From contig CAJTKB010000005.1 of NCBI GenBank assembly GCA_910576925.1, forward strand, positions 3,139 to 67,138: a stretch of 64,000 nt of DNA. The letters run 5' to 3'. The translations under genes were made by a program, and so were the position numbers. How positions within the stretch are numbered: position 1 is the stretch's first letter; each line of letters opens with the position of its first letter. This document shows positions 1 through 64,000 of the stretch, piece after piece. The DNA comes from an uncultured Bacilli bacterium. Its GTDB lineage: Bacteria > Bacillota_I > Bacilli_A > RF39 > UBA660. The notes under the pieces were generated by a model. It was not told where the DNA came from and searched no databases. It was given only the letters and a program-made list of their open reading frames with translations.

Positions 1-1910
1 TGACTATTATAATATACTTTATTAGTTACCCAGTTTCCATTAGCAAATACAACTATATTCTCATCTTTTATATTAAAAATATCATGTCCTAAAGCATATT
101 TACTCTTTTCTACTCCAAACATATTAGCAAGAGTTGGCATAGCATCATACATTCCCATAACATCAGTAACTTCTCTGTTAAGAACTGTTCCCTTACTATC
201 TTTTGTCCAAATAATAAATGGTACCTTTCTATTTAACTCATATTGATAACTTCCAAACTCTTTATAGTCTTCACTATCTTTATCTTTTAAAGAGTCAGTA
301 TCTTTATCATAATTATATAATCTAACAAACTCTCTTTCTGGTAGTCTTGCATCATGATCACCATAAATAATAATCGCTGTATTATCAAGTAAACCTTTAC
401 TATCTAGTTCATTAAAAAACTCCTCTAAAGCGCTATCAGCATAATGAACTGACTTAAAGTAGTTACCAAGCTTTGTCCCTTCCATAAATGGATAACTTAC
501 TTCTTCTACTACTCCTTCTTCATTAATAACACTTTCTTTTATATCAACTGGAAATTCTCCATACTTATCAAGATCAGAAAATGGTGTATGATTAGTAAGT
601 GTAATAAGTTGACCATAAAATTTAGAATGTTTTTTTCTAATATCTTCTATTTTTGAAACTGATTGATGGAAAAAGGCTTTATCACTTATTCCTAAACCTA
701 TTGAATTTTCTTCTGTCACATCATAATCTTTTTTACTATAAAATTTTTGATACCCAAGCTTCTCATGCATTGCTCGTCTATTCCAAAAATCAGCATTATT
801 TCCATGCATACTAAATGTATAGTAATTATTATTATTCATAATTTGAGGCATACTAACATAAGTCCTATCAAAATAAGAAACAAAAGCTGTCCCACTTTGA
901 GTCGGCATCAAACTAGTTGTAAATGTAAGTTCAGCATCACTACTAGTACCAACACTAACTTGTGAATAATAATTAGAAAAATATAATCCTTCTTTAGCAA
1001 TTTTATTTAAAAATGGAGTTACTTCTTGACCATTAAAAGCAGTGTTCATCGCAAATGTTTGTAGGCTCTCAGCATGTATAACAATAATATTTTTATCTTT
1101 CAAGATATTAGTATAATCATTTGTTCCCTCATACTTAGCTTCATTAACACTTCTTTCTTTATAATAGTTCTCAAAACTACTTAGCGCTTGCTCAAGTCCA
1201 AACATTGAATTAATTTTTGGTTTTAAACACGTAATTCCATCGTTTATCTGATATACATAAATACCAAATTTCATTACAATATACTCTTTATTCCATTGTT
1301 TAGTAAATCTACTAATATCAATTGATGATAAACTAACTAGAAAAACAACCGCGATAATAACACCTATTATTAAAGACTTAAGTGCATTTTTCTTTCTTGT
1401 CTGTTTTAATTCTACCTTTTTATAATAGCCCTTCTTTTTAAGTTTAAATCCAACAATAAAAAATAAAATAGGAGCATACAAATACACTAGATCTTTAGGT
1501 TGTAATACATTTTCTACAACAGCATCTCCAACAGAACCTAAAAATTGAGTCAAACTAAGCATTGAAAAACTAGCAAAAGATGTATAAAAAGTATAATATA
1601 TAGAATTAATCATACAAGCTGCTGTAAAAATAATAGTAAGAACCATTAAATATCTATATCTTGCCTTAGACTTCATTAAGAAACCAAAAGAACCAAGTAT
1701 TACAACTATTGCTAAATCAGCTAAAATAGGTTTAAAAGATAAATAATTTTCTACTGTATTCATAGTAAAAAATCTAAGCATAGTAGAATTTATAACATTT
1801 ATAACAACATAAATAATAAAAAGAGGATTATCTTTTATATAGGCACTAATTAAGTGTTCATTTTTAATTTTTTTTAAGTACTTATATACATTATTAAAAA
1901 TTTTCTTCAT
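1..1910 (-). CDS. ltaS: LtaS-family lipoteichoic acid synthase / sulfatase-domain membrane protein (partial: C-terminus runs off the window start)
   Basis: Manual reverse-complement translation is open from the ATG at 1910..1908 (MKKIFNNVYKYLKK...) down to position 1. N-terminal multi-TM region followed by a sulfatase-type domain (TNHTPF, GDHDARL, YNSQ at the edge). Absent from the ORF track because no stop codon lies inside the window. Confidence 0.7.
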   Translation of the reverse strand, partial: MKKIFNNVYKYLKKIKNEHLISAYIKDNPLFIIYVVINVINSTMLRFFTMNTVENYLSFKPILADLAIVVILGSFGFLMKSKARYRYLMVLTIIFTAACMINSIYYTFYTSFASFSMLSLTQFLGSVGDAVVENVLQPKDLVYLYAPILFFIVGFKLKKKGYYKKVELKQTRKKNALKSLIIGVIIAVVFLVSLSSIDISRFTKQWNKEYIVMKFGIYVYQINDGITCLKPKINSMFGLEQALSSFENYYKERSVNEAKYEGTNDYTNILKDKNIIVIHAESLQTFAMNTAFNGQEVTPFLNKIAKEGLYFSNYYSQVSVGTSSDAELTFTTSLMPTQSGTAFVSYFDRTYVSMPQIMNNNNYYTFSMHGNNADFWNRRAMHEKLGYQKFYSKKDYDVTEENSIGLGISDKAFFHQSVSKIEDIRKKHSKFYGQLITLTNHTPFSDLDKYGEFPVDIKESVINEEGVVEEVSYPFMEGTKLGNYFKSVHYADSALEEFFNELDSKGLLDNTAIIIYGDHDARLPEREFVRLYNYDKDTDSLKDKDSEDYKEFGSYQYELNRKVPFIIWTKDSKGTVLNREVTDVMGMYDAMPTLANMFGVEKSKYALGHDIFNIKDENIVVFANGNWVTNKVYYNS

Positions 1911-1992
1911 ATAACTTTTACCTCACCTATTATATTATAGCACTCATAAACGCATTTTTCAATTCCTAATGTAAACTAAAAGATAGAACAAA

Positions 1993-2026
1993 AAAAGGCA
2001 AAAATTTTAAAATCTTGCCTTTTTAT
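1993..2026. terminator. Terminator-like GC hairpin (GGCAA...TTGCC) flanked by A and T runs, usable in either direction
   Basis: aaaaaaaGGCAAaaattttaaaatcTTGCCtttttat. It lies 80-115 nt upstream of the ltaS start and about 400 nt downstream of the glycosyltransferase stop. Confidence 0.35.
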
Positions 2027-2263
2027 AACATTTCCAATTAATTATCATACTTTTTACAAATATAAATCTAAAAAACTCCACCAAACTTTGAACTTTCTTT
2101 AGATATAAGAGAAATAAGACTACAACACCTTATATTTTTGCAAAATAACAATACAAATCACAAAAAATGATACTTATAAAAATATTGAAATTGTAAATAA
2201 TATAATACTTATTTTTTCTTTGTGAAATAAGGGTAAAATCATTTATTCATAAACTGAAAAATA

Positions 2264-2290
2264 GTACCAAAGTTGGTACTAAATAAAAAT
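2264..2290 (-). terminator. Perfect 8-bp inverted repeat AGTACCAA/TTGGTACT followed on the minus strand by a U-run; putative terminator for the upstream glycosyltransferase gene
   Basis: agtaccaaagttggtact. The reverse complement reads AGTACCAACTTTGGTACTATTTTTCAG. Confidence 0.35.
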
Positions 2291-2298
2291 TATTTTAG

Positions 2299-2340
2299 GA
2301 TAGTACCTAACTCTTCAAAACTAGGTACTCCTTTTTTATT
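2299..2340 (+). terminator. Second AGTACC-type hairpin (AGTACCTA, 12-nt loop, TAGGTACT) followed by TTTTTTATT on the plus strand
   Basis: agtacctaactcttcaaaactaggtactccttttttatt. Shares the AGTACC half-site with the hairpin at 2264. A plus-oriented terminator shape between two minus-strand genes. Confidence 0.3.
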
Positions 2341-2419
2341 GTAATGAATTTCCCTTCATCTATATACAATATATCATAAATTTATTAAAATCTCAATAAC
2401 TGTGTTCATAGAACCTCTA

Positions 2420-3466
2420 TTACTTTTTAGTAAGTATCTTGCTATTTTTCATAAATTCATCTATTTGATAATCTAAATTTTCTATCTTAACTTTAGACAT
2501 TCCAGATAAAATATCTGCTACATCAAATAATTTTTTAAATAGATTATGATTAACATAATAAGAATTAGCAATACTATCATTTCTAAAATTAGGATAATAT
2601 CTTTCTAATTTTATAATAAAATACTTAAGAATAATCTTTTTATCTTTTAAAGACATATTAACCCATAAAGGAACAAAAGAAGCATCAAAATGTCCATGCA
2701 TAGAAAATAATCCTAACAATTCTTTTTCATATTTTTCCTTAATTCCGCGTCTTCTAAAATTATTATTCAATTCATCATAAACATCAAAAAAGTCAAAAAT
2801 ATTATTCGCAAATAAACAACCACTTATAGATGTATTATTAAGTCTCATTCTATAACTATATACAATCTCATCTAAAAAATACAATCTATTAGAGTCCGCC
2901 ATAAGAACTGGAGTAAAAGAAAGATCTTCCCATTTTTTCATAGGAAAACGTATATCTCCAATATGAGATCTTTTAAATAATTTGTCTCCTATCCCTGGCA
3001 TTTCTTGAAAAGGATATGACTTATATACCTCTAAATCAATTATTCCACTTTTTTGGCGACCTAAAGTATCATAAGAACCACTTAAATTTATATTTCCCAT
3101 ATGAGTATAATTTTTTCCTATCAATACATCAACATCATTGAAAGAAGCAACATTATACATTAATTCTAATGTATTCTTATCGTAAAGTTCATCATCTGAA
3201 TCTAAAAACTTAATATATTCACCTTTTGCTAATTCAAGCCCTATATTACGTGCATTTCCTGGTCCATAATTTTCAGTAGTTATAATCTTAAAATTAGGAA
3301 GTACAGAAGAATATTTTTGTGCAATTTGTAATGTTCTATCAGTAGAACCATCATTTACTAAAATAACTTCAATATCTTTCATACTTTGATTAAGTACACT
3401 ATCAAGACATTGTTTTAAATATTTTTCAGCATTATATGCTGGAATAATAACACTTACTTTAAACAT
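2420..3466 (-). CDS. Family 2 glycosyltransferase
   Basis: VSVIIPAYNAEKYLKQCLDSVLNQ...EVILVNDGSTD...FLDSDDEL, the classic GT2 (GT-A fold, DxD) N-terminus. Confidence 0.8.
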   Translation of the reverse strand: MFKVSVIIPAYNAEKYLKQCLDSVLNQSMKDIEVILVNDGSTDRTLQIAQKYSSVLPNFKIITTENYGPGNARNIGLELAKGEYIKFLDSDDELYDKNTLELMYNVASFNDVDVLIGKNYTHMGNINLSGSYDTLGRQKSGIIDLEVYKSYPFQEMPGIGDKLFKRSHIGDIRFPMKKWEDLSFTPVLMADSNRLYFLDEIVYSYRMRLNNTSISGCLFANNIFDFFDVYDELNNNFRRRGIKEKYEKELLGLFSMHGHFDASFVPLWVNMSLKDKKIILKYFIIKLERYYPNFRNDSIANSYYVNHNLFKKLFDVADILSGMSKVKIENLDYQIDEFMKNSKILTKK

Positions 3467-3599
3467 AACTTATACACCTCTTTACACACTATTATAAATG
3501 ATTATTAAAAAAAAAGATCATATGTAAAATATTTTACTAACTTAAAGTATTACACAAATATCACAAATTATGTTAAAATATCTATAGGAAGTGATAAGT

Positions 3600-4601
3600 A
3601 TGAAAAAAAGAATTCTAACAGGAATTAGACCAACTGGAAACCTACATCTTGGTCATCTATTTGGTGCTGTAGGAAATTGGGTAAACTTACAAAACGAATA
3701 CGATATTCATATAGAAATTGCTGATGTTCAAGCTCTTACAGATAATTTCAATAATCCAAAAAAAGTTAGAGATAATGTAACACAACTTGTCCTTGACTTG
3801 TTATCAGTAGGAATAGATCCTAATAAATCTACTCTATTTATACAATCCCAAATTCCAGAAATTGCTGAACTTACAGTCTTCTATTCAAATTTAGTAACAG
3901 TTTCTCGCTTAGAAAGAAATCCAACTGTAAAAACAGAAATTGCTCAAAAAAAAGAGCTATTTGGAAATAATGGTGAAAGTATAACATATGGCTTTTTAGG
4001 ATATCCCATCTCACAAGCTGCTGATATAACTATCTTTAATGGAGAATTAATACCAGTAGGAGAAGATCAATTGCCTCTTATTGAACAATGTCGTGAAATT
4101 GTCAGAAAATTTAATTCAATATATGGTGAAACATTAAAGGAACCAACTCATCTCTTAAGTACTACTTCAAGAGTAAAAGGCTTAGATGGTAACGAAAAAA
4201 TGGGTAAAAGTCTAGGAAATGCTATCTTTTTAGTAGATAATGATGAAACCATTAGTAAAAAGATTATGGCTGCTATAACAGATCCAAATAAAATAAAAAA
4301 AGATGATAAAGCTAATCCAAATATATGTATGGTTTACTATTATCACCAGCTAGTAAATAAAGAAAACTTAAAAACTGTATGCGCAGAATGTAAAAATGGA
4401 ACTCGTGGATGTGTAGCATGCAAAAAAGAATTGATAACTAAAATGAATGAATTTCTTCAACCTATTAGAGAAAAAAGAAAATATTATGCTGAAAATCCTG
4501 ATATCGTAAAAGAAATTTTAGAAGCTGGAACTAAAAAATCTCAACAAACAGCCAAAGAAAATATGAAAAAAATAAAAAAAGCTATGATGATAGACTATTA
4601 A
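3600..4601 (+). CDS. trpS: Tryptophan--tRNA ligase
   Basis: TGIRPTGNLHLGHLFGA (HIGH motif) and KMGKS (KMSKS motif). Length is about 333 aa. ATG at 3600 with an AGGAAGTGA RBS; the ORF track starts 9 nt earlier at a GTG. Confidence 0.9.
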   Translation: MKKRILTGIRPTGNLHLGHLFGAVGNWVNLQNEYDIHIEIADVQALTDNFNNPKKVRDNVTQLVLDLLSVGIDPNKSTLFIQSQIPEIAELTVFYSNLVTVSRLERNPTVKTEIAQKKELFGNNGESITYGFLGYPISQAADITIFNGELIPVGEDQLPLIEQCREIVRKFNSIYGETLKEPTHLLSTTSRVKGLDGNEKMGKSLGNAIFLVDNDETISKKIMAAITDPNKIKKDDKANPNICMVYYYHQLVNKENLKTVCAECKNGTRGCVACKKELITKMNEFLQPIREKRKYYAENPDIVKEILEAGTKKSQQTAKENMKKIKKAMMIDY

Positions 4602-4605
4602 AAGT

Positions 4606-5244
4606 CTATTTTTTATTAGCTAAAGAAATTATTTTTACAAGACCTTTCAAATTTGCAGAAAAATTATTTTCAATGTCTCTTATAAGTTTTTTATATCTAT
4701 CATCTATATCTAGAGAATCATCTTTATAAGCCTCATTATATAAATAGTTTAACTTCTCATACTCCTTATACTCATATGCCGAAATAATCTCCCTTTTAAT
4801 AAGATTAGCATCTCTTTCTTCTTTCCTAGTTAGTACCCTATTTATATTACTAGTTCTCTTAATAATTTTATAATCTATAATTGAATCAGGAAGCCTATTA
4901 CAACAACTAACAACATCTTCCTCTTCATCAATTAACAAACTACTCCTAAATATAATATTACCAGCTTTATTAAATTCAACAGCAAAACATCTCTCACTAT
5001 TTACAATCAAACAAGCATATTCTATTTTTTCTTTATAAGTAGCAGCCTTATTTTTTATTAAATCTAAAAACTCATTATCAACAATTACCTCATTATACAT
5101 AAAATCACTAAATACTTTGTCATCTACTTTTATAGCAGGAATTTGTTTTATATGCTCAACCATATCCTTATATTCCCACTCAAAAAATTCATACATTACA
5201 TCTCCATCCATAAAATTTAATAGTATATCATAAATGTATAGCAA
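4606..5244 (-). CDS. Hypothetical cytoplasmic protein
   Basis: 212-aa ORF with coherent composition and no recognisable motif. Confidence 0.5.
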   Translation of the reverse strand: MLYIYDILLNFMDGDVMYEFFEWEYKDMVEHIKQIPAIKVDDKVFSDFMYNEVIVDNEFLDLIKNKAATYKEKIEYACLIVNSERCFAVEFNKAGNIIFRSSLLIDEEEDVVSCCNRLPDSIIDYKIIKRTSNINRVLTRKEERDANLIKREIISAYEYKEYEKLNYLYNEAYKDDSLDIDDRYKKLIRDIENNFSANLKGLVKIISLANKK

Positions 5245-5245
5245 T

Positions 5246-5449
5246 TTATCTCCTCCTTATATAAACAGACAAAATAATAAAAATAATTCCTATTATAGAA
5301 AAATAACACTCATATCTAGTAAATATATATTCTAAATATTCAATTATAGTATAACCAAAACTAAATAAATTAATGTATACAAATATATAAAAATTTCCAT
5401 ATATCATAAAAAAGAATCCTATTATAAATAATATTATTCGAAAAAACAT
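5246..5449 (-). CDS. Possible small hydrophobic membrane protein (may be spurious AT-rich ORF)
   Basis: 67-aa F/I/Y-rich ORF that fills the rmuC - hypothetical intergenic gap. Confidence 0.25.
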   Translation of the reverse strand: MFFRIILFIIGFFFMIYGNFYIFVYINLFSFGYTIIEYLEYIFTRYECYFSIIGIIFIILSVYIRRR

Positions 5450-5487
5450 AAAAACTCCTCATTTAACTTTATGAAGAGTTTTAAATT

Positions 5488-6612
5488 TTAGTCCAAATAA
5501 TTTTTATCTAGTTCTTCTTCTATGAATTTTTCAACTTCAACTTTATTAATAAGTTGAAATTTCTTAGATAACTTATCAGTTGTTATCGAAAAATTTTCTA
5601 CATCTTTATTAACAGTTTGTATACTACGAGATAGTTTATCCCATCTTTCTTTATATCTAGTAAATTCAATACCTAATTTATTTAATTCATCATGTATTAC
5701 TTTAGTATACTTATCTCTTTCCATATTTTTTATTATCATTTCAATTACAGTAAGTGTAGAGATAAGTGTTGTAGGAGAACATAACCATACTCTTTTTTTA
5801 TAAGCATAATTAATAATATCAGAGTGATAAGCATTAATTTCAGCAAATATAGCTTCAGCAGGCAAAAACATAATGGCTTGTTCAGCTGTTTCACCAACTA
5901 TAATGTATTTATTACTAATCGCATCTATATGCTTTTTTACATCTTGCTTAAATAATTTAGTATAATATTCTCGTTTTTCACTATCAAGATTTTTATCTAC
6001 CATATTTTGATAGTTTTCTAAAGGAAATTTCGAATCAATTGCAATAACTCCAAGAGGCTCAGGCGCAAATAAAACACTATCTGCTATAACTCCAGTAGTT
6101 AAAGTATATTGCATTCTATATATCCTATCATTTTTCTCTCCAAAAACACTAGCAAGTATATGTTTTAAATTAACTTCTCCAAATATACCTCTACTTTTTT
6201 TATCTGTCAAAATGCTTTCTAAACTTACAATATCACTAGATAAATGTTCAATTTTTCTTTGAGCCTCATCTATTTTACTAAGACGTTCAATAACATTAGA
6301 AAAAGTCTCATTAGTCTTTTCAAAATTTTTATCAAGACGTTCATTCACTTTATCATTTATTACCATAAGTCTTCTCTCAACATTTTCATTTAATGTTATA
6401 AAATCTTTACTAATACTATTAGAAAAACTATCTCTAAATTCATTTAACTCTTTCATAACATTTACTTCAAATCTTCCAAGACGTTCAGTAATATCAGCAT
6501 CATTTATTCTATTTCTTTTAATACTAAAAAAGATTATTACCAATAATATTATAATAACTAAACAACATCCAATAATTACTATCTCCATACAACCACCTAC
6601 TATCACTATCAT
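5488..6612 (-). CDS. rmuC: DNA recombination protein RmuC
   Basis: N-terminal TM, a long coiled-coil, then SRGIFGEVNLKHILASVFG...YRMQY, which matches the RmuC family. Confidence 0.75.
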   Translation of the reverse strand: MIVIVGGCMEIVIIGCCLVIIILLVIIFFSIKRNRINDADITERLGRFEVNVMKELNEFRDSFSNSISKDFITLNENVERRLMVINDKVNERLDKNFEKTNETFSNVIERLSKIDEAQRKIEHLSSDIVSLESILTDKKSRGIFGEVNLKHILASVFGEKNDRIYRMQYTLTTGVIADSVLFAPEPLGVIAIDSKFPLENYQNMVDKNLDSEKREYYTKLFKQDVKKHIDAISNKYIIVGETAEQAIMFLPAEAIFAEINAYHSDIINYAYKKRVWLCSPTTLISTLTVIEMIIKNMERDKYTKVIHDELNKLGIEFTRYKERWDKLSRSIQTVNKDVENFSITTDKLSKKFQLINKVEVEKFIEEELDKNYLD

Positions 6613-6651
6613 TATAACATAATAAAAACTAATCTTCTATTTATAATCAAA

Positions 6652-6948
6652 TTATTTTTCCATTAAATATCTCTTGTATCCACCTTCTATATTATAAACA
6701 TTATATCCCATACTGTTTAAAATATTACTGAGTCTTAAACTACTACTTCCTGTATCGCAAAATACATAATAGATTTTTCCTTTTTTTAAGTACTTTTGAT
6801 AATTATACAATAATTCCTCAGTAGGTATATTTATAGCTCCTCTAATTGTGCCTAAACTATATTTATAACTATTTCTTGTATCTATCAAGTTAATATTATT
6901 ATTTAATATTCTTTTAAGTTCATCTATACTAATACTGATAATAATCAC
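6652..6948 (-). CDS. Rhodanese-domain protein (single domain)
   Basis: 98 aa with YYVFCDTGSSSLR, an active-site Cys loop-like segment. Confidence 0.6.
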   Translation of the reverse strand: MIIISISIDELKRILNNNINLIDTRNSYKYSLGTIRGAINIPTEELLYNYQKYLKKGKIYYVFCDTGSSSLRLSNILNSMGYNVYNIEGGYKRYLMEK

Positions 6949-6997
6949 CTCATAATATTTTATGAAGAATAAAAAAATAGTCTACTATATGTAGAAA

Positions 6998-8191
6998 CTA
7001 TTTTATCAAATATGGACTATCTATAGTTCCATCTCCACTTTTATACATAGTCTTACTATTAAGATAAATTACTGGTCTTATTTTTTTCCTACTAGAAGCT
7101 CTACCTTCTTCTATATATCCACTACTACTAACAGAATAGACTGAATATGAATTAGAATTTGAAGCTGTTATAAGCCACCAATTTATTTCATCATTTACTA
7201 AATAATTATAATTTTGACAAGATACAGAAACAGTATTATTACAACCACCATCTAGACTAGCTAGCATAAAATCAGATGCTGTTAATAATCCTAATTTTAA
7301 TTTTTCAGTTTCCATATTACATTCTAAAGAATTATCTACACTAGAATCATTTACTCCTCTTTTTCCAATACAATAACTATGAGCTACAATATGTTCTTTA
7401 TCACTTTTTTTAAATAATCCTTCATCTATACTATTATCTAATATATCATCAAGACTAGACTTTAATCTACTTATATTAAAATCATTTATTCCATAATTCA
7501 TTTCTTTTTGAGCATTATATCTATCATCCCAAGTATAAGATTCTTTTTTAGCTCTATCCTCTTTTATTAACATAACTTCATTATTAGATGATACTTTAAC
7601 TACTCTCCATAAATTATTATTTATAGACACATAATTATTAACATCATCACCTCTAAATATATACTGATTACCATAATAATATAATCCTGAACCAGTAGAT
7701 ACTATATTACTACTATCAGTAATTTTTCTAAATAACTCTGTTGTTTTATAATCATCACCACAATCTAAATATGGAATATAAATATAACTATCATCATTAT
7801 TTTCAACAACAACTTTACCAGAACAACTACTTTTTTTACTATACTTATCTAAATCCTTCATATATTTTAAATTACTAAGTTTTTGAGCACTTATTTCAAC
7901 AATACCACCATTGATCTTAGGAAGATCTGAAGCATTTTCTTTATAATATTTTATAGCAGCATTCTTCATTATCTTTTCTATATCTGCATAACCTCTACTC
8001 TTAGATGAAAACATTGAAAGAACAAATAATACAACTACTAATATAGCTGTAAAAATAGCTATTTTAAATAAGTATTTCATCATTTTTTCTTTATGTTCAC
8101 GTTTATCACTATCTTCATATGAGTTATTTTCTCTATCTTCATCTTTTAATTTTTCAATCAATTGTCTATTATTATTATATTTTGGATCCAT
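6998..8191 (-). CDS. Membrane-anchored extracellular protein, member A of the repeated-domain family (NYVxF..LWRV ... GxGTxxxPY), function unknown
   Basis: Charged N-terminus, one TM (IFTAILVVVLFVLSMF), then DVNNYVSINNNLWRVVKV ... RPVIYL ... GDGTIDSPYLIK at the extreme C-terminus. Confidence 0.7.
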   Translation of the reverse strand: MDPKYNNNRQLIEKLKDEDRENNSYEDSDKREHKEKMMKYLFKIAIFTAILVVVLFVLSMFSSKSRGYADIEKIMKNAAIKYYKENASDLPKINGGIVEISAQKLSNLKYMKDLDKYSKKSSCSGKVVVENNDDSYIYIPYLDCGDDYKTTELFRKITDSSNIVSTGSGLYYYGNQYIFRGDDVNNYVSINNNLWRVVKVSSNNEVMLIKEDRAKKESYTWDDRYNAQKEMNYGINDFNISRLKSSLDDILDNSIDEGLFKKSDKEHIVAHSYCIGKRGVNDSSVDNSLECNMETEKLKLGLLTASDFMLASLDGGCNNTVSVSCQNYNYLVNDEINWWLITASNSNSYSVYSVSSSGYIEEGRASSRKKIRPVIYLNSKTMYKSGDGTIDSPYLIK

Positions 8192-8243
8192 ATTTATTCC
8201 TCACTAACCAATATATTATTAATTATATAATAACATATTTTAT

Positions 8244-10556
8244 TTAATTATCAAAGAAATCATCAAAAAAGTCATCATCATCATCTTCATCTGATAAATC
8301 AAGATTAACCTTATCTTGAGATGGATGTTCTTCTTTATCAATTATTGCATCTTTTATAACCTTATTATTATCTACCTCTACATTTGAAATACTAGAAGGT
8401 TTAGCTGCAATCTCGCTCTTATTCTTTTCTTCTTCTGCATTTCTTCTTTCTTCTTCCTCAAGTTCAGCAATTTTAGCATCTATTTTCTTAACTAATTCAT
8501 CTACATTTATTCCACCAGGAGAAGATGAAGAAGCACCAAATGGTGTATCTTTACTACCTCCCATATTAGATAGGCTTTGACTAAACATTGGTGGCATATC
8601 AGCATCTTTAATTCCAAATGGATTAGAAATATCAGAAGTTGGTTTAGGTCTATTAGAAAGACCTGGTACCTCAGGAAGATTCATTGGCATATCAGGGGCA
8701 CTAGGAAACTTAGGAAGTCCTGGCATAGATGAAGACATTCCACCCATACCTGGAAATCCTGGCATTCCAAAAGGACTAGGCATACCAGAACCAAGGAATG
8801 GTGAGTCACCCTTTTTATCAGCAGAATTCATCATCTCTTGTAATTGCTTCTTCTTTCTCTCCTTTACAAATTCCTTTAAATCAAATGTACATACAGGAAC
8901 TTTTTCACGATTAGGATAACTTGCTTTAGGATAATTCTCCTTCCAATCAAGTTTATAATCAGGTGTAAAATGAGTCTTAAAAGGATTCATACGTAAACGC
9001 ATTATAATAACATCATTTTCTTTCATATGTTGTAAATCTGATATTGTAACTAAAGGAGTCGAAGCTGTTTTATCATCCTTTTTGGATTTAACTTCTCCAC
9101 ACATTTTACTAATTTCTTCAAGAGCCTTAAGTTCTGTTGTAACAAGATAGATAAGATTACCACAGTTACCGCGTAAAGTCTCAGCATCTTCTTTACCATA
9201 AACACCATCAAGTTGAGCAAAGTTCTGAATAATCATTGTAAATCTAATTTGTCTAGAACGTGCTGCTGTAATCATTGTTGTAACATCTTTTAAAGGTGGC
9301 ATATTGGCAAACTCATCAAGCAAGAAATTTGTTCTAACAGGAAGCTTACCACCATTTTCTTGAGCAACAGAAATCAAAGTTTCATAGATCTGTTTTAATA
9401 GAATTGTAACTAATGAGTGATATGTCTTTTTTTCATCTTGTATAACAATAAATACAGCAGTTGGTTTTTTACCAATACTTTCTAAATCAACATCACTATG
9501 TGATAACATTTCAGATAAATTTTCACGAGAAGCGAATAACTTAATTTTCTGTTTAAAGACAGATAAAATACTTCCCTTAGTATCAGTAGGTGCATTAATT
9601 GTACTAGAAGCATTAATATAAGCTGTACTTGCAGGATCTTTTGCATTAAAGTATTCCTTTATAAAAGTAGTTCCACCAAACTTATCTTCACCAACATTAC
9701 TCATAAGTGAAATACTATTAATATTGATTTCTTCTTCCTTAGCATCTTCAAAAAGTCCTAAAGCAAGTCCCGAAAAATAATCAGCTGACGTTTTCTCCCA
9801 GAAAGGATCAGCATTTTTATTACTAGGATCATACAAAATATTTAAAGCAAGGTCATCTAGTAACTCAATAGCCTTATCCTGATTACCACTTTTATACATT
9901 TTATATGGTAAATCCATTGGATTCCAAGCACTACCATTTTGTGGATCACGAAAGTTTAATAATAAGATTTGATATCCTTTAGCACGTAGCATCTCTGAAG
10001 TTTTTTCATAAATCTCACCTTTAGGATCAGTAATAACCATACTTTCTCTATGTTTAGCAAGTACTTTAACAGTTGGTAATATAACTGATTGAGTTTTTCC
10101 TGAACCAGTAGCACCAATTACTAAAGTATGATTTTCTCCATTATCTACATAAATTTGATCTCCCTTATAAATTAATGGAGTTCCACCAGCATTACTTTTA
10201 TTTGCTTTAACATCGATTACTTCAACCGCTTTACTATTAATAATCTCTTTGTCCTTTGCCCATCTAGAATATCCTTTATCCTTCTTATCAGTAGTTATTC
10301 CTATACCCTTCTCAAATTCAAATATAGTTGATTTTGCTCCCATCAAACAACCACCAAGAGCAAGAATAAAGAAACATATTGTACTACCAATATATCTAGA
10401 TGAAAAGGCAGGAAGAGGATTAGGTCCTGCTAAATAACCATATTGTGCAAAACTAGACAAATTAACTACAGCTACTGCCACAATATATAATAAAAATATT
10501 GAAAATATTAACAACATCAATAAATCTTCTGAATCAATTCTAATCTTTAACTTCAT
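8244..10556 (-). CDS. Type IV secretion coupling protein, VirD4/TraG/TraD family
   Basis: Two N-terminal TMs. Walker A VIGATGSGKTQSVILP, then ...LLDEFANMPPL...RSRQIRFTMIIQNFAQL. The C-terminal 200 aa are P/G/M-rich low complexity ending in the acidic tail DEDDDDDFFDDFFDN. Confidence 0.8.
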   Translation of the reverse strand: MKLKIRIDSEDLLMLLIFSIFLLYIVAVAVVNLSSFAQYGYLAGPNPLPAFSSRYIGSTICFFILALGGCLMGAKSTIFEFEKGIGITTDKKDKGYSRWAKDKEIINSKAVEVIDVKANKSNAGGTPLIYKGDQIYVDNGENHTLVIGATGSGKTQSVILPTVKVLAKHRESMVITDPKGEIYEKTSEMLRAKGYQILLLNFRDPQNGSAWNPMDLPYKMYKSGNQDKAIELLDDLALNILYDPSNKNADPFWEKTSADYFSGLALGLFEDAKEEEININSISLMSNVGEDKFGGTTFIKEYFNAKDPASTAYINASSTINAPTDTKGSILSVFKQKIKLFASRENLSEMLSHSDVDLESIGKKPTAVFIVIQDEKKTYHSLVTILLKQIYETLISVAQENGGKLPVRTNFLLDEFANMPPLKDVTTMITAARSRQIRFTMIIQNFAQLDGVYGKEDAETLRGNCGNLIYLVTTELKALEEISKMCGEVKSKKDDKTASTPLVTISDLQHMKENDVIIMRLRMNPFKTHFTPDYKLDWKENYPKASYPNREKVPVCTFDLKEFVKERKKKQLQEMMNSADKKGDSPFLGSGMPSPFGMPGFPGMGGMSSSMPGLPKFPSAPDMPMNLPEVPGLSNRPKPTSDISNPFGIKDADMPPMFSQSLSNMGGSKDTPFGASSSSPGGINVDELVKKIDAKIAELEEEERRNAEEEKNKSEIAAKPSSISNVEVDNNKVIKDAIIDKEEHPSQDKVNLDLSDEDDDDDFFDDFFDN

Positions 10557-10600
10557 AAGATACCACCCACTTTCAAAAATGTATTATATCATTAAATCTT

Positions 10601-11374
10601 CTAATTAGAAATAATTTCTTTAAATTTCTCGTTTTTATAGCGATATAATATCACATCTTTACCTAAATTACTATAATATGAGCAATTTATCATAAGATAA
10701 TTTTTATTATCTAATTCTAATATATTAGATACATATGGTTTACAAGTATTATCCAAAGAATTATTATCATATACTTTTTCATATATCATACTAATTTCAT
10801 TATTATCAACCAAAAATATAAATCCAAATGCCTTAGTACTATCATCTTCTGAAAAAACATTAGATATTGTATAAATTTGTTCCTCTACAGAATCACGATC
10901 TATATCTATATTAATAACATTGTTAACAGTTAAATTAGTAGTTACAATATCATATTTAGAAAAAACAGCACTAATGTAACTATCAATATTATTAGTATTC
11001 TTATCAAAACTTCTAATATTATATTTTAAGTCACTACTAATTCCTAACTTATTAGAAAAATCTAAATTTGCTTTTTTCTTATTGTTATCCATTAAATTCC
11101 AAACACCACTATAAATTAAATAATACTTTCCAAGTCCTTCACTTTCATCATAAATATCAAACAAATTCCAATTATAATTTGCCCTATTATTAGTCGGAAT
11201 ATTTCTCCATTCTTTATTTTTATATACAAATAAAGCATCATTTCCCACAGCTAAATTAATATAATTATTTACTCCTCTACCCTTATCTTTCTTAAAAAAG
11301 AATACAAAGAAAATAACAATATAAATAACAGCAATAATCAAAATAATATTATAAATTTTTTTATTCTTTTTCAT
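10601..11374 (-). CDS. N-terminally anchored extracytoplasmic protein, possibly a VirB8/TcpC-like T4SS component
   Basis: A single N-terminal TM followed by a 230-aa soluble domain. Its position between the coupling protein and the hydrolase matches the architecture of Gram-positive VirB8-like proteins. There is no motif-level support. Confidence 0.3.
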   Translation of the reverse strand: MKKNKKIYNIILIIAVIYIVIFFVFFFKKDKGRGVNNYINLAVGNDALFVYKNKEWRNIPTNNRANYNWNLFDIYDESEGLGKYYLIYSGVWNLMDNNKKKANLDFSNKLGISSDLKYNIRSFDKNTNNIDSYISAVFSKYDIVTTNLTVNNVINIDIDRDSVEEQIYTISNVFSEDDSTKAFGFIFLVDNNEISMIYEKVYDNNSLDNTCKPYVSNILELDNKNYLMINCSYYSNLGKDVILYRYKNEKFKEIISN

Positions 11375-11383
11375 ATCTTCTCC

Positions 11384-13612
11384 TTAACCAACAGTATAAT
11401 AAAGTATTCTTGAAGTGTTTTTCCATTTATAAACTTTCCACATATCATTAGAATTACTACCATTTGGTGGATCAGGATCCATTATTTTTATAGTATCACC
11501 ATTAACAGATTCAATAGCAACCCAATGCTGACCATCGTCTCCCATAACTTCTGCAATAACAGCATAATTATTATTAACTACTTCTCTAATAGTAGATAAT
11601 TTCTGAGCTTTTGACATACCTCTAAGTTCTATATTATTGCCAAACTTAAATGATGGAACAATTTCTGTAACTTTTCGCCATTGTAGAAATGCTCTATTAT
11701 CAAATCCACCAACTGCACTTAATGAAGTAGCAAAAGTACCTGGATCTAACTCTCCACTTATTGTAGTTTGAGCATTAAATTTTTTTACTAACATAGCAAT
11801 AGAAGTAGACATACAACCCGAACTACCAACAGTCATATTAGTATTACCAAGTTTTATATTAGACCACTTAGGATCTTTTTGACGCCATGTAGTATAATCT
11901 CCTGTAGAAGAAACACAAGAACTAGAACTTGTAATATCCCACTGTTCTAGATTATACTTTCTGATAGTATTTGTAATCTTAGATACATAATTAACATCTG
12001 TAGCATATCCTGCTTCTTTTATACGCTTTATTTGCTCATATGGATCTGTTGCTTGAGCTACTCCATGTCTAACATAGGTTCCTCCACTAACAAGAAGTGC
12101 TGAATGATCAAGTATTGCTTCCTCCACATTTTTAAATTTTTTAAAAGAAGACATAATAGTATATACACTACCACTACTTGTATTCTCTTGAGTAAGTACA
12201 GGTTCTGTACAACTTCCATCCCAAGTTGAAGGTGAAAGAATGTCCTTAGAACATTTAATTCCAAACAAATTATTAGAATCTGCTGTAGGAGTATGCTTAC
12301 CCCACCCAGCTTCGATAATAGCTTGTGCTATAGTAACTGATGCAAAAATACCTGTTTGAGCATATGCCTGATTAGCAATAGGACCAATAATATTAAAAAA
12401 CTCTTCTTGACTAACAGTTTTAAATATACTAGCTTGTGTATCACCATTAATAACACAAACTCCGCCTCCACCTTTACCACCAACAATATTTTTATAATCT
12501 TCAAGATAAGTAAATACTTCATCAGTTGCTTCCGCACATTCTTCTTTATCTAAATATTTAGGAAAAAATCTATTTTCTAAATAATTTCTAGCTGTACTCT
12601 CATTATAATTATATCTACAATTCTTTTCACCGTTTTCATCCTCTTCCTCACATGCTTCATCAAATAAATTATCAGCAATTTCACGAATTAAGGATTTTGT
12701 CATATCAGAAGGTTTAAATTTGTTACTTCTTGATGCCAATATATGATATATTCCTCCAATAACATCAGCAGAAAAATTTTTTCCATTAGATTGATATTCT
12801 TGTTGCACTTCTAATATATTGTTATACATCTCTTCTAATTTCTCGTCCCCACCTGAGGCTCCTGAAACATCTGCTTGATTACCAGCTGAACCAATTCCAA
12901 TAAGTGTCAAAAATCTACTTGCCGCCATTAAAGGGATTGATAATGCAAATATAAAAAAAATAAATGGTATAACAAAAGCAGCTACATAAATAACTATCTT
13001 TTTAGTAAAGAAACTTTTAGTTTTACTTGAAACTTCTTTTTTATTCTCTTTCGAGTCATTATCCTGATTTGTACTAGAAATACCCTCTTTATCATTTTTA
13101 GAGCTTGTCCTATTAACATATATATTTCTAATATTTCTAGCAAAATTATTTTGTAATTGCTCATTCAGTTTATTATCATTTTTTTCTCTTTCTCTATCAG
13201 CATTTGACTTTGAAGGTTGTGCAATATCTGTATTACTATTAAGGTTTCGCTTACCAACATTATCATCTTTTACTTTTGAATTTTTACTAGTTCCTTTATC
13301 AAACAACTTATTTCTATTAGGATTCTTCATTGACAAAGCCCCATTAGCTGCATTTAAAGCCCCTAAATCATCTGCTTTTTTAGCAACTTTTCCAAAAGTA
13401 CCACCAGTAGCAGTATTAAGAGCTTTTCCTGCTTTTTCTTCCGCTTTATCAATTTTTTTACCCGCTATAGGAGCCTTTTTAAGAGAATCATATACTCTTC
13501 CACCTTGGCCTCCTGTTAAATAGTCAATTCCTCCTTTAGCAGCAACGCCTGCAGCCTTTTTTGATGTTTCATCCTCTTTACGTTTTTGACTACTTTTTTC
13601 TTCATTGTTCAT
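11384..13612 (-). CDS. Bifunctional cell-wall hydrolase (GH73 N-acetylglucosaminidase plus C-terminal cysteine peptidase), CwlT/TcpG-like T4SS hydrolase
   Basis: K/N-rich N-terminus, a TM, then AQAIIEAGWGKHTPTADSNNLFGIKC (GH73/FlgJ-type). The C-terminus carries GSSGCMSTSIAML ... DGQHWVAIESVNGD, a papain-like Cys/His peptidase (C39/CHAP-like). Confidence 0.7.
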   Translation of the reverse strand: MNNEEKSSQKRKEDETSKKAAGVAAKGGIDYLTGGQGGRVYDSLKKAPIAGKKIDKAEEKAGKALNTATGGTFGKVAKKADDLGALNAANGALSMKNPNRNKLFDKGTSKNSKVKDDNVGKRNLNSNTDIAQPSKSNADREREKNDNKLNEQLQNNFARNIRNIYVNRTSSKNDKEGISSTNQDNDSKENKKEVSSKTKSFFTKKIVIYVAAFVIPFIFFIFALSIPLMAASRFLTLIGIGSAGNQADVSGASGGDEKLEEMYNNILEVQQEYQSNGKNFSADVIGGIYHILASRSNKFKPSDMTKSLIREIADNLFDEACEEEDENGEKNCRYNYNESTARNYLENRFFPKYLDKEECAEATDEVFTYLEDYKNIVGGKGGGGVCVINGDTQASIFKTVSQEEFFNIIGPIANQAYAQTGIFASVTIAQAIIEAGWGKHTPTADSNNLFGIKCSKDILSPSTWDGSCTEPVLTQENTSSGSVYTIMSSFKKFKNVEEAILDHSALLVSGGTYVRHGVAQATDPYEQIKRIKEAGYATDVNYVSKITNTIRKYNLEQWDITSSSSCVSSTGDYTTWRQKDPKWSNIKLGNTNMTVGSSGCMSTSIAMLVKKFNAQTTISGELDPGTFATSLSAVGGFDNRAFLQWRKVTEIVPSFKFGNNIELRGMSKAQKLSTIREVVNNNYAVIAEVMGDDGQHWVAIESVNGDTIKIMDPDPPNGSNSNDMWKVYKWKNTSRILYYTVG

Positions 13613-13668
13613 ATAATCACCTACTTACATCAATAGGGTCATAATATCCCCCTTAAAAAATATCTATA

Positions 13669-15459
13669 CTATAGTCCTCCACCACTACCAAATGAGTCCA
13701 ACTCATCATTTGTAATAGCAACATTAATTTGCATTCTACGATTTCCACAAACAAATAAAGCTTCTCCTTGTGAATAACGTTTTATAGAGTCCTTTTCACT
13801 ATCATTTAAATCAATAAGTTTAGCTAAATCTTCAACAGCTTGTTTTTTAAGTCCCATAACTAAGTAATAAGAAGCATTATCAAAAATAGCTTTTCCTTGT
13901 GTAATTACAGATGGATCTGAAAAGTCACTTGGTTGCTGTGTAATTATCATACTAGCAGTATTATATTTTCTAGCACGTCTTTGAATTTGGGCTAAAAAGT
14001 CAGCACCTAAGGCATTATTATCACCTAATATTACGTGTGCTTCATCTACCATTAGTATAGTATTAATTGAAGGATTTAAGCACAAACTCCAAGCATATTT
14101 CAAAATATTAAAGAATAAAGCATTACGAACATTACTATCACTATTCATTAATTCTTTTATATTAAATACCATAAAATCACTATCAGCAGCAAGAGTAGTA
14201 TGACCATCGAAGTAGAATTTTAATTCCTTAGTAATAGGCCTAATTTTTAATTCAAGACGCTCTAAAATATCACGCTCTTGTGTCTGCTCAGTAAGAGACA
14301 TTAATCTACCTTTAATAGTTGCATAAACATCAGTAAATGTTGGATAATCTTGCGAAGTAAAGCGAGAAAAATCTGTATTATAATCAATTCCAAATCTTCT
14401 ATAAGTATCTTGTACTATTTCACTAAACATAGTAAGAACATCTTCCTGTACTGAAGGATCATAATATTTAAGAAATGCTTTTAAAGTTTGAAGTGTTCTA
14501 GTAAGAACAGTATACCCAAGTCCTTGACGAATTTCTTCTTCATCAGCATCAATTACTACTTCTAAAGGATTTATTAGTCCAAAACTTCCACCTTTACCAA
14601 TATCAATAGTATCTCCCCCAAAAGTTCTAGTAATATCACGAAGTTCATCTTCAGGATCAATCGCAATAATTTGACAACCATTTCTAATATGAGTACGAAG
14701 AAGAAGTTTAGCAGCTGTACTTTTTCCTGATCCACTTGTACCTAAAATAATCATATTAGCATTATTTCTATTACTTTCTTTTTTAACTTGATATAAAAAC
14801 TGATTAAATAAAACTACTCCTCCAGAAAAATCTACTCCAAGTAAAGTTGAAAGCCCTGGATCTTTTATACTATCAAATATAAATGGATACATCGCCGCAA
14901 TTGTTTGACTTGGCATAGGTGTACCAATTCTTTCTTCAACATCTTGTTTTGGAAATATTGGAAGAATTGATTTTAAAACTTTTTCTTGTTCAAATCTTAA
15001 AGGAATTGCTCTAAGTTCCATTGCATCTAAATAATTTCTTACATTAGTTTTCATAAGTTCAAGTGTTTCTTTAGTATCACTCGTAATCATAATATGCATT
15101 TGAAAATCAAATATCTGAGCCTGACTAGCAGCAAGCATAGATGTAAAATATTGCAAGCTCTCAGCATCTTGTCTTAATCTTTCTTTGGTAGTTAAATCCT
15201 TTTCATCTTTATATCTATCTTCTAAATCAGCTACTTGTTTATTTAACATCTTAGACATTGCATAAAAAGGAACAGGAATATGTTTTACTACGATTTTTAT
15301 TCCTGGCATACTAGTAAGAGTAGATAAATATCCTGGCATAATATATTTAGGATATGATATTACAGTTAAAATTGTGGCATACTTATCACTTATAAAAAAG
15401 TCACTCAAAGAGAAATTTAATCCTTTTGGAGCAAGTTCACTCTTAATACTTATACTCAT
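13669..15459 (-). CDS. VirB4-family T4SS ATPase, C-terminal ATPase part (TcpF/ConE/Orf16-like)
   Basis: Walker A IILGTSGSGKSTAAKLL, then MVDEAHVILGD (Walker B region). About 600 aa. Its start overlaps the stop of the upstream ORF in ATGA. Confidence 0.8.
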   Translation of the reverse strand: MSISIKSELAPKGLNFSLSDFFISDKYATILTVISYPKYIMPGYLSTLTSMPGIKIVVKHIPVPFYAMSKMLNKQVADLEDRYKDEKDLTTKERLRQDAESLQYFTSMLAASQAQIFDFQMHIMITSDTKETLELMKTNVRNYLDAMELRAIPLRFEQEKVLKSILPIFPKQDVEERIGTPMPSQTIAAMYPFIFDSIKDPGLSTLLGVDFSGGVVLFNQFLYQVKKESNRNNANMIILGTSGSGKSTAAKLLLRTHIRNGCQIIAIDPEDELRDITRTFGGDTIDIGKGGSFGLINPLEVVIDADEEEIRQGLGYTVLTRTLQTLKAFLKYYDPSVQEDVLTMFSEIVQDTYRRFGIDYNTDFSRFTSQDYPTFTDVYATIKGRLMSLTEQTQERDILERLELKIRPITKELKFYFDGHTTLAADSDFMVFNIKELMNSDSNVRNALFFNILKYAWSLCLNPSINTILMVDEAHVILGDNNALGADFLAQIQRRARKYNTASMIITQQPSDFSDPSVITQGKAIFDNASYYLVMGLKKQAVEDLAKLIDLNDSEKDSIKRYSQGEALFVCGNRRMQINVAITNDELDSFGSGGGL

Positions 15460-16076
15460 ACAGGTATCACCGTCCCAAAATTAGTATCCATTCCCCCATT
15501 TAAGAAATTATTAATAATTACTCGCAAATCTTCATTACTAGTTTGACTAGCATTAAGCCCACATCCAGCAAGTCCATTTATTAGTAATCTAATCTTTCTT
15601 TGTAATTCATCATCCTTCTTCTCTTTAAATAAGATATAATATTCAGTATCTACTACATTATTATTAATAAAACTATTAGCTTTCTCTATATCTTGAGAAA
15701 TTAGTTTACGAATAGCAGGAGAGGTTGATTTATTATATTGTAATTGCAACTGTGACATATAAACAGATATATCAACAGGTCTATCAGCAACAACAAGCCA
15801 AAATTCAAAATCTATCATATTATAAAAGTTCTTCAAGCTAATCAAAACACTACTTTGCATATCCTGATCAAGTATAAATATATTACGAGGAGTTATTTTA
15901 ACACCAGTAACTTTATATTTATCATCCGTTATAATCATTCCATTTTGTATTGCTCTAATAGGCAACCAATTTTCTGTAAATGGACTTGTATTATTTTTTG
16001 TCTTTTTCATCGCTAATTGCACACCAACCTTTCCATATATATCTTTGTCTATGGGAAAAAAATTCAACTGCCTCAA
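15456..16076 (-). CDS. Probable N-terminal domain of a split VirB4
   Basis: 206 aa ending ...GTVIPV, immediately followed (stop/start overlap GTATGAGT) by the VirB4 ATPase ORF. 206 + 596 aa is about 800 aa, the usual VirB4 size. Confidence 0.45.
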   Translation of the reverse strand: MRQLNFFPIDKDIYGKVGVQLAMKKTKNNTSPFTENWLPIRAIQNGMIITDDKYKVTGVKITPRNIFILDQDMQSSVLISLKNFYNMIDFEFWLVVADRPVDISVYMSQLQLQYNKSTSPAIRKLISQDIEKANSFINNNVVDTEYYILFKEKKDDELQRKIRLLINGLAGCGLNASQTSNEDLRVIINNFLNGGMDTNFGTVIPV

Positions 16077-16308
16077 TAATTATTACCAGCATATTATGAT
16101 AATTTGGCACTGGTATTACCAAACAACAACAAACAATAGCAGGACTTAGGGCAAATACTACTAGCCCTGTAGAAGTAAGTGGCACAAGTAACATAAATAA
16201 TACAGTTAAGCTTACTCCTGAACCTAAAATTATCAAATCGATTGTTCTAAAAAGTCCAAAGATAAGTTCTCCTTTTTTTGTATTAGCAGGTATTAAATAT
16301 TGATTCAT
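15991..16308 (-). CDS. Small two-TM membrane protein, VirB3/ConD/Orf17-like
   Basis: 105 aa with two hydrophobic helices, directly upstream of VirB4 and overlapping its start, as in Tn916 orf17-orf16. Confidence 0.4.
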   Translation of the reverse strand: MNQYLIPANTKKGELIFGLFRTIDLIILGSGVSLTVLFMLLVPLTSTGLVVFALSPAIVCCCLVIPVPNYHNMLVIIIEAVEFFSHRQRYIWKGWCAISDEKDKK

Positions 16309-16337
16309 TATATATCACACCCTTTTTTATTCTATAT

Positions 16338-18425
16338 CTATTTATTATTCTTTTGTTGAGAAAATCTATCATTTTGTTCATTCATAGAATTTCTTCTCTT
16401 AGTAGCAGCAAGTCTAGTCTGCATAGTATCAATAGTCTTATTAACACTATCTCTATCATCAATTTTAGTAACTCCACCGAATTTAGTAGAACCCTTCATC
16501 TCTGCATCACGAATAAGATCCTTTAATACACTATCATCATAATGTCCTGCAACTACTTCTCTTAGATAAAAATCTTCATTATTTTTAAGTAAAAATCCTT
16601 TTTGCATCTCTGCTTGTTGAACAGTAATAGTTTGATTATGCCCAGTATTATCTACAAAGCTAACAACATCACTACCTGCAGCTTTTGCCTGTTCAATTGC
16701 AGCAATAAATGATTTATAATTTGCTCTAATTGCATTACCAGCATCATCAGTTATACCAGTATCTCCATATGTCCAATCTTGTTTAACCATTTCTCCAGAC
16801 ATACGAGATTTAACAGCTTCCAAAGCAGCCTTATGAGCTTCCATACCAGCAATTTCTCTTTTTAGAATTTCGGCCTGTGATTCACCAAATAAATCACGAG
16901 ATAAACTAGAGCCTAATCTACCAAGACCAGTAGAACCAGCATGCCCCATTGCAAGCTGAGTAGCATTTCTTTGATTTATTGCATTAATTGTCGCTCTACT
17001 TTGATGATCTTTAGCACCAGAGGCTGAAACAAGGCCAGTTCCCACACCAGATACTGTACCAGTTGCTGCAGACATTACTGCTCTTATTCCACTAGTACTA
17101 GATCTAAGACTATTAGCAATTCTTCTTCCTACATTTTTAATATGTTGTCCATCATTTTCTTCAATCAATCTCTCAGTTTCAGCATTTCTAGTAGCAGTTG
17201 CTGCTCTACTTGCTTTAAATGAAGCTGCCGCCATACCAGGCATACGCATAGCAATTGATCCAACAGCCATCATCTTACCAATACCACTAAAGAATCCTCC
17301 AGTATATTTCATACCCATAGATTCAACTACAAACTTTGGAAATTCCTTTGCGAAAAAGAATAGAGCTATAATTATGATTACATATGTAAATTTACCAACC
17401 ATACCAGAAGAAACTGATATAATAATTCCATTAGTTACAAATTCATCTAATAAGAATATAATGAAAAATACAACTATAAGTCTTAAGAACAAATCAATAA
17501 ATGTCTTACTAACAGTTTTTCCCCAAGTATTTAATGAATTATTATCATTTTTAAAATCTACACTTCCTATAATTGGTACAGGAGCTATTAATCTTAAAAT
17601 AGCAAGTTTTAAGGCACGTATAGCAACATCTAATGTAAAACCTATCATAATTATTATCATAATTATAGCAGATACAGTTGATAAAATATATGTATAATTA
17701 AATAAATAACCATCATCACAATGTTCTGTTACTAAATTAAGTATTTCAGTTGTATCATTAGTAGTAAGATATGTATTAATATAACTATCATATTTACTAT
17801 CAGAACACATTCTATTATTACCACCAAAATCAGTTGCATTTTCTTTTCCATGGGCCATATTTACAGTTATAAAACTCTTTAACACAACAGCTGCTAAATT
17901 ATTACCCGCATCTTTCATAGACTCATTACTAGCTAAATCAGATCTTACACTTTCACCATTTCCAAGTACAAGTTTGGCAAGAGTATTGTCAGAAAGTATT
18001 CTATTTTGAAGTTCATATAAAGTTCCAAATAATATACCATTATTATTAAGTTGCGCTTCATAACTACCATCAGCAATATCAGTATCTGGAATATTTAAAG
18101 GAACAATCATTATAAGAAGAATTAAAGCTATAATGATTTTAGAAACAAGTTTACCTGCACCACTTTTATTATCTGTTATTTTATCTGGATTTACTATACC
18201 ACTTATTAAAGTAACTGCAAGTCTAAAAACTATAGCAATTCCTAATATTAGTTGTATTCTACTAAACAATACTTTTATTGTTTCTCCACTGATTAAAGAA
18301 GAACTAGCAACATTGAAAAATATTTGATAAATAAAGCTTATTAGAGAATAAACAACTTTATCAATCGCTGCAAAAAGTTCTAAAAATAAACTTCTAAACC
18401 ATGAATATTTAGTACTATCAGACAT
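16338..18425 (-). CDS. VirB6-like polytopic T4SS membrane channel protein (TcpH/ConG/Orf15-like)
   Basis: 695 aa with at least six TMs in the N-terminal two thirds and an A/G/S-rich hydrophilic C-terminal extension. Positioned between VirB3-like and VirB2-like genes. Confidence 0.6.
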   Translation of the reverse strand: MSDSTKYSWFRSLFLELFAAIDKVVYSLISFIYQIFFNVASSSLISGETIKVLFSRIQLILGIAIVFRLAVTLISGIVNPDKITDNKSGAGKLVSKIIIALILLIMIVPLNIPDTDIADGSYEAQLNNNGILFGTLYELQNRILSDNTLAKLVLGNGESVRSDLASNESMKDAGNNLAAVVLKSFITVNMAHGKENATDFGGNNRMCSDSKYDSYINTYLTTNDTTEILNLVTEHCDDGYLFNYTYILSTVSAIIMIIIMIGFTLDVAIRALKLAILRLIAPVPIIGSVDFKNDNNSLNTWGKTVSKTFIDLFLRLIVVFFIIFLLDEFVTNGIIISVSSGMVGKFTYVIIIIALFFFAKEFPKFVVESMGMKYTGGFFSGIGKMMAVGSIAMRMPGMAAASFKASRAATATRNAETERLIEENDGQHIKNVGRRIANSLRSSTSGIRAVMSAATGTVSGVGTGLVSASGAKDHQSRATINAINQRNATQLAMGHAGSTGLGRLGSSLSRDLFGESQAEILKREIAGMEAHKAALEAVKSRMSGEMVKQDWTYGDTGITDDAGNAIRANYKSFIAAIEQAKAAGSDVVSFVDNTGHNQTITVQQAEMQKGFLLKNNEDFYLREVVAGHYDDSVLKDLIRDAEMKGSTKFGGVTKIDDRDSVNKTIDTMQTRLAATKRRNSMNEQNDRFSQQKNNK

Positions 18426-18445
18426 AACCCCACCTCCTTATATAC

Positions 18446-19252
18446 TTACTTTATACCACAAACTTGATCACCACTAGTGCCAAATACTAAATTAAGTATT
18501 AAATTAGCAAATAATGGTAAGAAAAATAATCCAATAGCACACAAAAGTCTAATTCCAAACTTTTTCTGCACTTTTTTCATATTTTCATCATCATTAGAAA
18601 GAATTGATTTAGTAAAATCAATTGAACCTAAAAGTATCACTAAAATAGGACCTAATATTTTAATATAATTAAATAATTTTTGTAAAAATTCAACTACACT
18701 ATTTCCAAGAACTTGATCACAAGAAACAACTGGATCTCTTGAAATATCTAATCCACCAGATAAATTCCCAGAATTATTATTGTTAGAATCATTTCCATTA
18801 ACAGTTACATAAGCACTATTATTAATACTATTAAGCTCAACTACTTCATGTCCACTTTTTCCAGGAGTTAAAGATTCAGCCTTATCAGTCATATCAGCTT
18901 TATTATAAAAGGCATATACTCTAAAAGTATTAGGTATAAAACCCCAATTTACATTATAAAAAACTAGAGCATAATTTGGGCATACTTCACTAGTCTTCTG
19001 CCCTTTAGCTCGACTTTTATCAAAATTTAATACTTTTTCTCCATTAGTTACAGCCTTACCTTTATAGTAAGTAATAGTTCCTCGAGCTATAGAATAATTA
19101 TCATAAATATCAAACTCATATTTAGTACCACCATCACTACTTGCATATGAACAAGTAGCTAACTTATTTTTTGCATAGGTACTAATTGGAAAAAATAATA
19201 TAAATAAAGCAATAAATATATATATAATTTTTCTACAAATAAATTTATTCAT
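18446..19252 (-). CDS. Secreted protein with a C-terminal VirB2/TrbC-like TM hairpin
   Basis: Signal peptide (ILFFPISTYA), a 170-aa extracellular domain, then LVILLGSIDFTKSILSNDDENMKKVQKKFGIRLLCAIGLFFLPLFANLILNLVF, paralogous to the C-terminus of the next gene. Confidence 0.5.
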   Translation of the reverse strand: MNKFICRKIIYIFIALFILFFPISTYAKNKLATCSYASSDGGTKYEFDIYDNYSIARGTITYYKGKAVTNGEKVLNFDKSRAKGQKTSEVCPNYALVFYNVNWGFIPNTFRVYAFYNKADMTDKAESLTPGKSGHEVVELNSINNSAYVTVNGNDSNNNNSGNLSGGLDISRDPVVSCDQVLGNSVVEFLQKLFNYIKILGPILVILLGSIDFTKSILSNDDENMKKVQKKFGIRLLCAIGLFFLPLFANLILNLVFGTSGDQVCGIK

Positions 19253-19344
19253 CAGTACTCACCCCAATTTAGGCAATATCAAATTTATTATATCAGACAA
19301 AAATAAAAATAGCAATTACAATTACTATTTTCTATATATTATTT

Positions 19345-19725
19345 CTATTCATCAGCTCTGCCCCAACAAGTAGCCCAACTTTCAGCATTTCCTACATCAT
19401 CACTATCACTATAATTAGCAACTATATTAAATACTAAAGAAACAATTGTTGTCATAAAGAAAATAACAACAGCATATAAAATTCTCTTTATTAATCTACT
19501 TTGAGCAGCTTTTACTTCCTTATCTTCACTTGATAAAACAGCCTTACCTAAATCAATAGTACCTAATAAAAGCAAAATTATTGGAATACCCATTTGAATC
19601 AATGGAAAAACTCCAAGTTTAATAACTCTAATAATAGGTAAAATATCCTTACACATATCAGCTTTTGCTGCTATTAGCATTAAACCATTCATTAATATCT
19701 CTCCTTCACTAATATTATGATACAA
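19345..19725 (-). CDS. Small membrane protein with VirB2/TrbC-pilin-like topology
   Basis: ILLLLGTIDLGKAVLSSEDKEVKAAQSRLIKRILYAVVIFFMTTIVSLVF: two hydrophobic helices separated by a charged loop, aligning with the C-terminus of the 18446..19252 product. Confidence 0.5.
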   Translation of the reverse strand: MYHNISEGEILMNGLMLIAAKADMCKDILPIIRVIKLGVFPLIQMGIPIILLLLGTIDLGKAVLSSEDKEVKAAQSRLIKRILYAVVIFFMTTIVSLVFNIVANYSDSDDVGNAESWATCWGRADE

Positions 19726-19755
19726 AATATAACACTTTTTGTCAATTATTATACG

Positions 19756-20730
19756 TTAAATTTTGAATAAACCAAATAATTTCTCAGTTTTTTGTTCTCC
19801 CTTAGTACCCAGTAATCCTAACTTTTGAACTAAATTTGCAATATAGTCACTCTTTCTTCTTTCATCTATTGGTGGTAATGTAAAAAATACTCTTGTATTT
19901 GATTCATATTCAAACTGCTCTACATCTTTACTAGAAAGAATACACTTGTTAAGGATTATTTTCTCCCCCTCTAATGACTTAAATAATTTATTATTAATTC
20001 TCATAAGTTTATTAAGCATAATAGTACTAGGTTCTAATAAATAAAGTACATCTGTACAATTTGAGTAATCTTTTAAATCATTAAGATCAACTAAAATAAT
20101 CTTAGCTTCTAACTTTTCTATTGTCGACTTTAAACTATCTTTATTAGTAGTAATACATCTTTCAACATTAAAATATTCTAAATCATGCCTACTTATTTCA
20201 ATAGCATATACTAAATCCCCATATGTTTTCTCTAATTCCTTCTTTAGCATATATACAAGTGTTGTTGCACCAGCATGACTTGATAAGTTTTTAATACCAA
20301 CTACCACTTTACCAGAATTAGCATCAGCACAAACAGGCGTAGGAACTGGTTCCATTTCCTTGACATATGCCACATCAGCCTCTGAATTATCATGAGTAAG
20401 TAAATACTGAACTCCTTTAATATTATTAGTAAAATTATAAATTCTAAAACTAACTAATTTAGATAAATAAGTAGAACTAGATACTTCTGGTATATTAGGC
20501 AAAAAAAAGATTATTTTACTTGCAACTAATCCCATAGATAATTTCTGAATATTAGAAATATTTAAATAATCTTTTACTGCTGTAATATCAAGTATCATCT
20601 TATTAAAATAGAAATTCTTAAAAGTATTAACAATTTCATCAGCCGAAAAAACACCATTCATACTTTTAATTACATCAATATCTAAATTAGAAAGTTCATT
20701 TTGTCTTTCATTTGTAACAATTACATTCAT
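19756..20730 (-). CDS. TadZ/CpaE-like protein (deviant ParA/MinD ATPase fold)
   Basis: GKVVVGIKNLSSHAGATTLVYML (degenerate Walker A of the KGGxGKTT type) in the C-terminal half. Context is next to CpaF/TadB/TadC. Confidence 0.4.
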   Translation of the reverse strand: MNVIVTNERQNELSNLDIDVIKSMNGVFSADEIVNTFKNFYFNKMILDITAVKDYLNISNIQKLSMGLVASKIIFFLPNIPEVSSSTYLSKLVSFRIYNFTNNIKGVQYLLTHDNSEADVAYVKEMEPVPTPVCADANSGKVVVGIKNLSSHAGATTLVYMLKKELEKTYGDLVYAIEISRHDLEYFNVERCITTNKDSLKSTIEKLEAKIILVDLNDLKDYSNCTDVLYLLEPSTIMLNKLMRINNKLFKSLEGEKIILNKCILSSKDVEQFEYESNTRVFFTLPPIDERRKSDYIANLVQKLGLLGTKGEQKTEKLFGLFKI

Positions 20731-20736
20731 AAACTA

Positions 20737-21219
20737 TCACCTTTTAAGAACTCTTATTTCTTTAGTAGAACCAGTTACTGAAAACTGATTAATATGTGGA
20801 AACAAAAGATTAAATATTGGAATATCTATACTAACAAATGTTTTCACATCTATATAAGTAGTTTTATACTCACTAACATTAGTACCATTAGAATCACCAC
20901 TCATAGTATTATCACTACTAGATTTATGTTCTTTATAACACCAACCAATATTGTTACTATCTCTATCATATCCACTATTACCACAAGTATTAGTATAATT
21001 ACTAGAAGCACTATAGCCAATAGATTTAGCATATTCTCTAATTTCTTCCTGTGCATCATCTGTAATTACATTATTATGCTTTTCAAGTACATTTATAGTT
21101 TTATTTTTCATCTTAAAAGCTTTATTATAGTTAGTATTAAAAGCAAGAAAACCACTTATAAGAATTATTACAAAAAATACAAAGCTTACAATCCAAATAC
21201 TACCTAAAGACTCTCGCAT
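20737..21219 (-). CDS. N-terminally anchored protein, paralog 1 (possibly TadE/pseudopilin-like, non-canonical)
   Basis: MRESLGSIWIVSFVFFVIILISGF..., shared GWCYK motif with the next ORF. No G/xxxxE prepilin motif. Confidence 0.4.
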   Translation of the reverse strand: MRESLGSIWIVSFVFFVIILISGFLAFNTNYNKAFKMKNKTINVLEKHNNVITDDAQEEIREYAKSIGYSASSNYTNTCGNSGYDRDSNNIGWCYKEHKSSSDNTMSGDSNGTNVSEYKTTYIDVKTFVSIDIPIFNLLFPHINQFSVTGSTKEIRVLKR

Positions 21220-21238
21220 CTAATACCTCCTTAAATTA

Positions 21239-21712
21239 TTAATCCATAATAGGAATTTGACTAGTAGTTCCAGACATCCAGAAAAATTTAAATCTACTTA
21301 ACATCTGTTTAATTACTGGAATATTTAAATTAACAAACACTACTATATCAACAGTAAACTTCTTAATTGGTAATTCACCTAATTCAGAACTTGATACTAC
21401 TGGTGCATTTTTCTTATAACACCATCCTATAGGTTCACCATTATATGTTGGACAAGTATAGCCTTCTGCTTCAGCTTTTCCTAAAGCATCTTGACCAGCT
21501 CTATATCCAACAGACCTAGAATATCTATAAGTTGCCTCTAGCATATCATTATAACTAGTATTTCCCTCATATTTTTCTAAATATGATAAAACGTTATTCT
21601 TAACTCTATATGCTTTTGTATAATTGATAGCTAGCGAAATAAATCCGCTAACTAACATTATAAAGAAAAAAAGCAAGGTTAAATTTAAATAAGTACCTTT
21701 GGCATCTCTCAT
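21239..21712 (-). CDS. N-terminally anchored protein, paralog 2 (possibly TadE/pseudopilin-like, non-canonical)
   Basis: MRDAKGTYLNLTLLFFFIMLVSGF..., GWCYKKN. Paralog of 20737..21219. Confidence 0.4.
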   Translation of the reverse strand: MRDAKGTYLNLTLLFFFIMLVSGFISLAINYTKAYRVKNNVLSYLEKYEGNTSYNDMLEATYRYSRSVGYRAGQDALGKAEAEGYTCPTYNGEPIGWCYKKNAPVVSSSELGELPIKKFTVDIVVFVNLNIPVIKQMLSRFKFFWMSGTTSQIPIMD

Positions 21713-21724
21713 AAAACCACCTCA

Positions 21725-21883
21725 CTATGGTTCAGTATAACTATTATTGCTAGTAACATCCCACTGATTATTAATACTGTCCTTAATTCTTGGCCAAAGA
21801 ATCACTGAAAAGAATACAGAAATAGCAGTAATAGCAATAATTGTAACTACTGTCATATTTAACTCTCCTGAAGCTTCTTTCAT
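21725..21883 (-). CDS. Unannotated 52-aa single-TM ORF, candidate Flp-like pilin
   Basis: Found by manual translation: GGAGAG RBS 7 nt upstream of the ATG at 21883, MKEASGELNMTVVTIIAITAISVFFSVILWPRIKDSINNQWDVTSNNSYTEP, stop TAG at 21727..21725. It sits between the TadC-like gene and the two anchored paralogs. Below the 60-aa cutoff of the ORF track. Confidence 0.45.
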   Translation of the reverse strand: MKEASGELNMTVVTIIAITAISVFFSVILWPRIKDSINNQWDVTSNNSYTEP

Positions 21884-21947
21884 GAATCATCTCTCCTTTC
21901 ATACCTTACATTTAAATAATATCATATATTTTTTTTTATTGCAATAA

Positions 21948-22739
21948 CTACATTGCAGAACCAAACATTCCCATCATAGCAATTAAAAGTATTAGCATAA
22001 CAAATACACCAGTACAAACAAGCATTACCATAGTTTGACTTTCCATTTTTTCAAGACGCTCTTTATATTTTGTTTCTCTGGCTTTTTGTTGAAGTGAAGA
22101 AACACTTCTTGAAAACATCATAAGACGTTCCTGTTTTCTCTCTTGAGAACCAATTCCTAAACGATATAAAAGTCTCATCATACGCATAGAGTCACGTACT
22201 GGATATGTATTTGCAAACTCCATATACGGATCAACTGAAGCATCTCCTGAATTAATTCTATCAACCATCTTTTTTAATCCTGGTTGAAATATTTCTGGAG
22301 CATCTTCTATTGATTTACCAATTGCAACAGGAACTGTATAATGTTGTACAAGTATTTCCAAACTCTTTAAATAGTATGGCAACATTATATCGATTTCATG
22401 CAAATGTCTTTTATAATAACTCTTTAAATTCATATAATTGGATTTAAAGACAAAATATGCAACAACAAAGCAAACAACAATATTTAACATACTAAAACTA
22501 TTTAAGAATAAAACCATCATAGCAGCACCACCAATAGCAGCAGTACTTATTCTCTTTTGAAATAAAACATCTGGATCAGCCTTAGTACCATACTTCATAT
22601 AAACTAAAAACTCATAATCATCTTCTCTTAAATTCTTTAAAAGTTTTTCATTATCCTTAGCAAATTTTTTAGTATTAATTGTATTATTATAAACAAGTAC
22701 ACCTAATATTAATGCACCAAATATAAATATCTCAAACAT
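21948..22739 (-). CDS. TadC-like inner-membrane platform protein (T2SS-F-like topology)
   Basis: 263 aa: N-terminal TM, a TM pair around residues 63-100, a cytoplasmic domain, and a C-terminal TM. Adjacent to the TadB-like gene and CpaF. Confidence 0.5.
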   Translation of the reverse strand: MFEIFIFGALILGVLVYNNTINTKKFAKDNEKLLKNLREDDYEFLVYMKYGTKADPDVLFQKRISTAAIGGAAMMVLFLNSFSMLNIVVCFVVAYFVFKSNYMNLKSYYKRHLHEIDIMLPYYLKSLEILVQHYTVPVAIGKSIEDAPEIFQPGLKKMVDRINSGDASVDPYMEFANTYPVRDSMRMMRLLYRLGIGSQERKQERLMMFSRSVSSLQQKARETKYKERLEKMESQTMVMLVCTGVFVMLILLIAMMGMFGSAM

Positions 22740-23641
22740 TATTCAGCACCTACATTCTCATTATAATATTTTTCACCCTTTAACAAGAAACCTGAATTAA
22801 CAAGTATAATTGCATGTAAGAATAATTGTATATACCATTTTTCTAAAAGAATAATATAACTTTCTTTTCCAAGTAAGTATTGAACAAGAAGTGTAAGAAT
22901 ATAAAGCATAACTCCAAATTGCAAAAACTTTCTATGAAATGTTTGTCTATCAATTCTATCTCTATACACTCCTTCAACAAGAGTATCTATATCAAGTTGC
23001 ATTTGTTCCAAACTATCTGCTGTATTTCTTGCACCTTCTTTAGTAATTTGCAAGAATAATTGATGCATATTTTTCACAATATAGTATGGATATAATTGAT
23101 TAAAATATGCAAGAGACTCATCAATACTACCATTTTTATAAGCAAGTTCTATCATTCTATCAACATCTCCTGCTACAGGATCTTCCAAAAGTCCAGATTC
23201 CCTAACTCCTTCAAGTGATTTAACAAATGATTGAGTTGTAGCAAATTCCATAATAGTATTACTAGTATATACTTGTACTTGTTCGAAAATAAACTCACTA
23301 TACACTCTATTACATCTTAAAAACGAAATATAAGGAACTATCATTACTCCAAAAATTACATATAAAATAGCTATAATTAAATTATAAAAATATAAATATG
23401 CAATAAGTCCTAAAAATCCACCAATCAAAACAGCTTGTATAACATATTGTCTAGCAGTATATTCTTGACCTAATTGTTTAGTTTTTTCACGAACTTTTTT
23501 ATATGAATAAGGAGCAAATTTATCATACAAAACAGTTACCTGATCATTTATAAAGTGCACAGCATTTTTACCATTATAGCCACGATATAAGATAACTAAA
23601 ATAGCAATTACTAATACTATAAATAATTCCATAAACTTCAC
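22739..23641 (-). CDS. TadB-like inner-membrane platform protein (T2SS-F-like topology)
   Basis: 300 aa with the same 1 + 2 + C-terminal TM arrangement around a cytoplasmic domain. Its start overlaps the TadC-like stop. Confidence 0.5.
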   Translation of the reverse strand: MKFMELFIVLVIAILVILYRGYNGKNAVHFINDQVTVLYDKFAPYSYKKVREKTKQLGQEYTARQYVIQAVLIGGFLGLIAYLYFYNLIIAILYVIFGVMIVPYISFLRCNRVYSEFIFEQVQVYTSNTIMEFATTQSFVKSLEGVRESGLLEDPVAGDVDRMIELAYKNGSIDESLAYFNQLYPYYIVKNMHQLFLQITKEGARNTADSLEQMQLDIDTLVEGVYRDRIDRQTFHRKFLQFGVMLYILTLLVQYLLGKESYIILLEKWYIQLFLHAIILVNSGFLLKGEKYYNENVGAE

Positions 23642-23649
23642 TCCTTTAT

Positions 23650-25245
23650 TTATTGATTTTCACTAGGTAAAACAGGATTTATCATAGATGAATTAACAGA
23701 ATTAAATGGAACCTGTTCATTATTATTAATGATAGAATCTTCTACTAAATTAGTGCCTAAATTATTTAATATTTGATTATTTTCACTAATATTATTCATA
23801 TTTACTTCAGGAATACCTACATTCATATTAGATATTGCAATATCACTATTATTATCCTGAATGGAAATACCATTATTAGTAACTGGATTAACACTAGTAG
23901 CTTCATATTCTATATTATTTGGACTATTTGGTATCACTTCTTGTACAACATTTTGAACAGCTTCTTCTACTACAGGAGATGAATTATCTATAATATTACT
24001 GCTCGGAGCATATGCTGCATAATATTTATTATCATTATTAATTTCTACACTATTATTTTGAGTAACATCAACTTGCCCACTTTTAGTCTCTATATTATTT
24101 ACATAAACTTGATCATTAAAATTATTGTTATCTAAATTTACTGATTGTAAATCTCCACTTCCCTCATCAGAATCATTTAATGGATCATCCTCCAAATGAT
24201 TTACTATTTGTGAAACATCAACATTCTGATTTTCAAGATATTCAAGTAAATGTTTAGAAGGTTTACTCATAATAGGTGATTTGCCAAATATTTTTCTATA
24301 AATTGTATGAGATTGAGGCTTATTATTCTCATCAACATAAAATTCAACTACTTCATCTAACTCACGATGAAATTTACCATACTGTTTAGAATAATAAGCT
24401 TTAATATGAACACCTAATTGTACATAACGATATATTGTAGTTAAAAACTGATCAACATCTAAATCCGTTTCCATCAAACTATAAAGACGATAAGGAATAG
24501 CACTAGCTTTATCAGCATGAATTGTTGACAAAATATTGTGTCCTGAAGATATTGAGTTACGAACAGCTGAAACGGCTTCAGCACTACGAACCTCTGAAAG
24601 TAGAATCCATTTAGGATTCTGTCTCATACAAGTAACTAAAACATCAGTATAAGAAGCTACATTATTTGTCTTCATTGCAACAATATCTCTTTGTGGAAAG
24701 ATCCTATCTAAATGAAGCTCTAAGGTATCTTCTATAGTAATAATTTTTTCACTCTCTTTAGTATGACTAGCCAAATATTTAACAAACTCAGTTTTACCAG
24801 AACCTGTTTCTCCAGCAACAAGTATATTACAATGGCCCTGAACACATTTAATTAAGAAATCATGTATATCAGCAGTAAAATAGTCATCCTTCAAAAGTTT
24901 TTCTTTCTCTAATCTAATTTTAGCAGGAGTTTTACGTATAACACAAGCTATACCATTAGTAGCAATAGACTCATCTACGAAATTAAGACGTAACTCTGAG
25001 CTTTCAGCATCAAGAAATGGTTTAGCATTATTAAAAGTTGTACCCATAACGTTAGAACATTGGAAAGCAAGCTTTTCCATAAATTCTGGTGTACAACTTG
25101 GAATTTCTACTCGTAAAGACCCCTGAGTTAGAGAACGAATCCATATTTGACCAGCATTACAATATGAGATATCTGTTATATCATCATTATCAAGTAACGG
25201 TTTTAAAGGACCAAAGTCCAATTTATCAAAAATACTCTCTTGCAT
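23650..25245 (-). CDS. CpaF/TadA/VirB11-family secretion ATPase with a long Asn/Gln-rich C-terminal extension
   Basis: Walker A VAGETGSGKTEF, Walker B region WILLSEVRSAEA, His box GHNILSTIHADKASA. The last roughly 190 aa are N/Q/S-rich low complexity. Confidence 0.75.
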   Translation of the reverse strand: MQESIFDKLDFGPLKPLLDNDDITDISYCNAGQIWIRSLTQGSLRVEIPSCTPEFMEKLAFQCSNVMGTTFNNAKPFLDAESSELRLNFVDESIATNGIACVIRKTPAKIRLEKEKLLKDDYFTADIHDFLIKCVQGHCNILVAGETGSGKTEFVKYLASHTKESEKIITIEDTLELHLDRIFPQRDIVAMKTNNVASYTDVLVTCMRQNPKWILLSEVRSAEAVSAVRNSISSGHNILSTIHADKASAIPYRLYSLMETDLDVDQFLTTIYRYVQLGVHIKAYYSKQYGKFHRELDEVVEFYVDENNKPQSHTIYRKIFGKSPIMSKPSKHLLEYLENQNVDVSQIVNHLEDDPLNDSDEGSGDLQSVNLDNNNFNDQVYVNNIETKSGQVDVTQNNSVEINNDNKYYAAYAPSSNIIDNSSPVVEEAVQNVVQEVIPNSPNNIEYEATSVNPVTNNGISIQDNNSDIAISNMNVGIPEVNMNNISENNQILNNLGTNLVEDSIINNNEQVPFNSVNSSMINPVLPSENQ

Positions 25246-25288
25246 CTAACTCACATCCACTCTTTTATTCTTTTTTATTCTTTATTTA

Positions 25289-26104
25289 TTATTCCATACC
25301 ATCTGTCCATACAGTAACACTATTAATGAAATCTTTTATATCATTACTTGAAAGTTTTAAATCACCTGGGTTTGTTTTTAAACTTTCAGCTGTTGGAACA
25401 GGACTAAGTTCAGTACTATAATTCTTTAAGTATCCTGCTTTCTTTAATAATATATAATGTTCTTCAGGAACAGCAAATATAAGCATTGCTGGAACAGAAT
25501 TCTCTTCAACATTAGAGAAAACATTTTTACCATTAGCATCTCTTACCGCAAGAACTTTTACATTCTCAAGTAATCTACCAACCATTACTTTACCATTATT
25601 AGGATCATTTTCATCAGTAGATGAAGCATAAGTAGCTTTAAAATAAAGATCAATATAATTACCTGGATAAATTGAATTACTGTAAGTAGTTGTTATATTA
25701 ACTGTCATATAATATAGAACATATCCTTTTGGATAATCAAGTATTATACTATCTGGTAACTGATCCTTTTCAACAACTACACTTTGATAAAATAAACTTC
25801 CTTGAGGTATAACAGTATCTGCCCTAGCATATTTATCAATAACTTGTTGTTTAGATCTAACAACTTCACTCTTTAACATTGCTGGAGGAACCTGTGTTTC
25901 TCCTACCATATCCTCAGTAATTTGAGTACTAGGATTAATTTCTTGTAAAGCATAAGGTACAGTTATAGGATGTGTTGCCTGTTGCACACGCCAATTATAA
26001 AATATATACAACACAACAATTGCCGCAATTACTCCGACAATTGTTACTGTATTTTTATTCGCTAAAAACTTTTTCAAGCCAACCGTAATATTATTCATTT
26101 TCAT
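25289..26104 (-). CDS. CpaB/RcpC-like pilus assembly protein
   Basis: N-terminal TM, then a SAF-like region and VLAVRDANGK...AMLIFAVPEEHYILLKKAGYL, typical of the CpaB C-terminal domain. Confidence 0.45.
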   Translation of the reverse strand: MKMNNITVGLKKFLANKNTVTIVGVIAAIVVLYIFYNWRVQQATHPITVPYALQEINPSTQITEDMVGETQVPPAMLKSEVVRSKQQVIDKYARADTVIPQGSLFYQSVVVEKDQLPDSIILDYPKGYVLYYMTVNITTTYSNSIYPGNYIDLYFKATYASSTDENDPNNGKVMVGRLLENVKVLAVRDANGKNVFSNVEENSVPAMLIFAVPEEHYILLKKAGYLKNYSTELSPVPTAESLKTNPGDLKLSSNDIKDFINSVTVWTDGME

Positions 26105-26117
26105 TCTCCTTCATTAA

Positions 26118-26606
26118 CTAGTTAATATTATTAACACTTGTTATCTTCAAATCTTTAATATATTCTTTATTTTGGTTTGTAATAGCAATATTAGTTTTAT
26201 TCTTACTTTCTAATATCATATCAACATTAGTAGTAATATCAAAAGATTCGCCTTCCTTAAATTTTTTTATAAGTTGAGTTTCCTTCTTAGATTCAATCTT
26301 AACACTCACTTTAGGAGGAGTCTCATTAATATCATATACCTTAATATTATAATCTCTTGAGCCATCTACAGAAACAGCAAATCTTTTTATAAAACTCTCC
26401 ATAAATTTTTCTTTATCCATTCTAATAGCACCAAACTGGCGATAGTATGCAAGATCTGTTGCATCATTCATTGCAGCTTCAGTTGTTTCTTTCAAAAGAT
26501 AATAATCAAGTTCTGCACCAGTCTGTTGACTATTGATAAGACTTATACTGTAAAATCCAAGAACAGCTATCAAAATAATTCCGATAGATAACATCGCTTT
26601 ATTCAT
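26118..26606 (-). CDS. N-terminally anchored hypothetical protein
   Basis: 162 aa with a single N-terminal TM. Function unknown. Confidence 0.5.
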   Translation of the reverse strand: MNKAMLSIGIILIAVLGFYSISLINSQQTGAELDYYLLKETTEAAMNDATDLAYYRQFGAIRMDKEKFMESFIKRFAVSVDGSRDYNIKVYDINETPPKVSVKIESKKETQLIKKFKEGESFDITTNVDMILESKNKTNIAITNQNKEYIKDLKITSVNNIN

Positions 26607-26626
26607 ATAGTATCACACCTCCTAAA

Positions 26627-29600
26627 CTATCTAATACTCTGAGCACTAGATAAGAAACTAATTAACTCATCATCTGAATTGGTACGTCCACCTAAAGTAA
26701 TATCACAGCCATTACCACCAGATGCTATATTATTACAAGAAAGACCATTATCAGAAGGATATTTAGTAGCACCATGACTTCTTATATAACTACTTCTATA
26801 GTACTTGAAACTAGGAATAGTATTTTCATTATACTTTTTAGTATTGTCACTCTTAACAACAGCTAAATACTTTGTACTATCACCTTTAATTTCTTCAAAC
26901 TTTCCATCAGTATAAGATGTATATGAAAATTTAGAATCTTTAGCTTCATTTTTTATTTTTCTAATTTGTTCCTTTGTTAAATTAATTTCATAATCTACTT
27001 CACTCTCATCATAAACGTTAGAGTTTTCTATTTTTTTAACAAGTGTTGAAGGAGTAACTGGGTATCCTGCAATTGAAAGATTTGTTGCATTAACACTCCA
27101 GTTAAACCCTTCTTTTCTTGTTCCTTCTGCGGCATCAGCCATTTTATCAACATAACTTAATCTTGTTGGTGAAACACTCTCAGTACTTAAAGAGCTTGTC
27201 TTAGTTTGTGGAAACATAGTCTTTGGTGAAATTGATTTAGTTGTATAATTATCAACTGGTGTTTTTCTATTTGCTTCACAACTAGATCCTGTACAAGGAC
27301 TACAAGAGGCACCTTCACATTTATTTGTAATATTGTCACAACCTTCAGCAAACTCACATACATTATCACAAGAGTCACCTTTACAAGTTGGAGTATAATC
27401 ATTAGCAGCATAGAAACATCCAGAATTTAAATTCCAATTATATTTACCAAAATCAGTAATCTTAGCAAATATATTATAAGTTATATCTTTTGATTTATTT
27501 CCAGCCCATTCATCAAATGTTTTATTAGTAGTACCAGCTTTATAATATTGATACCAAGTCCACCAATGAGCATTAACATTCTTAGCAGTAAGTGGTGTAC
27601 AATAATTTCCTATCTTAGAAGTGTACCATTTACCTTCAGACTCTTTTGGCTTATCATATACAACTTCGCCATTCTTATTATTAATCCAAGCACCAGGGAA
27701 AGTAATTATACTATGATACATATCTGTTTTAGTTCCACTACCTGAATTATTAAATCCAGTTGAACAAGTTCCACCATTATATTTAAGAATTCTATTATAT
27801 TCTAATTTAGAATTATCAATAAATGTATTTTGTTGATTATTATCATCTTTTCTAATACAGTTTCCATTACTATCATAATTTCCACTATCACATTTTTGTT
27901 TATCTGCACCAGTTTCTACATCATTATTTACTGCTATTGTAAAGTTTGTAGTTTCTGTATTACAATTAGCTACTACTGCTTCAATACATTTAGTAAGAGC
28001 ATCTATATATTTATTAACATTAGATACATAATCAGATTCCGCTTTTTCCTTGTCTAAGTAATAACAATTTCCTCCAGTATAACTTTTTCCGCTATTTATC
28101 CATTCACAAGTTTCTTGACAAACTGTACTTCTCTTAAATCCATTACTATCTGGATAATAATGACCAGTTCCACCAGGTCTACCTTTGTAACAACCATTTG
28201 CAGCACGACAACTAGCAGCAGGAGTAGAACTACAAGTAGTAGAACCCCAAATCCAACTATAACCATAAGCATTACATACTGTTCTAGCAGTTATTGATTT
28301 ATCTCTAAAATAATAGTATCCATATTTATTCCACTCACAAGAACCTTTAGCAGTATATGAAATTGTCTTACCATTCATAGAATAATTACCAGTAATATTA
28401 TCATTAACATACTCATAGATCTTACTAATTACACTAGGATCAGATAAAGGATCTCCTCCTGGGCAACTATTACCTCCAACACTACCACCAGATAATAATC
28501 CCATCCTAGTAGCAAGTGTTATTGTATCAATACTATATATTTTTCTATTAATTTCATCTATTGTTAATTCAGACGATTTTACTAAATCACTATAATTTTT
28601 ATTATCAGTAGAAACATTATCAAGAGTAGATGTCTTTTTAGTAGTACTTTTCTTTGTACTTTCACTAGTTTTAGTTTTCTTATTATAAACAGAATTATAA
28701 CAACTATCTATACACTTTTGAGAATATTTACCACCATCACAAGAACTAATACAACTATCAAAATCTTCAGTTGGACCTGCTTGATTTTGATAACCTGAAC
28801 CACCTGCAGGAACTCCATTAGAACCATAACAATAAGGATATACCTCACAAGGAACATAATTATTAATATCAGGGAAATTATTGAAGGCATCATCACCATT
28901 GCCACCATTACCATCTCCACCTAGACCAGTAACAACACATTCCACATTACTTTTAACCTCAACTTCATAGGTAAAACACTGACCTGCAATAACTGCAACA
29001 GGAGGTCCATAAGATATAGTAAGAGTTTCTCTACATTTAGTACCACAAACTTTCTTAGTAGTAGTTTTTCTATCTGCTACTACACCATCTCCTAATACTA
29101 TATCAGCATTAATATTTTTTGTCTCAATATGATATAAATATTGGAATGTTTTCTCATTTTTAGTACTACAAGTTAACATAGAACTACTATTAGCTCCAAG
29201 AGCTTTATAATCCACCTTTTTAGTATCTTTAATTTCTTTCCATTTTGAATCTAATGCTGGAAGATCTTTAGAAAAAGCAGTATAGCTTCCATCACCTTTA
29301 GTAGAATCTGCAAACTTTTTATAAGTATTATTATAAAAATCTTCTAATGATTTCTTTATTTTATTTAAATTATCTTTAGACATATTATAACTACTACCAA
29401 AACAAGGAGCCATAGCCTTCTTTACAAGAGTAGCCATTCTACTATCAACAGTATTAACAAAAGATGTAGCCCAATCACATGCCTCTTTATTAGCAAGAGT
29501 CTTTTCAATAGTCGCATTACTTCTTTGATTATCATGTGTAACATGTTCTATTTTTAGCCAATAACTACAATTAGGAATATTTTCATCTACTTCTAACATA

Positions 29601-30034
29601 ACGATTACATAAAAGTCAGATACTCCATTAACTGTATAAGGGCTTTGCTTAACCTCATTATGTTTAATAACATAATTACCACTAACTCCATTAGCAATAT
29701 TTCTAGAACCAGCTCCTTTAATAGCTTTATTTGCAATCTTTTTGAGTTTAGTATTAGATTTATCAGAAAGATCAGAATCACTTATTAAATTTTCTGGAAC
29801 TAACCATATAGAATATTTACCATTTCCTAATTCTACTTCAACGTTTTTTAACTTTTCTCCATCTGAACTAGAATTCATAGAAAATTTAGCACTAGCACCA
29901 GAGCAATATCCTTCTTTTTCAGCTTCAGCATAAACGTCAAAATTTTTAACGATAATATTCATAGATAAAATTAATGTTAAAAATAAACCAACCCATTTTT
30001 TATTCATAAAATTATATTTATGCATAATCATCAT
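26627..30034 (-). CDS. Large secreted, extremely cysteine-rich protein (about 60 Cys); putative adhesin or effector
   Basis: Signal peptide (MNKKWVGLFLTLILSMNIIV, probable start near 30007), then dense Cys clusters (SGCFYAANDYTPTCKGDSCDNVCEFAEGCDNITNKCEGASCSPCTGSSCE...). No C-terminal LPXTG/NPQTN signal and no hydrophobic tail. Confidence 0.7.
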   Translation of the reverse strand: MMIMHKYNFMNKKWVGLFLTLILSMNIIVKNFDVYAEAEKEGYCSGASAKFSMNSSSDGEKLKNVEVELGNGKYSIWLVPENLISDSDLSDKSNTKLKKIANKAIKGAGSRNIANGVSGNYVIKHNEVKQSPYTVNGVSDFYVIVMLEVDENIPNCSYWLKIEHVTHDNQRSNATIEKTLANKEACDWATSFVNTVDSRMATLVKKAMAPCFGSSYNMSKDNLNKIKKSLEDFYNNTYKKFADSTKGDGSYTAFSKDLPALDSKWKEIKDTKKVDYKALGANSSSMLTCSTKNEKTFQYLYHIETKNINADIVLGDGVVADRKTTTKKVCGTKCRETLTISYGPPVAVIAGQCFTYEVEVKSNVECVVTGLGGDGNGGNGDDAFNNFPDINNYVPCEVYPYCYGSNGVPAGGSGYQNQAGPTEDFDSCISSCDGGKYSQKCIDSCYNSVYNKKTKTSESTKKSTTKKTSTLDNVSTDNKNYSDLVKSSELTIDEINRKIYSIDTITLATRMGLLSGGSVGGNSCPGGDPLSDPSVISKIYEYVNDNITGNYSMNGKTISYTAKGSCEWNKYGYYYFRDKSITARTVCNAYGYSWIWGSTTCSSTPAASCRAANGCYKGRPGGTGHYYPDSNGFKRSTVCQETCEWINSGKSYTGGNCYYLDKEKAESDYVSNVNKYIDALTKCIEAVVANCNTETTNFTIAVNNDVETGADKQKCDSGNYDSNGNCIRKDDNNQQNTFIDNSKLEYNRILKYNGGTCSTGFNNSGSGTKTDMYHSIITFPGAWINNKNGEVVYDKPKESEGKWYTSKIGNYCTPLTAKNVNAHWWTWYQYYKAGTTNKTFDEWAGNKSKDITYNIFAKITDFGKYNWNLNSGCFYAANDYTPTCKGDSCDNVCEFAEGCDNITNKCEGASCSPCTGSSCEANRKTPVDNYTTKSISPKTMFPQTKTSSLSTESVSPTRLSYVDKMADAAEGTRKEGFNWSVNATNLSIAGYPVTPSTLVKKIENSNVYDESEVDYEINLTKEQIRKIKNEAKDSKFSYTSYTDGKFEEIKGDSTKYLAVVKSDNTKKYNENTIPSFKYYRSSYIRSHGATKYPSDNGLSCNNIASGGNGCDITLGGRTNSDDELISFLSSAQSIR

Positions 30035-30827
30035 CTACTCCTTTCAATATTTCTTTTATTTCTTTATAATTACTTTTTTCAGTAACATCATAATCATAAC
30101 CTTTATTCTTTTCTATAAGTTTTGCATCAACTCTAAGTTGCATATCGCTTCTTCCATTAAATCTAGTACAAGTAATTAATGAAATTATCTTATCACTTTC
30201 TGAAACATCAACATCAAACTCAAAATAACTACTTTTCTGCGACTTTTCAATGTATTTCTTCAAATCTTTTTTAGTATAAGAAGTTATAGAAGTATCAACA
30301 TCATCTTTATCAATAAGAGATACAGAAAATATTTGATATAAATCATTTTTACCATTTAATGTGTATTGAACATATTTATTTTCTTTACTAAAGTCATAAT
30401 ATATAAATGACATTAGCTGTTCAAACTGATTCATTCTTTCATCTCCTACCAAAGGCTGACTTGAGACATTTCTAACATTGTGTCCTAATATTGTAAGAAA
30501 GTTTTCATCATCTTTAGGTGAAACATTAACCCAAACATAACCATCACTTTTAAAAGTTTCCATCATAGTATCGCTATACTCAATTATTGGATAATCAATA
30601 TTAGTTCCTTGTACTCTTATCCAACCAACAACTTTCTCATTACTATATTTTTTCTTTGCTTTAGTAACACTACTTGTCCTCTCTTCTATTTTATAAATAG
30701 GAAATAAAACTCTTCTCAAATTCATTTTCCTAAATAAGTAAAATAAGATAAGTAGTATAAAAAGAGATATTAATATCATAATAAGTAAGTTTTTAATCAT
30801 TTTGCTTCTTATACCTTTTCCCATCAT
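30018..30827 (-). CDS. srtB: Class B sortase
   Basis: N-terminal TM, then VGWIRVQGTNIDYPIIEYSD, LTILGHNV (His), ISLITCTRF (TLxTC Cys) and MQLRVDAKLI (Arg). These align with the S. aureus SrtB motifs. Confidence 0.75.
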   Translation of the reverse strand: MMGKGIRSKMIKNLLIMILISLFILLILFYLFRKMNLRRVLFPIYKIEERTSSVTKAKKKYSNEKVVGWIRVQGTNIDYPIIEYSDTMMETFKSDGYVWVNVSPKDDENFLTILGHNVRNVSSQPLVGDERMNQFEQLMSFIYYDFSKENKYVQYTLNGKNDLYQIFSVSLIDKDDVDTSITSYTKKDLKKYIEKSQKSSYFEFDVDVSESDKIISLITCTRFNGRSDMQLRVDAKLIEKNKGYDYDVTEKSNYKEIKEILKGVDDDYA

Positions 30828-30838
30828 AACACCCTTAA

Positions 30839-32611
30839 CTAATCACTAACTTTATATGGCTCTTTCATAGTACCTTTTCCACTTTTTATAGTAATACCTT
30901 CTTTGAAATATGCTACAAATCTAAGATTTGCTGTTCCAGACATATAATCATTAGTATCATAATAAACTGTACCATTATCAGATGATAAATATCTAACATT
31001 ATTTTTATTAGATGAATTAATATACCAAGTAGGTATTACAGAACTACTATACATATCATATAAGTTAGGAGCTGAAAATTTGACATTATATTTCTTTTCA
31101 GTCTTTTTTCCACTATAAGATGATTTATTTTCATATATTGGAACTACAACAGAGTGCTTTTCAAAATATGATGTTTTAATATAACTGCTAACTGTATTTT
31201 CTAAATTATAACCTATATTTCCTTTTTTATTTGGATTATAAACCTTACCATCACCATATTCGAACTTATCTTCTGAAATATCTCCTGCCACAATTACTTT
31301 AGCATTTTTTCCATCAGTCTCAACAATACGATATAATATTCCAGCATATTCTACATATTCTCCACTGTATCTTTTATTTAAATCTTCTCCTGGCTTACCT
31401 GTTTTAAAGTCACCTATATCATATGGATCATCTGCAGTACCACTACCATCAATAATTTTTATATTCTTTTTTAAAACTATACTAGGTCTTACATTAAAAT
31501 GATTTTTTCTACTATATTCTAAATATTTAGATTCTTGATTGAAGAAATTTTTTCTAGTTGTCCAAGCATTCTTATCATCTAAACTATTAGAAGTCCAATT
31601 AATAGTATTAGTATAAAGATAACTCTCCCCCTCCTTTTGGGAACTATTATACTCATTTATCGACAAAAGTCCAGCATTTTTTTTGTTTTTCTCTACTTTA
31701 CAGTCAACTTTGGTGTCAACTGAATTTTTACCAACATCATCACTACACCATACACTTCGCTCTTGAACAAAGTCTTTTGAGCTTTCAGCTAAATGCTCAT
31801 AATAATAATCATTTAACCATTTATCAATTGAGTTATAATCAACTTGACTAATATCTTCTGCACTAACAATTTTTACTGTACCATCATCATTTAAGCGAAC
31901 TATTCTAAACAATTGTCCAGAAAATTTAATATAATTATTAACATCTAGTCCTTTATATATTCCATCATTATTAGTACCATTTAATATTGTTTGTTTTAGA
32001 CTCTGACTAACTGTTACTTTTCTAGTAACTGAAGTTTTATTTTCAAAACTATCAGTAGCTGAATAAACTATTGTATATTCACCAACCTTTGTTGTATCTA
32101 TATCACTCTTAATTATAACTGATGAAATATCTATATTACCATCTGTTTTATCCTTTACACTTTTTACTCCAGGATCCTTAAAATTAGAACCTTTTTCAAC
32201 TTCCATTTCAACATTACCATTAAGTTTTATTTCAGGGCCTTTATGATCAACTCTAGAACTCATAAAGCCACATTGTAAATATACATAATATTTAAGTTCA
32301 CCAGATTGTTTTTTTACTTTAACCCAACTTTTTTTCAAATCACACTCTTCACCACTATAGGCGCCTTTTAAAGCTTCTTTGATATAACTTTTATCTAAAA
32401 GTGTTATTCCACTAACTGTAGCCATTTCCCCTTCTCGTGGAACTCTGTTAGCATTAAGTTGAAAAAATCTTTCTCCAGCTTTTCTCATAATATTTTCATT
32501 TGAATTAAATTTTACTAGTGGATAGATAATAATTACCCATAATCCAAGAACAATAACTAATGCTATAACTAAAATAGATAATATACTTTTATTATTTTCT
32601 TTCTTTTTCAT
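30839..32611 (-). CDS. Membrane-anchored extracellular protein, member B of the repeated-domain family (two tandem domain copies)
   Basis: N-terminal TM. Copy 1: VNNYIKFSGQLFRIVRL...GSGTADDPYDI. Copy 2: EYVEYAGILYRIVETDG...GKGTMKEPYKVSD at the C-terminus. Confidence 0.7.
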   Translation of the reverse strand: MKKKENNKSILSILVIALVIVLGLWVIIIYPLVKFNSNENIMRKAGERFFQLNANRVPREGEMATVSGITLLDKSYIKEALKGAYSGEECDLKKSWVKVKKQSGELKYYVYLQCGFMSSRVDHKGPEIKLNGNVEMEVEKGSNFKDPGVKSVKDKTDGNIDISSVIIKSDIDTTKVGEYTIVYSATDSFENKTSVTRKVTVSQSLKQTILNGTNNDGIYKGLDVNNYIKFSGQLFRIVRLNDDGTVKIVSAEDISQVDYNSIDKWLNDYYYEHLAESSKDFVQERSVWCSDDVGKNSVDTKVDCKVEKNKKNAGLLSINEYNSSQKEGESYLYTNTINWTSNSLDDKNAWTTRKNFFNQESKYLEYSRKNHFNVRPSIVLKKNIKIIDGSGTADDPYDIGDFKTGKPGEDLNKRYSGEYVEYAGILYRIVETDGKNAKVIVAGDISEDKFEYGDGKVYNPNKKGNIGYNLENTVSSYIKTSYFEKHSVVVPIYENKSSYSGKKTEKKYNVKFSAPNLYDMYSSSVIPTWYINSSNKNNVRYLSSDNGTVYYDTNDYMSGTANLRFVAYFKEGITIKSGKGTMKEPYKVSD

Positions 32612-32643
32612 CTTTATCCCTCTTCAATTATCTTTCTAATATT

Positions 32644-34224
32644 TTATTTAATTTTTAAAGTATACCTTTTATTTCTAAGTGTATATAAAATCGATATATC
32701 ACTAGAATCAAGTATTTTACTATCAACCATTATAAAAATATCCCTTCCTTGATAGCTAATTCCAATAGCATCAACTATATTTGCATAACGTACTCTACCT
32801 TTACTATCTTTATATTTAATTCTACCATATTTAGTAGAAAAGTCAATAAATTCTTCTCCCTCAAAATCACTAGATGAAAAGCTAATTTTCAAGATTTTCT
32901 TACCTTCTCTTGCACTAACTGTTTCTACACTAGTTGCACAAACTGAATCACTTGGACAAAAATATCTATTATAACTAAAACTTGTATTAATATCTGTTGA
33001 AGTTGTTCTAATCTTTTTATCCTCTAAGTATATATAATCAAAGTTTATTTCATCACCTATCTTATATTCACCTGTATCTTTAACTTCTGATACATCAGTC
33101 ATTTTAAGTTTTACTTTTCTAAGATGACTACCAAGCTTTCCACCAAGCTCCTGATAATATAATACAAATCTATTTTTTCTTAACTTTTCCTTTACTCTAA
33201 ATACCAAGTACATTTCCCTTGACTTCCCTCCATACAAACTCACCTTTCCATCCGCTGGCTCTCCAATATCTGTAAAATATGAGTTATAGAAGGATTTATA
33301 TGTATAATCACTACCCCCATTCATTAAATGATATCTATCAAGATTAGGAGAAACTCTTTTATTACTTGTATTTTTTATATTTACAATAAGTACTACAAAA
33401 TTGTATCCCTCTTCTATCTTATTACCTGCTAAATCTTTATCTGTAATATAACTATCTTTTACTGTAATTTCATACATACCAGACTTAAAAGTCTTTCCTT
33501 GTTTATAGCTTCTATTTGTAACTGCAAAAAAGTAATATCCTTGATATAGTATATAAATAGATGATACAACAATAAGTATATTACAAATAAATGTATGTTC
33601 CTTATAAAAATAATATAGATTTCTCTTAGTCCTATTATATAATCTTATAATAGAATTTTTATCAAAATCAAAACTAATTTCAAATTCTTCTCTATCTTCA
33701 CTTGATAATTCTAAATATTCTTCATCTTTTTTAAAGTTAAACTTTTTAATATCTATTCCTAGTACTCTTATAATTAGTAATATAAGAATAGGATACTGTA
33801 AAAATTTACCTATTGTCAAAATATCTCGATATATTAAAACACCACTAACAGTTGTTCCCAAACTATAAGTATTAAAAAAATTACTAGTTAGTATTACTCC
33901 TATTAATAGTAATAAATATTCAAAAATATATAATATATATATCTTCCAAGGTTTTTCCTTTTTTCTAAGAAGTACAAGTAAAAGAAAACTTCCAACAATT
34001 ATAACAATTAACGCCAAATAAAGAAAAACTCCTACACGTGATGAAAATCTTTCCATACTAGCATTATAAGTACCATAACTAATATATTGTTTAACAAAAG
34101 CTGTAATAGAATTAATCTTAATCCAGACAAAAAACCAAAGAAAAAGAATAACAATATGTATTTTTCTAAAGTTCTTAATCAAAAAGGCATATGGCTTTCT
34201 AAATACCATAAGTAACCCCTCCAT
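32644..34224 (-). CDS. Polytopic membrane protein with a C-terminal extracytoplasmic domain, function unknown
   Basis: 526 aa with at least five N-terminal TMs and a large hydrophilic C-terminal half. It is the first gene of the co-oriented island gene string. Confidence 0.55.
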   Translation of the reverse strand: MEGLLMVFRKPYAFLIKNFRKIHIVILFLWFFVWIKINSITAFVKQYISYGTYNASMERFSSRVGVFLYLALIVIIVGSFLLLVLLRKKEKPWKIYILYIFEYLLLLIGVILTSNFFNTYSLGTTVSGVLIYRDILTIGKFLQYPILILLIIRVLGIDIKKFNFKKDEEYLELSSEDREEFEISFDFDKNSIIRLYNRTKRNLYYFYKEHTFICNILIVVSSIYILYQGYYFFAVTNRSYKQGKTFKSGMYEITVKDSYITDKDLAGNKIEEGYNFVVLIVNIKNTSNKRVSPNLDRYHLMNGGSDYTYKSFYNSYFTDIGEPADGKVSLYGGKSREMYLVFRVKEKLRKNRFVLYYQELGGKLGSHLRKVKLKMTDVSEVKDTGEYKIGDEINFDYIYLEDKKIRTTSTDINTSFSYNRYFCPSDSVCATSVETVSAREGKKILKISFSSSDFEGEEFIDFSTKYGRIKYKDSKGRVRYANIVDAIGISYQGRDIFIMVDSKILDSSDISILYTLRNKRYTLKIK

Positions 34225-34321
34225 TCTAATAGTATTTTATCAAATCGAAGAAACTAAATCTATAGTTTATAGAAAAAAAGAAAAATATGTGTTATAATTT
34301 TCTAATGAAAGAAGGTAGTAT

Positions 34322-34732
34322 ATGAAAAACAAATTTACTAAAATATTTACAATTTTAATAATATTATTATTAACAACAGGTTGTAAAAATTCAATTATAG
34401 AGATGAAATACCAAGATATAAATAAAATGATAAAAGATAAAAAAACTTTTATCTTAATAGTAACTCAAGATAGTTGCATCCACTGTGAGGAATATAAACC
34501 AAGAATAAAAAAGATACTAAAGAAAAATAATCTTACGGCGTATAATTTAGATATAACTGATATTAGTGAAGATGACTATAATAAATTTAAAGATAATTAC
34601 GATTTTAAAGGAACTCCAACTACAATGTTTTTTAAAAAAGGAAAAGAAAATATGAGTGCAAGAATTATAGGAGCAGTTAATGATGAAAAAATAAAAAATA
34701 CTTTAAAATCACAAGGATATAATATAAAGTAA
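34322..34732 (+). CDS. Thioredoxin-fold lipoprotein (extracytoplasmic thiol-disulfide oxidoreductase-like)
   Basis: Lipobox LLLTTGC, CxxC motif SCIHCEEYKP, 136 aa. RBS GAAGGTAG. It is divergent from the island gene string. Confidence 0.7.
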   Translation: MKNKFTKIFTILIILLLTTGCKNSIIEMKYQDINKMIKDKKTFILIVTQDSCIHCEEYKPRIKKILKKNNLTAYNLDITDISEDDYNKFKDNYDFKGTPTTMFFKKGKENMSARIIGAVNDEKIKNTLKSQGYNIK

Positions 34733-34733
34733 A

Positions 34734-34766
34734 AAAACATCTCCAAAAATAAGAGATGTTTTTTTA
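34734..34766. terminator. Bidirectional rho-independent terminator shared by the lipoprotein gene and the convergent acidic-protein gene
   Basis: AACATCTC-caaaaataa-GAGATGTT with a T-run on the plus side and an A-run on the other side (read as a U-run by the minus-strand gene). Confidence 0.7.
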
Positions 34767-35072
34767 AAATAACCCGACATCATCAAAAGAGTCTGTATTA
34801 CTATCATCTTCTACAATAGCACTACTAACTGAAGTTGTATCAGAACTATCTAAAGTATCATCAGAATAATCAAATACACTCATACCATCTTCATCACCAT
34901 AATCAACAGAATCATAATTATCAAATCTATGTTCGTTTAAATAATTGATAGCACTCTTAAGTTCATCAGACATTTCTGGCAAAATATTTATAAAATCTCT
35001 TCTAGCTTGATTATTATTAGTAGTATTAATATCCTCTTCTATAATATTAGGCTCAAAATCATTATACGGCAT
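34764..35072 (-). CDS. Small highly acidic protein (D/E/S-rich), function unknown
   Basis: 102 aa, C-terminal DSSDTTSVSSAIVEDDSNTDSFDDVGLF. The acidity is reminiscent of DNA-mimic or anti-restriction proteins, but this is speculative. Confidence 0.5.
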   Translation of the reverse strand: MPYNDFEPNIIEEDINTTNNNQARRDFINILPEMSDELKSAINYLNEHRFDNYDSVDYGDEDGMSVFDYSDDTLDSSDTTSVSSAIVEDDSNTDSFDDVGLF

Positions 35073-35126
35073 ATTCCCTCCTATATATATTTATATAAGA
35101 AAAGATCAAGCAAATTGATCTTAACA

Positions 35127-35414
35127 TTAACCTCCAGTAGGAAGTTTCTTAGCCATTTCCCAAACTAATGTTGATAATTTATCTAATTCTTTATTTATTT
35201 CTCTACAACTAATAATAGTCTTCTTTAAATTGGTATAAACTTTTGAACTACGCTCACCACCATACCACAAATTTTTCTCCATATATATAACATCATTTTC
35301 TAAAACATTTATATCATTACCCATAGTAGTATTTGCAAAATTAATCTTATCACGTGCTTTTAAAATTACATTAACATCTAATTTAAATTTAGCGTTTTTA
35401 CTTCTACTTGCCAT
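35127..35414 (-). CDS. Small helical protein, possibly WXG100-like
   Basis: 95 aa with a central LWYGGERS (W-x-G at about residue 50, the position seen in WXG100 proteins). Size fits. Confidence 0.35.
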   Translation of the reverse strand: MASRSKNAKFKLDVNVILKARDKINFANTTMGNDINVLENDVIYMEKNLWYGGERSSKVYTNLKKTIISCREINKELDKLSTLVWEMAKKLPTGG

Positions 35415-35441
35415 CTATAAAATCTCCTTTCACATATTTAG

Positions 35442-36122
35442 TTACTGTTGTTCCGCTTTTGTTTGCAGCCTATTTAAGCTAGCTTCTACATCTTGTGCCA
35501 TTCCTTCAATAGTAGCTTGAAGCATAGCATTATATTCCATATCTTGATCTATGTTTTGGCTAATCATTTTATATTTATTAGCATTCCAAGAAATTCTCTT
35601 ATTTATACTCTTGCTTAGCCTTTCAATTTGTAAATTAATCTCAGAACTTTTTATACCTGAATTATTCAAGATTTTTAACTGGCTTTGAATTTCTTTTAAG
35701 GAATCATTGATTCTATCAAAATCTTTTTTTATTTTCTCCTGATACTCTCCAATTTTAGCACTCTCTACTACAATATTACCATTTTTTGAAGTTGAGGAAC
35801 CACTTGAAGAGCCAGATGAGCTACTACCTGTACTTGGAACAGAATATGATTTAGTAGTATCCAAAGTATTAGTTTCTGGATTCCAGTTTCCTGCTTTTGC
35901 TTGATCAACAGTTACAATAGTACCATTAGCTTGCCTGTCAGCTAAACTCTTATCACCATTATTTTCATATATTAAAAAACTAGTTGTAATTCCATCATTA
36001 CCTTTAATAGGATCTATTAAATAATCTGAACCACCTTTTACTGGATTTTGAAAATATTGGTTAAATATTTTATCACCATCTGGCAAAATATCTGTAAAAG
36101 ACTTTATTCCACCATAATTCAT
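35442..36122 (-). CDS. Hypothetical protein with a Ser/Gly linker and a C-terminal helical hairpin domain
   Basis: 226 aa. Its C-terminal 100 aa are predicted coiled-coil (ISWNANKY...ATIEGMAQDVEASLNRLQ). Confidence 0.45.
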   Translation of the reverse strand: MNYGGIKSFTDILPDGDKIFNQYFQNPVKGGSDYLIDPIKGNDGITTSFLIYENNGDKSLADRQANGTIVTVDQAKAGNWNPETNTLDTTKSYSVPSTGSSSSGSSSGSSTSKNGNIVVESAKIGEYQEKIKKDFDRINDSLKEIQSQLKILNNSGIKSSEINLQIERLSKSINKRISWNANKYKMISQNIDQDMEYNAMLQATIEGMAQDVEASLNRLQTKAEQQ

Positions 36123-36464
36123 AATAAAATTCCTCCTATCCTTATATTTTTATTACATTCTTATCATATCTAAAAATGAAAATTTAGTCAATAACTAACA
36201 ATTACCTTTACACCAATTTTACAAGTATAATCATACTATTACTATTATTTATTATATTAATCTAATTACTCAGTTATTTTAAATAAGATTATTAACAATA
36301 GCTATTATATTAAAACATATTGATTAAATATATCTATAGTCTCCCATCAAATAGGCTAATTAATATAAAGAAACTGCCTATTAAAATATAGTTGTATTAT
36401 AAACATAAATTCATATATACTTATCAAGCAAAACACTAATCATAAAATAATATAGTATAGAAGA

Positions 36465-37250
36465 TTAAGAAAAAAAAGAGTATATTTTAACAAAAAGAGC
36501 TTGTCCGAAAGGAACTCTAATATTAAAACCAGGTTTAGCTTTCTCCATCTCTTCTACTATTCTATCTGAAAGACCTTTAAAACTCGTCTTTTCTATTAAC
36601 GAAAACAACTTTCTCTGTCTTTTATTTATATTTTCAATATTATTATAAAAATAACTATCTCTTTCTAAAAACTTATCTTTATTATCAATCATTACTTCAT
36701 TAAAACCAGTTTTATAAGCCCCAGGTTCTATTAAAGAAATAGTAATATTTTTATTTATTTTTTTTAGTTCTATATTAAGAGTTTTAACAAGTATTGATAA
36801 AGCAGCTTTTGAGGAAGTATAACAAGAAAGATATGGCAAAACTAACATACTAGTAAGAGAAGAAGTTACAAAAATTTTTCCTATCTTCTTATTATTACAA
36901 AAATTATTATATCCTCTTTTAACCACTTCCATTGTACCGAAAACATTTACCTCATAATTATTTCTTAATACATCTATATCCATTGCAAGAAGACTTCCAC
37001 CATAACCAACCCCAGCATGAGCCCATAACACGTCATAAGATAAAGTACTTAATAACTCTAAATCATGTTTATTTGTAATATCAAGCTTATATACCTGAAC
37101 CCTATCTCCATATATTTTAACTTTTTCCTTTAAACTATTTTCTTGGTTTTTCGTATGAACACATAAAATAACTTCATGGCCTCTTTTAATTAACTTATTA
37201 AAAGTAGCATATGCTATTCCACTTCTTGCCCCTGTTATTAAAACTTTCAT
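36465..37250 (-). CDS. Short-chain dehydrogenase/reductase (SDR)
   Basis: MKVLITGARSGIAYAT (TGxxxGxG) and YTSSKAAL (YxxxK). ATG at 37250 with an AGGTGA RBS; the ORF track extends 9 codons further upstream. Confidence 0.8.
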   Translation of the reverse strand: MKVLITGARSGIAYATFNKLIKRGHEVILCVHTKNQENSLKEKVKIYGDRVQVYKLDITNKHDLELLSTLSYDVLWAHAGVGYGGSLLAMDIDVLRNNYEVNVFGTMEVVKRGYNNFCNNKKIGKIFVTSSLTSMLVLPYLSCYTSSKAALSILVKTLNIELKKINKNITISLIEPGAYKTGFNEVMIDNKDKFLERDSYFYNNIENINKRQRKLFSLIEKTSFKGLSDRIVEEMEKAKPGFNIRVPFGQALFVKIYSFFS

Positions 37251-37295
37251 CTTATCACCTACAAATATTATTAACAAAAAAAGAAAAAATCAACA

Positions 37296-38576
37296 CTATT
37301 TATTTTTGCGTTGATTTTTCATAATTATAAAGGAAACTCCCTTTTTCTCGTTCTTAATCTTAATATCATAACCAATAATACTTAAGGTCTTTTTAACTAT
37401 TGAAAGACCAAGTCCAAATTCTCCTTTAATTCCCTTACGAAACGGAGTAAAAATTCCTTCAAGCAAATCATTGTCGATATTTGAACCATCATTATATAAT
37501 ATAAGTTTATTTTGTTTGGCAGTAATTTTTATTTTTTTATTAGCATATCTCATAAAGTTGTTTAATAAATTATCTAATATTGTTTCCCAGTGTTCAACTG
37601 TACCAACAAATGATAATTTATTATCTATATCCAAGATAAATTCTACATCCTTTCTTTTCCATTTAAATTTATCTACTTCATCTGTAAGTATTTTCTTAAT
37701 ATCTACTGGAACAATTTCAACTTTAGTATCTTTGAGATATTCTAATTTATTTAAGTAAAGAAGTGAGTGTACTTTATTTTCTAATTTATTTGTCTGTTCC
37801 TCAATGATTTTTAGAGCAACATTAGGCTCTTCCACTTCATCTGAGACAGCTTCTATATATGACTTTATAACGGTAAGAGGTGTTTTAAAATCATGTGAGA
37901 TATTTTGATACATTTGATTGCGATACTCCTCCTGATTTTTTAAGGATATTCGCATATCTTCAATTGCCAAACCAAGAGATTTTATTTCATCATCAATAAT
38001 AAAATCTATCTTATGGTTATAACTTGCATTATCAATATTGTCTATTTTATATTTTAATTTTTCTATCTTAAATACAATCATACTACTCCATATAACTAAG
38101 ATAAGTCCAATTATTAAAAACATTATCAAAACTATTGGAATAACAGTATTCAAAATTTCTTCTTTAGTTTGTCTAATATAAGAGTCTCCTGTTAGGGCAA
38201 CACGAATTACCCCTGAAGTTTGTATTTTATAATAATAATAGGTTTTATGTTTATAGATAAACTTTCCATAATCACTAGTTAAGTATTTTCTTAACTTATT
38301 TGTATCTTCAATTTCCAAAACATCAGACAAATTGTCACTATTTACAATCTTTCCATCTATTATATAAAGATAAGCAACTGTAGAATTAACTAATTCTTTA
38401 TTAAAATCTTGTTGCATTACTTTTAGGGGTTCACTTAAATAACTATATATATTTTTCTCAGCAACTGGTATTAATACTTTAGGAAGTACTACTCCAATTG
38501 ATATAAATAAAATTATAAAAACAGTTATTATTATATAGAATAGTTGACGACTTAAACTTATTTTTTTATAACTCAT
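37296..38576 (-). CDS. Sensor histidine kinase
   Basis: Two TMs flanking an extracellular domain, H-box ISHDFKTPLTVI, and a C-terminal HATPase region (NLLNNFMRYA...GLGLSIVK). Confidence 0.8.
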   Translation of the reverse strand: MSYKKISLSRQLFYIIITVFIILFISIGVVLPKVLIPVAEKNIYSYLSEPLKVMQQDFNKELVNSTVAYLYIIDGKIVNSDNLSDVLEIEDTNKLRKYLTSDYGKFIYKHKTYYYYKIQTSGVIRVALTGDSYIRQTKEEILNTVIPIVLIMFLIIGLILVIWSSMIVFKIEKLKYKIDNIDNASYNHKIDFIIDDEIKSLGLAIEDMRISLKNQEEYRNQMYQNISHDFKTPLTVIKSYIEAVSDEVEEPNVALKIIEEQTNKLENKVHSLLYLNKLEYLKDTKVEIVPVDIKKILTDEVDKFKWKRKDVEFILDIDNKLSFVGTVEHWETILDNLLNNFMRYANKKIKITAKQNKLILYNDGSNIDNDLLEGIFTPFRKGIKGEFGLGLSIVKKTLSIIGYDIKIKNEKKGVSFIIMKNQRKNK

Positions 38577-39232
38577 GATAGCCTATACCCATAACCATAA
38601 ATTGTACTAATTTTAAGCTTTGGCATCTTCTTTCTAAGACGCCGTACAAGATCATCTACCACTCTATCTGTACCAAAATAGTCAACTCCCCAAACTTGCT
38701 GTAAAATTTCATCTCTAGAGAAACCTTTACCAATATTATTAAGAAATAGGAGTAATAAATCAAATTCTAAGGTAGTAAGATTTAAAATTTTAGTTTCTCT
38801 ATAAGCAATTCTTTTTTCAATATCTACTTTGTAAATATCATAATCAATTTGTTTAACATCTTCACATTTATATACTCGCTTTATAATATTATTAACTCTT
38901 AAAACGAGTTCTTTACTAGAATAAGGTTTAGTTATATAATCGTCACTTCCAAGTTCAAGTCCAAGTATCTTATCAAGTTCTTGATCCCTAGCAGATGTAA
39001 ATATTACAGGAACATTTTCATCTACTTTCCTAATAGCACCGATTATATCATAGCCATTAATATCATCTCCTAACATTATATCAAGAATCCACAAATCTAC
39101 TTTACAACCAATATAATTTATGGCATCATTTCCTTTTGTAAAGCAAATAACTTTATAGCCTGCTTTTTCTAAATATAGTTTTACTAAATTGGAAAGATCT
39201 ATTTCATCTTCTACTAAACATATTGTATACAC
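38573..39232 (-). CDS. OmpR-family response regulator
   Basis: Receiver domain (LVEDE...DIMLGDD) and a C-terminal winged-helix (DRVVDDLVRRLRKK...YGYGYRL). Overlaps the kinase gene by 4 nt. Confidence 0.85.
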   Translation of the reverse strand: MYTICLVEDEIDLSNLVKLYLEKAGYKVICFTKGNDAINYIGCKVDLWILDIMLGDDINGYDIIGAIRKVDENVPVIFTSARDQELDKILGLELGSDDYITKPYSSKELVLRVNNIIKRVYKCEDVKQIDYDIYKVDIEKRIAYRETKILNLTTLEFDLLLLFLNNIGKGFSRDEILQQVWGVDYFGTDRVVDDLVRRLRKKMPKLKISTIYGYGYRLS

Positions 39233-39609
39233 AAAATCACCTACTAATTATAGTATAACATACTTTAATTTATCTGTATTATCACCTCCAAATATTTATG
39301 TATTTATTAAATATAAGTTAATTTCAAAAAACATTTTATCTTCTTCTTATAAGCATCATCTCCCTTTGACACTTTAATAATATCTAAAAATTATAGAATA
39401 AATATAAAAAAAATATGGGAAATTATGGGATTATAAATATATTCATATTATATATTTGATCAAATACTAGTTATAGTAAAAGAAAACAATTTGTTAATTA
39501 CTATATTCTTAATTAAACTATAACTTCAATTTTTATTATTATAAAGTATTTATTGTACCTTTCTTATACAAAAAAAATCCCTAAGACTTAGTTTTAAGGA
39601 AAATTTTTT

Positions 39610-40164
39610 TCATTGCATATTACTATTTTGATCATTCAGTTGTGCATTAGGATCTTTACTATTATCTATTAATGGTTGCATTAGTTGAGAATTCATATCA
39701 AATGATGATTGAGAATTCTGATTTGAAACTGTTCCTAATGTATTATAACTTGGCTGCATAGATTCATTCTGTTGATTATTAATAACATTTCCATTTTTCA
39801 AACGAACATATTTAACAATCGCATAAACAAATAATCCAATAATTCCTAGTCTATACAATATAGACACAATAGAGTTTAAAGCTCCTGGTAAAATAGAATG
39901 AGTTGTAGTCACTCCATTAATAGTAGTTGTAGTATTTGCAGTTAATATAGAACAAGCAACTAGAATCCAACCTACTGTCTTATTTACTGTTAACTTACCA
40001 AGCAAATAAATATTACAAATAGGAATCCAAGCTAAAGCTGTTCCCTTCCCATACATTAATTTATTAAGTTTACTTAAAAATATAGCCAATGCAACATATA
40101 TTACTATTATTACTATAATAAATATAAGAAAAAGCCCCATAAAAGCCCCTAAAATTGTTTCCAT
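39610..40164 (-). CDS. Membrane protein with a Q/N-rich C-terminal tail, function unknown
   Basis: 184 aa with three or four TMs. Confidence 0.5.
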   Translation of the reverse strand: METILGAFMGLFLIFIIVIIVIYVALAIFLSKLNKLMYGKGTALAWIPICNIYLLGKLTVNKTVGWILVACSILTANTTTTINGVTTTHSILPGALNSIVSILYRLGIIGLFVYAIVKYVRLKNGNVINNQQNESMQPSYNTLGTVSNQNSQSSFDMNSQLMQPLIDNSKDPNAQLNDQNSNMQ

Positions 40165-40562
40165 AAATCATACTCCTTTACTATTTATAATATAATATAA
40201 ATTTATAACTAATTCAATTCAAATTAACATATTGTATACTATAAATTAACCTTTTAATAAAAAATACTATAACAAAAATTTCTATCCTCTAAATAATACA
40301 AGCATATATACCATTACTTTCTAAGTTAAACAAGAAACTATCTATAAATATCAAATAATACTAAAAATTTTCTTACATTAGAAAAAATTTTCAAGATAAA
40401 TAAAAAAATACCAGATTTACTAATATATGTTATAACATACTAGTACTGATATTATCTCAATAATCGATTCACTGCCAAAACTTTAATCTTCAAGTTAATA
40501 ATGATAATAAGTATTAACAAAAAATCAATAATAAATTAAATAATAAAAATAATACTAAAAAA

Positions 40563-41867
40563 TTATTCAAATAACCTTTTATATGCATTTATTAAATGAG
40601 AAACTGGAGCACATCCCATAAAGCATATAACAGCATTATCTATATTTTTTAATTTATCAATTGATTCATCTCCAATTATTTCAGCTCCTTCAATCTTATC
40701 CGTTATAATATGTGAACTTATTCCTGGATAATCCTCACTATTTTCTCTATTACAATCTATTTCTGTTAAATAAACCTTATCAGCATCTTTTAATACTTCA
40801 ACAAATTCATTTGTAAAATCTCTTGTTCTAGAATAAGTATTAGGAACAAAAATTGCAATAATTTTTTTATCCTTATATTTTTCTCTCACAGCATCAAGTA
40901 CTGATTTTATTTCAGTTGGATGATGAGCATAATCATCAATTATAATATTAGAACCAACTATCTCCTCAGCAAAACGTCTTTTAGCATTTTTAAAAGTTGA
41001 AAGTAAATTCTTTATATCTTCTACTTCTATTCCTTGATTTAAACAAGTAATTATAGCAGCAGTAGCATCTAAAATCATTGGTTTTCCAAAAAGAGGAATA
41101 TTAAAAGTACCAATCAGTTCACTACCCTCATATAAGTCGAATCTACTACCATCTTGTGTTGTTTCTTTACCTCTTATAATATAATCATTATCATTATTAA
41201 AACCATAATAAATTATAGGAATATCACACTTTAATTTTCTAACATTTATATCATCACCGCAAGCTATTACTTTTTCTTTAGTATGACTTACAAACTCACT
41301 AAAAGTATCTATAATATCATCTAAATCCTTATAACATTCCATATGTTCTCTTTCAATATTAGTAATTATTGAATACTTAGATTCATACGTTAAAAAATGC
41401 TTATTAAATTCATCTGATTCTATTACAAACAACTTATTATTCTTCGTAACCTTACCATCACCTGCACCTATAAAATAATTGCAACCAATAGTATTATTTA
41501 TAATATGTTTAATTAATGAGGAAGTTGTAGTTTTACCATGTGTTCCAGCAACTGCAATAGTATCAAACATCTTAGTAATTTCACCAACTACTTCATTATA
41601 TTTCTTTATTTTAAGACCTAATTGTCTTGCTCTTTGTAACTCATGATGATCTTCTCCCATTGCAACAGAATATGTTACAATCACATCTTTTTCTAATATA
41701 TGTTTACTATCTGAATAAATTCTTATTCCTCTATCATCTAACCCTTTTTGTGTAAATTTATAATCTAAAACATCATCATAACCAAATACATCATATTCTA
41801 AATCATAAAGTATCTGTGCAAGAGAACTCATACCAGTCCCTTTTATTCCCAAACAATAATATTTCAT
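40563..41867 (-). CDS. murC: UDP-N-acetylmuramate--L-alanine ligase
   Basis: MKYYCLGIKGTGMSSLAQIL and AVAGTHGKTTTSSLI (Mur ligase P-loop). GGAGG RBS before the ATG at 41867; the ORF track starts 6 codons earlier at a GTG. Confidence 0.8.
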   Translation of the reverse strand: MKYYCLGIKGTGMSSLAQILYDLEYDVFGYDDVLDYKFTQKGLDDRGIRIYSDSKHILEKDVIVTYSVAMGEDHHELQRARQLGLKIKKYNEVVGEITKMFDTIAVAGTHGKTTTSSLIKHIINNTIGCNYFIGAGDGKVTKNNKLFVIESDEFNKHFLTYESKYSIITNIEREHMECYKDLDDIIDTFSEFVSHTKEKVIACGDDINVRKLKCDIPIIYYGFNNDNDYIIRGKETTQDGSRFDLYEGSELIGTFNIPLFGKPMILDATAAIITCLNQGIEVEDIKNLLSTFKNAKRRFAEEIVGSNIIIDDYAHHPTEIKSVLDAVREKYKDKKIIAIFVPNTYSRTRDFTNEFVEVLKDADKVYLTEIDCNRENSEDYPGISSHIITDKIEGAEIIGDESIDKLKNIDNAVICFMGCAPVSHLINAYKRLFE

Positions 41868-41922
41868 AATACTCCTTCTTCCCACTTAATATAATCTATG
41901 AAAAATAGTTATTAAATATTAT

Positions 41923-42774
41923 TTAATTAGTAACTCTTCTAATTGCCACAATATCTCTATATTTAGCATTAGCACTTATTTTAATACCATCTCTTTCATT
42001 ACTAGCATGAATAATTTTCATTCCATCTCCCATGAACAATGCAACGTGCCCATTATAACAAATTATATCTCCAGCACGAGCCTGTGATATATCAGATACT
42101 GCTTCTCCAACAGTTCTAAGACTTGTAGAATTTCTGGGAACATTTATATTAAAATTTTTATAAATTAAATGAATAAACCCACTACAATCAGTCCCTGCAG
42201 TTAAACTATTCCCACCATATACATAAGGATTACCAACAAACTTTTTAGCATACTCGATAACACTACTACCAGCAGTCGTATTTACTCCACTAGAAGAATC
42301 TCCTCCTGAAATACCTCCAGAATTAGTATAATTATTACTACCAAGTATTGCTTTATTTTTAGATGCTTCTGCTGATATTGTAGAACTAAGTGAACCACCT
42401 GCATCTCTAACAGAATCCATAACATCCTGCTTTTCTTTTACTGAAGTCCAACAACTAGATAAATCAAGAGACACAATTGTTCCACTAGTTCCTATACCAA
42501 CATCTCCATACTCAGTAATTAAATCCATAGCTAAATTAATGATAACTGGAATAAAAAATACTATTATAGCAGACATAAAAGAATTAAATATTTTTTTCTT
42601 TCCTTTCTTATCATCATCTGGATTAATCATTAATTTAACAAATTGCCAAACTCCTACCACTAATAAAATAATGGGAACGACCATTTGGATTAAATCAAGA
42701 AATCTTCTAACGATTGTAAGTATAGATGCTAATACATAATCATCACATATTTCATTTGCCAATATTAAAAACAT
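41923..42774 (-). CDS. NlpC/P60-family cell-wall peptidase with an N-terminal membrane region
   Basis: GNPYVYGGNSLTAGTDCSGFIHLIY (catalytic Cys) and GHVALFMGDGMKIIHAS (His). Confidence 0.8.
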   Translation of the reverse strand: MFLILANEICDDYVLASILTIVRRFLDLIQMVVPIILLVVGVWQFVKLMINPDDDKKGKKKIFNSFMSAIIVFFIPVIINLAMDLITEYGDVGIGTSGTIVSLDLSSCWTSVKEKQDVMDSVRDAGGSLSSTISAEASKNKAILGSNNYTNSGGISGGDSSSGVNTTAGSSVIEYAKKFVGNPYVYGGNSLTAGTDCSGFIHLIYKNFNINVPRNSTSLRTVGEAVSDISQARAGDIICYNGHVALFMGDGMKIIHASNERDGIKISANAKYRDIVAIRRVTN

Positions 42775-42790
42775 TGTTACACCCCCAAAC

Positions 42791-43507
42791 TTATTTTACA
42801 ATAAACTTGAAATCATTTCTAGTATAATATTCTTCTTCACCATATATAGAAAATACAGAAAATGCTCTATAAACAACTAAATGCCCTTCTTCTATATAAT
42901 AATTTGCACCATCTATATAATTATCAATATTTCTCATTTCTAAAAAACATTTATAATCGCACTCTTCCTTTACGATAAAACCTTTTTCTACTTCATCACT
43001 ATATTTACTCTTCATAACACTAGCCATAACATCATTAACATCACTATATGTCATATCAAAACTTTTTACAATTTCATCATTTGTTAATAATTTACAACCT
43101 TTATTTAAATCAAATACATAAGTCTTAAAAGAATAAATCAATCTTTTTTCACTATCAATATCTCTAAACATCAATACAACTGATAAAATATTTCTATTTT
43201 GATTATACCTATATGTCACAGTTTTATTAATATCTTTAGAAACTAAATATTCTTTAGAGATTTTCTCTATTTCCTCATTTACTGCTTTAGCATAATCTCC
43301 TACTATATTGATATATGGAATTACTGCCTTATTAGTACTTGATGAATATTTAGTATATACATACCCTTTTCCTTCATCAATTCTATAACCATTATACTTT
43401 GCTTTATTAAAATATCTAAACATAAATAAAATAAAAGCTACAACTAATATTATACATAAAATAACAAGTAATTTTTTATTTATTTCAATACTTTTACGTT
43501 TAATCAT
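42791..43507 (-). CDS. N-terminally anchored hypothetical protein
   Basis: Start moved to the internal Met (MIKRKSIEINKK...) to avoid overlapping the methyltransferase gene. The ORF track extends to 43576. Confidence 0.5.
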   Translation of the reverse strand: MIKRKSIEINKKLLVILCIILVVAFILFMFRYFNKAKYNGYRIDEGKGYVYTKYSSSTNKAVIPYINIVGDYAKAVNEEIEKISKEYLVSKDINKTVTYRYNQNRNILSVVLMFRDIDSEKRLIYSFKTYVFDLNKGCKLLTNDEIVKSFDMTYSDVNDVMASVMKSKYSDEVEKGFIVKEECDYKCFLEMRNIDNYIDGANYYIEEGHLVVYRAFSVFSIYGEEEYYTRNDFKFIVK

Positions 43508-43511
43508 AAAA

Positions 43512-44099
43512 TCATTTCCTTTTACTAACAGATACTCCATCACCAAGCTTATAAAATATTGTTTCATATTTATCATTATTATTTAAAAAATCAATATAAT
43601 CTTTTATCTTTCTTACAAGAGCTTTTATATTCTTACTACCTATATCCTCTATATTCATTGAAACATATCCATGAAAATCTAAATTATCAGTAATAATATA
43701 ACCATTATCACATAAATTATTTTCATATTTCAAAAATAATTTTTTATTTTGTGCTTTAGCAGCATCTATAAAAATAAGATCAAACTTATCAGTAATTTCT
43801 ACATCTAAAGCATCCCCAAATATCAAAGTTATTTTATCAGCTAACTGTAATTGGTCAATATTCTTCAAAGCTTCCAAATATCTTTCCTTATCTCTTTCAA
43901 TTGAAACTACTTTAACATTATCAAAACTAGAAGCCATTCTAATTGCAGAATATCCTATAGCAGTACCTATTTCTAAAATATTTTGAATATTTTTTTCTTT
44001 TATAAATTCAAGAATAAATTCTATTCCATCTCTTTGCATAATAGGAATATTATTAATTTTAGCATATTCTTCTAGTTCTTTAATTTTATTATCTACCAT
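43512..44099 (-). CDS. Class I SAM-dependent O-methyltransferase (YrrM-like)
   Basis: ILEIGTAIGYSAIRMA (SAM motif I) and DLIFIDAAKAQ. It holds the position YrrM has in the Bacillus yrrK-yrzB-yrrL-yrrM cluster. Confidence 0.75.
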   Translation of the reverse strand: MVDNKIKELEEYAKINNIPIMQRDGIEFILEFIKEKNIQNILEIGTAIGYSAIRMASSFDNVKVVSIERDKERYLEALKNIDQLQLADKITLIFGDALDVEITDKFDLIFIDAAKAQNKKLFLKYENNLCDNGYIITDNLDFHGYVSMNIEDIGSKNIKALVRKIKDYIDFLNNNDKYETIFYKLGDGVSVSKRK

Positions 44100-45175
44100 A
44101 TCCAGTTACCTGCCTCTTTTATCTCCTGTACCTTCTTTAAATGTTCACCATTTGTCTTAGTATAATATATATTACCAAGCTTGTCTGCTACAAAGTATAA
44201 ATAAGAACTATTAGTTGGTTTTAAAGCTGATTTTAAAGATGATAAAGATGGCATACAAATTGGTCCAACAGGTAATCCTATTAAATTTTTACTTCTAGTA
44301 TTATATGGATTATATTTTTCAAACTCACTAGTAGTTAGATCACCAGTCATTGGTTTTTGAAAAGCATAATAAGTAGTAACATCACTTCCCAAATTCATAG
44401 CCTTACTAAGCCTATTCTCAAATATTCCAGCAATCATACTCCTATTTTCATCATTTGTACCCTCAAGTTCAAGCATACTAGCAAGAGTAATGAATTCGTG
44501 TAATGTATGTCTACTATTTAGAGAAATATCAAGACTATCAAGCATTTCCTTTTCTCTATCTAACATTTTTTCAATAATTGTTTTAACTGAAACATCTTTA
44601 TTAATAAACTCATAAGTATCTGGAAACAAATAACCTTCTAATGAGTAATATATATCATCATTTAAAATATCTTCTGTTAAGAAATAATACTTTTCTATTA
44701 AACTCTTAAGATACTCTTTATCATTAACTGTATTAATAACATCATCATATGAATTACTTGTTTCTTTACTTATCAACTCAGCATAATCTGTAATTCTATA
44801 GCCCTCTTTAAAAGTAAGTCTTATAACACCTTTATTTAAAGTATTGCCTCTACATACTTGCTCAAGTATCTCTGACAAGTTCATACTTTTTCTAAATTCA
44901 TAAGTAGCAGCTTTCAAAGACTTACAATTATTTAGTTTGGAATATAAAAGGAAAAAGTCACCATTCCTAATAACACCTCTTTTTTCTAATAACTTTCCAA
45001 TCCCTCTAGAAGACATTCCACTTTCTACTTCAACTTCTATAATAGAATTTGAATTTTTATCTACAGGGCTTGCTAAATAACAGTAAATTACACTTGTTGA
45101 AATTAAAAATAGCCCTAATAATACAAGTATCACTATAGTTATTCCTACCTTTTTTTTAACTTTTTTTCTTGCCAT
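44093..45175 (-). CDS. mltG: Endolytic murein transglycosylase MltG (YceG family)
   Basis: N-terminal TM, then LIGLPVGPICMPSLSSLKSALKP and YLYFVA, YceG-family signatures. Confidence 0.8.
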   Translation of the reverse strand: MARKKVKKKVGITIVILVLLGLFLISTSVIYCYLASPVDKNSNSIIEVEVESGMSSRGIGKLLEKRGVIRNGDFFLLYSKLNNCKSLKAATYEFRKSMNLSEILEQVCRGNTLNKGVIRLTFKEGYRITDYAELISKETSNSYDDVINTVNDKEYLKSLIEKYYFLTEDILNDDIYYSLEGYLFPDTYEFINKDVSVKTIIEKMLDREKEMLDSLDISLNSRHTLHEFITLASMLELEGTNDENRSMIAGIFENRLSKAMNLGSDVTTYYAFQKPMTGDLTTSEFEKYNPYNTRSKNLIGLPVGPICMPSLSSLKSALKPTNSSYLYFVADKLGNIYYTKTNGEHLKKVQEIKEAGNWIW

Positions 45176-45195
45176 ATTAGTCCCCTTTTATCTAA

Positions 45196-45480
45196 TTATT
45201 GTTTGTCAGTAGAGTTTTCTCTAAGTTCTTCTTGAATAGTATTTAATATAGTTTCAATTACTTTCCATTCCTTATCAGTTTCAATCGCCTCTAATCTAGG
45301 ACTACTTTCTTCAGGATGATAAATTGAAGCATAAACAACTACGTTTCCTTCTTCATCTTTTGAATTATCAGTATATACTATATAATTTTTTAAATTTTCT
45401 TCGCCTTGAAAAGTAAATAAAACATCATATTTTGTTTCAATACCATCCTCATTTTTCATAATAAAACTATTTTCTTCCAT
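45196..45480 (-). CDS. DUF1292-family protein (YrzB-like)
   Basis: 94 aa, acidic, located between ruvX and mltG as in other Firmicutes. Confidence 0.7.
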   Translation of the reverse strand: MEENSFIMKNEDGIETKYDVLFTFQGEENLKNYIVYTDNSKDEEGNVVVYASIYHPEESSPRLEAIETDKEWKVIETILNTIQEELRENSTDKQ

Positions 45481-45485
45481 CTCTA

Positions 45486-45902
45486 TTAATTTCCTTTCTT
45501 ATTCAAAAAGCTTTGTAATATTATAGTAGCGGCCAAACTATCAATTACTTTTTTTCTTTTTTTCCTAGACGTATCATTTTGAAGTAATATATTAGTAGCT
45601 TCTCTGGTAGTAAGTCTCTCATCCTCCAAATAAACTGGTATCTTAATTTTTTCTTCAAGCCTCTTTTTAAACTCTTCACTAAGTATTGCTTTTTCTCCTA
45701 TTGTATTGTTCATATTCTTTGGATACCCTAAAACTATACCATCAACTTTTTCTTCTAAAACAAGCTTAGAAACCTCTTCTATTAGAAAATCATAATTTTC
45801 ATTATGTCTGATTATCTTCATACTTCTAGCAACAATTCCTAGTTTATCAGAAATTGCAATTCCCAAAGTTTTTGAACCTAAATCAAGTCCCAAATAACGC
45901 AT
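45486..45902 (-). CDS. ruvX: Putative pre-16S rRNA nuclease / Holliday junction resolvase-like YqgF
   Basis: MRYLGLDLGSKTLGIAISD, the canonical N-terminus. Confidence 0.85.
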   Translation of the reverse strand: MRYLGLDLGSKTLGIAISDKLGIVARSMKIIRHNENYDFLIEEVSKLVLEEKVDGIVLGYPKNMNNTIGEKAILSEEFKKRLEEKIKIPVYLEDERLTTREATNILLQNDTSRKKRKKVIDSLAATIILQSFLNKKGN

Positions 45903-46153
45903 TATCTCTTTTTTTGAAACTCCTCTAATAAAACTTCTACAATCTTAGCTCTATCCATACTTTGCATCTTTTTTCTTGCATCTCTATGACTAGAAATATA
46001 ACCCAAATCTCCACTTATTAAGTAACCTACTATTTGATTAGTTGGATTATATCCTCTCTCTTTTAAAGCTTCATAAACTTCTTTTAATGTATAACGTATT
46101 TCCTCTACGTTCATATCTTCTATATGAAATAAACAAGTCTCTTCTAAACTCAT
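45902..46153 (-). CDS. ireB: UPF0297 / IreB-family regulatory protein
   Basis: 83 aa with NPTNQIVGYLISGDLGYISSHRDAR. Confidence 0.75.
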   Translation of the reverse strand: MSLEETCLFHIEDMNVEEIRYTLKEVYEALKERGYNPTNQIVGYLISGDLGYISSHRDARKKMQSMDRAKIVEVLLEEFQKKR

Positions 46154-46214
46154 AATATATCACCTCGCTACAATTACTTCTATTCTATCATCAATTAAAA
46201 AAATTAGCAAATTA

Positions 46215-47363
46215 TTATATTATTTTAGACATATATAATAAAAATACTAAATACATAATTGACATTATAAAACCATTTATTTTTTCAAAAGTAGATGTTT
46301 TATACTTAACTCCTACAGCAATAGTAATCAAAAGACCACCAATAAGACCACCAATATGAGCAAAATTATCTATTCCAGTAATCATAAAACCTAAACATAA
46401 ATTAGTAACAATTAAAGGAACTATTTGCGTTCTTACAACATTTCCTAAATACACTCTATAATGATATCCAAAATATACTAAACTACCCATAAGACCAAAT
46501 ATTGCACCACTTGCTCCTACACTTATATTATTTCCTAAAAAGATAATAGACATAAGAGAAGATGCTATTGCACTAAACAAATAGATAACTAAAAATTTTA
46601 CTTTTCCTAAAAAGCTTTCTAATTGACGACCAATTACTAATAAAGCATAGCAATTAAACATTAAATGAAAAATATTAGCATGAATAAAGGCTGCACTTAA
46701 AAGTCTATAATAATCTCCACCTCTAACGTAAGGTCCAAAAAGGGAAAATTTTTCTATAAAATAATTACTTTGATTAAATAAAACTGGAATTAAATAGATA
46801 AAAATATTAAGAGCTATTAATAAAAATGTAATCATAGGATATTTCTGTTTAAATATCTCTTCTACTTTTTTATTATCTGTAACATTATGTTTATTTATAT
46901 CATTAGTTATTTTAATAAATAGTTGCATTCCTTCTTCTGTATAATCAAAAGTATCAATAATATCAGGGAAAGTTGATTTTATAATATCATTTTTTATAAT
47001 ATCATCTTCATCAGTCACTTTTAAACAAGTAATATCTTTAGCTGGAGACTCTTCTACTTCCTCATCTAAATCTAAAAATATACTAAGAGTATTTATTTTA
47101 AAAGACAATGTTCTAGATTTAATTTTTTTTACAATTCTCTTTGTTTTAAAAACATCAAATCCAAATTGTTCTTCATTTAAAATATGGCCAGACACAATTC
47201 TAACTATTTTATAATTTTCTTCCATATTTTCTAACCAAATTTCATTCTCAACACCTTGAAGTATTACAGGATTATAATTCTTTTTAGTAATAAAATAATG
47301 AAGTAATTTCATAACTAACATATTCTTATTATCTAATAAAGCTTCACTTATATTATTTTTCAA
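46215..47363 (-). CDS. Rhomboid-family intramembrane serine protease with an N-terminal cytoplasmic domain
   Basis: GASGAIFGLMG (GxSG) and AHIGGLIGG (catalytic His), with six C-terminal TMs. Confidence 0.8.
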   Translation of the reverse strand: MKNNISEALLDNKNMLVMKLLHYFITKKNYNPVILQGVENEIWLENMEENYKIVRIVSGHILNEEQFGFDVFKTKRIVKKIKSRTLSFKINTLSIFLDLDEEVEESPAKDITCLKVTDEDDIIKNDIIKSTFPDIIDTFDYTEEGMQLFIKITNDINKHNVTDNKKVEEIFKQKYPMITFLLIALNIFIYLIPVLFNQSNYFIEKFSLFGPYVRGGDYYRLLSAAFIHANIFHLMFNCYALLVIGRQLESFLGKVKFLVIYLFSAIASSLMSIIFLGNNISVGASGAIFGLMGSLVYFGYHYRVYLGNVVRTQIVPLIVTNLCLGFMITGIDNFAHIGGLIGGLLITIAVGVKYKTSTFEKINGFIMSIMYLVFLLYMSKII

Positions 47364-47508
47364 ATTATCCCCTCCTCCTGTAAATATATTATATACTATA
47401 AGTTAATTTTAGAAAAGAACATATGTGATGTTTTTCTAAAAAATAAAAAAACAATAAATAGCAAAAATTTTTCTATTATTGTTTTAAATAAGTTTATTTA
47501 TCTAAAAT

Positions 47509-48198
47509 CTATTTTTCTAATAATATAAGGCCTAAATCATAAAATGTTCCATCAGCTCTTTGAGCTAGCATAGTAACTCCTCCAAACTGCATAGCATCAG
47601 CAGTATAGAATTTTACTACTCCTGAAACGTTCGGTATTTTTCCATATGACTTAATATTTTTATTATTTGTCATAGCTTCTAATAAAGGAGTATACTCTAC
47701 TGTACCATCACTCATCAAATATAAAATAGTAACACCACTTATATCCTGTCCATAACCACCAATATAAATATCCTTTATTTCTGTTGAAAAATTATTAATT
47801 GTTAAAGATTCTATATCAGAAGACCAAGCAGAAGAACCAGATAGTGGTCCAAATAAAGACCAATTGATACTTAATTTAACACTTCTTCTATCTTCACTAA
47901 GTTTAATTGACAAACCATCAGCATTATCATAAAAAGCTAATGTATAGGTCTCACCTTTACTATTAATACACTTTTTAGAATCAACAGTTAAATCAAAATT
48001 AGATGAAGATTCATTTTGATTATTACCATTGTTTATCAAATTAGAATCTTGATTATTACCTTTCTGATTTGTTTCAGTTTTACCCGAAAGTAACATATTA
48101 TCTTTTCCAATATAATAAGCCATAGAAATAATAACTAATACTAACACTGCAACTACAACACTTAAAACTACTTCTCTTTTAGAATTATGCTTAGACAT
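47509..48198 (-). CDS. N-terminally anchored hypothetical protein
   Basis: 229 aa with one TM and an N/S-rich linker. Confidence 0.5.
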   Translation of the reverse strand: MSKHNSKREVVLSVVVAVLVLVIISMAYYIGKDNMLLSGKTETNQKGNNQDSNLINNGNNQNESSSNFDLTVDSKKCINSKGETYTLAFYDNADGLSIKLSEDRRSVKLSINWSLFGPLSGSSAWSSDIESLTINNFSTEIKDIYIGGYGQDISGVTILYLMSDGTVEYTPLLEAMTNNKNIKSYGKIPNVSGVVKFYTADAMQFGGVTMLAQRADGTFYDLGLILLEK

Positions 48199-48298
48199 AA
48201 ACTCACCTCCAACTCAAAAATAATTATAGTATTTTGTTAACTGTTTGTCAATTTATTCTCGTGTTTTTCTAAATAAATTAGTAAAATTTTCTGTATAT

Positions 48299-51200
48299 TT
48301 ACTTCTCACTATCAGCTGCCAATTTTTCATAATATTCATATCTACTCTTAGCATTATTTTTATTTTCTTCTAATATCTCCTTAAATGATTTATTTATACT
48401 TTTTAAAGTACGATAGCGATCTTCTCCACCAATAAAATCAGAATACTTAGAAAAATCAGCTTTTGAGTCAAGTGAAAACTTAGCAGTTTCAGGATTATAA
48501 TGAAATATTGGGAAATATCCAGATAAGGTTGCATTCTTCTCTTCTTCCATAGTAGTTCCCATTCCTTTAATAATACCCTGAGCAATACAAGGTGCATAAG
48601 CAATTATAATTGATGGACCATTATATTTTTCAGCTTCTTTAAAGACCTTAATAGTTTGATTAGGATTAGCTCCCATTGATGTAGTTGCAACATACACATG
48701 TGGATAAGTTAAAGCAATACGCGCTAGATCCTTTTTACTAGTTTTCTTACCTTTTGACGCAAACTTTGCAATAGCACCTCTTCTAGTAGATTTTGATGAT
48801 TGTCCTCCAGTATTTGAATAAACCTCAGTATCAAGTACTAATATATTAACATTCTCATGACTAGACAAAACGTGATCTATTCCATTATAACCAATATCAT
48901 AAGCCCAGCCATCTCCACCAACCATCCAAATAGATCTAGGCTTTATGAAATTCTTTAACTCTTTTAATTCCTCTATCTTAGTTTTATCTATTATTTCATA
49001 CAAATTAGAAGCAGTCTCCTCATTTATTTCATCAACATAAGCTTTGTATATTTTCTCTTCGCTCTTCTTAACTTCCTTAATATTTTCTTTGATTATATTA
49101 ACAATTCTATTTTTTATTGCAATATCAGCTATTCTCATACCATAACCAAACTCAGCATTATCTTCAAATAAAGAATTAGCCCAGCAAACACTATATGGCA
49201 TCGAAGGATTACTAGCACCATAAATTGAAGAACAACCAGTAGCATTAGCAATAACTAAATTATCTCCAAATAATTGTGTTAAAAGTTTTAAATATGGCGT
49301 TTCTCCACAACCAGCACATGCTCCACTAAACTCGAATTTAGGCTTAACAAACTGACTTCCTTTAACTGTTGTAGTTGGAAGAGGAGTCTTTTCTACCACT
49401 TCATTAAATAGATAATCAGCCTCACGTGTAACAGAATCATAAACAGTATGTTTCTCTACCATTTCTAAAGCCTTTTCTCCTTTTTTTCCAGGACAAACAT
49501 TACTACATATAGAACATCCTGTACAATCATTTACACTAACTCCTATTGTAAACTTTAAATTTTCATCTTTAATATTAGAATCTAGTAATTTATCCTTTAA
49601 AGTATCAGGCGCATCTAATACTTCATTCTCATTAAGTAAAAATGGTCTTATAACAGCATGTGGACACATCAAACTACAAAGACCACATTGTATACAATTT
49701 TCACTTTTATAATTTGGACAAATATCAGAAATATTTCTTTTTTCAAATTTTGATGTTCCTGCTACAGTAGTACCATCTTCTTCATCCAAGAATTTGCTAA
49801 CAGGAAGACTATTACCTTCCATTTTACTAATAGTTTCAAATATAGTTTGAGTCTTTGGCATCTCTGGAATAAAATTAACATCTGGTATCTTTACATTAAT
49901 AAGATTTTGGGTTGATCTATCAATACTTCTAATATTTTTAGTAGCAATATCTCCTCCTTTATCTTTAAAACGCTCTCTAATATTTTCTTTAATCTTTCCG
50001 ACAGCAAAATCATAATCAATAAGTCGACCTAATTTAAATATTAAACATTCTATTATTGAACTAATCTTCCCACCAAGATTATTTTCACGAGCAATTTTAG
50101 AAGCATCTATTATATAAAATTTAATATTTCTCCTTTTTAAAATATTTTTATCATAATTACTCATAGACTTTAAAATTTCATCTTTATCTTTCGAAGTATT
50201 AAGTAAAAATATTCCATTATTTGAAATCCTATCAAGCATTTTAAGGTGTCCCAAATAACTTTCTTTAGTACAAACTATCATATTTGCTTTTTCAATATAA
50301 TAAGTTGATCTAATTGGACTTTTTCCAAATCTTAAGTGAGAAATAGTAACTCCACCACTCTTTTTAGAATCATATTGAAAATATCCTTGTACATAAGCCT
50401 TAGAATAAGTACCTGTAATCTTCATTAAATCTTTTGATGCACTAACCATTCCATCAGAACCATAACCATATATTAAAAATGAAGTATTATTAGTAGGCAA
50501 AACAAACTTTTTATTATAATTAATACTAAGTTTTGTTATATCATCATCAATTCCTAAAGTAAAGTTATGATGTGCTTCTTTACTATCTAAAAAATCAAAT
50601 AAACCTTTAATCATAGCAGGAGTAGTATTTTTTCCAGATAATCCAAAACGCCCCCCATATATTTTTACTTTTTCACTATATTCTTTAACTACATTACAAA
50701 CATCTAAATATAAAGGTTCTCCTGTTGCACCTACTTCCTTTGTTCTATCAAGAACAGCAATTTTCTTAACAGTCTTAGGTAATGCTTTTAAAAAATATTT
50801 TGTAGAAAATGGTCTATATAAATGTACTTCAATTAAACCAACATTTTCACCATTATCCACCATATAAGAAACCGTCTCTTTTATAGTTTCACAAACAGAA
50901 CCCATTGCAACAATAATCTTAGTAGCACTACTTGATCCATAATAATTAAAAGGTTGATAACTTTTTCCTGTAATCTTATTTAGCTCTATCATATAATTAT
51001 TTACAATATCAGGTAACTGATCATAATATTTATTTCTAGCCTCTGTCACTTGAAAATAAACATCTTCATTTTGTGAAGTTCCTCTTATTACAGGTTCTTC
51101 TATATTAAAAGCTCTATTTCTAAATTCTTTAAGAGATTCATTATCAATCAATTTTTTTATATCTTCCATATCAAGAACATCTATTTTCTGAAGTTCGTGA

Positions 51201-51721
51201 CTAGTTCTAAAGCCATCATTAAAATTAACAAAAGGAACACGCCCCCTTATTGTTGATAAATAACTAACAGCAGTTAAATCCATAGAATCTTGTACTGAAG
51301 AACTAGCAAGTATTGCAAAACCAGTTTGTCTAACAGCATAAATATCTTGATGATCTCCAAATATTGATAAAGCATGTGTCGCTATACTTCTAGCTGCTAC
51401 ATTTATTACACAAGGAAGTAATTCTCCAGCAATTTTATACATATTAGGTATCATTAAAAGTAAACCTTGACTTGCTGTATAAGTCGAAGTAAGACATCCT
51501 GATAAAAGCGAACCATGTACCATTCCACTAGCACCCGCTTCACTCTCCATTTCAACTACTTTTACAGGTGTACCAAAAAAATTAAGTCTACCATCATTTG
51601 ACCATTTATCAGTTAATTCAGCTATAGGAGAAGCTGGTGTAATAGGATAAATTCCTGCAACCTCTGTAAAATTATATGAAACATGAGCAACAGCTTCATT
51701 TCCATCCATTATTCTTTTCAT
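48299..51721 (-). CDS. nifJ: Pyruvate:ferredoxin (flavodoxin) oxidoreductase
   Basis: 1140 aa. MDGNEAVAHVSY...IYPITPASP...SEAGASGMVHG...LLLMIPNMYKIAGELLP. Two 4Fe-4S Cys clusters (CIQCGLCSLMCP, CTGCSICSNVCP) and the TPP domain GGDGWAYDIG. Confidence 0.9.
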   Translation of the reverse strand: MKRIMDGNEAVAHVSYNFTEVAGIYPITPASPIAELTDKWSNDGRLNFFGTPVKVVEMESEAGASGMVHGSLLSGCLTSTYTASQGLLLMIPNMYKIAGELLPCVINVAARSIATHALSIFGDHQDIYAVRQTGFAILASSSVQDSMDLTAVSYLSTIRGRVPFVNFNDGFRTSHELQKIDVLDMEDIKKLIDNESLKEFRNRAFNIEEPVIRGTSQNEDVYFQVTEARNKYYDQLPDIVNNYMIELNKITGKSYQPFNYYGSSSATKIIVAMGSVCETIKETVSYMVDNGENVGLIEVHLYRPFSTKYFLKALPKTVKKIAVLDRTKEVGATGEPLYLDVCNVVKEYSEKVKIYGGRFGLSGKNTTPAMIKGLFDFLDSKEAHHNFTLGIDDDITKLSINYNKKFVLPTNNTSFLIYGYGSDGMVSASKDLMKITGTYSKAYVQGYFQYDSKKSGGVTISHLRFGKSPIRSTYYIEKANMIVCTKESYLGHLKMLDRISNNGIFLLNTSKDKDEILKSMSNYDKNILKRRNIKFYIIDASKIARENNLGGKISSIIECLIFKLGRLIDYDFAVGKIKENIRERFKDKGGDIATKNIRSIDRSTQNLINVKIPDVNFIPEMPKTQTIFETISKMEGNSLPVSKFLDEEDGTTVAGTSKFEKRNISDICPNYKSENCIQCGLCSLMCPHAVIRPFLLNENEVLDAPDTLKDKLLDSNIKDENLKFTIGVSVNDCTGCSICSNVCPGKKGEKALEMVEKHTVYDSVTREADYLFNEVVEKTPLPTTTVKGSQFVKPKFEFSGACAGCGETPYLKLLTQLFGDNLVIANATGCSSIYGASNPSMPYSVCWANSLFEDNAEFGYGMRIADIAIKNRIVNIIKENIKEVKKSEEKIYKAYVDEINEETASNLYEIIDKTKIEELKELKNFIKPRSIWMVGGDGWAYDIGYNGIDHVLSSHENVNILVLDTEVYSNTGGQSSKSTRRGAIAKFASKGKKTSKKDLARIALTYPHVYVATTSMGANPNQTIKVFKEAEKYNGPSIIIAYAPCIAQGIIKGMGTTMEEEKNATLSGYFPIFHYNPETAKFSLDSKADFSKYSDFIGGEDRYRTLKSINKSFKEILEENKNNAKSRYEYYEKLAADSEK

Positions 51722-51778
51722 GAGATACCTCCCTAATCTTATAATAATTATATACTAATTTTAAATTAAATTAAATAC

Positions 51779-52987
51779 TTATTCCAATATATATGGATTT
51801 TTTAAAGTTCCAGTTCCTGAAGTAATTTCACTCTTATCAATACATACCACTGGCAAAACCTTCTTAATTATATTTGCACCTTCACTAATAATAGTACCAA
51901 ACTTATCATACGTAAAAGTTATATTAGAATCATCCTTACTAGAATTAATTAAATAATAATCACTCAAATAATTACTAATATTTAAATCAAATATATTCAT
52001 AAGTCCCACTTTTACACTTATCTTAGAATTATATATATTTAAATAATTATAATTATCTAATATATTCCCTGTATAGAATACACATTCTTTTAAATATTTT
52101 TTATACGATAAACTATTATAATAATTGTTATTTAAATAATAAGCAATATTATTTTTATTAAGTGGATTAAATAAGGATGAAGAATATGAAAAAAGCATTT
52201 TCTTATCAAGTACTTTATTACTTCTTAGTTTTAATATACCTTCACTATCTGAAACTACTTGATACATATCTTGTCCTAACATCACATATTTATTTATATA
52301 ATTATCATGTGTTTCAATAACATATGGATTATTATAAGTTCCACTACCTTTTTTTACAACTAAATCAATTTTTAGATTCATAACTACTCGAATACCACTA
52401 GAAGTATTAAAGTTAACACTTTCTTCTATTTTACCATCATCAGTTTTAATAATTATTTGATCACCATTATTAAGAAAAGAAGATTCTCCATTATCAAGAA
52501 AACTACCCTTATTTTTAGAATTATTATAACTATCTATATCTAATATCGTAAAATAATTATTATCATCAATCTTTTCTAAATACTTTTCTTTATTACTAAT
52601 ACTATCATAATATATTCCAGTATGAATATCTTCATTCTTATTTAACCATAAATCTATGTTATTATCCCCTAAATAAAAAACAGCTTCATTCTTATTTGAT
52701 ATAATTTTTACATTATCGTTTGTAAAAGATACTATCCTATATATCCTATTAAATATTTGAATATAATTATTTACATTCTCCCCTTTAAAATAATATTTAT
52801 CATTATTCTTATATAAACCATCTTTATCTTTAGTTATTTTATTATAATATAAAATTCTTTTATAAAGTTCATCATCATAATTATCAGCTTTTGCCTCTAA
52901 GGTAATACCCTGATATATTAAAAATCCTGATAAAATAACCAGTACTATAACTAGTACATATCTTCTCATATTATCACCTAAACACAA
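51779..52987 (-). CDS. Membrane-anchored extracellular protein, member C of the repeated-domain family (two tandem copies)
   Basis: N-terminal TM. VNNYIQIFNRIYRIVSF...GSGTYNNPYVIE and NKYVMLGQDMYQVVSD...TSGTGTLKNPYILE at the C-terminus. Confidence 0.7.
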   Translation of the reverse strand: MCLGDNMRRYVLVIVLVILSGFLIYQGITLEAKADNYDDELYKRILYYNKITKDKDGLYKNNDKYYFKGENVNNYIQIFNRIYRIVSFTNDNVKIISNKNEAVFYLGDNNIDLWLNKNEDIHTGIYYDSISNKEKYLEKIDDNNYFTILDIDSYNNSKNKGSFLDNGESSFLNNGDQIIIKTDDGKIEESVNFNTSSGIRVVMNLKIDLVVKKGSGTYNNPYVIETHDNYINKYVMLGQDMYQVVSDSEGILKLRSNKVLDKKMLFSYSSSLFNPLNKNNIAYYLNNNYYNSLSYKKYLKECVFYTGNILDNYNYLNIYNSKISVKVGLMNIFDLNISNYLSDYYLINSSKDDSNITFTYDKFGTIISEGANIIKKVLPVVCIDKSEITSGTGTLKNPYILE

Positions 52988-52995
52988 TTATATAA

Positions 52996-53027
52996 TGAAA
53001 AAAGTATCTTTACTAAAATAAAGATAC
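52996..53027 (-). terminator. Rho-independent terminator downstream of greA
   Basis: 9-bp stem GTATCTTTA/TAAAGATAC with a 6-nt loop, followed on the minus strand by TTTTTTCA. Confidence 0.6.
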
Positions 53028-53055
53028 CCTATATTTTGACATATTTATACAAAAA

Positions 53056-53526
53056 CTAATTAATCTCGATAATTTCTACTTCATAGGAACCATTAGGGGA
53101 AGCTACTGTAACTATTTCACCAACTTTATGATCAAGTAATGCTTGTGCAATAGGTGATTCATTAGAAATTTTACTCTCAAATGGATCAGCTTCTTGACTT
53201 CCTACTATTTTATATTCATCAACTTCATCATCATCTACGTATTTAATAGATACTGTACTACCTAGTCCTACAACATCTTTTGGTATATCAGTTATTATTG
53301 ATACATTCTCAAGCATTTTCTCAATTGTTTGTATTCTAGCTTCAATTTGAGCTTGTTCATCTTTTGCAGCATCATAATCAGCATTTTCTGATAAATCTCC
53401 CAAACTTCTAGCTTCTTTTATAGAAATAATATTTTCTGGTCTTTTTACATTTATTAAATTGTCAAGCTCTGCTTTTAATGAGTCTAATCCTTCTTGTGTT
53501 AAATAAACAGTATTCTTGTTTTTCAT
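53056..53526 (-). CDS. greA: Transcription elongation factor GreA
   Basis: LTQEGLDSLKAELDNL and GDLSENADYDAAKDEQ. 156 aa. Confidence 0.9.
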   Translation of the reverse strand: MKNKNTVYLTQEGLDSLKAELDNLINVKRPENIISIKEARSLGDLSENADYDAAKDEQAQIEARIQTIEKMLENVSIITDIPKDVVGLGSTVSIKYVDDDEVDEYKIVGSQEADPFESKISNESPIAQALLDHKVGEIVTVASPNGSYEVEIIEIN

Positions 53527-53611
53527 CTTTCTTTCACCTCTAATTTTTTCACATAATTATGTGTATTCCATAACATTGCTTAATTATACTACAAATTAAC
53601 AAAAAAATCAA

Positions 53612-54720
53612 TTATTTAGAAGTACTTTTTAATACTTTTTGAAAAATCTCAGTCTCCCTTTTATGTTCATCAGCAAGAAAAAGCATCCTTTCTCTATAAT
53701 ACCCTATTAAATCCATTGCTTCATAAAAACATTTATTATAATCATTTAATGTAGCTTCCACAACTCCCTTAGCACCATTATTAGATATTTCATATATCTC
53801 GTTTCTTTGATAAGTACTATGCCTATTTTCTATAATTTTATTTCTATACATATAACTAAGAATATAATTAGCTAACATACTATGACCAGTTGATGAAATA
53901 TGAAAATTATTTTTACTCTTAATGAATTCTTTTCCTATTTCATCAGTATTAATAAAAGTAATACCATATTGGTTACATAAATCTTGTAAATTTTCATTAT
54001 AAGAAATAGCTAAATCTCTAAATATATTCATTTCATTTTTTTGTAAAGATTTAGGAACATAAGCACCTAAAGTATATATATCTGTTTTATCATTAATACT
54101 TAATATAGAATTATAATTTTTCTCAATAGATTCCATAACATTTTCTAAAGTTTTAGGATCACTAGTTTTTTCTAAGGTATAATAATAATTAGGCTTTATT
54201 TCACGATACTTGTAATCTTTTTTTATTCCAAATGGGTTAGCTCCAATTTCTCTCATTAAATCATTTACACCACTAGAACAAATCACTACAGGTTCCTTTG
54301 AATATTTCAATAAAGATGATATTCTTATATTTTTATCTCTTTCATTAATATTATAAATTAATCTATAAATGTTGCCAATTTTTCCAAAAAACTTAGGAAA
54401 TCCAAGATCAGTCATTACTTTAGAAAAAGCACTAATAGCACTATAAATTTGTGATAATTTTATTTCTTCTACACTTAAATTATTTTTTTTAAAGTAATCT
54501 ATATGTTCCGTTTTATTGATAGTAAGTGAAAAAGCATTAATAACTTCTGGTAGTAATTCATCATCAGTTAAAGCTAAAGACAAATACTCTAATAAACTCT
54601 TTTTAAAAAATGTTATAGTAACATTAACACCCTGTGAATCATTTAATCCAATTATAACTAATCCATTTTTTTATAGTACTCTATCAAGCTTTTTATTTTC
54701 TCATAATCTATAACCTGCAT
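53612..54720 (-). pseudogene. SGNH/GDSL-type hydrolase gene interrupted by a +1 frameshift in an A7 homopolymer tract
   Basis: A strong GGAGGAG RBS plus the ATG at 54720 open a 19-codon frame (MQVIDYEKIKSLIEYYKKMD*) that ends inside AAAAAAA at 54666..54672. With eight A residues it reads on as ...YYKKNGLVIIGLNDSQGVN... (block I-like NDS) into the 323-aa ORF (SSGVNDL block III, TGHS block V), which the ORF track starts at a TTG at 54583. Confidence 0.55.
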
Positions 54721-54792
54721 TATTTTTCTCCTCCAAAAAATATAACTCATCATAATACATAAATAGTATTTTTATAAAGTTATATTAAAATT

Positions 54793-55926
54793 CTAATTAT
54801 TTAACTCTAATTTTTTCACTTCACTATTTAAGAATTCATCTGTCATACCAGAAATAAAATCTATAACCATTCTCTTATTACTGGTATTACTAGTATAGTC
54901 TAATACTTTATTATCTAAAAATAACTTATAAATAATACTTTCCTTATTACATATCTCTATATCACTCAAATATTTTTTATAAAGTTTATTTATTCCAACT
55001 CTATAATATTCTTTTTCTTCATTACTCATTGCAACATTATAAAGCTTTTGATAGTTAAACTTTTTTAAATCATAAATAGCATTATAAACTTCATCACTCA
55101 TTTTTATATAAGGTTTATCAAGGCTATTTTTTATTATATCCAATGTAATATTATTAATTATATCTCTATTATTATTACCAAGTATTTTAACTATATTTAA
55201 AGGTAAATCTTCTCTACTTAATAAACCTAATTCTATAGAGTCTTCTATATCACGTCCTAAGTACGCAATAATATCAGATATTCTTACAACACATCCTTCT
55301 AATGTCATAGGAGCATAGGACTTAGACTTTTTTATATCAGAGTAGCTTTCTCTATATTCTCTTAAAACTTCTTCACAAGTTTTTTTCATAGGTTTATAAA
55401 CAGAGCTAACCATTTCACCATTATGACACATAATACCATCAAGTGTTTCAACACACAAATTAAGTCCACGTCCATTATTATCTATATAAAGATAATGTCT
55501 AACACTTTGAATATTGTGCGAAAAATATTCTCCTATTTCCCTAAGTGATATTTCATTTAAAACACTTTCTCCAAAATGTCCCAGAGGAGTATGTCCAATA
55601 TCATGCCCTAAAGAAATTGCTTCTATAAGATCTGTATTAAGCCGTAATGCTCTTCCTATTGTTCTTGCAATTTTACTAACAAATTGCACATGAATTATTC
55701 TCTTTGATATATGATCATTATTTTTAAATGAATAAACTTGTGTTTTATCCATATATCTAGTATATGAAAGAGAATGTATTATTCTATCTGTATCTCTTGC
55801 AAATGGTGTTCTAATATCAATATTTTCTTCCCTTAATCTATGATATTCAAGAGACTTTCTTGCATATTTACTTAAATTATTATCTATTAATAAAAAATTA
55901 TCTTTAGCTATATCTAACTCTTTCAT
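54793..55926 (-). CDS. dGTP triphosphohydrolase-like HD-domain phosphohydrolase
   Basis: HVQFVSKIARTIG and LGHDIGHTPLGHFGE (HD motif). 377 aa. Confidence 0.75.
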   Translation of the reverse strand: MKELDIAKDNFLLIDNNLSKYARKSLEYHRLREENIDIRTPFARDTDRIIHSLSYTRYMDKTQVYSFKNNDHISKRIIHVQFVSKIARTIGRALRLNTDLIEAISLGHDIGHTPLGHFGESVLNEISLREIGEYFSHNIQSVRHYLYIDNNGRGLNLCVETLDGIMCHNGEMVSSVYKPMKKTCEEVLREYRESYSDIKKSKSYAPMTLEGCVVRISDIIAYLGRDIEDSIELGLLSREDLPLNIVKILGNNNRDIINNITLDIIKNSLDKPYIKMSDEVYNAIYDLKKFNYQKLYNVAMSNEEKEYYRVGINKLYKKYLSDIEICNKESIIYKLFLDNKVLDYTSNTSNKRMVIDFISGMTDEFLNSEVKKLELNN

Positions 55927-55941
55927 ACTACACCTCTAATA

Positions 55942-56340
55942 CTATTTTCTTTTACTAAATTTTTTCACAAAATTAAACTTTTTGCATATATCTAATTCAT
56001 TTTTCATACAAAATGTATCACTATCATAATTATCAATATATGCATCCATTTCTTTCTGACTAACTACATTTTCATCATTCAAATCAGCTCCATTTATATA
56101 CAAATCTCTTCCAAATAAATCCTGCTTATATATATCAGGAACTACTTCATCACTGTCTAAAGCTATATCGATACTAAAACCAGTTAATAACTCTCTTACT
56201 TTAAGTCTCCCTTTTACAACAATTATTTCACCAATACATTTACTATCAGAAGTAGGATTAAATTTATAATCAACATGCTCTTTTTCAAAAACTTTAACTT
56301 TATAATACTTCTTCAAAAATATCACCTCCAAATAAAACAA
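55942..56340 (-). CDS. Hypothetical protein
   Basis: 132-aa ORF. Confidence 0.45.
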   Translation of the reverse strand: MFYLEVIFLKKYYKVKVFEKEHVDYKFNPTSDSKCIGEIIVVKGRLKVRELLTGFSIDIALDSDEVVPDIYKQDLFGRDLYINGADLNDENVVSQKEMDAYIDNYDSDTFCMKNELDICKKFNFVKKFSKRK

Positions 56341-56351
56341 ACACTATTCTA

Positions 56352-57527
56352 TTATACTTTTCTTATCATAGAATATTCATATATTTCTATATTTGTGTCT
56401 AAATAAATAAAATATATACTATCAGGATGCCTTGCTCTTTCTTTAGAATTCATCTCTTCATCATATAACTTTGTAATTGTAAATGATATAACATCACCTT
56501 TTGGTGTAAATAACTCTACCTCATCCCCTACAGAAAAGTGATTTCTTTCATATATTTTAATAAGACTATTTTCTTTATCATAAAAAATAACTTGACCTAA
56601 ATAGTCTTGATTTGATAACTCCTGTCTACCAGTATAATATTGATCTCTATGATCAGCTTTTTTATTAAAAAATTGAGTTGTAGTCTCTCTATTAGCAACA
56701 CGTGATAATACAAATTTTTCTCTATTCATTATATCACTATTTAAGACTTTCTCATAATATGCATCAATTATTTTTCTATAGGAAGAAACAACTGTCGCTA
56801 AATAATAAATTGACCTCATTCTTCCTTCTATTTTTAAACTCTTTACTCCCATTTCTATTATTTCTGGTATACATTCTGCCATATTTAAGTCTTTACTTGC
56901 CATCGTAAAATCATCATTACTTGTCTTAAAATTAAAGCGACATACTTGACTACAACCACCACGATTAGCATCTCTATTAGTAACATAGTTTGAAAGAGCA
57001 CATCTACCACTAAAACAAGTACACATAGCCCCATGAATAAATATTTCAATATCCATTCCAGTTTTATCAATTATCTCTTTTATTTCATCTTTAGAAAGTT
57101 CTCTAGCAAGAACAATTCTATCTACTCCCTCATTTTTAAAATAAGTAGCAGTCTTATAATTAGTTGTAGAATTCTGAGTAGATAAATGGACTTCTACATT
57201 TTTATAATTATTTTTAATATAACTAATTATAAAAGGATCACTTACAATAAATGCATCTACTCCTGCCTCTACTACTAGATCAATATAAGAATAAACTTCT
57301 TCCATATCACTATTATGAAAGACAATATTCAAAGTAAAAAATACTTTTTTTCCTAATTTATGTGCAAAAGTACAACCTTCCTTTAACTCATCTATTGTAA
57401 AATTTACCGCATTCGCTCTAAGCCCATATTTCTCTCCACCTAAATATACAGCATCTGCTCCATATAAAAGAGTAACTTTAAGTCTTTCCAAATCTCCTGC
57501 TGGTGCAAGTAATTCTATTTTATCCAT
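56352..57527 (-). CDS. Peptidase U32 family protein (YrrO-like)
   Basis: MDKIELLAPAGDLERLKVTLLYGADAVYLGG, the U32 N-terminal signature. Contains a Cys cluster. Confidence 0.8.
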   Translation of the reverse strand: MDKIELLAPAGDLERLKVTLLYGADAVYLGGEKYGLRANAVNFTIDELKEGCTFAHKLGKKVFFTLNIVFHNSDMEEVYSYIDLVVEAGVDAFIVSDPFIISYIKNNYKNVEVHLSTQNSTTNYKTATYFKNEGVDRIVLARELSKDEIKEIIDKTGMDIEIFIHGAMCTCFSGRCALSNYVTNRDANRGGCSQVCRFNFKTSNDDFTMASKDLNMAECIPEIIEMGVKSLKIEGRMRSIYYLATVVSSYRKIIDAYYEKVLNSDIMNREKFVLSRVANRETTTQFFNKKADHRDQYYTGRQELSNQDYLGQVIFYDKENSLIKIYERNHFSVGDEVELFTPKGDVISFTITKLYDEEMNSKERARHPDSIYFIYLDTNIEIYEYSMIRKV

Positions 57528-58368
57528 TTTTCTTCACCTTATATATTGTTTGTTTATTTAAAAAACCGGTATTATTTCCGATTAATTCTTCTATTCTTTC
57601 TATATTTTTATTGTCTTTTATAATATCTAGTACTTCTAAAAATACTTTATGTTCTATTTTTTCTTCATTAAGTATTACATATGGAAAATCTACCTTTCTA
57701 AGTATATTTAAAGCTTCACTATTATTTAGAACTTTACCATACTTAAAAGTAGTACCAAATAAACTTTCTTCTATAATATATTTATCTTTTGTAACAAATT
57801 CTTCAACAACTAGATTATTACTAACTTCTAAATTATGCATCTTATTATAATTTGTTATCAAATTTCTATAACTATTAGCAACTACAGGATAGCCTATTAA
57901 ATTAAACATAGGAGTAATCATAGACTTTTCTTTTATTTCAAGTACTTCATCCAAGGTTATTTCATTAGCCAAAAGAGCATACTTAACACCTTTTTCAAAA
58001 TAGTAATTACACGTATTATAATTAGTTACCATATGAGTAGCATTCCATACTAAATCAGTTTTTAAGTCAAGCTCTTTTCTTAATTGTAATACTGCTAAAT
58101 CATAAAAGAAAATACCAGTTAAATTTAATTTTTCTAATTCTTTTAAAACATCACTTAATGAGTCTATATCACTATTAAAAAACATTCTATTTAATACAAC
58201 AAATATCTCTCCATTATACTTTTCTCTAATACTTTTAATATCTTCAATACTAAAATATGTATCATAGTCTACTGAATATTTATCAAGTGGCAAAATAAGA
58301 CCATCTATATCTAAATAATCATCTATATCTAAACTTGGTTTTACTAAAATTTTCATACTAAAATTCAC
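57520..58368 (-). CDS. Peptidase U32 family protein (YrrN-like, second subunit)
   Basis: 282 aa with an overlapping start. Paired U32 genes as in the Bacillus yrrN-yrrO arrangement. Confidence 0.6.
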   Translation of the reverse strand: MNFSMKILVKPSLDIDDYLDIDGLILPLDKYSVDYDTYFSIEDIKSIREKYNGEIFVVLNRMFFNSDIDSLSDVLKELEKLNLTGIFFYDLAVLQLRKELDLKTDLVWNATHMVTNYNTCNYYFEKGVKYALLANEITLDEVLEIKEKSMITPMFNLIGYPVVANSYRNLITNYNKMHNLEVSNNLVVEEFVTKDKYIIEESLFGTTFKYGKVLNNSEALNILRKVDFPYVILNEEKIEHKVFLEVLDIIKDNKNIERIEELIGNNTGFLNKQTIYKVKKNG

Positions 58369-58369
58369 C

Positions 58370-59218
58370 TCAATGTATCAATGTATATGTTTTTCTATAT
58401 ATATTTTCTGGTCCATTATCAGTATAAGAATATTGAAAAAATTCTAATTCAACATTGCCATACCTTTTCTTTGATTCCATCACCATAAACCCAGGAATAA
58501 AATCTTCAATTCCACACGGATTTTCATCACAAGAAGCTGGCAAGTAGACTTTGCCCTTCTTAAATTTAGACCTATGAGAATGACCTAATATCCTTAATGA
58601 TGGGCTTTTATCAACAAATGAGTCCATTTTACAATTATGTTCAAGGGAAATAAACTTGTCATATACTTTAAAATAAGCTTTACTATAACCTAGACTATGA
58701 ATATTAGATGAAAGATTCGATAGTTTAGTTAAAATATCTATTTCATAAAACATTTTATATTTTTCATCATGATTACCTCCTAAAAGATATTGTGATGTAT
58801 TTTCAAATACTGGATATGTTTTTAAAATATATTCTATTTGCCTACTACAATTTTGTTCTTTTCTGTTTTTAACCATACCATCACATATATCGCCACAATG
58901 AAATAATAGTGAAATTTTTTCTTTTAATATAAAATCCTTAAATTGTTCTAAATATTCTATATTTTCTTCTCTACTCCCAATATGAGTATCTGCTAGAAAT
59001 ACAACCTTATTGTCAAATAAGTTAATAAAATAAAAATTCTCTTTATAATCATTCATCATATCTCTATACAGCCATACATCACTATTTCTTATATTACTGT
59101 TGTATAAGGCCTTTTCATATAATTTAACTAACATCATTTTATCCATACCACTAACTTTTAATATTTTTTCAAAAGATAAACCTTCTAACTTTAAATCAAT
59201 TAACATTTCCTCTGACAT
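58370..59218 (-). CDS. Metallophosphoesterase (calcineurin-like)
   Basis: VVFLADTHIG, FHCGDICDG, GGNHD and ILGHSH metal-binding motifs. Confidence 0.75.
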   Translation of the reverse strand: MSEEMLIDLKLEGLSFEKILKVSGMDKMMLVKLYEKALYNSNIRNSDVWLYRDMMNDYKENFYFINLFDNKVVFLADTHIGSREENIEYLEQFKDFILKEKISLLFHCGDICDGMVKNRKEQNCSRQIEYILKTYPVFENTSQYLLGGNHDEKYKMFYEIDILTKLSNLSSNIHSLGYSKAYFKVYDKFISLEHNCKMDSFVDKSPSLRILGHSHRSKFKKGKVYLPASCDENPCGIEDFIPGFMVMESKKRYGNVELEFFQYSYTDNGPENIYRKTYTLIH

Positions 59219-59319
59219 CTTATTGCCCCCCCAAACCGAATTTATAAAAATTATAGCATCTTTTTTTATTTTATACTAGCTAAATAAAAAAGTAAAATGA
59301 TTGTAATAAAATACTCATT

Positions 59320-60180
59320 TTACTTTTCATCAACTTCTACTGAATAAAAATAATATTTATTATTATCTAATCTAAAAGTATATTTATACTTTGTAAGTTT
59401 ATTATAATCAATTATCTTTTTTACTTGCTCTAAACTTTCAGAAAATGTACCTATAATCTCATCTGTATCCATATTCCTTTTTACTATAATCTTTCCAGTA
59501 TTTTGATAAACTCCTTCATCAAGAAGCTCCTTTTCTTCTTCATAATATCCTACTCTTGCAATAATTTCTATTCTATCACTATACTTATATGCTTCTATAA
59601 TTTTATCAAAATAATCATCATTACCATCTTTTGTAATTTTACAATTAGAATCAGTATTTACTGTATAGTTACTTAAAGTAGAATTATACTTAACAATAGA
59701 ACACTGAGTTTGAAAAGTTCTATTTTTATAAGTAGTATTATTACCTACAATATCTTTATACTTATCTTCTAATATACTAGCACTAAAACTATTAGAATCA
59801 GTTAAAACTAACTTAGATAGCGCCATCTCCTTTATAAAAGCTTCATCCATATATCTAGCAAATACCTTATCATAACTATAAAAATAATAATGTCTTAAAG
59901 CATTATAGCTACGACCAAGTTCAACATTTTTATAAAGACTAGTAACAAGAGTATCAGTAATTTTTAATTTTTCTCTATCTTCAACATCATCTATTTCCTC
60001 TACAGTATCATTATTATTAGTATTATTTCCATTAGGTGAAATTTTTATAACTCCAGTCAAAAAAAGAGAATAAATAAGAAAAGCCAAAACTGAGACTAAT
60101 AAAATATTACTTATAAATCTATCCTTATGAACTTTTTCTTCCTGCTTGCTTTTATTCTCTTTTTTCTTAGCATGTCCCAT
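59320..60180 (-). CDS. N-terminally anchored hypothetical protein
   Basis: 286 aa with one TM following a basic N-terminus. Confidence 0.5.
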   Translation of the reverse strand: MGHAKKKENKSKQEEKVHKDRFISNILLVSVLAFLIYSLFLTGVIKISPNGNNTNNNDTVEEIDDVEDREKLKITDTLVTSLYKNVELGRSYNALRHYYFYSYDKVFARYMDEAFIKEMALSKLVLTDSNSFSASILEDKYKDIVGNNTTYKNRTFQTQCSIVKYNSTLSNYTVNTDSNCKITKDGNDDYFDKIIEAYKYSDRIEIIARVGYYEEEKELLDEGVYQNTGKIIVKRNMDTDEIIGTFSESLEQVKKIIDYNKLTKYKYTFRLDNNKYYFYSVEVDEK

Positions 60181-60201
60181 AAAAATCGCTCCTTAAATTA
60201 A

Positions 60202-61077
60202 CTAATTTTCATCTACTAATTTTTTCAAATAATTACCATAGGCATTTTTACTAAGTAATTCTGCTCTAATTCTTAACTCATCCTTACTTATCCAGGAATT
60301 TCTATATGCAATAGCTTCAGGACAACAAATAATTTCATCTTTATTATTTTGTATAGACCTAATCATCAAAATAGCATCTACTTCACTATCAAACGTTCCT
60401 GTATCATACCAAGTAAAACCTTCTCCTAACATACTAGCTTTCAAAAGTCCATCATTAAGATACATCTCATTTAATGTAGTAATCTCAATTTCTCCTCTTT
60501 TAGAAGGCCTAACCTTTTTTGCTTTTAAACTTACACCCTTAGGATAAAAATATAAACCAGTAACAGCATACTTACTCTTAGGAATCTCAGGCTTTTCTTC
60601 TATGCTTAATACATTCTTATCTTTATCTATTTCCATTATACCAAATCTTTCAGGATCTTTTACCTTATATCCAAATATTGTAGCATACCCATTATCAGCA
60701 TTCTCACGAGCACGAAGAAGCTTTTTACTAAATTTGTCACCATAAAAGATATTGTCTCCAAGTATCATACAACAACTATCATCACCTATAAACTCTTCTC
60801 CTACTATAAATGCATCAGCAAGTCCTCTAGGACTTTCTTGAACAGCATAGCTAATATTAATTCCTAAATGTTTTCCATCTTTTAAAAGTCTCTTAAAATT
60901 TTCTTGATCAACTTCAGTTGTTATTATTAAAATATCCCTTATTCCAGCATTCATCAAAGTTGAAAGTGGATAAAATATCATTGGTTTGTCATATATTGGC
61001 ATTAACTGTTTACTAATACCTTCCGTTATTGGATATAATCTTGTTCCTGTTCCCCCTGCTAAAATAATTCCCTTCAT
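60202..61077 (-). CDS. rfbA: Glucose-1-phosphate thymidylyltransferase
   Basis: MKGIILAGGTGTRLYPIT, the canonical N-terminus. 291 aa. Confidence 0.9.
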   Translation of the reverse strand: MKGIILAGGTGTRLYPITEGISKQLMPIYDKPMIFYPLSTLMNAGIRDILIITTEVDQENFKRLLKDGKHLGINISYAVQESPRGLADAFIVGEEFIGDDSCCMILGDNIFYGDKFSKKLLRARENADNGYATIFGYKVKDPERFGIMEIDKDKNVLSIEEKPEIPKSKYAVTGLYFYPKGVSLKAKKVRPSKRGEIEITTLNEMYLNDGLLKASMLGEGFTWYDTGTFDSEVDAILMIRSIQNNKDEIICCPEAIAYRNSWISKDELRIRAELLSKNAYGNYLKKLVDEN

Positions 61078-61078
61078 T

Positions 61079-61933
61079 CTAATACCTCCTAAAAAGACAT
61101 CTTATATATAATATTATTAAACTAAATTTATTTGTAAGCCATAGTAACATAAGTTGAAATTTATTAGCTTCTAAGTATTCTTTAACATAATACTTTTGAC
61201 TTTCCTTTAGAATTTTATACTTATTCACCCTTTTAAAAGATTTGTCAATACTAACAGAATGATTATGAATAATTGAAACTTTATTATCTACTACAGTCTT
61301 ATATTTAGTATTACTTACCTTTTTTGCAAGTATATTCTCTTCATAATATAAAAATGTATTAATGTCAAAATAATCAATTTCTTCTAAAACATTACTACTT
61401 ACTAGAAAAAAACACCCTGATACTACGTCAACATAAGAGATTTCTTTCTCATAATGACTATCATCATAATATAAATATTTTTTCTTAAAATACTTATGAA
61501 CAACTGGCAAACTATACAAAATTTCTTTCCATACATTTGAAAGAAGCCAACCTCTATTAATTTCACCACACTGCTCTATTACTGGTCCAACTATTCCTAT
61601 ATCGCCAATAATATCTGATGAAAGCCTAATCAAATCTTTTTCACTCTTTATTATTATATCAGAATTAGAAAAAATAATATTACATTTTCCAAATTTTTTT
61701 ATAACATATTTTGCACCAAAATTAAGACCTGCAGAAAAATTTCTACTTTCAGTATTTCTAATTATCTGAATTTTATTAGTAGCTAACTTCTTCAAACATT
61801 CATATGAACCATCACTTGAATTATTATCAACTACTATAATGCCATTTAAACACTTATAATCTTTAATATTATCAATTAAATCTTTAGTTGTCTTATAGTC
61901 ATTATAATTAACAATTACCATTACAAGCTTCAT
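61079..61933 (-). CDS. Family 2 glycosyltransferase
   Basis: VIVNYNDYKTTKDLIDNI...IIVVDNNSSDGS. Confidence 0.7.
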   Translation of the reverse strand: MKLVMVIVNYNDYKTTKDLIDNIKDYKCLNGIIVVDNNSSDGSYECLKKLATNKIQIIRNTESRNFSAGLNFGAKYVIKKFGKCNIIFSNSDIIIKSEKDLIRLSSDIIGDIGIVGPVIEQCGEINRGWLLSNVWKEILYSLPVVHKYFKKKYLYYDDSHYEKEISYVDVVSGCFFLVSSNVLEEIDYFDINTFLYYEENILAKKVSNTKYKTVVDNKVSIIHNHSVSIDKSFKRVNKYKILKESQKYYVKEYLEANKFQLMLLWLTNKFSLIILYIRCLFRRY

Positions 61934-62637
61934 TTAATCAACTACTTTCATTATCTTAATTATAAATCATATTTAATATTAAAGCAAACAATATAAGAAT
62001 ACAAAAAATCTGAATACAAGAAAAGAAAAAATTAACTATTAATCTCTTCTTTTAATAAAAAGTACATCAAATTGCTTATCATTATCAATAAATTAAAATC
62101 GTATATTCATCTCTCTCAATAACATCACAGTCTTTTATTTTTCCTCATAAATATTTATGTTGTATCACTACACAAGAAGCTAAACATTTCTTATTTTTAC
62201 ATAACATTTACATCTTTACATAAAATTTTAATCATTATTATAATTGTTATTTTACTTAAATCACTTTTATTATACCATTAAATACAAATCTGAGATTTTT
62301 TAATAAACAAAAGTTTTTAAATATTATAAAAAGTTTATTAAGACCCTTATTAACTTTTAGAATTATATTATTAATGTATTCGATTATGAATTGTCTAATG
62401 GGATTGTTGAGGGCACTAATAATAATATTAAGGAATTTAAACATAATACATGTGATTATAGAAGATTTTCCTATCTAAAAATTACAATTATATTGATTAA
62501 AAGAATTCATAAATCTATTATGATATAAGAAAAGAGAACTATATTGAGCCCTCCATTTCAGTTCATTTATCACTAATTCTTACTACACTAGCACTATTTG
62601 ACATTGAATGCCTCACATTAATACTTTTTTATAAAAT

Positions 62638-64000
62638 TTAATACTGCATAGAAAATCTATATGGTTTCTCTATACTACCATCACCATCTATTATTCCTAC
62701 ACTTGGATTTAAATAAACAGCTGGCTTAACAACAGCATTTTGATTCTGTGCACCACATACCACATTTCCACCACAACCTATCACTCTTTGAGTATCAAGA
62801 ATTAGAGGAATTGTACTTTCATTCTGTATACTAATTGTCCAAGTTGGAGTAATTGTGCCACCTGTGGTTCTTGTATCAATACTAGCAAAATCAGTTACAA
62901 AAAACCAGTCATCTTCATATGAAGAACTAGATAATTCAAGATACTCACTTGCATAAACTAATCCTACGTTACCCTTCCAATTACTTCTAGTAGATCTTTC
63001 TCTAACATATACATCCAATTCTGGGTTTAGATCAAGCATTCCCAAATACCAAATAGAAGGCATTATCATCTCTTTAGCTTCTTTCTTTAGTCCGTAATCT
63101 TTATATTTACCTGTTCTTGTATAATAATCACCTACATTTAAAAGATTCATTAGTGATGATTTAGACCAGTCAGCTTTATTATCACTATCAAAAGGAAGTT
63201 CTTCTATTCCTGTATTTCTAACCAATTTAATACTATTTTTAAAAATTCCTGATCCATCATCTACTCCAAAAACTCCTAGAATTCTCCATAACTCATCATT
63301 AAACTCTACATAGTTATTTGGAGTAGATCCTATATACACATAATCAACTAATTCTGGGGTTTGATCAGTAGAAGGTTGATTATTCACATACATTTCCTTT
63401 GGATCACCAAAAGTATTAAAACTAGGCATATTGGAATCATTAGCCTTATCTATTAAAATTTCTACTGCCGTTTTTATGTTTTTTACTGTTATTGTCAAAC
63501 TTGCTGTTAATCCATTTACTGTTGTTGCTATTATTGTTGCTTCTCCTTCTCCTACCCCTGTTATCTTTCCCATTTGATCTACTTCTGCAACTGAAGGATT
63601 ACTACTTGTCCATATAATTGTTTTATCTCTAGCATTTGGTGGTGTTACTGTTATTATAGGTGTATGTGTAGCTCCTACTTTTATAGTTACATTACCACTT
63701 AAAACTATATCAGAAATTTCTGGATTTTTTACTACTATATTAGCTACTGCGCTATAACCATTTACTGTTGTTACTGTTACTTGAGCAGTTCCTACTCCTA
63801 CACCTGTTATTTCTCCATTATTTACTGTTACTATACTTTCATCACTGCTTACCCAACTAAGTATTCTATCTTCTGAGCTTTCTGGTGTTATTGTTGCTAT
63901 TAATCTTGTGATATCACCTGTTACTATCTCTGCTGTTACTTTATCCAAAATCACTCCTTCTGATACTGAATCCCTTACTGTCACGTCTACTTCTTTTATT
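62638..64000 (-). CDS. Surface protein with tandem Big_2 Ig-like domains plus a C-terminal copy of the repeated-domain family (member D; N-terminus beyond the window end)
   Basis: The frame stays open to position 64000 (…IKEVDVTVRDSV…). Big_2-type repeats (ITGVGVGTAQVTVTTVNG, ITGVGEGEATIIATTVNG). Then NYVEFNDELWRILGV … IDGDGSIEKPYRFSMQY. Confidence 0.7.
   Translation of the reverse strand, partial: IKEVDVTVRDSVSEGVILDKVTAEIVTGDITRLIATITPESSEDRILSWVSSDESIVTVNNGEITGVGVGTAQVTVTTVNGYSAVANIVVKNPEISDIVLSGNVTIKVGATHTPIITVTPPNARDKTIIWTSSNPSVAEVDQMGKITGVGEGEATIIATTVNGLTASLTITVKNIKTAVEILIDKANDSNMPSFNTFGDPKEMYVNNQPSTDQTPELVDYVYIGSTPNNYVEFNDELWRILGVFGVDDGSGIFKNSIKLVRNTGIEELPFDSDNKADWSKSSLMNLLNVGDYYTRTGKYKDYGLKKEAKEMIMPSIWYLGMLDLNPELDVYVRERSTRSNWKGNVGLVYASEYLELSSSSYEDDWFFVTDFASIDTRTTGGTITPTWTISIQNESTIPLILDTQRVIGCGGNVVCGAQNQNAVVKPAVYLNPSVGIIDGDGSIEKPYRFSMQY

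Follow-up and report, generated by a model that had tools for sequence, protein, structure and literature searches.

Diverged DUF6273 domains at the C-terminal ends of four membrane-anchored proteins in an uncultured gut Bacilli lineage

The window, by which we mean the whole stretch of 64,000 nucleotides that was analysed, comes from an uncultured gut Bacilli lineage. A preliminary description had placed six copies of a repeated extracellular domain in four open reading frames, and all four, here called p1 to p4, were found on the minus strand. The genes and copies are as follows.

6998..8191, minus strand: p1, an open reading frame of 397 aa with 617 homologs and 310 species loci (AlphaFold2 model at pLDDT 89); charged cytoplasmic tail, TM helix, Cys-pair anchor module of about 100 aa and one C-terminal DUF6273-like domain
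7697..8077, minus strand: TM helix and N-terminal ectodomain module of p1, residues 39-165, with C123 and C144 invariant
7001..7696, minus strand: copy 1, p1 residues 166-397, ending in GDGTIDSPYLIK
30839..32611, minus strand: p2, 590 aa; TM anchor module, Bact_surface_Ig-like domain and two DUF6273-like domains
31406..31996, minus strand: copy 2, p2 residues 206-402, ending in GSGTADDPYDI
30842..31405, minus strand: copy 3, p2 residues 403-590, ending in GKGTMKEPYKVSD, with a degenerate start motif
51779..52987, minus strand: p3, 402 aa from a TTG codon (AlphaFold2 model at pLDDT 93.6); N-terminal hydrophobic helix or signal and two DUF6273-like domains
52313..52837, minus strand: copy 4, p3 residues 51-225, ending in GSGTYNNPYVIE
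51782..52312, minus strand: copy 5, p3 residues 226-402, ending in GTGTLKNPYILE, the most divergent of the six
62638..>63999, minus strand: p4 fragment, the C-terminal 453 aa, with the N-terminus beyond the window edge
62641..63384, minus strand: copy 6, p4 fragment residues 206-453, ending in GDGSIEKPYRFSMQY

The true start of p3 is probably the ATG at 52969 instead of the listed TTG; the ortholog in a sister species has 396 aa. The p4 fragment is contained exactly in the database protein P0124 (820 aa), in which a TM anchor, four Big_2 repeats and one DUF6273-like domain were identified.

The six copies in the four genes are one homologous domain, as indicated in agreement by a full-length alignment, left-out HMMs, hhalign pairs and the end motif. 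That the motifs might fail to align had been considered in the preliminary description; the copies were alignable over their full length, with 23-27% identity to copy 1 and 22-30% identity among copies. When HMMs were trained on three of the proteins and tested on the fourth against 394 six-frame ORFs of the window, every left-out copy was recovered and outranked all of these ORFs, the best noise being at about 0.3. The E-values were 5e-18 for p1, 2.4e-11 and 3.2e-4 for the first and second copies of p2, 3e-5 and only 0.015 for those of p3, and 5.5e-8 for p4. With profiles of the ortholog families, hhalign gave a probability of at least 95% for 13 of the 15 copy pairs over 140-190 columns, and the two weak pairs both involve p4, which was represented by a single sequence. 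Against the p1 copy the probabilities were 99.5% (copy 2), 97.4% (copy 3) and 99.0% (copy 5), and copy 4 matched the p1 family at 99.9% (E 1.6e-32). Copies 3 and 5 matched each other at 98.9%, and copy 6 matched the first copies of p1, p2 and p3 at 97.3%, 96.8% and 95.2%, respectively.

The motifs at the two ends of the domain differed in their conservation. The end motif G.G[TS]...PY occurred six times across the six-frame ORFs, each time at the end of a copy, compared with 0.014 occurrences expected from composition. The start motif NNY[VI] was present in four of the six copies but degenerate in the second copies of p2 and p3 (GEYV and NKYV), which also show MYQVV in place of xxRxV. The uniform length of about 190 aa proposed earlier did not hold, since the copies span 175-248 aa.

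The six units belong, as diverged members, to the DUF6273 family (PF19789) and have conserved flanks in addition. In the Pfam scan p1 scored 22.9 bits, 0.6 under the gathering cut-off of 23.5 bits, and no PF19789 match was reported for the remaining five copies. An ortholog (L023) passes with 26.2 bits in a match that spans positions 2-171 of the 172 in the profile. Between about a quarter and a third of the orthologs listed for p1 and p2 have a precomputed PF19789 annotation, as does 1 of 120 listed p3 relatives. Building an HMM from all six copies, as had been suggested, also retrieved widespread database relatives, namely 7,714 clusters at the 50% identity level with up to 11 copies per protein; the PF19789 cut-off was passed by six of ten sampled matches and by the 11-copy protein P0121. 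Relatives join the domain to modules typical of surface proteins, with Flg_new, VWA, Big_2, DUF285 and, in one case, a prepilin N-terminus among the partners. The preliminary description had allowed for a known, widely distributed fold with an assigned function; DUF6273 is known and widespread, but no function is assigned to it. Being diverged copies of a widespread domain, the six add members to a known family. The conserved unit of that family is longer than the Pfam model, because the strand at its N-terminus (NNYV) and the beta-hairpin at its C-terminus (GxGTxxxPY) fall outside the model.

Full-length ortholog families were found for p1 (310 species genomes), p2 (318 database proteins) and p3 (214), and two near-identical full-length proteins were retrieved for p4. 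Of the relatives that bear a name, 'Clostridium sp. CAG:417' and Candidatus Onthousia are the closest, with 42-52% identity for p1. A seventh copy was considered in the hydrolase at 11384..13612, where Pfam reported DUF6273 at E 0.004 (aa 309-397). It was rejected because the stretch is acidic, helical-looking by eye and devoid of any copy motif; the six-copy HMM missed it even with filters off.

Structure prediction of one copy had also been suggested. The AlphaFold2 models of p1 and p3 were confident, and both matched the DUF6273 domain of PDB entry 9QA6, which in Foldseek was the sole significant PDB match of the p1 model (E 1.5e-7, probability 1.00) and of the p3 model (E 9.3e-5, probability 1.00). 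This entry is the IgA peptidase of Thomasclavelia ramosa (IgAse/ThomasA), whose N-terminal DUF6273 domain has a C-type-lectin-like core according to its authors. The alignment length of 276-281 columns and the description of 9QA6 indicate that the matched part is this N-terminal domain. Sub-threshold fold matches of the p3 model were CD94/NKG2A, Lcl (8Q4E) and CLEC12A. In BFVD, 19 matches were obtained at E <= 1e-3, of which seven are named DUF6273, one is named a receptor-binding protein and one a tail-collar fibre; DUF6273 has been described as a C-type-lectin fold within phage receptor-binding proteins (PMC10743442). PDB sequence searches with the six-copy profile and a 108-sequence p1 profile returned nothing meaningful, and the tie of the window copies to 9QA6 is thus purely structural, made through predicted models. 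The triplets EPN, QPD, EPD and QPN were present in 0 of 6 copies. A WDD was found in p1 alone, once, at position 56 of its copy. The number of cysteines per copy ranges from 0 to 4.

All four proteins carry an N-terminal hydrophobic anchor or signal, as had been proposed. None has a C-terminal sorting signal (LPXTG, NPXTG and SPXTG are all absent), and in each only 3-7 residues lie between the GxGTxxxPY motif and the protein end. In all four the chain is anchored at its N-terminus, and the domain forms its C-terminal end, the one farthest from the membrane. What lies beneath it varies, being a small Cys-pair module in p1 and p2 and Ig-like repeats in p2 and p4, while p3 has no stalk. The TM helix and Cys-pair module of p1 are homologous to the N-terminus of p2 (blastp 5e-7; hhalign 99.5%, E 3.9e-23). 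We also considered whether this shared anchor module is pilin-like and rejected it: the prepilin (class III) signal and N-methylation motif are absent from p1-p4, the module has no Pfam or NCBIfam match, and hhalign found no similarity between it and the pilin part of P0194, a relative with a prepilin N-terminus (N_methyl 28.4 bits).

The window proteins resemble IgAse/ThomasA in the fold of the p1 and p3 models, in the Pfam family (near threshold for p1, above it for orthologs) and in carrying the domain outside the cell on a surface-anchored Bacillota protein. They differ from it in several respects. The copies have no detectable sequence match to the 9QA6 chain, and the window copies have conserved flanks, NNYV and GxGTxxxPY, that the Pfam model does not cover. 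Their domain is the C-terminal tip of a chain anchored at its N-terminus, whereas that of IgAse is the N-terminus of a sortase-anchored peptidase. The IgAse domain binds structural zinc, whereas p1 has invariant Cys pairs in its ectodomain. The predicted fold and Pfam family are also shared with the phage DUF6273 receptor-binding proteins and DGR targets called tentaclins, for which a ligand-recognition role was proposed (PMC10743442). Unlike these, the window proteins are cellular and membrane-anchored, with neither a DGR cassette nor a hypervariable region in the window, and tblastn of p1 against phage and plasmid collections gave no match. Compared with canonical C-type lectins and the C-terminal domain of Legionella Lcl (8Q4E), the copies lack EPN/QPD or WND Ca2+/sugar motifs, are about twice the size, and have large insertions and variable Cys numbers (0-4).

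Taken as a whole, the six units are likely to be surface-displayed, C-terminal, lectin-like ligand-binding heads of the DUF6273 family on anchored proteins. Of the adhesin or receptor diversity envisaged earlier, the first part is supported, in that a C-type-lectin-like module at a membrane-distal tip most plausibly serves in binding or as an adhesin; the diversity is not supported. Each domain would act as a ligand-binding head on the cell surface. Its ligand would be either a glycan or the surface of a protein, and binding would not involve the canonical Ca2+/sugar motifs; the binding face would be formed by the stretch of variable length that separates the WRV strand from the WWL..VRP strands. 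To our knowledge, DUF6273 has no reported ligand or binding activity in any organism. The T. ramosa IgA peptidase is the one case studied by experiment, and there IgA cleavage does not require the DUF6273 domain.

How these heads are used may differ among the four proteins. The genes p2 and p1 are the second and the last of a co-directional 27-kb block, with one of them at either end of a conserved Tad-like/type IV secretion-like cluster. Their common anchor module, which is missing from p3 and p4, and their position at both cluster ends make p1 and p2 candidates for its contact or wall-binding subunits. It is possible, though we consider it doubtful, that they are dedicated subunits of the adjacent Tad-like/T4SS-like machine, serving as target-recognising or wall-holding heads, with p3 and p4 as unrelated free-standing uses of the domain. 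The neighbours of p2 (genes for a sortase, a large secreted protein, DUF5411, CpaB-like and T2SSE proteins) are kept around both of two distant orthologs with 41-43% identity, VirD4 is the gene immediately upstream of p1 in 48 of 74 species loci, and the domain is fused to a prepilin N-terminus in P0194. However, the unrelated gene RmuC lies downstream of p1 in 45 of 70 loci, as frequently as VirD4 lies upstream; since p1 stands at the block border, its adjacency to VirD4 may be inherited gene order. In 25 species loci secretion genes are absent from the 10 kb around the p1 ortholog, which in one complete genome, for example, lies between an HD-domain gene and spoVA; the association of p1 with the secretion cluster is not an obligate one. 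The lack of p1 relatives in the plasmid collection also argues against a dedicated subunit. We know of no Gram-positive T4SS with a subunit of the p1/p2 type, and a literature search on RF39 with type IV secretion and on DUF5411 returned nothing relevant.

PrgB of pCF10 is an example of a surface adhesin of Gram-positive conjugation. Like PrgB-type adhesins, p1 and p2 are surface proteins encoded with VirB4/VirD4-type genes and could mediate cell contact. They differ in lacking an LPXTG anchor and in resembling such adhesins neither in sequence nor in domains. Their cluster is chromosomal, the window yielded no relaxase gene, and the adjacency does not hold in every species.

Alternatively, the domain might position the proteins in the wall by binding an envelope polymer of the same cell, be it peptidoglycan, teichoic acid or capsule, with no adhesion to foreign surfaces. 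We regard this as unlikely. Purifying selection and the conserved putative site in p1 suggest an invariant ligand and would fit such a role, as would the genes nearby: p1 adjoins a cluster with a wall hydrolase, and p4 adjoins glycosyltransferase and nucleotidyl-transferase genes. On the other hand, the domain is the part of the chain farthest from the membrane and is carried by Ig-like stalks in p2 and p4, and phage homologs bear names such as receptor-binding or tail-fibre protein.

A recent lineage-specific expansion of a new surface domain, generating adhesin or receptor diversity as the preliminary description had it, is still less probable and largely refuted already. It would account for six copies within 64 kb in surface-anchored proteins, and p1 does evolve faster than its secretion-system neighbours (median identity across species 42% vs 82% for VirB4), with the highest dN/dS of its block. 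However, the domain is not restricted to one lineage: the 7,714 clusters, the sampled matches that are DUF6273, and the same fold in gut-phage proteins and the T. ramosa peptidase all speak against this. Nor is its origin recent, given copies only 22-30% identical and separate ortholog families for p1, p2 and p3. The second copies of p2 and p3 were nearer to each other in hhalign than to their own first copies, which indicates that the tandem predates the p2/p3 split. Gene-wide dN/dS values against a sister species were 0.28 for p1 and 0.15 for p3, well below 1, and the most conserved stretch of p1 is a loop region, with the invariant residues SCQNYNYL. The four genes thus appear to be old, separately maintained and under purifying selection, in place of a rapidly diversifying adhesin repertoire, and for this reason each protein probably recognises its own conserved ligand. 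That the domains are targets of a diversity-generating retroelement, like gut-phage DUF6273, is extremely improbable, since although this is a documented DGR target fold (PMC10743442) and BFVD gave structural matches to such phage proteins, the window holds no template/variable repeat pair (its longest direct repeats, of 40-59 nt at 71-78% identity, are unrelated to p1-p4) and no reverse transcriptase among ORFs of at least 100 aa, and orthologs keep the invariant loop-region residues.

With the six units as diverged DUF6273 domains, an uncultured gut Bacilli lineage has four surface proteins, so far without annotation, that are now assigned to a known family; Pfam places none of the six window copies over its threshold. 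The longer conserved unit helps annotation and is unsurprising. In a lineage with a genome of about 1.5 Mb, judged from one complete relative, several DUF6273 proteins are kept under purifying selection, two of them flanking a strongly conserved secretion/pilus block. The finding would gain importance if the link to the neighbouring cluster were true, and such a lineage would be well suited for finding what DUF6273 binds. More speculatively, and with a low probability in our estimate, p1 and p2 may form a distinct subfamily, with a TM-plus-Cys-pair anchor and DUF6273 heads, that supplies a hybrid Tad-pilus/type IV secretion apparatus, fixed in the chromosome, with its subunits for contact or recognition. 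This apparatus would be very highly constrained across small-genome uncultured gut Bacilli (RF39-like MAGs). If so, it would be a non-conjugative device for cell-to-cell contact or uptake in a dependent lifestyle, whose lectin-like heads choose the partner.

The six units, cut out as named in the preliminary description and then aligned, could be aligned end to end, and pairwise BLASTP identity among the copies was 22-30% where the alignment covered most of the unit. They are carried by four genes:

6998..8191, minus strand: p1, ORF of 397 aa, one copy
30839..32611, minus strand: p2, ORF of 590 aa, two copies
51779..52987, minus strand: p3, ORF of 402 aa as listed from a TTG start, two copies
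62638 to past the window end, minus strand: p4, ORF fragment of 453 aa, one copy

Because an HMM from all six copies would be circular, HMMs were built from three proteins and the fourth was scored alongside the window's six-frame ORFs, 394 in all. Each left-out copy scored above every unrelated ORF, with E-values of 5.4e-18 for p1, 2.4e-11 and 3.2e-4 for the first and second copies of p2, 3.1e-5 and 0.015 for those of p3, and 5.5e-8 for p4, compared to approximately 0.3 for the best unrelated ORF. When each copy was replaced by a profile of its own orthologs, hhalign gave probabilities of 95-99.9% across most of the domain in 13 of the 15 copy pairs; the two weak pairs both involve p4, which was represented by one sequence only. 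The full p1 and p3 family profiles matched each other at 99.9% (E 1.6e-32). The end motif, G.G[TS]...PY, occurred six times in the whole six-frame translation, each time at a copy end, where 0.014 occurrences were expected from composition. These results confirm the six-unit repeat together with its end motif, present in all six copies. The start motif was less regular than had been described: NNY[VI] followed by [LI][WFY]R[IV] was present in four copies and degenerate in the second copies of p2 and p3.

The repeated unit is a domain already known, the C-type-lectin-like DUF6273, in diverged copies. The p1 copy scored 22.9 bits on DUF6273 (PF19789; cut-off 23.5), and a Pfam scan of the five other window copies gave no DUF6273 match. 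Many full-length p1 and p2 orthologs are precomputed as PF19789, and the p1 ortholog of a complete genome reached 26.2 bits over profile positions 2-171 of 172. The cut-off was also clearly passed by six of ten sampled matches of the profile built from all six copies and by P0121, a database protein with 11 copies. As the Pfam model starts at the WRV strand and stops at VRP..L, the NNYV strand and the GxGTxxxPY hairpin are conserved flanks beyond it. Ortholog alignments yielded confident AlphaFold2 models for p1 (mean pLDDT 89, above 95 within the domain) and p3 (mean 93.6); the tail of the p1 model folds into a short beta-hairpin (strands 382-385 and 394-396). CD94/NKG2A, Lcl (8Q4E) and CLEC12A matched the p3 model below threshold only. 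Against predicted viral structures the p1 model gave 19 matches at E <= 1e-3, including seven named DUF6273, one receptor-binding protein and one tail-collar fibre. In phage 'tentaclins', DUF6273 has been reported as a C-type-lectin fold targeted by diversity-generating retroelements (PMC10743442). Classical lectins have EPN/QPD Ca2+/sugar triplets, whereas none was found in the six copies.

Each of the four proteins starts with a hydrophobic helix, located at approximately residues 10-32 in p2 and 8-28 in p4 (numbering of P0124, an 820-aa database protein that includes the 453-aa fragment exactly) and at residues 5-35 in the p3 model. In p1 it follows a charged 38-aa tail, and the modelled helix covers residues 28-61. 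Translation of p3 probably begins with the ATG at 52969, and the listed TTG (stretch 52969..52987) is probably wrong, because the sister-species ortholog (85% identical) has 396 aa, which fits this ATG (MRRYVLV...). All four chains end a few residues past the last GxGTxxxPY, and neither an LPXTG-type signal nor a prepilin motif was present in any of them, so that in every case the DUF6273-like domain forms the membrane-distal tip. It is mounted on a small module in p1, on a p1-type small module plus an Ig-like domain in p2 and on four Big_2 repeats in p4, and is attached directly to the anchor in p3. The N-termini of p1 and p2 are homologous, consisting of a TM helix and about 75 aa that include a conserved Cys pair (blastp 5e-7; hhalign 99.5%), a module that p3 and p4 do not have. 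The likeliest function is a surface-displayed binding head, given the membrane-distal placement, the lectin-like fold and the recurrence of this fold in phage receptor-binding proteins; placement and fold are shown, the binding role inferred. The broader idea put forward earlier, of a domain that binds at the surface, is supported.

The distribution and age of the domain speak against a lineage-specific or recent expansion. At E <= 1e-3 the six-copy profile matched 7,714 representatives of 50% identity clusters, and at E <= 1e-10 it matched 2,677, with up to 11 copies per protein. Partner domains in sampled matches were typical surface modules (Flg_new, VWA, Big_2, Big_7 and DUF285), and one sampled match carried a prepilin N-terminal methylation motif. 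Full-length ortholog families of their own were found for p1 (617 database proteins), p2 (318) and p3 (214), while for p4 just two near-identical full-length proteins were retrieved. The p1 orthologs came from 310 species genomes, comprising uncultured Bacilli/'Tenericutes' MAGs, Clostridium sp. CAG:417 and Candidatus Onthousia. The first copies of p1, p2 and p3 are mutually closest (E 1e-23 to 1e-33). Judged by sequence similarity, the tandem predates the p2/p3 split, because the second copies of p2 and p3 (1.3e-17) are closer to each other than are the two copies of p2 (7.5e-12). In P0194, a 750-aa database relative from outside the window, the N-terminus is that of a genuine prepilin, MNKKRNGFTLVELLV (N_methyl, 28.4 bits), and after it come DUF6273-like domains whose start resembles that of p4, NPNNYVKFNNELWRIIG; thus pilin-lectin fusions occur in the family.

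The proposed adhesin diversity was likewise not supported. We compared the window with a sister species (loci L087 and L088; 85% identity in p1 and p3), at a dS of 0.2-0.6 and hence unsaturated. Gene-wide dN/dS, which a few positively selected sites could escape, was 0.28 for p1, 0.15 for p3, 0.014 for VirB4, 0.055 for VirD4 and 0.012-0.40 for other neighbour genes. Among 108 p1 orthologs 30 residues were invariant, six of them cysteines, and the best-conserved stretch was GLLT...SCQNYNYL, part of the domain's long insertion. Such constraint suggests that the ligand or partner is fixed and is not diversifying. No template/variable repeat pair was found within the window, and no reverse transcriptase in any window ORF of at least 100 aa.

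Two of the genes, p2 in second place and p1 in last, belong to a co-directional minus-strand block of about 27 kb (6998..34224), with the following genes in order:

TM/DUF4352 protein
p2
class-B-like sortase
26627..30034, minus strand: Cys-rich secreted protein of 1135 aa
DUF5411
CpaB/RcpC-like protein
T2SSE ATPase
two polytopic proteins
small hydrophobic protein of 52 aa
two paralogs with N-termini TadE-like by eye, without family match
324-aa protein
two T4SS-pilin-like proteins
TrbL/VirB6-like, TraC-like and VirB4 proteins
11384..13612, minus strand: glucosaminidase-type wall hydrolase
257-aa protein
VirD4
p1

The CpaB-like protein, the T2SSE ATPase, the 52-aa protein and the TadE-like paralogs are the Tad-pilus-like part of the block, and the VirB6-like protein, VirB4, the wall hydrolase and VirD4 are its Gram-positive T4SS part. 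The 1135-aa protein had no match in Pfam or NCBIfam, and its C-terminus lacks a sorting motif; the start of its gene overlaps the sortase gene end. At L085 (5018..7846 and 12586..15294), a locus of a relative, sortase, large protein and DUF5411 form a module that is doubled in tandem. The hydrolase consists of a long low-complexity N-terminal region, a TM segment, the glucosaminidase domain and a further C-terminal region, which by eye (GSSGCMSTS...HWVAIESV) may be a Cys peptidase, with no Pfam match reported there. A weak Pfam match to a seventh DUF6273 in this hydrolase was judged spurious. Divergent at the cluster edge (34322..34732, plus strand) lies a thioredoxin-fold protein whose signal is of the lipoprotein type (LLTTGC) and whose active site is CIHC. 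This protein may act as an extracytoplasmic thiol-disulfide oxidoreductase on the Cys-rich secreted proteins, including p1 with its invariant Cys pairs.

The block looks like a vertically inherited chromosomal apparatus and not a mobile element, because core genes (rhodanese, RmuC, tRNA synthetase) flank it in conserved order, GC content is uniform across the window (24-31%) and searches of the window turned up neither a relaxase nor an integrase. Conservation of its VirB4 points the same way, with 100% identity to the sister species and a median of 82% over 46 species loci; to VirB4 of Bacillota conjugative plasmids the identity is at most 29%. The p2 context was retained in two orthologs of 41-43% identity. 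Among the 74 species loci with sufficient sequence, 48 have VirD4 as the immediate upstream neighbour of the p1 ortholog, and RmuC lies downstream equally often (45/70); at 25 loci the context is wholly different. In about a third of the species the p1 ortholog adjoins no secretion gene. In a complete 1.5-Mb genome (L023, 9860..11092) it lies between an HD-domain gene and spoVAC/AD/AEB of the spoVA operon, and at L040 (11977..13275) a two-copy p2/p3-like gene immediately follows it. From their position, p1 and p2 are tentative candidates for contact or wall-binding subunits of the apparatus, a role we regard as possible rather than probable.

The other two genes are surrounded by housekeeping genes, p3 being flanked by GreA and pyruvate:ferredoxin oxidoreductase and p4 adjoining glycosyltransferase and nucleotidyl-transferase genes. 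At L086, a locus of a relative, a 521-aa ORF (6608..8173), serpin-like by eye and broken by a masked run, lies between greA and the cluster, a position held in the window by p3 and about 17 kb of housekeeping genes. An NlpC/P60 peptidase (41923..42774, minus strand) with an N-terminal T4SS_pilin domain (36 bits, above cut-off) lies amid housekeeping genes, 8 kb from the secretion cluster. GC skew is strongly negative across the whole window, ranging per 4 kb from -0.21 to -0.43. The minus strand carries 52 of the 58 ORFs that reach 100 aa, and several of those on the plus strand overlap minus-strand genes.

The window copies are additional members of the known, widespread DUF6273 family. No literature on a hybrid Tad-like/T4SS-like block was found, and this conserved block is what is most interesting beyond the repeat itself.

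What the first reader, a model, noticed from the sequence alone, without database searches (positions are those of the whole stretch)
8244..19725. Conjugation-type T4SS gene set with no relaxase or integrase in view
The segment encodes a VirD4-like coupling protein, a candidate VirB8-like protein, a CwlT/TcpG-like bifunctional hydrolase, a VirB4 ATPase, a VirB3-like small protein, a VirB6-like channel protein and two VirB2-topology proteins. No relaxase, oriT-like repeat, recombinase or replication gene appears anywhere in the 64 kb. Either the mobilisation and integration genes lie further along, or this is a chromosomal T4SS adapted for protein or DNA export or uptake rather than self-transfer.
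Basis: partly seen in the sequence, partly recalled or inferred. Interest (0 to 1): 0.6.

Follow-up and report, generated by a model that had tools for sequence, protein, structure and literature searches.

The report
Chromosomal T4SS–Tad pilus machine, RF39 bacteria
The conjugation-type secretion genes are real, but they are half of a 27-kb secretion-plus-pilus machine that is fixed in the chromosome of a whole order of uncultured, small-genome gut bacteria, has no DNA-mobilisation genes, and so looks like a plasmid-transfer apparatus that the cell has taken over for its own use.

Summary
The T4SS gene set at 8244-19725 is real: VirD4, a VirB4 split into two genes, PrgI/VirB3-like, VirB6-like, two VirB2-like "T4SS_pilin" proteins and a cell-wall hydrolase. 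The "VirB8-like" call is not supported. No relaxase, recombinase, replication gene or att repeat was found in the 64 kb or within about 10 kb beyond either end.

Together they form one co-directional block, about 6998-34224.

This T4SS-plus-Tad architecture, including the split VirB4, matches the tra region of pAW63/pXO2-type Bacillus plasmids, minus their MobP3 relaxase.

In 80 species-level genomes of uncultured gut and rumen Bacilli (inferred order RF39), the genes from cpaB to virD4 keep the same order, usually next to rhodanese-rmuC-trpS. VirB4 co-diverges with RmuC and evolves more slowly.

It is therefore not an ICE but a vertically inherited, selected, conjugation-derived machine. The closest analogue is the chromosomal relaxase-less T4SS of Patescibacteria. 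Its substrate (protein or DNA) is unresolved. I found no paper describing it.

The parts
6998..8191 (-). 397-aa surface protein: N-terminal TM segment and DUF6273-type C-terminus. It is the last gene of the conserved block.
   Evidence: Pfam DUF6273 8.5e-5, just below cutoff. One TM segment. Found immediately after virD4 in 57 of 80 loci.
8244..10556 (-). VirD4-type coupling ATPase (T4CP), CD1115 family. It has a 215-aa Pro/Gly/Met-rich, then poly-acidic, C-terminal tail.
   Evidence: T4SS-DNA_transf 3e-60, TraG-D_C 3e-24, TrwB_AAD_bind 9e-24. NF045973 306 bits, above cutoff 250. 60-76% identical in 71 loci. 31% identical to pCT72 VirD4. Tail composition.
10601..11374 (-). 257-aa bitopic membrane protein with an all-beta ectodomain. 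Its fold is not NTF2/VirB8-like.
   Evidence: No Pfam or NCBIfam hit. A profile search found no PDB sequence match. AF2 pLDDT 83.4, pTM 0.75. Foldseek against PDB: no match at E<=0.001, best 0.029, weak beta-propeller-containing chains only. Present in 39 loci at 24-35% identity; other species have different small membrane or lipoproteins in this slot.
11384..13612 (-). 742-aa cell-wall hydrolase. Order of parts: cytoplasmic N-terminal region, one TM segment, glucosaminidase domain, C-terminal papain/C39-like domain.
   Evidence: Glucosaminidase 9e-29. FlgJ and GsmA-type NCBIfam hits. C-terminal residues 564-742: Peptidase_C39 0.004, C39_2 0.012, DUF3335 0.017. TM at 206-224. Other species carry M23+lysozyme or NlpC/P60 in the same slot.
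13669..15459 (-). VirB4 ATPase, C-terminal two-thirds (596 aa), encoded as a separate gene.
   Evidence: NF045975 2e-102, matching model positions 294-891; CD1110 family 3e-48. 76-89% identical in 80 species genomes. 28.7% identical to the pAW63/pXO2-type plasmid DUF87 protein. pN/pS 0.23.
15456..16010 (-). VirB4 N-terminal domain as its own gene (TrsD-like), translationally coupled to the ATPase gene by an ATGA overlap.
   Evidence: NF045975 model positions 93-276, 2e-16. Junction sequence read directly. The split is conserved in 78 of 78 loci: 70 with ATGA, 8 with TAATG. 28% identical to the 227-aa protein upstream of pCT72 VirB4. TrsD as a separate VirB4 N-domain homologue is described in PMC12102498. 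The ORF finder lists a TTG start at 16076; the ATG at 16010 is more likely.
15991..16308 (-). 105-aa PrgI/VirB3-like protein with two TM segments.
   Evidence: Two TM segments. Same position as the PrgI-family gene of pCT72. hhalign against that protein: 50%, E 1.6e-4 over 90 columns. Present in 77 loci. No Pfam PrgI hit.
16338..18425 (-). 695-aa polytopic VirB6/TrbL-like channel protein with a long C-terminal extension.
   Evidence: TrbL_4 0.007. MMCAP2_0566 9e-9 and Mbov_0396 3e-6, both below cutoff. About 6 TM segments. Present in 74 loci but fast-evolving: 25-47% identity, pN/pS 0.85.
18446..19252 (-). 268-aa protein: signal peptide, ectodomain, and a C-terminal T4SS_pilin (VirB2-like) two-TM hairpin.
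   Evidence: PF18895 0.003, residues 184-255, below cutoff. TM segments at 9-27, 193-211 and 239-257. Present in 72 loci.
19345..19725 (-). Small T4SS_pilin (VirB2-like) two-TM protein.
   Evidence: Its family profile matches the PF18895 domain of 41923-42774 at 97.6%, E 4e-12. Two TM segments. Two invariant Cys. Present in 70 loci.
19756..20730 (-). 324-aa cytoplasmic protein in the position of TadZ. It may be ParA/MinD-like with a degenerate P-loop; this is not shown.
   Evidence: No Pfam, NCBIfam or PDB sequence hit. hhalign against the pCT72 AAA ATPase is not significant: E 0.084, aligned only at the P-loop-like stretch. Conserved in 64 loci.
20737..21712 (-). Two TadE/TadF-like pseudopilin candidates (160 and 157 aa). 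Each has a short charged leader ending in Gly, then one TM segment.
   Evidence: Sequence read directly. One N-terminal TM segment each. Conserved after the Flp-like gene in 58-59 loci. No family hit.
21725..21883 (-). 52-aa Flp-like prepilin.
   Evidence: The N-terminus MK(A/E)A(S/T)G-ELN(L/M)TV(I/V)T followed by a 20-residue hydrophobic stretch is conserved across the printed orthologues from 61-65 loci. The gene lies directly after the TadC-like gene, as in Tad loci. No Pfam Flp hit.
21948..23641 (-). TadC-like (263 aa) and TadB-like (300 aa) polytopic platform proteins.
   Evidence: blastp to the two membrane proteins that follow the T2SSE ATPase on pCT72: 2e-7 and 7e-6. Weak mutual paralogy: hhalign E 3.7e-4. 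55-75% identical in about 60 loci. At least 8000 90%-identity clusters in public data; all the listed hits that carry a name are called hypothetical. No T2SSF Pfam hit, and the AF2 model is poor, pLDDT 60.
23650..25245 (-). TadA/CpaF-type (VirB11-like) secretion ATPase with a 200-aa Asn-rich tail.
   Evidence: T2SSE 1.5e-27. VirB11 2e-31 and TadA family 1e-28, both below cutoff. 27% identical to the pCT72 T2SS/T4P/T4SS ATPase, 4e-34.
25289..26104 (-). CpaB/RcpC-like (SAF domain) pilus assembly protein.
   Evidence: RcpC 4.5e-6 (27.0 bits against cutoff 28.8) and SAF 0.004. TIGR03177 4e-9. 29% identical to the pCT72 SAF protein, 9e-26.
26118..26606 (-). DUF5411 protein with an N-terminal TM segment. 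It is a recurrent companion of CpaF-type pilus operons in Firmicutes.
   Evidence: PF17424 1.3e-48. Same position in L086 and L088. Association with CpaF/PilC operons noted in PMC9523054.
26627..30034 (-). 1135-aa secreted or surface protein with 41 Cys. It is a candidate adhesin or pilus-associated protein.
   Evidence: No family hit. N-terminal hydrophobic segment. Cys count. A 940-1130-aa protein occupies the same slot in L086 and L088.
30018..30827 (-). Class B sortase.
   Evidence: Pfam Sortase 1.5e-8. Homologues are named class B sortase. Same position in other species.
30839..32611 (-). 590-aa surface protein with a bacterial Ig-like domain and a DUF6273-type C-terminus.
   Evidence: Bact_surface_Ig-like 2e-18. 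Conserved position.
32644..34224 (-). 526-aa polytopic membrane protein with a DUF4352 ectodomain. It is the first gene of the conserved block.
   Evidence: DUF4352 3.6e-4. Conserved as the first gene in L086 and L088, while the genes upstream of it differ between species.
41923..42774 (-). T4SS_pilin (VirB2-like) domain fused to an NlpC/P60 endopeptidase. It is unlinked (7.7 kb away, beside murC) and may be an accessory component.
   Evidence: PF18895 6.7e-9 (36 bits, above cutoff 26.6) and NLPC_P60 7e-17. The P60 part is 32% identical to the NlpC/P60 protein encoded after VirB4 on pCT72.

Best explanation
The region is not a mobile element. It is a vertically inherited chromosomal organelle locus of about 27 kb (window about 6998-34224, minus strand, 24 genes). 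It is derived from a monoderm conjugation apparatus of the pAW63/pXO2 plasmid type.

It joins three modules:
1. A T4SS translocon: VirD4 coupling ATPase, two-gene VirB4, PrgI/VirB3-like, VirB6-like, two VirB2-like T4SS_pilin proteins and a peptidoglycan hydrolase.
2. A Tad/Flp-type pilus machine: CpaB, TadA, TadB/C-like, Flp-like prepilin, two pseudopilin-like proteins, a TadZ-position protein and DUF5411.
3. A sortase B/surface-protein module.

Proposed mechanism (inferred from the functions of the homologous families):
- The pilus and large surface proteins make and hold contact with another cell.
- The hydrolase opens the wall locally.
- VirB4, VirB6, VirB3 and the pilin-like proteins form the membrane channel.
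- VirD4 selects a cytoplasmic substrate and feeds it out.

There is no relaxase, oriT candidate, integrase or replication gene, and every species in the clade carries the locus at the same site. The machine therefore no longer serves to spread itself and has been co-opted for a host function. The most likely function is contact-dependent delivery or exchange of macromolecules with neighbouring cells.

Rough weights on the substrate: protein or other host-benefit cargo about 0.4, relaxase-independent or trans-mobilised DNA about 0.35.

Shown: gene content, homology, synteny, co-divergence, purifying selection, absence of mobility genes. Inferred: assembly into one machine, direction of transport, substrate.

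The confidence of 0.8 applies to the claim that this is a chromosomally fixed, non-mobile, conjugation-derived T4SS-Tad machine, not to any particular cargo.
For: Gene content.

Homology to a plasmid transfer region. pCT72 (pAW63/pXO2-type, typed conjugative, MOBP) encodes, in order:
- MobP3 relaxase, VirD4 (CD1115 family), TrbL, PrgI;
- a 227-aa VirB4 N-domain protein, DUF87 VirB4, NlpC/P60;
- further on, a SAF/CpaB protein, an AAA ATPase, a T2SSE ATPase, two membrane proteins and small proteins.
blastp links seven of these to window proteins.

Synteny:
- tblastn against 80 species-representative genomes shows the same order from cpaB to virD4, followed by DUF6273-rhodanese-rmuC-yuzI-trpS.
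- The far side (DUF4352 protein, Ig protein, sortase B, large protein, DUF5411, cpaB...) is conserved in other species, while the genes upstream of it differ.
- The split VirB4 is conserved in 78 of 78 loci.

Vertical descent and selection:
- Pairwise VirB4 distances correlate with RmuC distances (r 0.65, 42 genomes). VirB4 is less diverged (0.145 against 0.212).
- virD4, tadB and tadC correlate with VirB4 (r 0.76-0.80).
- pN/pS: VirB4 0.23, RmuC 0.29, VirD4 0.40.

Less biased sampling anchored on RmuC: the T4SS is present upstream in 13 of 14 close relatives with enough sequence.

No mobility genes, att repeats or tRNA:
- in the window;
- in the flanks;
- among ORFs of the 80 loci that lack a window homologue.

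Intergenic gaps run from -20 to +92 nt, and no intrinsic terminator is predicted inside the block.

Precedent for co-option: the chromosomal, relaxase-less, MPF_FATA-derived T4SS of Patescibacteria. It has TrsD, PrgI, VirB6 and PF18895 pilins, and is essential for epibiotic growth in one cultivated strain (PMC12102498; PMC12857230).
Against: - No expression, structural or genetic data exist. These organisms are uncultured.
- A relaxase encoded elsewhere in the genome could not be excluded, because whole genomes could not be scanned.
- Several assignments rest on position, topology or sub-threshold scores: TadB/C, Flp, pseudopilins, TadZ-position protein, VirB3-like, VirB6-like.
- No prepilin peptidase was found in the window.
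- The 80 loci were chosen by VirB4 similarity, so they cannot show how many clade members lack the system.
- In the RmuC-anchored sample, one close relative (L139) and about half of the more distant ones lack it at this site.
- pS of about 0.6 is near saturation, so the pN/pS values are rough.
- The order-level assignment (RF39) is inferred from record names and one paper, not from a phylogeny.
Confidence: 0.8

Rival explanations
1. Ordinary ICE or integrated plasmid whose relaxase and integrase lie just outside the window.
For: The gene set is of conjugative type. The nearest annotated relatives are conjugative plasmids.
Against: - Housekeeping genes bound the block inside the window.
- About 10 kb beyond each window end is also housekeeping.
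- Gene order and right-hand context are the same in 80 species.
- There are no att repeats or tRNA.
- VirB4 co-diverges with RmuC.
Confidence: 0.03
2. Decaying remnant of an ancient integrated conjugative element, no longer functional.
For: The relaxase and integrase have been lost. Some components evolve fast: VirB6-like pN/pS 0.85, DUF6273 protein 0.80.
Against: - All 24 ORFs are intact here.
- The ATPases are more conserved than the neighbouring RmuC.
- Walker motifs are present (read directly).
- Translational coupling of the split VirB4 is kept in 78 of 78 loci.
- About 27 kb (about 1.8% of the 1.52-Mb complete related MAG OZ006970.1) is retained across at least 80 species.
Confidence: 0.03
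3. Still a DNA-transfer machine. It conjugates chromosomal DNA or mobilises small elements between cells. It would use a relaxase encoded elsewhere, or a relaxase-independent route such as those reported for pXO16 or for mycoplasma chromosomal transfer.
For: - The ancestry is conjugative.
- VirD4, including its all-alpha domain, is retained in cis in every species.
- VirB4's best family hit is the mycoplasma ICE ATPase.
- pXO16 transfers plasmids and chromosomal loci, and no relaxase has been identified for it (PMC9673590).
- T4P-assisted DNA exchange is known for R64 and for the archaeal Ced/Ups system (PMC12102498).
Against: - No relaxase or oriT candidate is present in any of 80 loci.
- By convention, relaxase-less T4SSs are read as non-conjugative.
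- No DNA-processing genes (primase, SSB, topoisomerase, ParA/B) lie in the block.
Confidence: 0.3
4. DNA-uptake (competence) system analogous to Helicobacter ComB, with the Tad pilus capturing DNA.
For: - These are genome-reduced organisms that might scavenge nucleotides.
- Tad pili have been linked to DNA uptake in some bacteria (reference cited within PMC11680825).
Against: - ComB-type systems lack VirD4 (PMC12857230). Here VirD4 is universally retained.
- At least one related contig carries a separate N_methyl-type pilin gene, suggesting a conventional pseudopilus elsewhere (L088).
Confidence: 0.08

Closest known systems
tra region of pAW63/pXO2/pBT9727-type conjugative plasmids of the Bacillus cereus group (example examined: pCT72, NC_017205.1)
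   Same: - CD1115-family VirD4.
- VirB4 split into an N-domain protein plus a DUF87 ATPase.
- PrgI and TrbL-type proteins upstream of VirB4.
- A wall hydrolase after VirB4.
- A linked Tad-like module: SAF/CpaB, a 'VirB11'/T2SSE ATPase, two polytopic proteins, small pilin-like proteins.
- Large surface proteins in between.
Sources; PMC9673590.
   Different: - The plasmid has a MobP3 relaxase next to VirD4, recombinases and a replicon. The window has none.
- Module order is inverted: the Tad module lies upstream of the T4SS here.
- Identities are only 20-31%.
- PF18895 pilin-like proteins, DUF5411, sortase B and DUF6273 proteins were not matched on the plasmid.
- Here the system is chromosomal, fixed and clade-wide.
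Chromosomal relaxase-less T4SS of Patescibacteria/CPR (PMC12102498; reviewed in PMC12857230)
   Same: - Monoderm, MPF_FATA-related.
- Chromosomal, with no relaxase.
- Widespread in a lineage of small-genome uncultured bacteria.
- Same core repertoire: VirB4, a separate TrsD-like N-domain protein, PrgI/VirB3, VirB6 and VirB2-like PF18895 pilins in more than one copy.
- Peptidase or lysozyme genes after virB4.
- Type IV pili act alongside it.
   Different: - Different phylum (Bacillota).
- VirD4 is always adjacent here, but rarely so in Patescibacteria.
- The pilus genes are physically fused into the same locus and are of the Tad type.
- The phylogenetic relation of the two VirB4 clades was not tested.
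- There is no experimental evidence of essentiality here.
Mycoplasma integrative conjugative elements (MICE; Mbov_0397 VirB4, Mbov_0396 TM protein)
   Same: The best-scoring NCBIfam models for VirB4 and for the VirB6-like protein are the mycoplasma ICE families. RF39 and Mollicutes are related lineages of class Bacilli (PMC10868615 abstract).
   Different: - Scores are far below the family cutoffs (343 against 590; 27-35 against 70-90).
- VirB4 is a single protein of about 890 aa in MICE but split here.
- No DDE transposase, inverted repeats or other MICE genes are present.
- The locus is not mobile.
Gram-positive Tad loci (e.g. Bifidobacterium tad; predicted CpaF/DUF5411 pilus operons of Roseburia, Ruminococcus and Eubacterium, PMC9523054; TANB77 pilus cluster, PMC11680825)
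   Same: CpaB, the TadA ATPase, TadB/C-type platform proteins, short pilin-like genes, and DUF5411 (the last in the Clostridia operons).
   Different: Those loci stand alone as adhesion pili. Here the module is fused to a complete T4SS with a coupling protein. No prepilin peptidase was seen in the locus.

Membership tests
Integrative conjugative element / self-transmissible element | VirB4-family ATPase and T4SS membrane components | tested here: met
Integrative conjugative element / self-transmissible element | Type IV coupling protein | tested here: met
   NF045973 scores above its cutoff.
Integrative conjugative element / self-transmissible element | Relaxase (MOB) with oriT | tested here: not met
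   - No relaxase domain among the window ORFs of 80 aa or more that were scanned or have Pfam records (59 of 63).
- The MobP3 relaxase of pCT72 gives no tblastn hit at E<=1.
- None found in the flanks.
- None among the ORFs of the 80 loci that lack a window homologue.
- The rest of the genome was not searchable.
Integrative conjugative element / self-transmissible element | Integrase or recombinase, and flanking att repeats or a tRNA target | tested here: not met
   No recombinase domain. No tRNA. Only imperfect AT-rich chance repeats.
Integrative conjugative element / self-transmissible element | Variable presence or insertion relative to conserved flanks among close relatives | tested here: not met
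   Same order and same right flank in 80 species genomes. Present in 13 of 14 close RmuC-anchored loci.
pAW63/pXO2-type transfer region | CD1115-type VirD4, split VirB4, and a Tad-like module (SAF protein, T2SSE ATPase, two polytopic proteins) | tested here: met
   blastp E-values from 2e-41 to 7e-6 for seven proteins. Annotation of pCT72.
pAW63/pXO2-type transfer region | PrgI and TrbL family proteins upstream of VirB4 | tested here: inconclusive
   hhalign 50%, E 1.6e-4 for PrgI. TrbL_4 0.007.
pAW63/pXO2-type transfer region | MobP3 relaxase and plasmid replicon | tested here: not met
Tad/Flp (type IVc) pilus | TadA/CpaF secretion ATPase | tested here: met
   T2SSE 1.5e-27, above cutoff. The TadA and VirB11 subfamily models score below their cutoffs.
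Tad/Flp (type IVc) pilus | TadB/TadC platform proteins (T2SSF fold) | tested here: inconclusive
   - No T2SSF Pfam hit.
- No PDB sequence hit.
- AF2 model too poor to search, pLDDT 60.
- Support comes only from position, topology, weak paralogy and homology to the pCT72 membrane proteins.
Tad/Flp (type IVc) pilus | Flp prepilin with a class III signal peptide, and a dedicated prepilin peptidase | tested here: inconclusive
   A conserved short leader ending in Gly, followed by a hydrophobic stretch. However, there is no Flp family hit, and no prepilin peptidase was found among the window ORFs.
Tad/Flp (type IVc) pilus | CpaB/RcpC | tested here: inconclusive
   RcpC 27.0 bits against cutoff 28.8. 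TIGR03177 36 bits against cutoff 71. 9e-26 to the pCT72 SAF protein.
Patescibacteria-type co-opted T4SS | Chromosomal, no relaxase nearby, and widespread in the lineage | tested here: met
Patescibacteria-type co-opted T4SS | Repertoire of VirB4 + TrsD + PrgI/VirB3 + VirB6 + PF18895 pilins | tested here: met
   Some components score below threshold.
Patescibacteria-type co-opted T4SS | VirB4 falls inside the monophyletic Patescibacteria clade | not tested
The nearest named relatives at about 27-33% identity are Firmicutes.
Patescibacteria-type co-opted T4SS | Required for epibiotic growth | not testable with these tools
   The organisms are uncultured (PMC9606305).
Mycoplasma ICE | Mbov_0397-family VirB4 above the family cutoff, and a DDE transposase | tested here: not met
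   343 bits against cutoff 590. No transposase domain in the window.
ComB-type DNA-uptake T4SS | Works without a VirD4 coupling protein | tested here: not met
   VirD4 is present and conserved. Definition taken from PMC12857230.
VirB8 family (for 10601-11374) | Bitopic protein with an NTF2-like extracytoplasmic domain | tested here: not met
   The bitopic topology is met. The confident AF2 model is all-beta and has no VirB8, TcpC or TraM match in PDB.

The most novel reading that the evidence does not exclude
RF39 is an order of gut bacteria with no cultured member. It may depend on this conjugation-derived T4SS-Tad organelle for an obligate cell-contact lifestyle (epibiotic, parasitic or tightly syntrophic on other gut bacteria or on host cells), as Saccharibacteria depend on theirs.

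The RF39-type locus is a Bacillota system that already combines TrsD, VirB4, PrgI, VirB6 and PF18895 VirB2-like pilins. It may therefore be the sister or source lineage of the Patescibacteria T4SS, whose origin and pilin acquisition are open questions.
Probability: 0.2. Interest if true: 0.85.

Novelty: new variant of a known kind. Interest (0 to 1): 0.62.

Why it matters
**Relation to the current view of monoderm T4SSs.** A 2025 review states that Gram-positive T4SSs lack VirB11 homologues. It also states that VirB2-type pilins occur in monoderm T4SSs only in Patescibacteria, where the T4SS is needed for epibiotic growth (PMC12857230). This locus is a Bacillota lineage with:
- VirB2-like T4SS_pilin proteins;
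- an attached TadA/VirB11-like ATPase with a complete Tad module;
- a coupling protein.

All are fixed in the chromosome and more conserved than a neighbouring housekeeping gene.

**Scale.** RF39 is prevalent in human and animal guts and has never been cultured. Its genomes are small: a complete related MAG is 1.52 Mb, and RF39 is described as a reduced-genome clade (PMC11680825). Keeping 27 kb for this machine in such genomes implies a central role. At least 8000 sequence clusters of one component are in public data, and the listed ones that carry a name are all called 'hypothetical'.

**What it could enable:**
- a concrete handle on why these bacteria resist cultivation, for example a partner requirement;
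- a second, independent case of co-option of a conjugation machine in reduced-genome bacteria;
- a candidate link for the origin of the Patescibacteria system.

Tried and rejected
- **VirB8 assignment of 10601-11374.** Rejected after a profile search of PDB sequences, an AF2 model and Foldseek.
- **Fold test of TadB-like 22739-23641.** The AF2 model was too poor (pLDDT 60), so no fold search was run. Profile searches of PDB sequences with the TadB-like, TadC-like and TadZ-position families found nothing.
- **TadZ homology to the pCT72 AAA ATPase.** Not significant.
- **pil126 against the 126-aa protein after pCT72 VirD4.** No similarity.
- **b8like against the 155-aa protein after the pCT72 hydrolase.** No similarity.
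- **Rfam and tRNA scans of the window.** Nothing found.
- **Promoter scan.** Counts equal the shuffled expectation, so it is uninformative.
- **Search for att-like repeats.** Only chance AT-rich pairs.
- **Attempt to place Patescibacteria among the VirB4 representatives by cluster names.** Names were too sparse.
- **First dN/dS script.** Timed out and was redone on existing alignments.
- **L133 as a clean 'empty site'.** Its Mur ligase is only 25% identical to the window murC, so it is not the same neighbour.

Full report
**1. What is in the window**

The window has low GC (about 27%), and almost every gene is on the minus strand.

- Low-coordinate side: trpS, a YuzI-like gene, rmuC and a rhodanese.
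- High-coordinate side: a two-component system, murC, mltG/yceG, ruvX, pyruvate:ferredoxin oxidoreductase and greA.

There is no tRNA and no Rfam match.

**2. Check of the listed components**

- VirD4 (8244-10556) is solid: T4SS-DNA_transf 3e-60, and NCBIfam conju_CD1115 above its cutoff.
- VirB4 is real but is encoded as two genes. 13669-15459 matches positions 294-891 of the mycoplasma-ICE VirB4 model (2e-102). The upstream ORF 15456-16010 matches positions 93-276 (2e-16). The two overlap by ATGA.
- The hydrolase (11384-13612) has a glucosaminidase domain (9e-29). Its C-terminal domain gives three weak but concordant peptidase-C39-like hits.
- The VirB6-like protein gets only sub-threshold support. 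It is polytopic, with TrbL_4 at 0.007 and hits to two mycoplasma-ICE transmembrane families.
- The VirB3-like protein also gets only sub-threshold support. It has two transmembrane segments, and hhalign to the PrgI-family protein of a related plasmid gives 50%, E 1.6e-4.
- The two 'VirB2-topology' proteins are better supported. 18446-19252 hits PF18895 T4SS_pilin weakly. The family profile of 19345-19725 matches, at 97.6% probability, the N-terminus of a third protein (41923-42774). That protein carries a bona fide PF18895 domain fused to NlpC/P60.
- The 'VirB8-like' protein (10601-11374) is not supported. A confident AF2 model (pLDDT 83) shows one transmembrane helix and an all-beta ectodomain. 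It has no VirB8, TcpC or TraM match in PDB.

**3. The negative claim holds**

- Pfam found no relaxase, recombinase, transposase or replication-initiator domain. 59 of the 63 window ORFs of 80 aa or more were scanned or have Pfam records. The other four are short ORFs antisense inside larger genes.
- The MobP3 relaxase and two tyrosine recombinases of the nearest plasmid relative give no significant tblastn hit.
- No credible direct repeats flank the block.
- Contigs carrying exact copies of edge genes show what lies beyond the window. To the left are LtaS and LytR-CpsA-Psr. To the right are a Big_2 surface protein, trigger factor and glycosyltransferases.

**4.

Directly upstream and co-directional, with gaps of -20 to +92 nt and no predicted terminator, lie two further modules.

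Tad/Flp-type pilus module:
- CpaB/RcpC-like protein;
- TadA/CpaF-type ATPase (T2SSE 1.5e-27; VirB11 and TadA models about 1e-30);
- two polytopic TadB/C-like proteins;
- a 52-aa Flp-like prepilin with a conserved MKAA(S/T)G-ELNLTV leader;
- two pseudopilin-like proteins;
- a cytoplasmic protein in the TadZ position;
- DUF5411.

Further upstream:
- a 1135-aa protein with 41 Cys;
- a class B sortase;
- an Ig-like/DUF6273 surface protein;
- a DUF4352 membrane protein.

**5. Relatives on plasmids**

tblastn of VirB4 against PLSDB finds, as best hits, pAW63/pXO2-type conjugative plasmids of Bacillus thuringiensis (28.7% identity, 2e-76).

The annotated region of pCT72 reads, in order:
- MobP3 relaxase, VirD4 (CD1115 family), hypothetical protein, TrbL, PrgI;
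- a 227-aa hypothetical protein, DUF87 VirB4, NlpC/P60;
- after a gap, a SAF-domain protein, an AAA ATPase, a T2SS/T4P/T4SS ATPase, a membrane protein, a hypothetical protein, a small protein and DUF4320.

blastp links VirD4, both VirB4 parts, CpaB, TadA and both TadB/C-like proteins to the window proteins.

The T4SS-plus-Tad combination and the split VirB4 are therefore ancestral to this family of transfer regions. pAW63 is experimentally conjugative, and its 42-kb tra region is described as encoding VirD4, VirB4 and VirB11 homologues (PMC9673590). What the window lacks relative to the plasmid is the relaxase, the recombinases and the replicon.

**6. Relatives in genomes**

A scan of one genome per species for VirB4 relatives returned at least 557 matches. 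The best 80 are 76-89% identical. All are uncultured gut or rumen MAGs labelled Bacilli, Tenericutes or Mycoplasma sp. CAG:877, or Candidatus Onthousia. The GTDB genus CAG-877 belongs to order RF39 (PMC8035907), which has no cultured member (PMC9606305). The order assignment of the window is my inference from these names.

tblastn of 42 window proteins against the 80 loci shows the same gene order in essentially every locus long enough to display it:
cpaB - tadA - tadB - tadC - flp - two pseudopilin genes - TadZ-position gene - pilin126 - pilin268 - virB6 - virB3-like - virB4N - virB4C - hydrolase - small membrane protein - virD4 - DUF6273 - rhodanese - rmuC - yuzI - trpS.

The VirB4 split is conserved in 78 of 78 loci, 70 with an ATGA overlap and 8 with TAATG.

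Contexts of sortase homologues from other species show the far side is also conserved: DUF4352 protein, Ig protein, sortase B, large protein, DUF5411, cpaB and onward. The genes upstream of it differ between species. This sets the block at about 6998-34224.

**7. Vertical inheritance and selection**

- Pairwise protein distances of VirB4 correlate with those of the adjacent RmuC (r 0.65, 42 genomes). VirB4 is the less diverged of the two (0.145 against 0.212).
- VirD4, TadB-like and TadC-like distances track VirB4 (r 0.76-0.80).
- pN/pS is 0.23 for VirB4, 0.29 for RmuC and 0.32-0.40 for VirB4N, TadA, TadB/C-like and VirD4. It is higher for exposed components: VirB6-like 0.85, DUF6273 0.80, pilin126 0.63. 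pS is about 0.6, so these ratios are rough.
- At 50% clustering, the RF39-type VirB4 collapses to one full-length cluster. The next full-length relatives are at 42-43% and are unnamed. Then come Firmicutes proteins at about 27-33%: Thomasclavelia ramosa, a Mycoplasmatota plasmid, Clostridium sp. and Solobacterium.
- A less biased sample anchored on RmuC in metagenomes shows the T4SS upstream of rmuC in 13 of 14 close relatives with enough sequence. About half of the more distant ones have it. One of those lacking it is a lineage with SpoIIGA at that site.
- ORFs in the 80 loci that have no counterpart in the window are alternative hydrolases (M23+lysozyme, NlpC/P60), lipoproteins and DedA. None is a mobility gene.

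**8. Interpretation**

The evidence excludes an ICE and a decaying relic. It supports a host-fixed machine derived from a conjugation apparatus.

The mechanism follows from the established roles of the homologous families:
- pilus and adhesins make cell contact;
- the hydrolase remodels the wall locally;
- VirB4, VirB6, VirB3 and the pilin-like proteins form the channel;
- VirD4 selects the substrate.

The substrate cannot be decided here.
- Universal retention of VirD4 argues against a ComB-like uptake system.
- Absence of any relaxase in more than 80 loci argues against classical conjugation.
- It does not exclude relaxase-independent or trans-mobilised DNA transfer, which has precedents in pXO16 and in mycoplasma chromosomal transfer.

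**9. Comparison with what is known**

The closest conceptual analogue is the chromosomal, relaxase-less, MPF_FATA-derived T4SS of Patescibacteria.
- It has the same core set: VirB4, separate TrsD, PrgI, VirB6 and PF18895 pilins.
- It is essential for epibiotic growth in one strain (PMC12102498).
- A 2025 review treats that system as unique among monoderms, and states that Gram-positive T4SSs lack VirB11 and VirB2 (PMC12857230).

Full-text searches found no paper linking RF39 to a T4SS or to Tad pili in this sense. At least 8000 90%-identity clusters of the TadB-like protein exist in public data, and the listed hits that carry a name are all called hypothetical.

I therefore rate this a new variant of a known kind. 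The parts and the idea of co-option are known. This particular fused T4SS-Tad locus, fixed in a Bacillota order, appears undescribed.

**10. Limits**

- Whole genomes could not be scanned for a distant relaxase or a prepilin peptidase.
- Several assignments are positional or sub-threshold.
- The 80 loci were selected by VirB4 similarity.
- No Patescibacteria sequences were available for a phylogeny.
- No functional data exist.

Noticed in passing
window 41923-42774 (-): A gene beside murC, 7.7 kb outside the conserved block, fuses a bona fide T4SS_pilin (PF18895, above cutoff) two-TM domain to an NlpC/P60 endopeptidase. Its P60 part resembles the hydrolase encoded after VirB4 on pCT72. It may be a detached T4SS component.
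   Followed up: partly
window 6998-8191, 30839-32611, 51779-52987, 62638-63984: Four paralogous DUF6273-type surface proteins lie in one 64-kb window, two inside the block and two far from it. This suggests a large family of surface proteins in these genomes.
   Followed up: no
L066:4851-7028, L049:14662-16011 versus window 11384-13612: The wall-hydrolase slot after virB4 is domain-shuffled between species: glucosaminidase + C39-like here, M23 + lysozyme or NlpC/P60 elsewhere. The small membrane or lipoproteins between the hydrolase and virD4 are also replaced between species.
   Followed up: partly
window 26627-30034 and 34322-34732 (+): The 1135-aa protein has 41 cysteines. A lipoprotein-type thioredoxin sits divergently at the upstream edge of the block, here and in L088. 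Several ectodomain proteins have invariant Cys pairs. This hints at extracytoplasmic disulfide formation in an anaerobe's surface machine.
   Followed up: no
window 8244-10556 (residues 556-770) and 23650-25245 (residues 331-531): VirD4 carries a 215-aa Pro/Gly/Met-rich tail ending in DDDDDFFDDFFDN. TadA carries a 200-aa Asn-rich tail. Both look disordered and could be docking regions.
   Followed up: no
window 34764-36122 (-): Three small ORFs without family hits (102-aa acidic, 95 aa, 226 aa) lie between the block and an SDR gene. They are absent from the equivalent position in L086 and L088. A strong bidirectional terminator-like hairpin at 34730-34766 separates them from the block.
   Followed up: no
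L123:6880-7710 and L133:7444-10984: Some more distant RmuC-bearing relatives lack the T4SS at this site. L123 has SpoIIGA, MurD, HolA and DedA upstream of rmuC, so it is a sporulating lineage. L133 has a Mur ligase followed by rhodanese-rmuC. These may mark the boundary of the clade that carries the locus.
   Followed up: partly
L088:856-1629: A related contig encodes a conventional N_methyl-type (type IVa/Com-like) pilin about 9 kb upstream of the block. These bacteria may therefore have a second, separate pilus or pseudopilus system.
   Followed up: no
L049 (OZ006970.1, 99483-121270 of 1,517,539): In the one complete circular MAG, the locus lies about 100-120 kb from the record start. If the record starts at dnaA, this would be origin-proximal, as reported for Patescibacteria T4SSs. 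The record's origin was not checked.
   Followed up: no

Follow-up and report, generated by a model that had tools for sequence, protein, structure and literature searches.

A 'VirB11 homolog' has already been noted in the plasmids pLS20 (PMC8557374) and pAW63 (PMC9673590). In pLS20, the genes of the module discussed here lie inside a single conjugation operon, g38-g47 are given as unknown in the published annotation, and pilus components are stated to be absent (PMC8557374); another pLS20 paper also states that none are present (PMC11730352). A free-standing firmicute Tad locus, that of B. mycoides p539, comprises CpaB, TadZ, CpaF, TadB, TadC and three Flp-like genes. Comparison of these systems with a 64-kb window (the whole stretch of DNA analysed, from an uncultured, low-GC Bacilli bacterium of the gut) shows that pLS20 and pXO2, both Bacillus plasmids, contain a homologous Tad-like module that has been overlooked. 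In the window, this module would be the type-IV-filament (Tad/Flp-like) half of one envelope machine that also includes a T4SS, encoded by a single ~27-kb, 24-gene operon on the minus strand (6998-34224). We put the probability of this reading at roughly 60%.

The eight ORFs of the Tad-like module named in the preliminary description are all present at 19756-26104 on the minus strand, with intergenic gaps of -1 to 64 nt (Table 1). Their adjacency to the T4SS genes, shared strand and tight spacing stand as described, but the VirB/VirD4 genes had been placed first, whereas in the direction of transcription the Tad-like genes precede them. A terminator-like hairpin lies upstream of the whole unit (34766-34730). 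The minus strand has just one terminator-like site within 18000-34224; it is minimal (5 pairs, 31643-31626) and falls inside the 590-aa gene. Operon-like spacing and the position of the terminator-like hairpin, ahead of the unit only, are counted in favour of one machine, and the proposal of a Tad-like module and a monoderm T4SS in one operon is supported. In a survey of related genomes, the arrangement recurs in 80 species loci, each cluster gene being kept in order in 61-80 of the 80 species-level genomes. Since this conserved order includes the 52-aa ORF with its invariant N-terminus, the ORFs are real genes and not chance ORFs.

Table 1. Features of the 6998-34224 unit, rows in order of transcription (window coordinates)
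Feature	Position	Strand	Basis
Head of transcription unit: 526-aa polytopic protein, 590-aa Ig-like surface protein, sortase, 1135-aa Cys-rich surface protein	26627..34224	-	domain matches; order kept in 61-71 loci
DUF5411 protein, 162 aa, N-terminal hydrophobic anchor; pilin-like accessory, counterpart of pLS20 gene 36	26118..26606	-	PF17424, E 1.3e-48
CpaB/RcpC-like protein, 271 aa (N-terminal TM, SAF and RcpC domains)	25289..26104	-	PF16976 4.5e-6, TIGR03177 3.8e-9 (both under curated cut-offs)
Secretion ATPase, CpaF/TadA-FlaI-VirB11 superfamily, 531 aa, ~190-aa low-complexity C-terminal tail	23650..25245	-	PF00437 1.5e-27
TadB-like inner-membrane platform protein, 300 aa, single T2SS-F domain	22739..23641	-	GspF/PilC fold
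TadC-like second platform protein, 263 aa, paralog of the 300-aa protein	21948..22739	-	hhalign paralogy
Flp-like candidate major pilin, 52 aa, single hydrophobic helix, short tail	21725..21883	-	77/80 loci
Anchored paralog, 157 aa, candidate minor pilin or pseudopilin	21239..21712	-	paralogy, conserved N-terminus
Anchored paralog, 160 aa, candidate minor pilin or pseudopilin	20737..21219	-	as for the 157-aa protein
Soluble protein, 324 aa, constant companion of the module, possible degenerate ParA/TadZ-like organiser	19756..20730	-	76 loci
Two VirB2-like T4SS pilin-type proteins, 126 aa and 268 aa	18446..19725	-	PF18895 0.0033 on the 268-aa C-terminus
T4SS core: VirB6-like 695 aa, VirB3-sized membrane protein 105 aa, split VirB4 206 + 596 aa	13669..18425	-	NCBIfam
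742-aa cell-wall hydrolase (glucosaminidase), 257-aa anchored protein, 770-aa VirD4 coupling protein, 397-aa anchored protein; cluster end	6998..13612	-	PF01832, PF02534, NF045973

The module is a genuine Tad/type-IV-filament-like set, with a CpaB-like protein, an ATPase of the CpaF type and two single-domain T2SS-F proteins that resemble TadB and TadC. The assignments of CpaB and of the platform pair in the preliminary description are borne out by profile comparison. The CpaB-like family matches the annotated CpaB of the B. mycoides plasmid with 99.3% hhalign probability (E 1e-20, 216 columns). The 300-aa protein (297 aa according to gene callers, the listed ORF starting at GTG) has the GspF/PilC fold; it is homologous to the firmicute TadB of B. 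mycoides p539 (98.5%) and to P0398, which bears PF00482, and this first platform gene matches its counterparts in pLS20, pXO2 and Listeria pLIS1 at 94-97% probability. The 263-aa protein, in which a cytoplasmic helical domain lies between an N-terminal TM and one or more C-terminal TMs, is its paralog: the two families align at 94.7% (E 6e-8, 207 columns), and the second-gene family combined with pLS20 g39 and the pXO2, Listeria and B. mycoides sequences aligns with A2 at 97% (E 9e-11).

Besides these, four small proteins of the region carry an anchor at the N-terminus. No significant match to Flp, TadE or any pilin family was obtained for them, archaeal Pilin_N being the most frequent weak Pfam match (0.04 for the DUF5411 protein). 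The DUF5411 protein, which starts with MNK(G/A)MLTVGIIIL and is kept in 72 loci, belongs to the family that pLS20 gene 36 matches at 1.4e-5. The 52-aa family (median identity 56%) starts with MK(A/E)A(T/S)GELN(L/M)TV(I/V)T, in which G6-E7 is invariant, and has no long leader. Several observations are consistent with a Flp-like nature. First, its gene lies directly 3' of the platform genes, as do the Flp-like genes in the B. mycoides Tad locus. Second, it shows a weak hhalign match to a small protein of that locus (E 1e-3). Third, a relative in L178 reads MKAFFEEYGLV..., resembling the 'EYGL' core of Flp. The 157-aa and 160-aa proteins are paralogous (hhalign 100%) and both begin with a conserved MRDAxGG, after which come a hydrophobic helix and NVNYTKAFRVKN. 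The former evolves fast (median identity 32%); a 114-aa protein of Listeria pLIS1 matches it weakly (E 7e-4) and the 160-aa protein with 44% probability (E 2e-4).

It had been remarked that the pilin candidates are non-canonical and that the window holds no prepilin peptidase. Indeed, the canonical G/xxxxE motif (Gly(-1)/Glu(+5)) is absent from every small protein, no window ORF scanned matched Peptidase_A24, and no A24 peptidase was detected in 2.5 Mb of the relatives' neighbourhoods by single-seed phmmer, a search of low sensitivity. Type-IV-filament loci lacking their own peptidase have a precedent in MSH (PMC6668835). Since the segment before the helix is just 2-6 residues long and Glu7 stands where Flp has Glu5, the pilin candidates may do without a dedicated prepilin peptidase, or a peptidase encoded elsewhere may serve them.

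The label 'TadZ-like deviant ParA' for the 324-aa protein is so far unproven. This protein matched no Pfam, NCBIfam or PDB profile; a 38% identical relative occurs in a reduced cluster (L176). Its one link to TadZ is a weak hhalign match to the firmicute protein of B. mycoides (E 0.05), with hAGATT in register on the NVGKST P-loop. It may be a degenerate ParA/TadZ-like organiser.

The 531-aa ATPase bears most directly on the strongest alternative, namely that it is the VirB11 equivalent of the T4SS and that the T2SS-F-like and small membrane proteins are structural subunits of the inner-membrane complex of this monoderm T4SS, so that no type IV pilus-like filament would be made. This is consistent with the name the field has given to the pLS20 and pAW63 homologs, with the marginally top NCBIfam score of the VirB11 model (109 bits vs 101 for TadA), with the lack of both a prepilin peptidase and a canonical pilin motif, and with the fact that in pLS20 and pXO2 the module has no independent existence. 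However, the solved-structure relatives are, best first, CpaF (2.7e-19), FlaI (3e-18) and then VirB11 (2e-13), and similarity to CpaF and FlaI is full-length, including the N-terminal domain, whereas VirB11 matches the core only. The CpaF/VirB11-family assignment of the preliminary description holds, CpaF and FlaI being nearest among solved structures. In a neighbour-joining tree, the ATPase clades with those of pLS20 (gene 37, 35% identical), pXO2 and Listeria (89% bootstrap), and this group is sister to firmicute Tad-locus CpaF (88.5%; the p539 ATPase is 32% identical); this small tree does not separate a position of the firmicute clade nearer to CpaF from one nearer to VirB11 (67.5% bootstrap). 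With its Walker A, Asp box, Walker B and His box motifs all found, the enzyme counts as catalytically intact. We know of no VirB11 ATPase paired with T2SS-F platform proteins or CpaB. The ATPase, platform pair and CpaB constitute the defining set of type IV filament machines (PMC6668835). Moreover, homologs of this whole triad occur in matching order in the free-standing p539 locus, where Flp-like genes come next. On balance, this VirB11 reading seems unlikely.

The T4SS that follows the module is monoderm and mycoplasma-ICE/MPF-FATA-like, with VirB2-like proteins, VirB6, VirB4, a hydrolase (PF01832, 9e-29) and VirD4 (PF02534, 3e-60). The 126-aa family aligns with the C-terminus of the 268-aa protein at 98.1%. 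The VirB6-like protein matches the mycoplasma ICE membrane protein families NF045848 (9e-9) and NF045889 (3e-6). The VirB4 split is kept in 62-63 loci; against NF045975 VirB4_plasma the 206-aa protein covers model positions 93-276 and the 596-aa protein 294-891 (E 2e-102). VirD4 belongs to the CD1115 family (NF045973, 306 bits, cut-off 250). In the single machine we favour, the ATPase hexamer would dock on a TadB/TadC heterodimer and drive extraction of the 52-aa Flp-like subunit from the membrane, so that a short filament or pseudopilus is built. Priming or tipping it would fall to the DUF5411 protein and the two ~158-aa paralogs, and the CpaB-like protein would guide it across the wall. The filament might then make or stabilise contact with a target cell, or open the thick wall to the T4SS channel alongside, and this channel would move DNA or protein using VirB4 and VirD4.

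Functional coupling of the two halves is suggested by conserved gene order alone. Theoretically, a Tad-type adhesion pilus for gut or particle attachment could merely adjoin a separate T4SS. Free-standing firmicute Tad loci do exist, in two relatives (L176/L177) the CpaB, platform and 324-like genes have other surroundings, and a promoter-like site (11/12 match, 19745-19717) separates the 324-aa gene from the first VirB2-like gene. However, such matches occur at chance frequency in the AT-rich DNA of the window, and replicons very remote from one another (pLS20, pXO2, Listeria pLIS1 and the window chromosome) share the adjacency, which is kept in the 80 species loci examined and, in pLS20, falls within a single conjugation operon (PMC8557374). 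Two independent machines are therefore quite improbable.

Across a large lineage of uncultured gut Bacilli, which we take to be the GTDB group RF39, the cluster sits at one fixed site in the chromosome. Beyond its end, the window continues with housekeeping genes (rhodanese, RmuC, TrpRS). The mobile reading in the preliminary description was rejected: an integrative conjugative element, intact or decayed, spreading horizontally among gut Firmicutes is very improbable, for although the T4SS proteins are nearest to mycoplasma ICE and CD1110/CD1115 conjugation families, the closest plasmid relatives are conjugative and VirD4 neighbours differ in some more distant contigs (L128, L129, L132, L153), no relaxase, integrase or tRNA gene is present in the 64 kb of the window, which shows no shift in composition across the block. 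On ~20 contigs of other species (VirD4 57-69% identical) the cluster is likewise followed by rhodanese and RmuC, with TrpRS too on about half. A relative occurs in at least 439 species-level genomes from uncultured gut Bacilli. Given vertical inheritance and no linked relaxase, the machine in this lineage probably serves the cell itself, in contact-dependent exchange or uptake, and not mobile-element transfer.

Among known systems, the IncI plasmid R64, with a thin type IVb pil pilus and a Dot/Icm-like T4SS, resembles the proposal in that the T4SS is helped in mating-pair formation by a type IV filament, especially in liquid (PMC12857230). It differs in having two separate gene clusters, a T4b pilus, canonical prepilins, a PilU peptidase and a diderm envelope, and homology is at the superfamily level only. 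The chromosomal, monoderm-type T4SS of Patescibacteria shares an MPF-FATA-like VirB4 cluster, VirB2-like genes, no nearby relaxase and wide conservation in a reduced-genome lineage; being relaxase-less and widely conserved, it was probably co-opted for a cellular function (PMC12102498). In contrast to the window, it belongs to another phylum, no TFF-like ATPase/platform module is reported inside the cluster, and type IV pili are separate (PMC12102498).

With B. mycoides p539 the window shares CpaB, an ATPase of the sister clade, a TadB-like protein with a paralogous second platform, and single-helix small proteins right after the platform genes. Unlike Tad/Flp (type IVc) systems it lacks a canonical Flp G/xxxxEY leader, a TadV/CpaA peptidase in the neighbourhood and a demonstrable TadZ, and unlike free-standing firmicute Tad loci its module is embedded in a T4SS operon. 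This architecture had been thought undescribed. The same arrangement is in fact present in pLS20, pXO2 and Listeria pLIS1, but the neighbours of 'VirB11' there are unknown in the literature and pilus components are called absent, so that this part of the claim stands. The window VirD4 lies at the cluster end and VirB4 is split, and the CpaB-like gene, the 324-aa gene, the second ~158-aa paralog and the sortase go beyond the pLS20 family. That family consists of plasmids with a relaxase, whereas the window cluster is chromosomal, lineage-wide and has no linked relaxase. Nevertheless, the unit is homologous to pLS20 genes 36-41 plus the pLS20 T4SS genes: the family (genes 34-54; pXO2/pAW63, pLIS1) has, in the same order as the window, a surface adhesin, a DUF5411 protein (g36), the ATPase (g37), a first platform protein (g38, hhalign 97.1%), a second (g39, weak alone), ~120-aa anchored and ~47-aa single-TM proteins, VirB2-like, VirD4, VirB6 and VirB4.

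The window has a GC content of ~27%, and its minus strand carries nearly every gene. Between the eight ORFs of the Tad-like module, the gaps measure -1 to 64 nt. In the order of transcription, they encode a 271-aa CpaB/RcpC-like protein, a 531-aa T2SSE-family ATPase, two membrane proteins of 300 and 263 aa, a 52-aa single-helix protein, two proteins of 157 and 160 aa with an N-terminal anchor, and a soluble 324-aa protein. Pfam and NCBIfam matches in this interval are confined to the CpaB-like protein and the ATPase; the other six proteins have none. Directly upstream of the CpaB-like gene is a gene for a 162-aa DUF5411 protein (PF17424, 1.3e-48), and upstream there are also a sortase, a 1135-aa Cys-rich surface protein, an Ig-like surface protein and a polytopic 526-aa protein. 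Directly downstream are, in order, two VirB2-like genes, a VirB6-like gene, a 105-aa membrane protein gene, a split VirB4, a glucosaminidase, a 257-aa protein, VirD4 and a 397-aa anchored protein. ORFs, domains and gene order bear out the preliminary description, in which a Tad/Cpa-like module adjoins a conjugation-type T4SS.

The largest gap in the entire block is 92 nt, and a terminator-like hairpin lies immediately ahead of its first gene. The sole other terminator-like site in 18000-34224 is minimal and falls within a 590-aa gene. Promoter-like matches are no more frequent than expected by chance in DNA this AT-rich and were left out of the operon definition. The best sigma-70-like match of the scanned region (TTGACA/17 nt/TATCAT, 11/12) falls after the last Tad-like gene and ahead of the first VirB2-like gene; it might serve the T4SS half as an internal promoter, such matches being at chance frequency here.

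Coordinates of features in the window and in two related contigs (L176 and L177)
Feature	Sequence	Coordinates	Strand	Remark
Entire cluster	window	6998-34224	-	~27 kb, 24 genes
Split VirB4	window	13669-16076	-	two genes, 4-nt overlap
Sigma-70-like match	window	19745-19717	-	in a 30-nt gap
Tad-like module	window	19756-26104	-	eight ORFs
ATPase C-terminal tail	window	23650-24210	-	residues ~345-531
1135-aa signal-peptide protein	window	26627-30034	-	very Cys-rich, no Pfam domain
Sortase	window	30018-30827	-	inside operon
Thioredoxin/PedC-like gene	window	34322-34732	+	divergent, at cluster head
283-aa fusion protein	window	41923-42774	-	
Thioredoxin/PedC-like gene	L176	8717-9118		distant variant
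Reduced module	L176/L177	9209-12774		

The ATPase matches PF00437 (1.5e-27), and no NCBIfam model reaches its cut-off. Its best relatives among solved structures are CpaF (2.7e-19) and archaeal FlaI (3e-18), both matched over residues 2-256 and across both domains, whereas VirB11 is matched in the core only (2e-13). All four catalytic motifs (Walker A, Asp box, Walker B and His box) are intact. These are the features of a TadA/CpaF-family hexameric secretion ATPase of a Tad/Flp (type IVc) system, and the protein thus belongs to a related family, as had been supposed. In a small neighbor-joining tree, the ATPases of the window's lineage, pLS20, pXO2 and Listeria form one group (89% bootstrap), with the ATPase of the Bacillus mycoides Tad locus as its sister (88.5%); the tree places neither proteobacterial CpaF nor VirB11 nearer to this firmicute group. 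The C-terminal tail of the protein is of low complexity, rich in N, S, Q and V, and hypervariable in length: full-length orthologs range from 365 to 752 aa in total, with the catalytic part ~83% identical.

The 300-aa protein belongs to a very narrow family. A search of 1.84 billion cluster representatives returned only ~25 full-length relatives, 20-31% identical. The AlphaFold model reached a pLDDT of 59 with an alignment of close homologs alone (70-100% identity), and a pLDDT of 85.3 and pTM of 0.71 when relatives of 20-30% identity were added. In profile comparisons, the family matches the TadB-position family of the free-standing Tad locus of B. mycoides p539 (98.5% probability, E 3e-15) and a PF00482-bearing relative (96.9%). 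A T2SSF domain match was obtained for 1 of 23 diverse relatives (E 0.021), and the narrow family gave noise only against PDB sequence profiles. The 263-aa and 300-aa proteins are paralogs (hhalign 94.7%, E 6e-8); a combined family of the 263-aa protein and the proteins in the same position in pLS20, pXO2, Listeria and B. mycoides matches the 300-aa family at 97%. The T2SS-F fold proposed for the TadB- and TadC-like proteins is thus upheld by the AlphaFold model, the profile matches and the paralogy, and the two correspond to a TadB plus TadC pair of single-domain platform proteins. The CpaB-like family matches the annotated B. mycoides CpaB (hhalign 99.3%, E 1e-20); the protein itself matches PF16976 (4.5e-6) and TIGR03177 (3.8e-9), each below the curated cut-off, and is assignable as the CpaB/RcpC protein of a Tad/Flp system. 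Single proteobacterial T2SSF, CpaB, Flp and TadE sequences gave non-significant hhalign results against the families, and the gap to them is bridged by firmicute intermediates only. With the T2SS-F fold present and the ATPase family related, the module is a genuine set of the type-IV-filament kind.

The 324-aa protein, previously labeled TadZ-like, has no family match, and a PDB profile search of its family returned zero matches. Its similarity to firmicute TadZ is weak (hhalign, E 0.05), with a degenerate hAGATT in register over the NVGKST P-loop, so the label is not established. The protein does form part of the module: it is present in 76 of 80 loci and a relative, 38% identical, persists in the reduced cluster of L176. 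In that cluster (L176/L177, from a related lineage), CpaB-like, TadB-like, TadC-like and 324-like genes, 26-38% identical to those of the window, lie beside ribosomal protein genes. The cluster lacks an ATPase gene and has no small pilin-like genes among these, and so is a variant of the module that has been reduced or put to another use.

The T4SS part has the components of a monoderm, MPF-FATA-like conjugative system: VirB4, VirD4, a VirB6-like channel, a cell-wall hydrolase and VirB2/VirB3-like small proteins. VirD4 is of the CD1115 family (NF045973, 306 bits against a cut-off of 250; PF02534, 3e-60). VirB4 matches the mycoplasma-ICE family NF045975 (2e-102), below the cut-off since it is split over two ORFs, of which the 206-aa product covers model positions 93-276 and the 596-aa product positions 294-891. 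The split is kept in 62-63 species loci, with median identities of 72% and 82%, respectively, and is therefore not a sequencing frameshift. The 695-aa VirB6-like protein (NF045848, 9e-9; PF19597, 0.0067) is kin to mycoplasma ICE membrane proteins, and the 742-aa hydrolase matches PF01832 (9e-29). The assignments of the small proteins are weak: the 268-aa VirB2-like protein matches PF18895 at 0.0033 and has a 126-aa paralog (hhalign, 98%). Elsewhere in the window, a 283-aa fusion protein combines a VirB2-like T4SS_pilin domain (PF18895, 6.7e-9, exceeding the cut-off) with an NlpC/P60 peptidoglycan endopeptidase; its gene is 8 kb outside the cluster and adjoins a Mur ligase gene and housekeeping genes.

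A sortase is encoded within the cluster, and no cluster protein carries an LPXTG-type sorting signal near its C-terminus. The 1135-aa protein is the fastest-evolving cluster gene product (27% median identity) and occupies the same position as the thioester adhesin Tie of pLS20 and pLIS1. Together with the ~158-aa paralogs it evolves fastest (27-34% median identity, compared to 82-83% for the ATPase and VirB4), which fits surface exposure. Several cluster surface proteins are Cys-rich, and a divergent thioredoxin/PedC-like gene is found at the cluster head, likewise in the distant variant of L176. This hints at a linked disulfide-handling function.

The small proteins are the candidate pilins. 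In 77 species loci, the 52-aa family begins with MK(A/E)A(T/S)GELN(L/M)TV(I/V)T followed by a hydrophobic helix, and Gly6 and Glu7 are invariant. The 157- and 160-aa proteins are mutually paralogous (hhalign 100%) and begin with MRDAxGG, a hydrophobic helix and then NVNYTKAFRVKN. The DUF5411 family begins with MNK(G/A)ML, the helix following next. All four look like class III (prepilin-like) N-termini whose leaders are very short. A canonical Gly(-1)...Glu(+5) occurs in none of the four families, so the earlier observation that the candidates lack a G/xxxxE motif holds for the 52-, 157- and 160-aa families; the 52-aa family has neither the G/xxxxEY processing motif of Flp prepilins nor a Flp Pfam match. 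Compared by eye, and without statistical support, its N-terminus (AATGELNLTVITLIAIAAV), uncleaved or minus two residues, is collinear with mature Flp (ATAIEYGLFAALIAAV, from L088). Glu7 would align with Flp Glu5 only if two or zero residues were removed. A distant relative (in L178) reads MKAFFEEYGLV, and the family weakly matches a small B. mycoides protein (hhalign, E 1e-3). The archaeal type IV pilin N-terminal domain is the commonest weak Pfam match, found in 8 of 62 small proteins (best E 0.0022). The 157-/160-aa paralogs have no TadE match, and weak Pilin_N and DUF4320-like signals occur within the small-protein group.

As first noted, no prepilin peptidase is found in the window: Peptidase_A24 (TadV/CpaA) is absent from all scanned ORFs. 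A phmmer search of 2.5 Mb of relatives' neighborhoods, a weak test with one seed, also returned none. The 526-aa polytopic protein was considered as a hidden prepilin peptidase and dropped, its translation having no GxGD aspartyl-peptidase motif. There is a precedent in MSH pili for a type-IV-filament locus borrowing a peptidase encoded elsewhere (PMC6668835).

We consider it probable, at roughly 60%, that the motor of a Tad-like filament or pseudopilus is built into this class of monoderm T4SS and co-transcribed with it, serving contact formation or wall penetration on behalf of the secretion channel, and that the present cluster represents a chromosomal organelle of this class without a linked relaxase. 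An alternative is that the ATPase is a VirB11 with a scaffold and that no filament is made. The ATPases of pLS20 and pAW63 have indeed been termed VirB11 homologs (PMC8557374, PMC9673590), and neither a canonical pilin motif nor a prepilin peptidase was found. The ATPase matches to CpaF and FlaI across both domains, the platform pair and the CpaB-like partner point the other way, and we regard this alternative as unlikely.

The survey of related genomes proposed earlier also bears on whether two independent systems merely happen to be neighbors. The 300-aa protein has a relative in at least 439 species-representative genomes. In the loci of the best 80 of these (65-98% identical), the genes from the 526-aa protein to VirB4 occur in the same order, each in 61-80 of the 80. 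The B. mycoides Tad locus does stand free of a T4SS; with gene order kept in 80 species and the adjacency recurring in pLS20, pXO2 and pLIS1, independence seems quite improbable here, and functional coupling of the two parts would be expected under the integral-motor reading.

The cluster is flanked on one side by rhodanese, RmuC and TrpRS genes and on the other by thioredoxin, two-component system, Mur ligase, MltG, RuvX, PFOR and GreA genes. Rhodanese and RmuC (66-82% identical) likewise come after the cluster on ~20 metagenomic contigs of other species, whose VirD4 is 57-69% identical. The 397-aa protein precedes them on most of these contigs, and TrpRS (71-78%) is present on about half, where the contig reaches that far. 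Because flank and gene order are kept across species, the locus is vertically inherited at a fixed position. No relaxase family match was obtained for any ORF of the 64-kb window, nor was a relaxase found on relatives' contigs in the stretch from VirD4 to the housekeeping flank. Despite the kinship of VirB4 and the VirB6-like protein to mycoplasma ICE families, a mobile ICE is very improbable, given that the window holds no relaxase, integrase or tRNA and the chromosomal flank is conserved. A near-identity DNA search of an 8-kb region against plasmid and phage collections gave no match. On some more distant metagenomic contigs (L128, L141, L146; L129, L132, L133; L153, L166, L170), gene sets other than the rhodanese/RmuC/TrpRS flank come after the VirD4 relatives (52-70% identical); such contigs may represent other lineages or truly mobile versions of the system.

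Exact and close copies are found in gut metagenomes and in MAGs labeled uncultured Bacilli, uncultured Tenericutes, Mycoplasma sp. CAG:877, Candidatus Onthousia (placed by NCBI as Bacilli incertae sedis) and Candidatus Faecimonas. We take the lineage carrying the cluster to be the group named RF39 by GTDB. Nothing relevant was found in the literature tying RF39 to T4SS or Tad. Being vertically inherited, free of a linked relaxase and present in hundreds of uncultured gut species, the cluster points to a T4SS that serves the cell itself in a prevalent uncultivated lineage of the human and animal gut, echoing Patescibacteria. More tentatively, this reduced-genome lineage as a whole may have domesticated a conjugation-type T4SS, fused with a Tad-like filament motor, as a permanent, relaxase-independent cell-contact organelle that would take up DNA or nutrients from neighboring cells or deliver them, with leaderless Flp-like pilins needing no peptidase, by analogy with the essential T4SS of Patescibacteria; the same motor would then be the long-sought mating-pair-formation device of pLS20-/pXO2-type plasmids. 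We hold this wider proposal to be doubtful, if a little less so than the VirB11 alternative.

Conjugative plasmids provide the closest comparison. The best plasmid matches of the ATPase are from the pLS20 family (35% identity), Listeria pLIS1, pXO2 and B. cereus-group plasmids, all annotated 'ATPase, T2SS/T4P/T4SS family'. In pLS20, pXO2 and pLIS1, the ATPase is followed by two membrane proteins of 245-277 aa, an anchored protein of ~114-120 aa and a small hydrophobic protein, with VirB6 further downstream. The examined stretches of pLS20 and pLIS1 also contain VirD4 and VirB4, and have genes for a thioester adhesin and a small anchored protein ahead of the ATPase; that of pXO2 has an annotated VirB2-like gene. 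In pLS20, gene 36 encodes a DUF5411 protein (1.4e-5) and gene 37 is 35% identical to the ATPase (E 2e-43). Gene 38 (97.1%), the 277-aa protein of pXO2 (97.1%) and the 267-aa protein of Listeria (94.1%) match the 300-aa family by hhalign. Gene 39 matches at E 5e-4 alone and at 97% within the combined family, the second platform genes of the plasmids giving consistent, weak matches to the 263-aa family; genes 40 and 41 match by size, position and topology only. The pLS20-type order (DUF5411, ATPase, platform pair and small anchored proteins, upstream of VirD4, VirB6 and VirB4) is thus found in the cluster, and the gut-lineage clusters have a CpaB-like gene in addition.

The architecture had been thought undescribed. 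This stands in part: a homologous layout exists in pLS20, pXO2 and pLIS1, and within an incomplete literature coverage we found no papers on the platform pair or a CpaB-like partner beside a Gram-positive T4SS. pLS20 genes 38-47 are listed as unknown and pilus components are stated to be absent (PMC8557374), and the survey of type IV filaments by Denise et al. reports none linked to a T4SS (PMC6668835). The finding is at odds with a standard statement on Gram-positive T4SSs. It addresses an open question in the field, mating-pair formation across a thick wall, and turns 'unknown' conjugation genes into a specific hypothesis for which pLS20 in B. subtilis is a tractable test system. What seems new is that a Gram-positive T4SS has a type-IV-filament module embedded within it; model plasmids have recognizable relatives of the module that are unannotated. 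Comparison of pLS20, pXO2/pAW63, the Listeria plasmid and the chromosomal cluster shows a type IV filament core, consisting of the ATPase and the TadB/TadC-like pair with small single-helix membrane proteins after them, in a broad class of monoderm T4SS operons.
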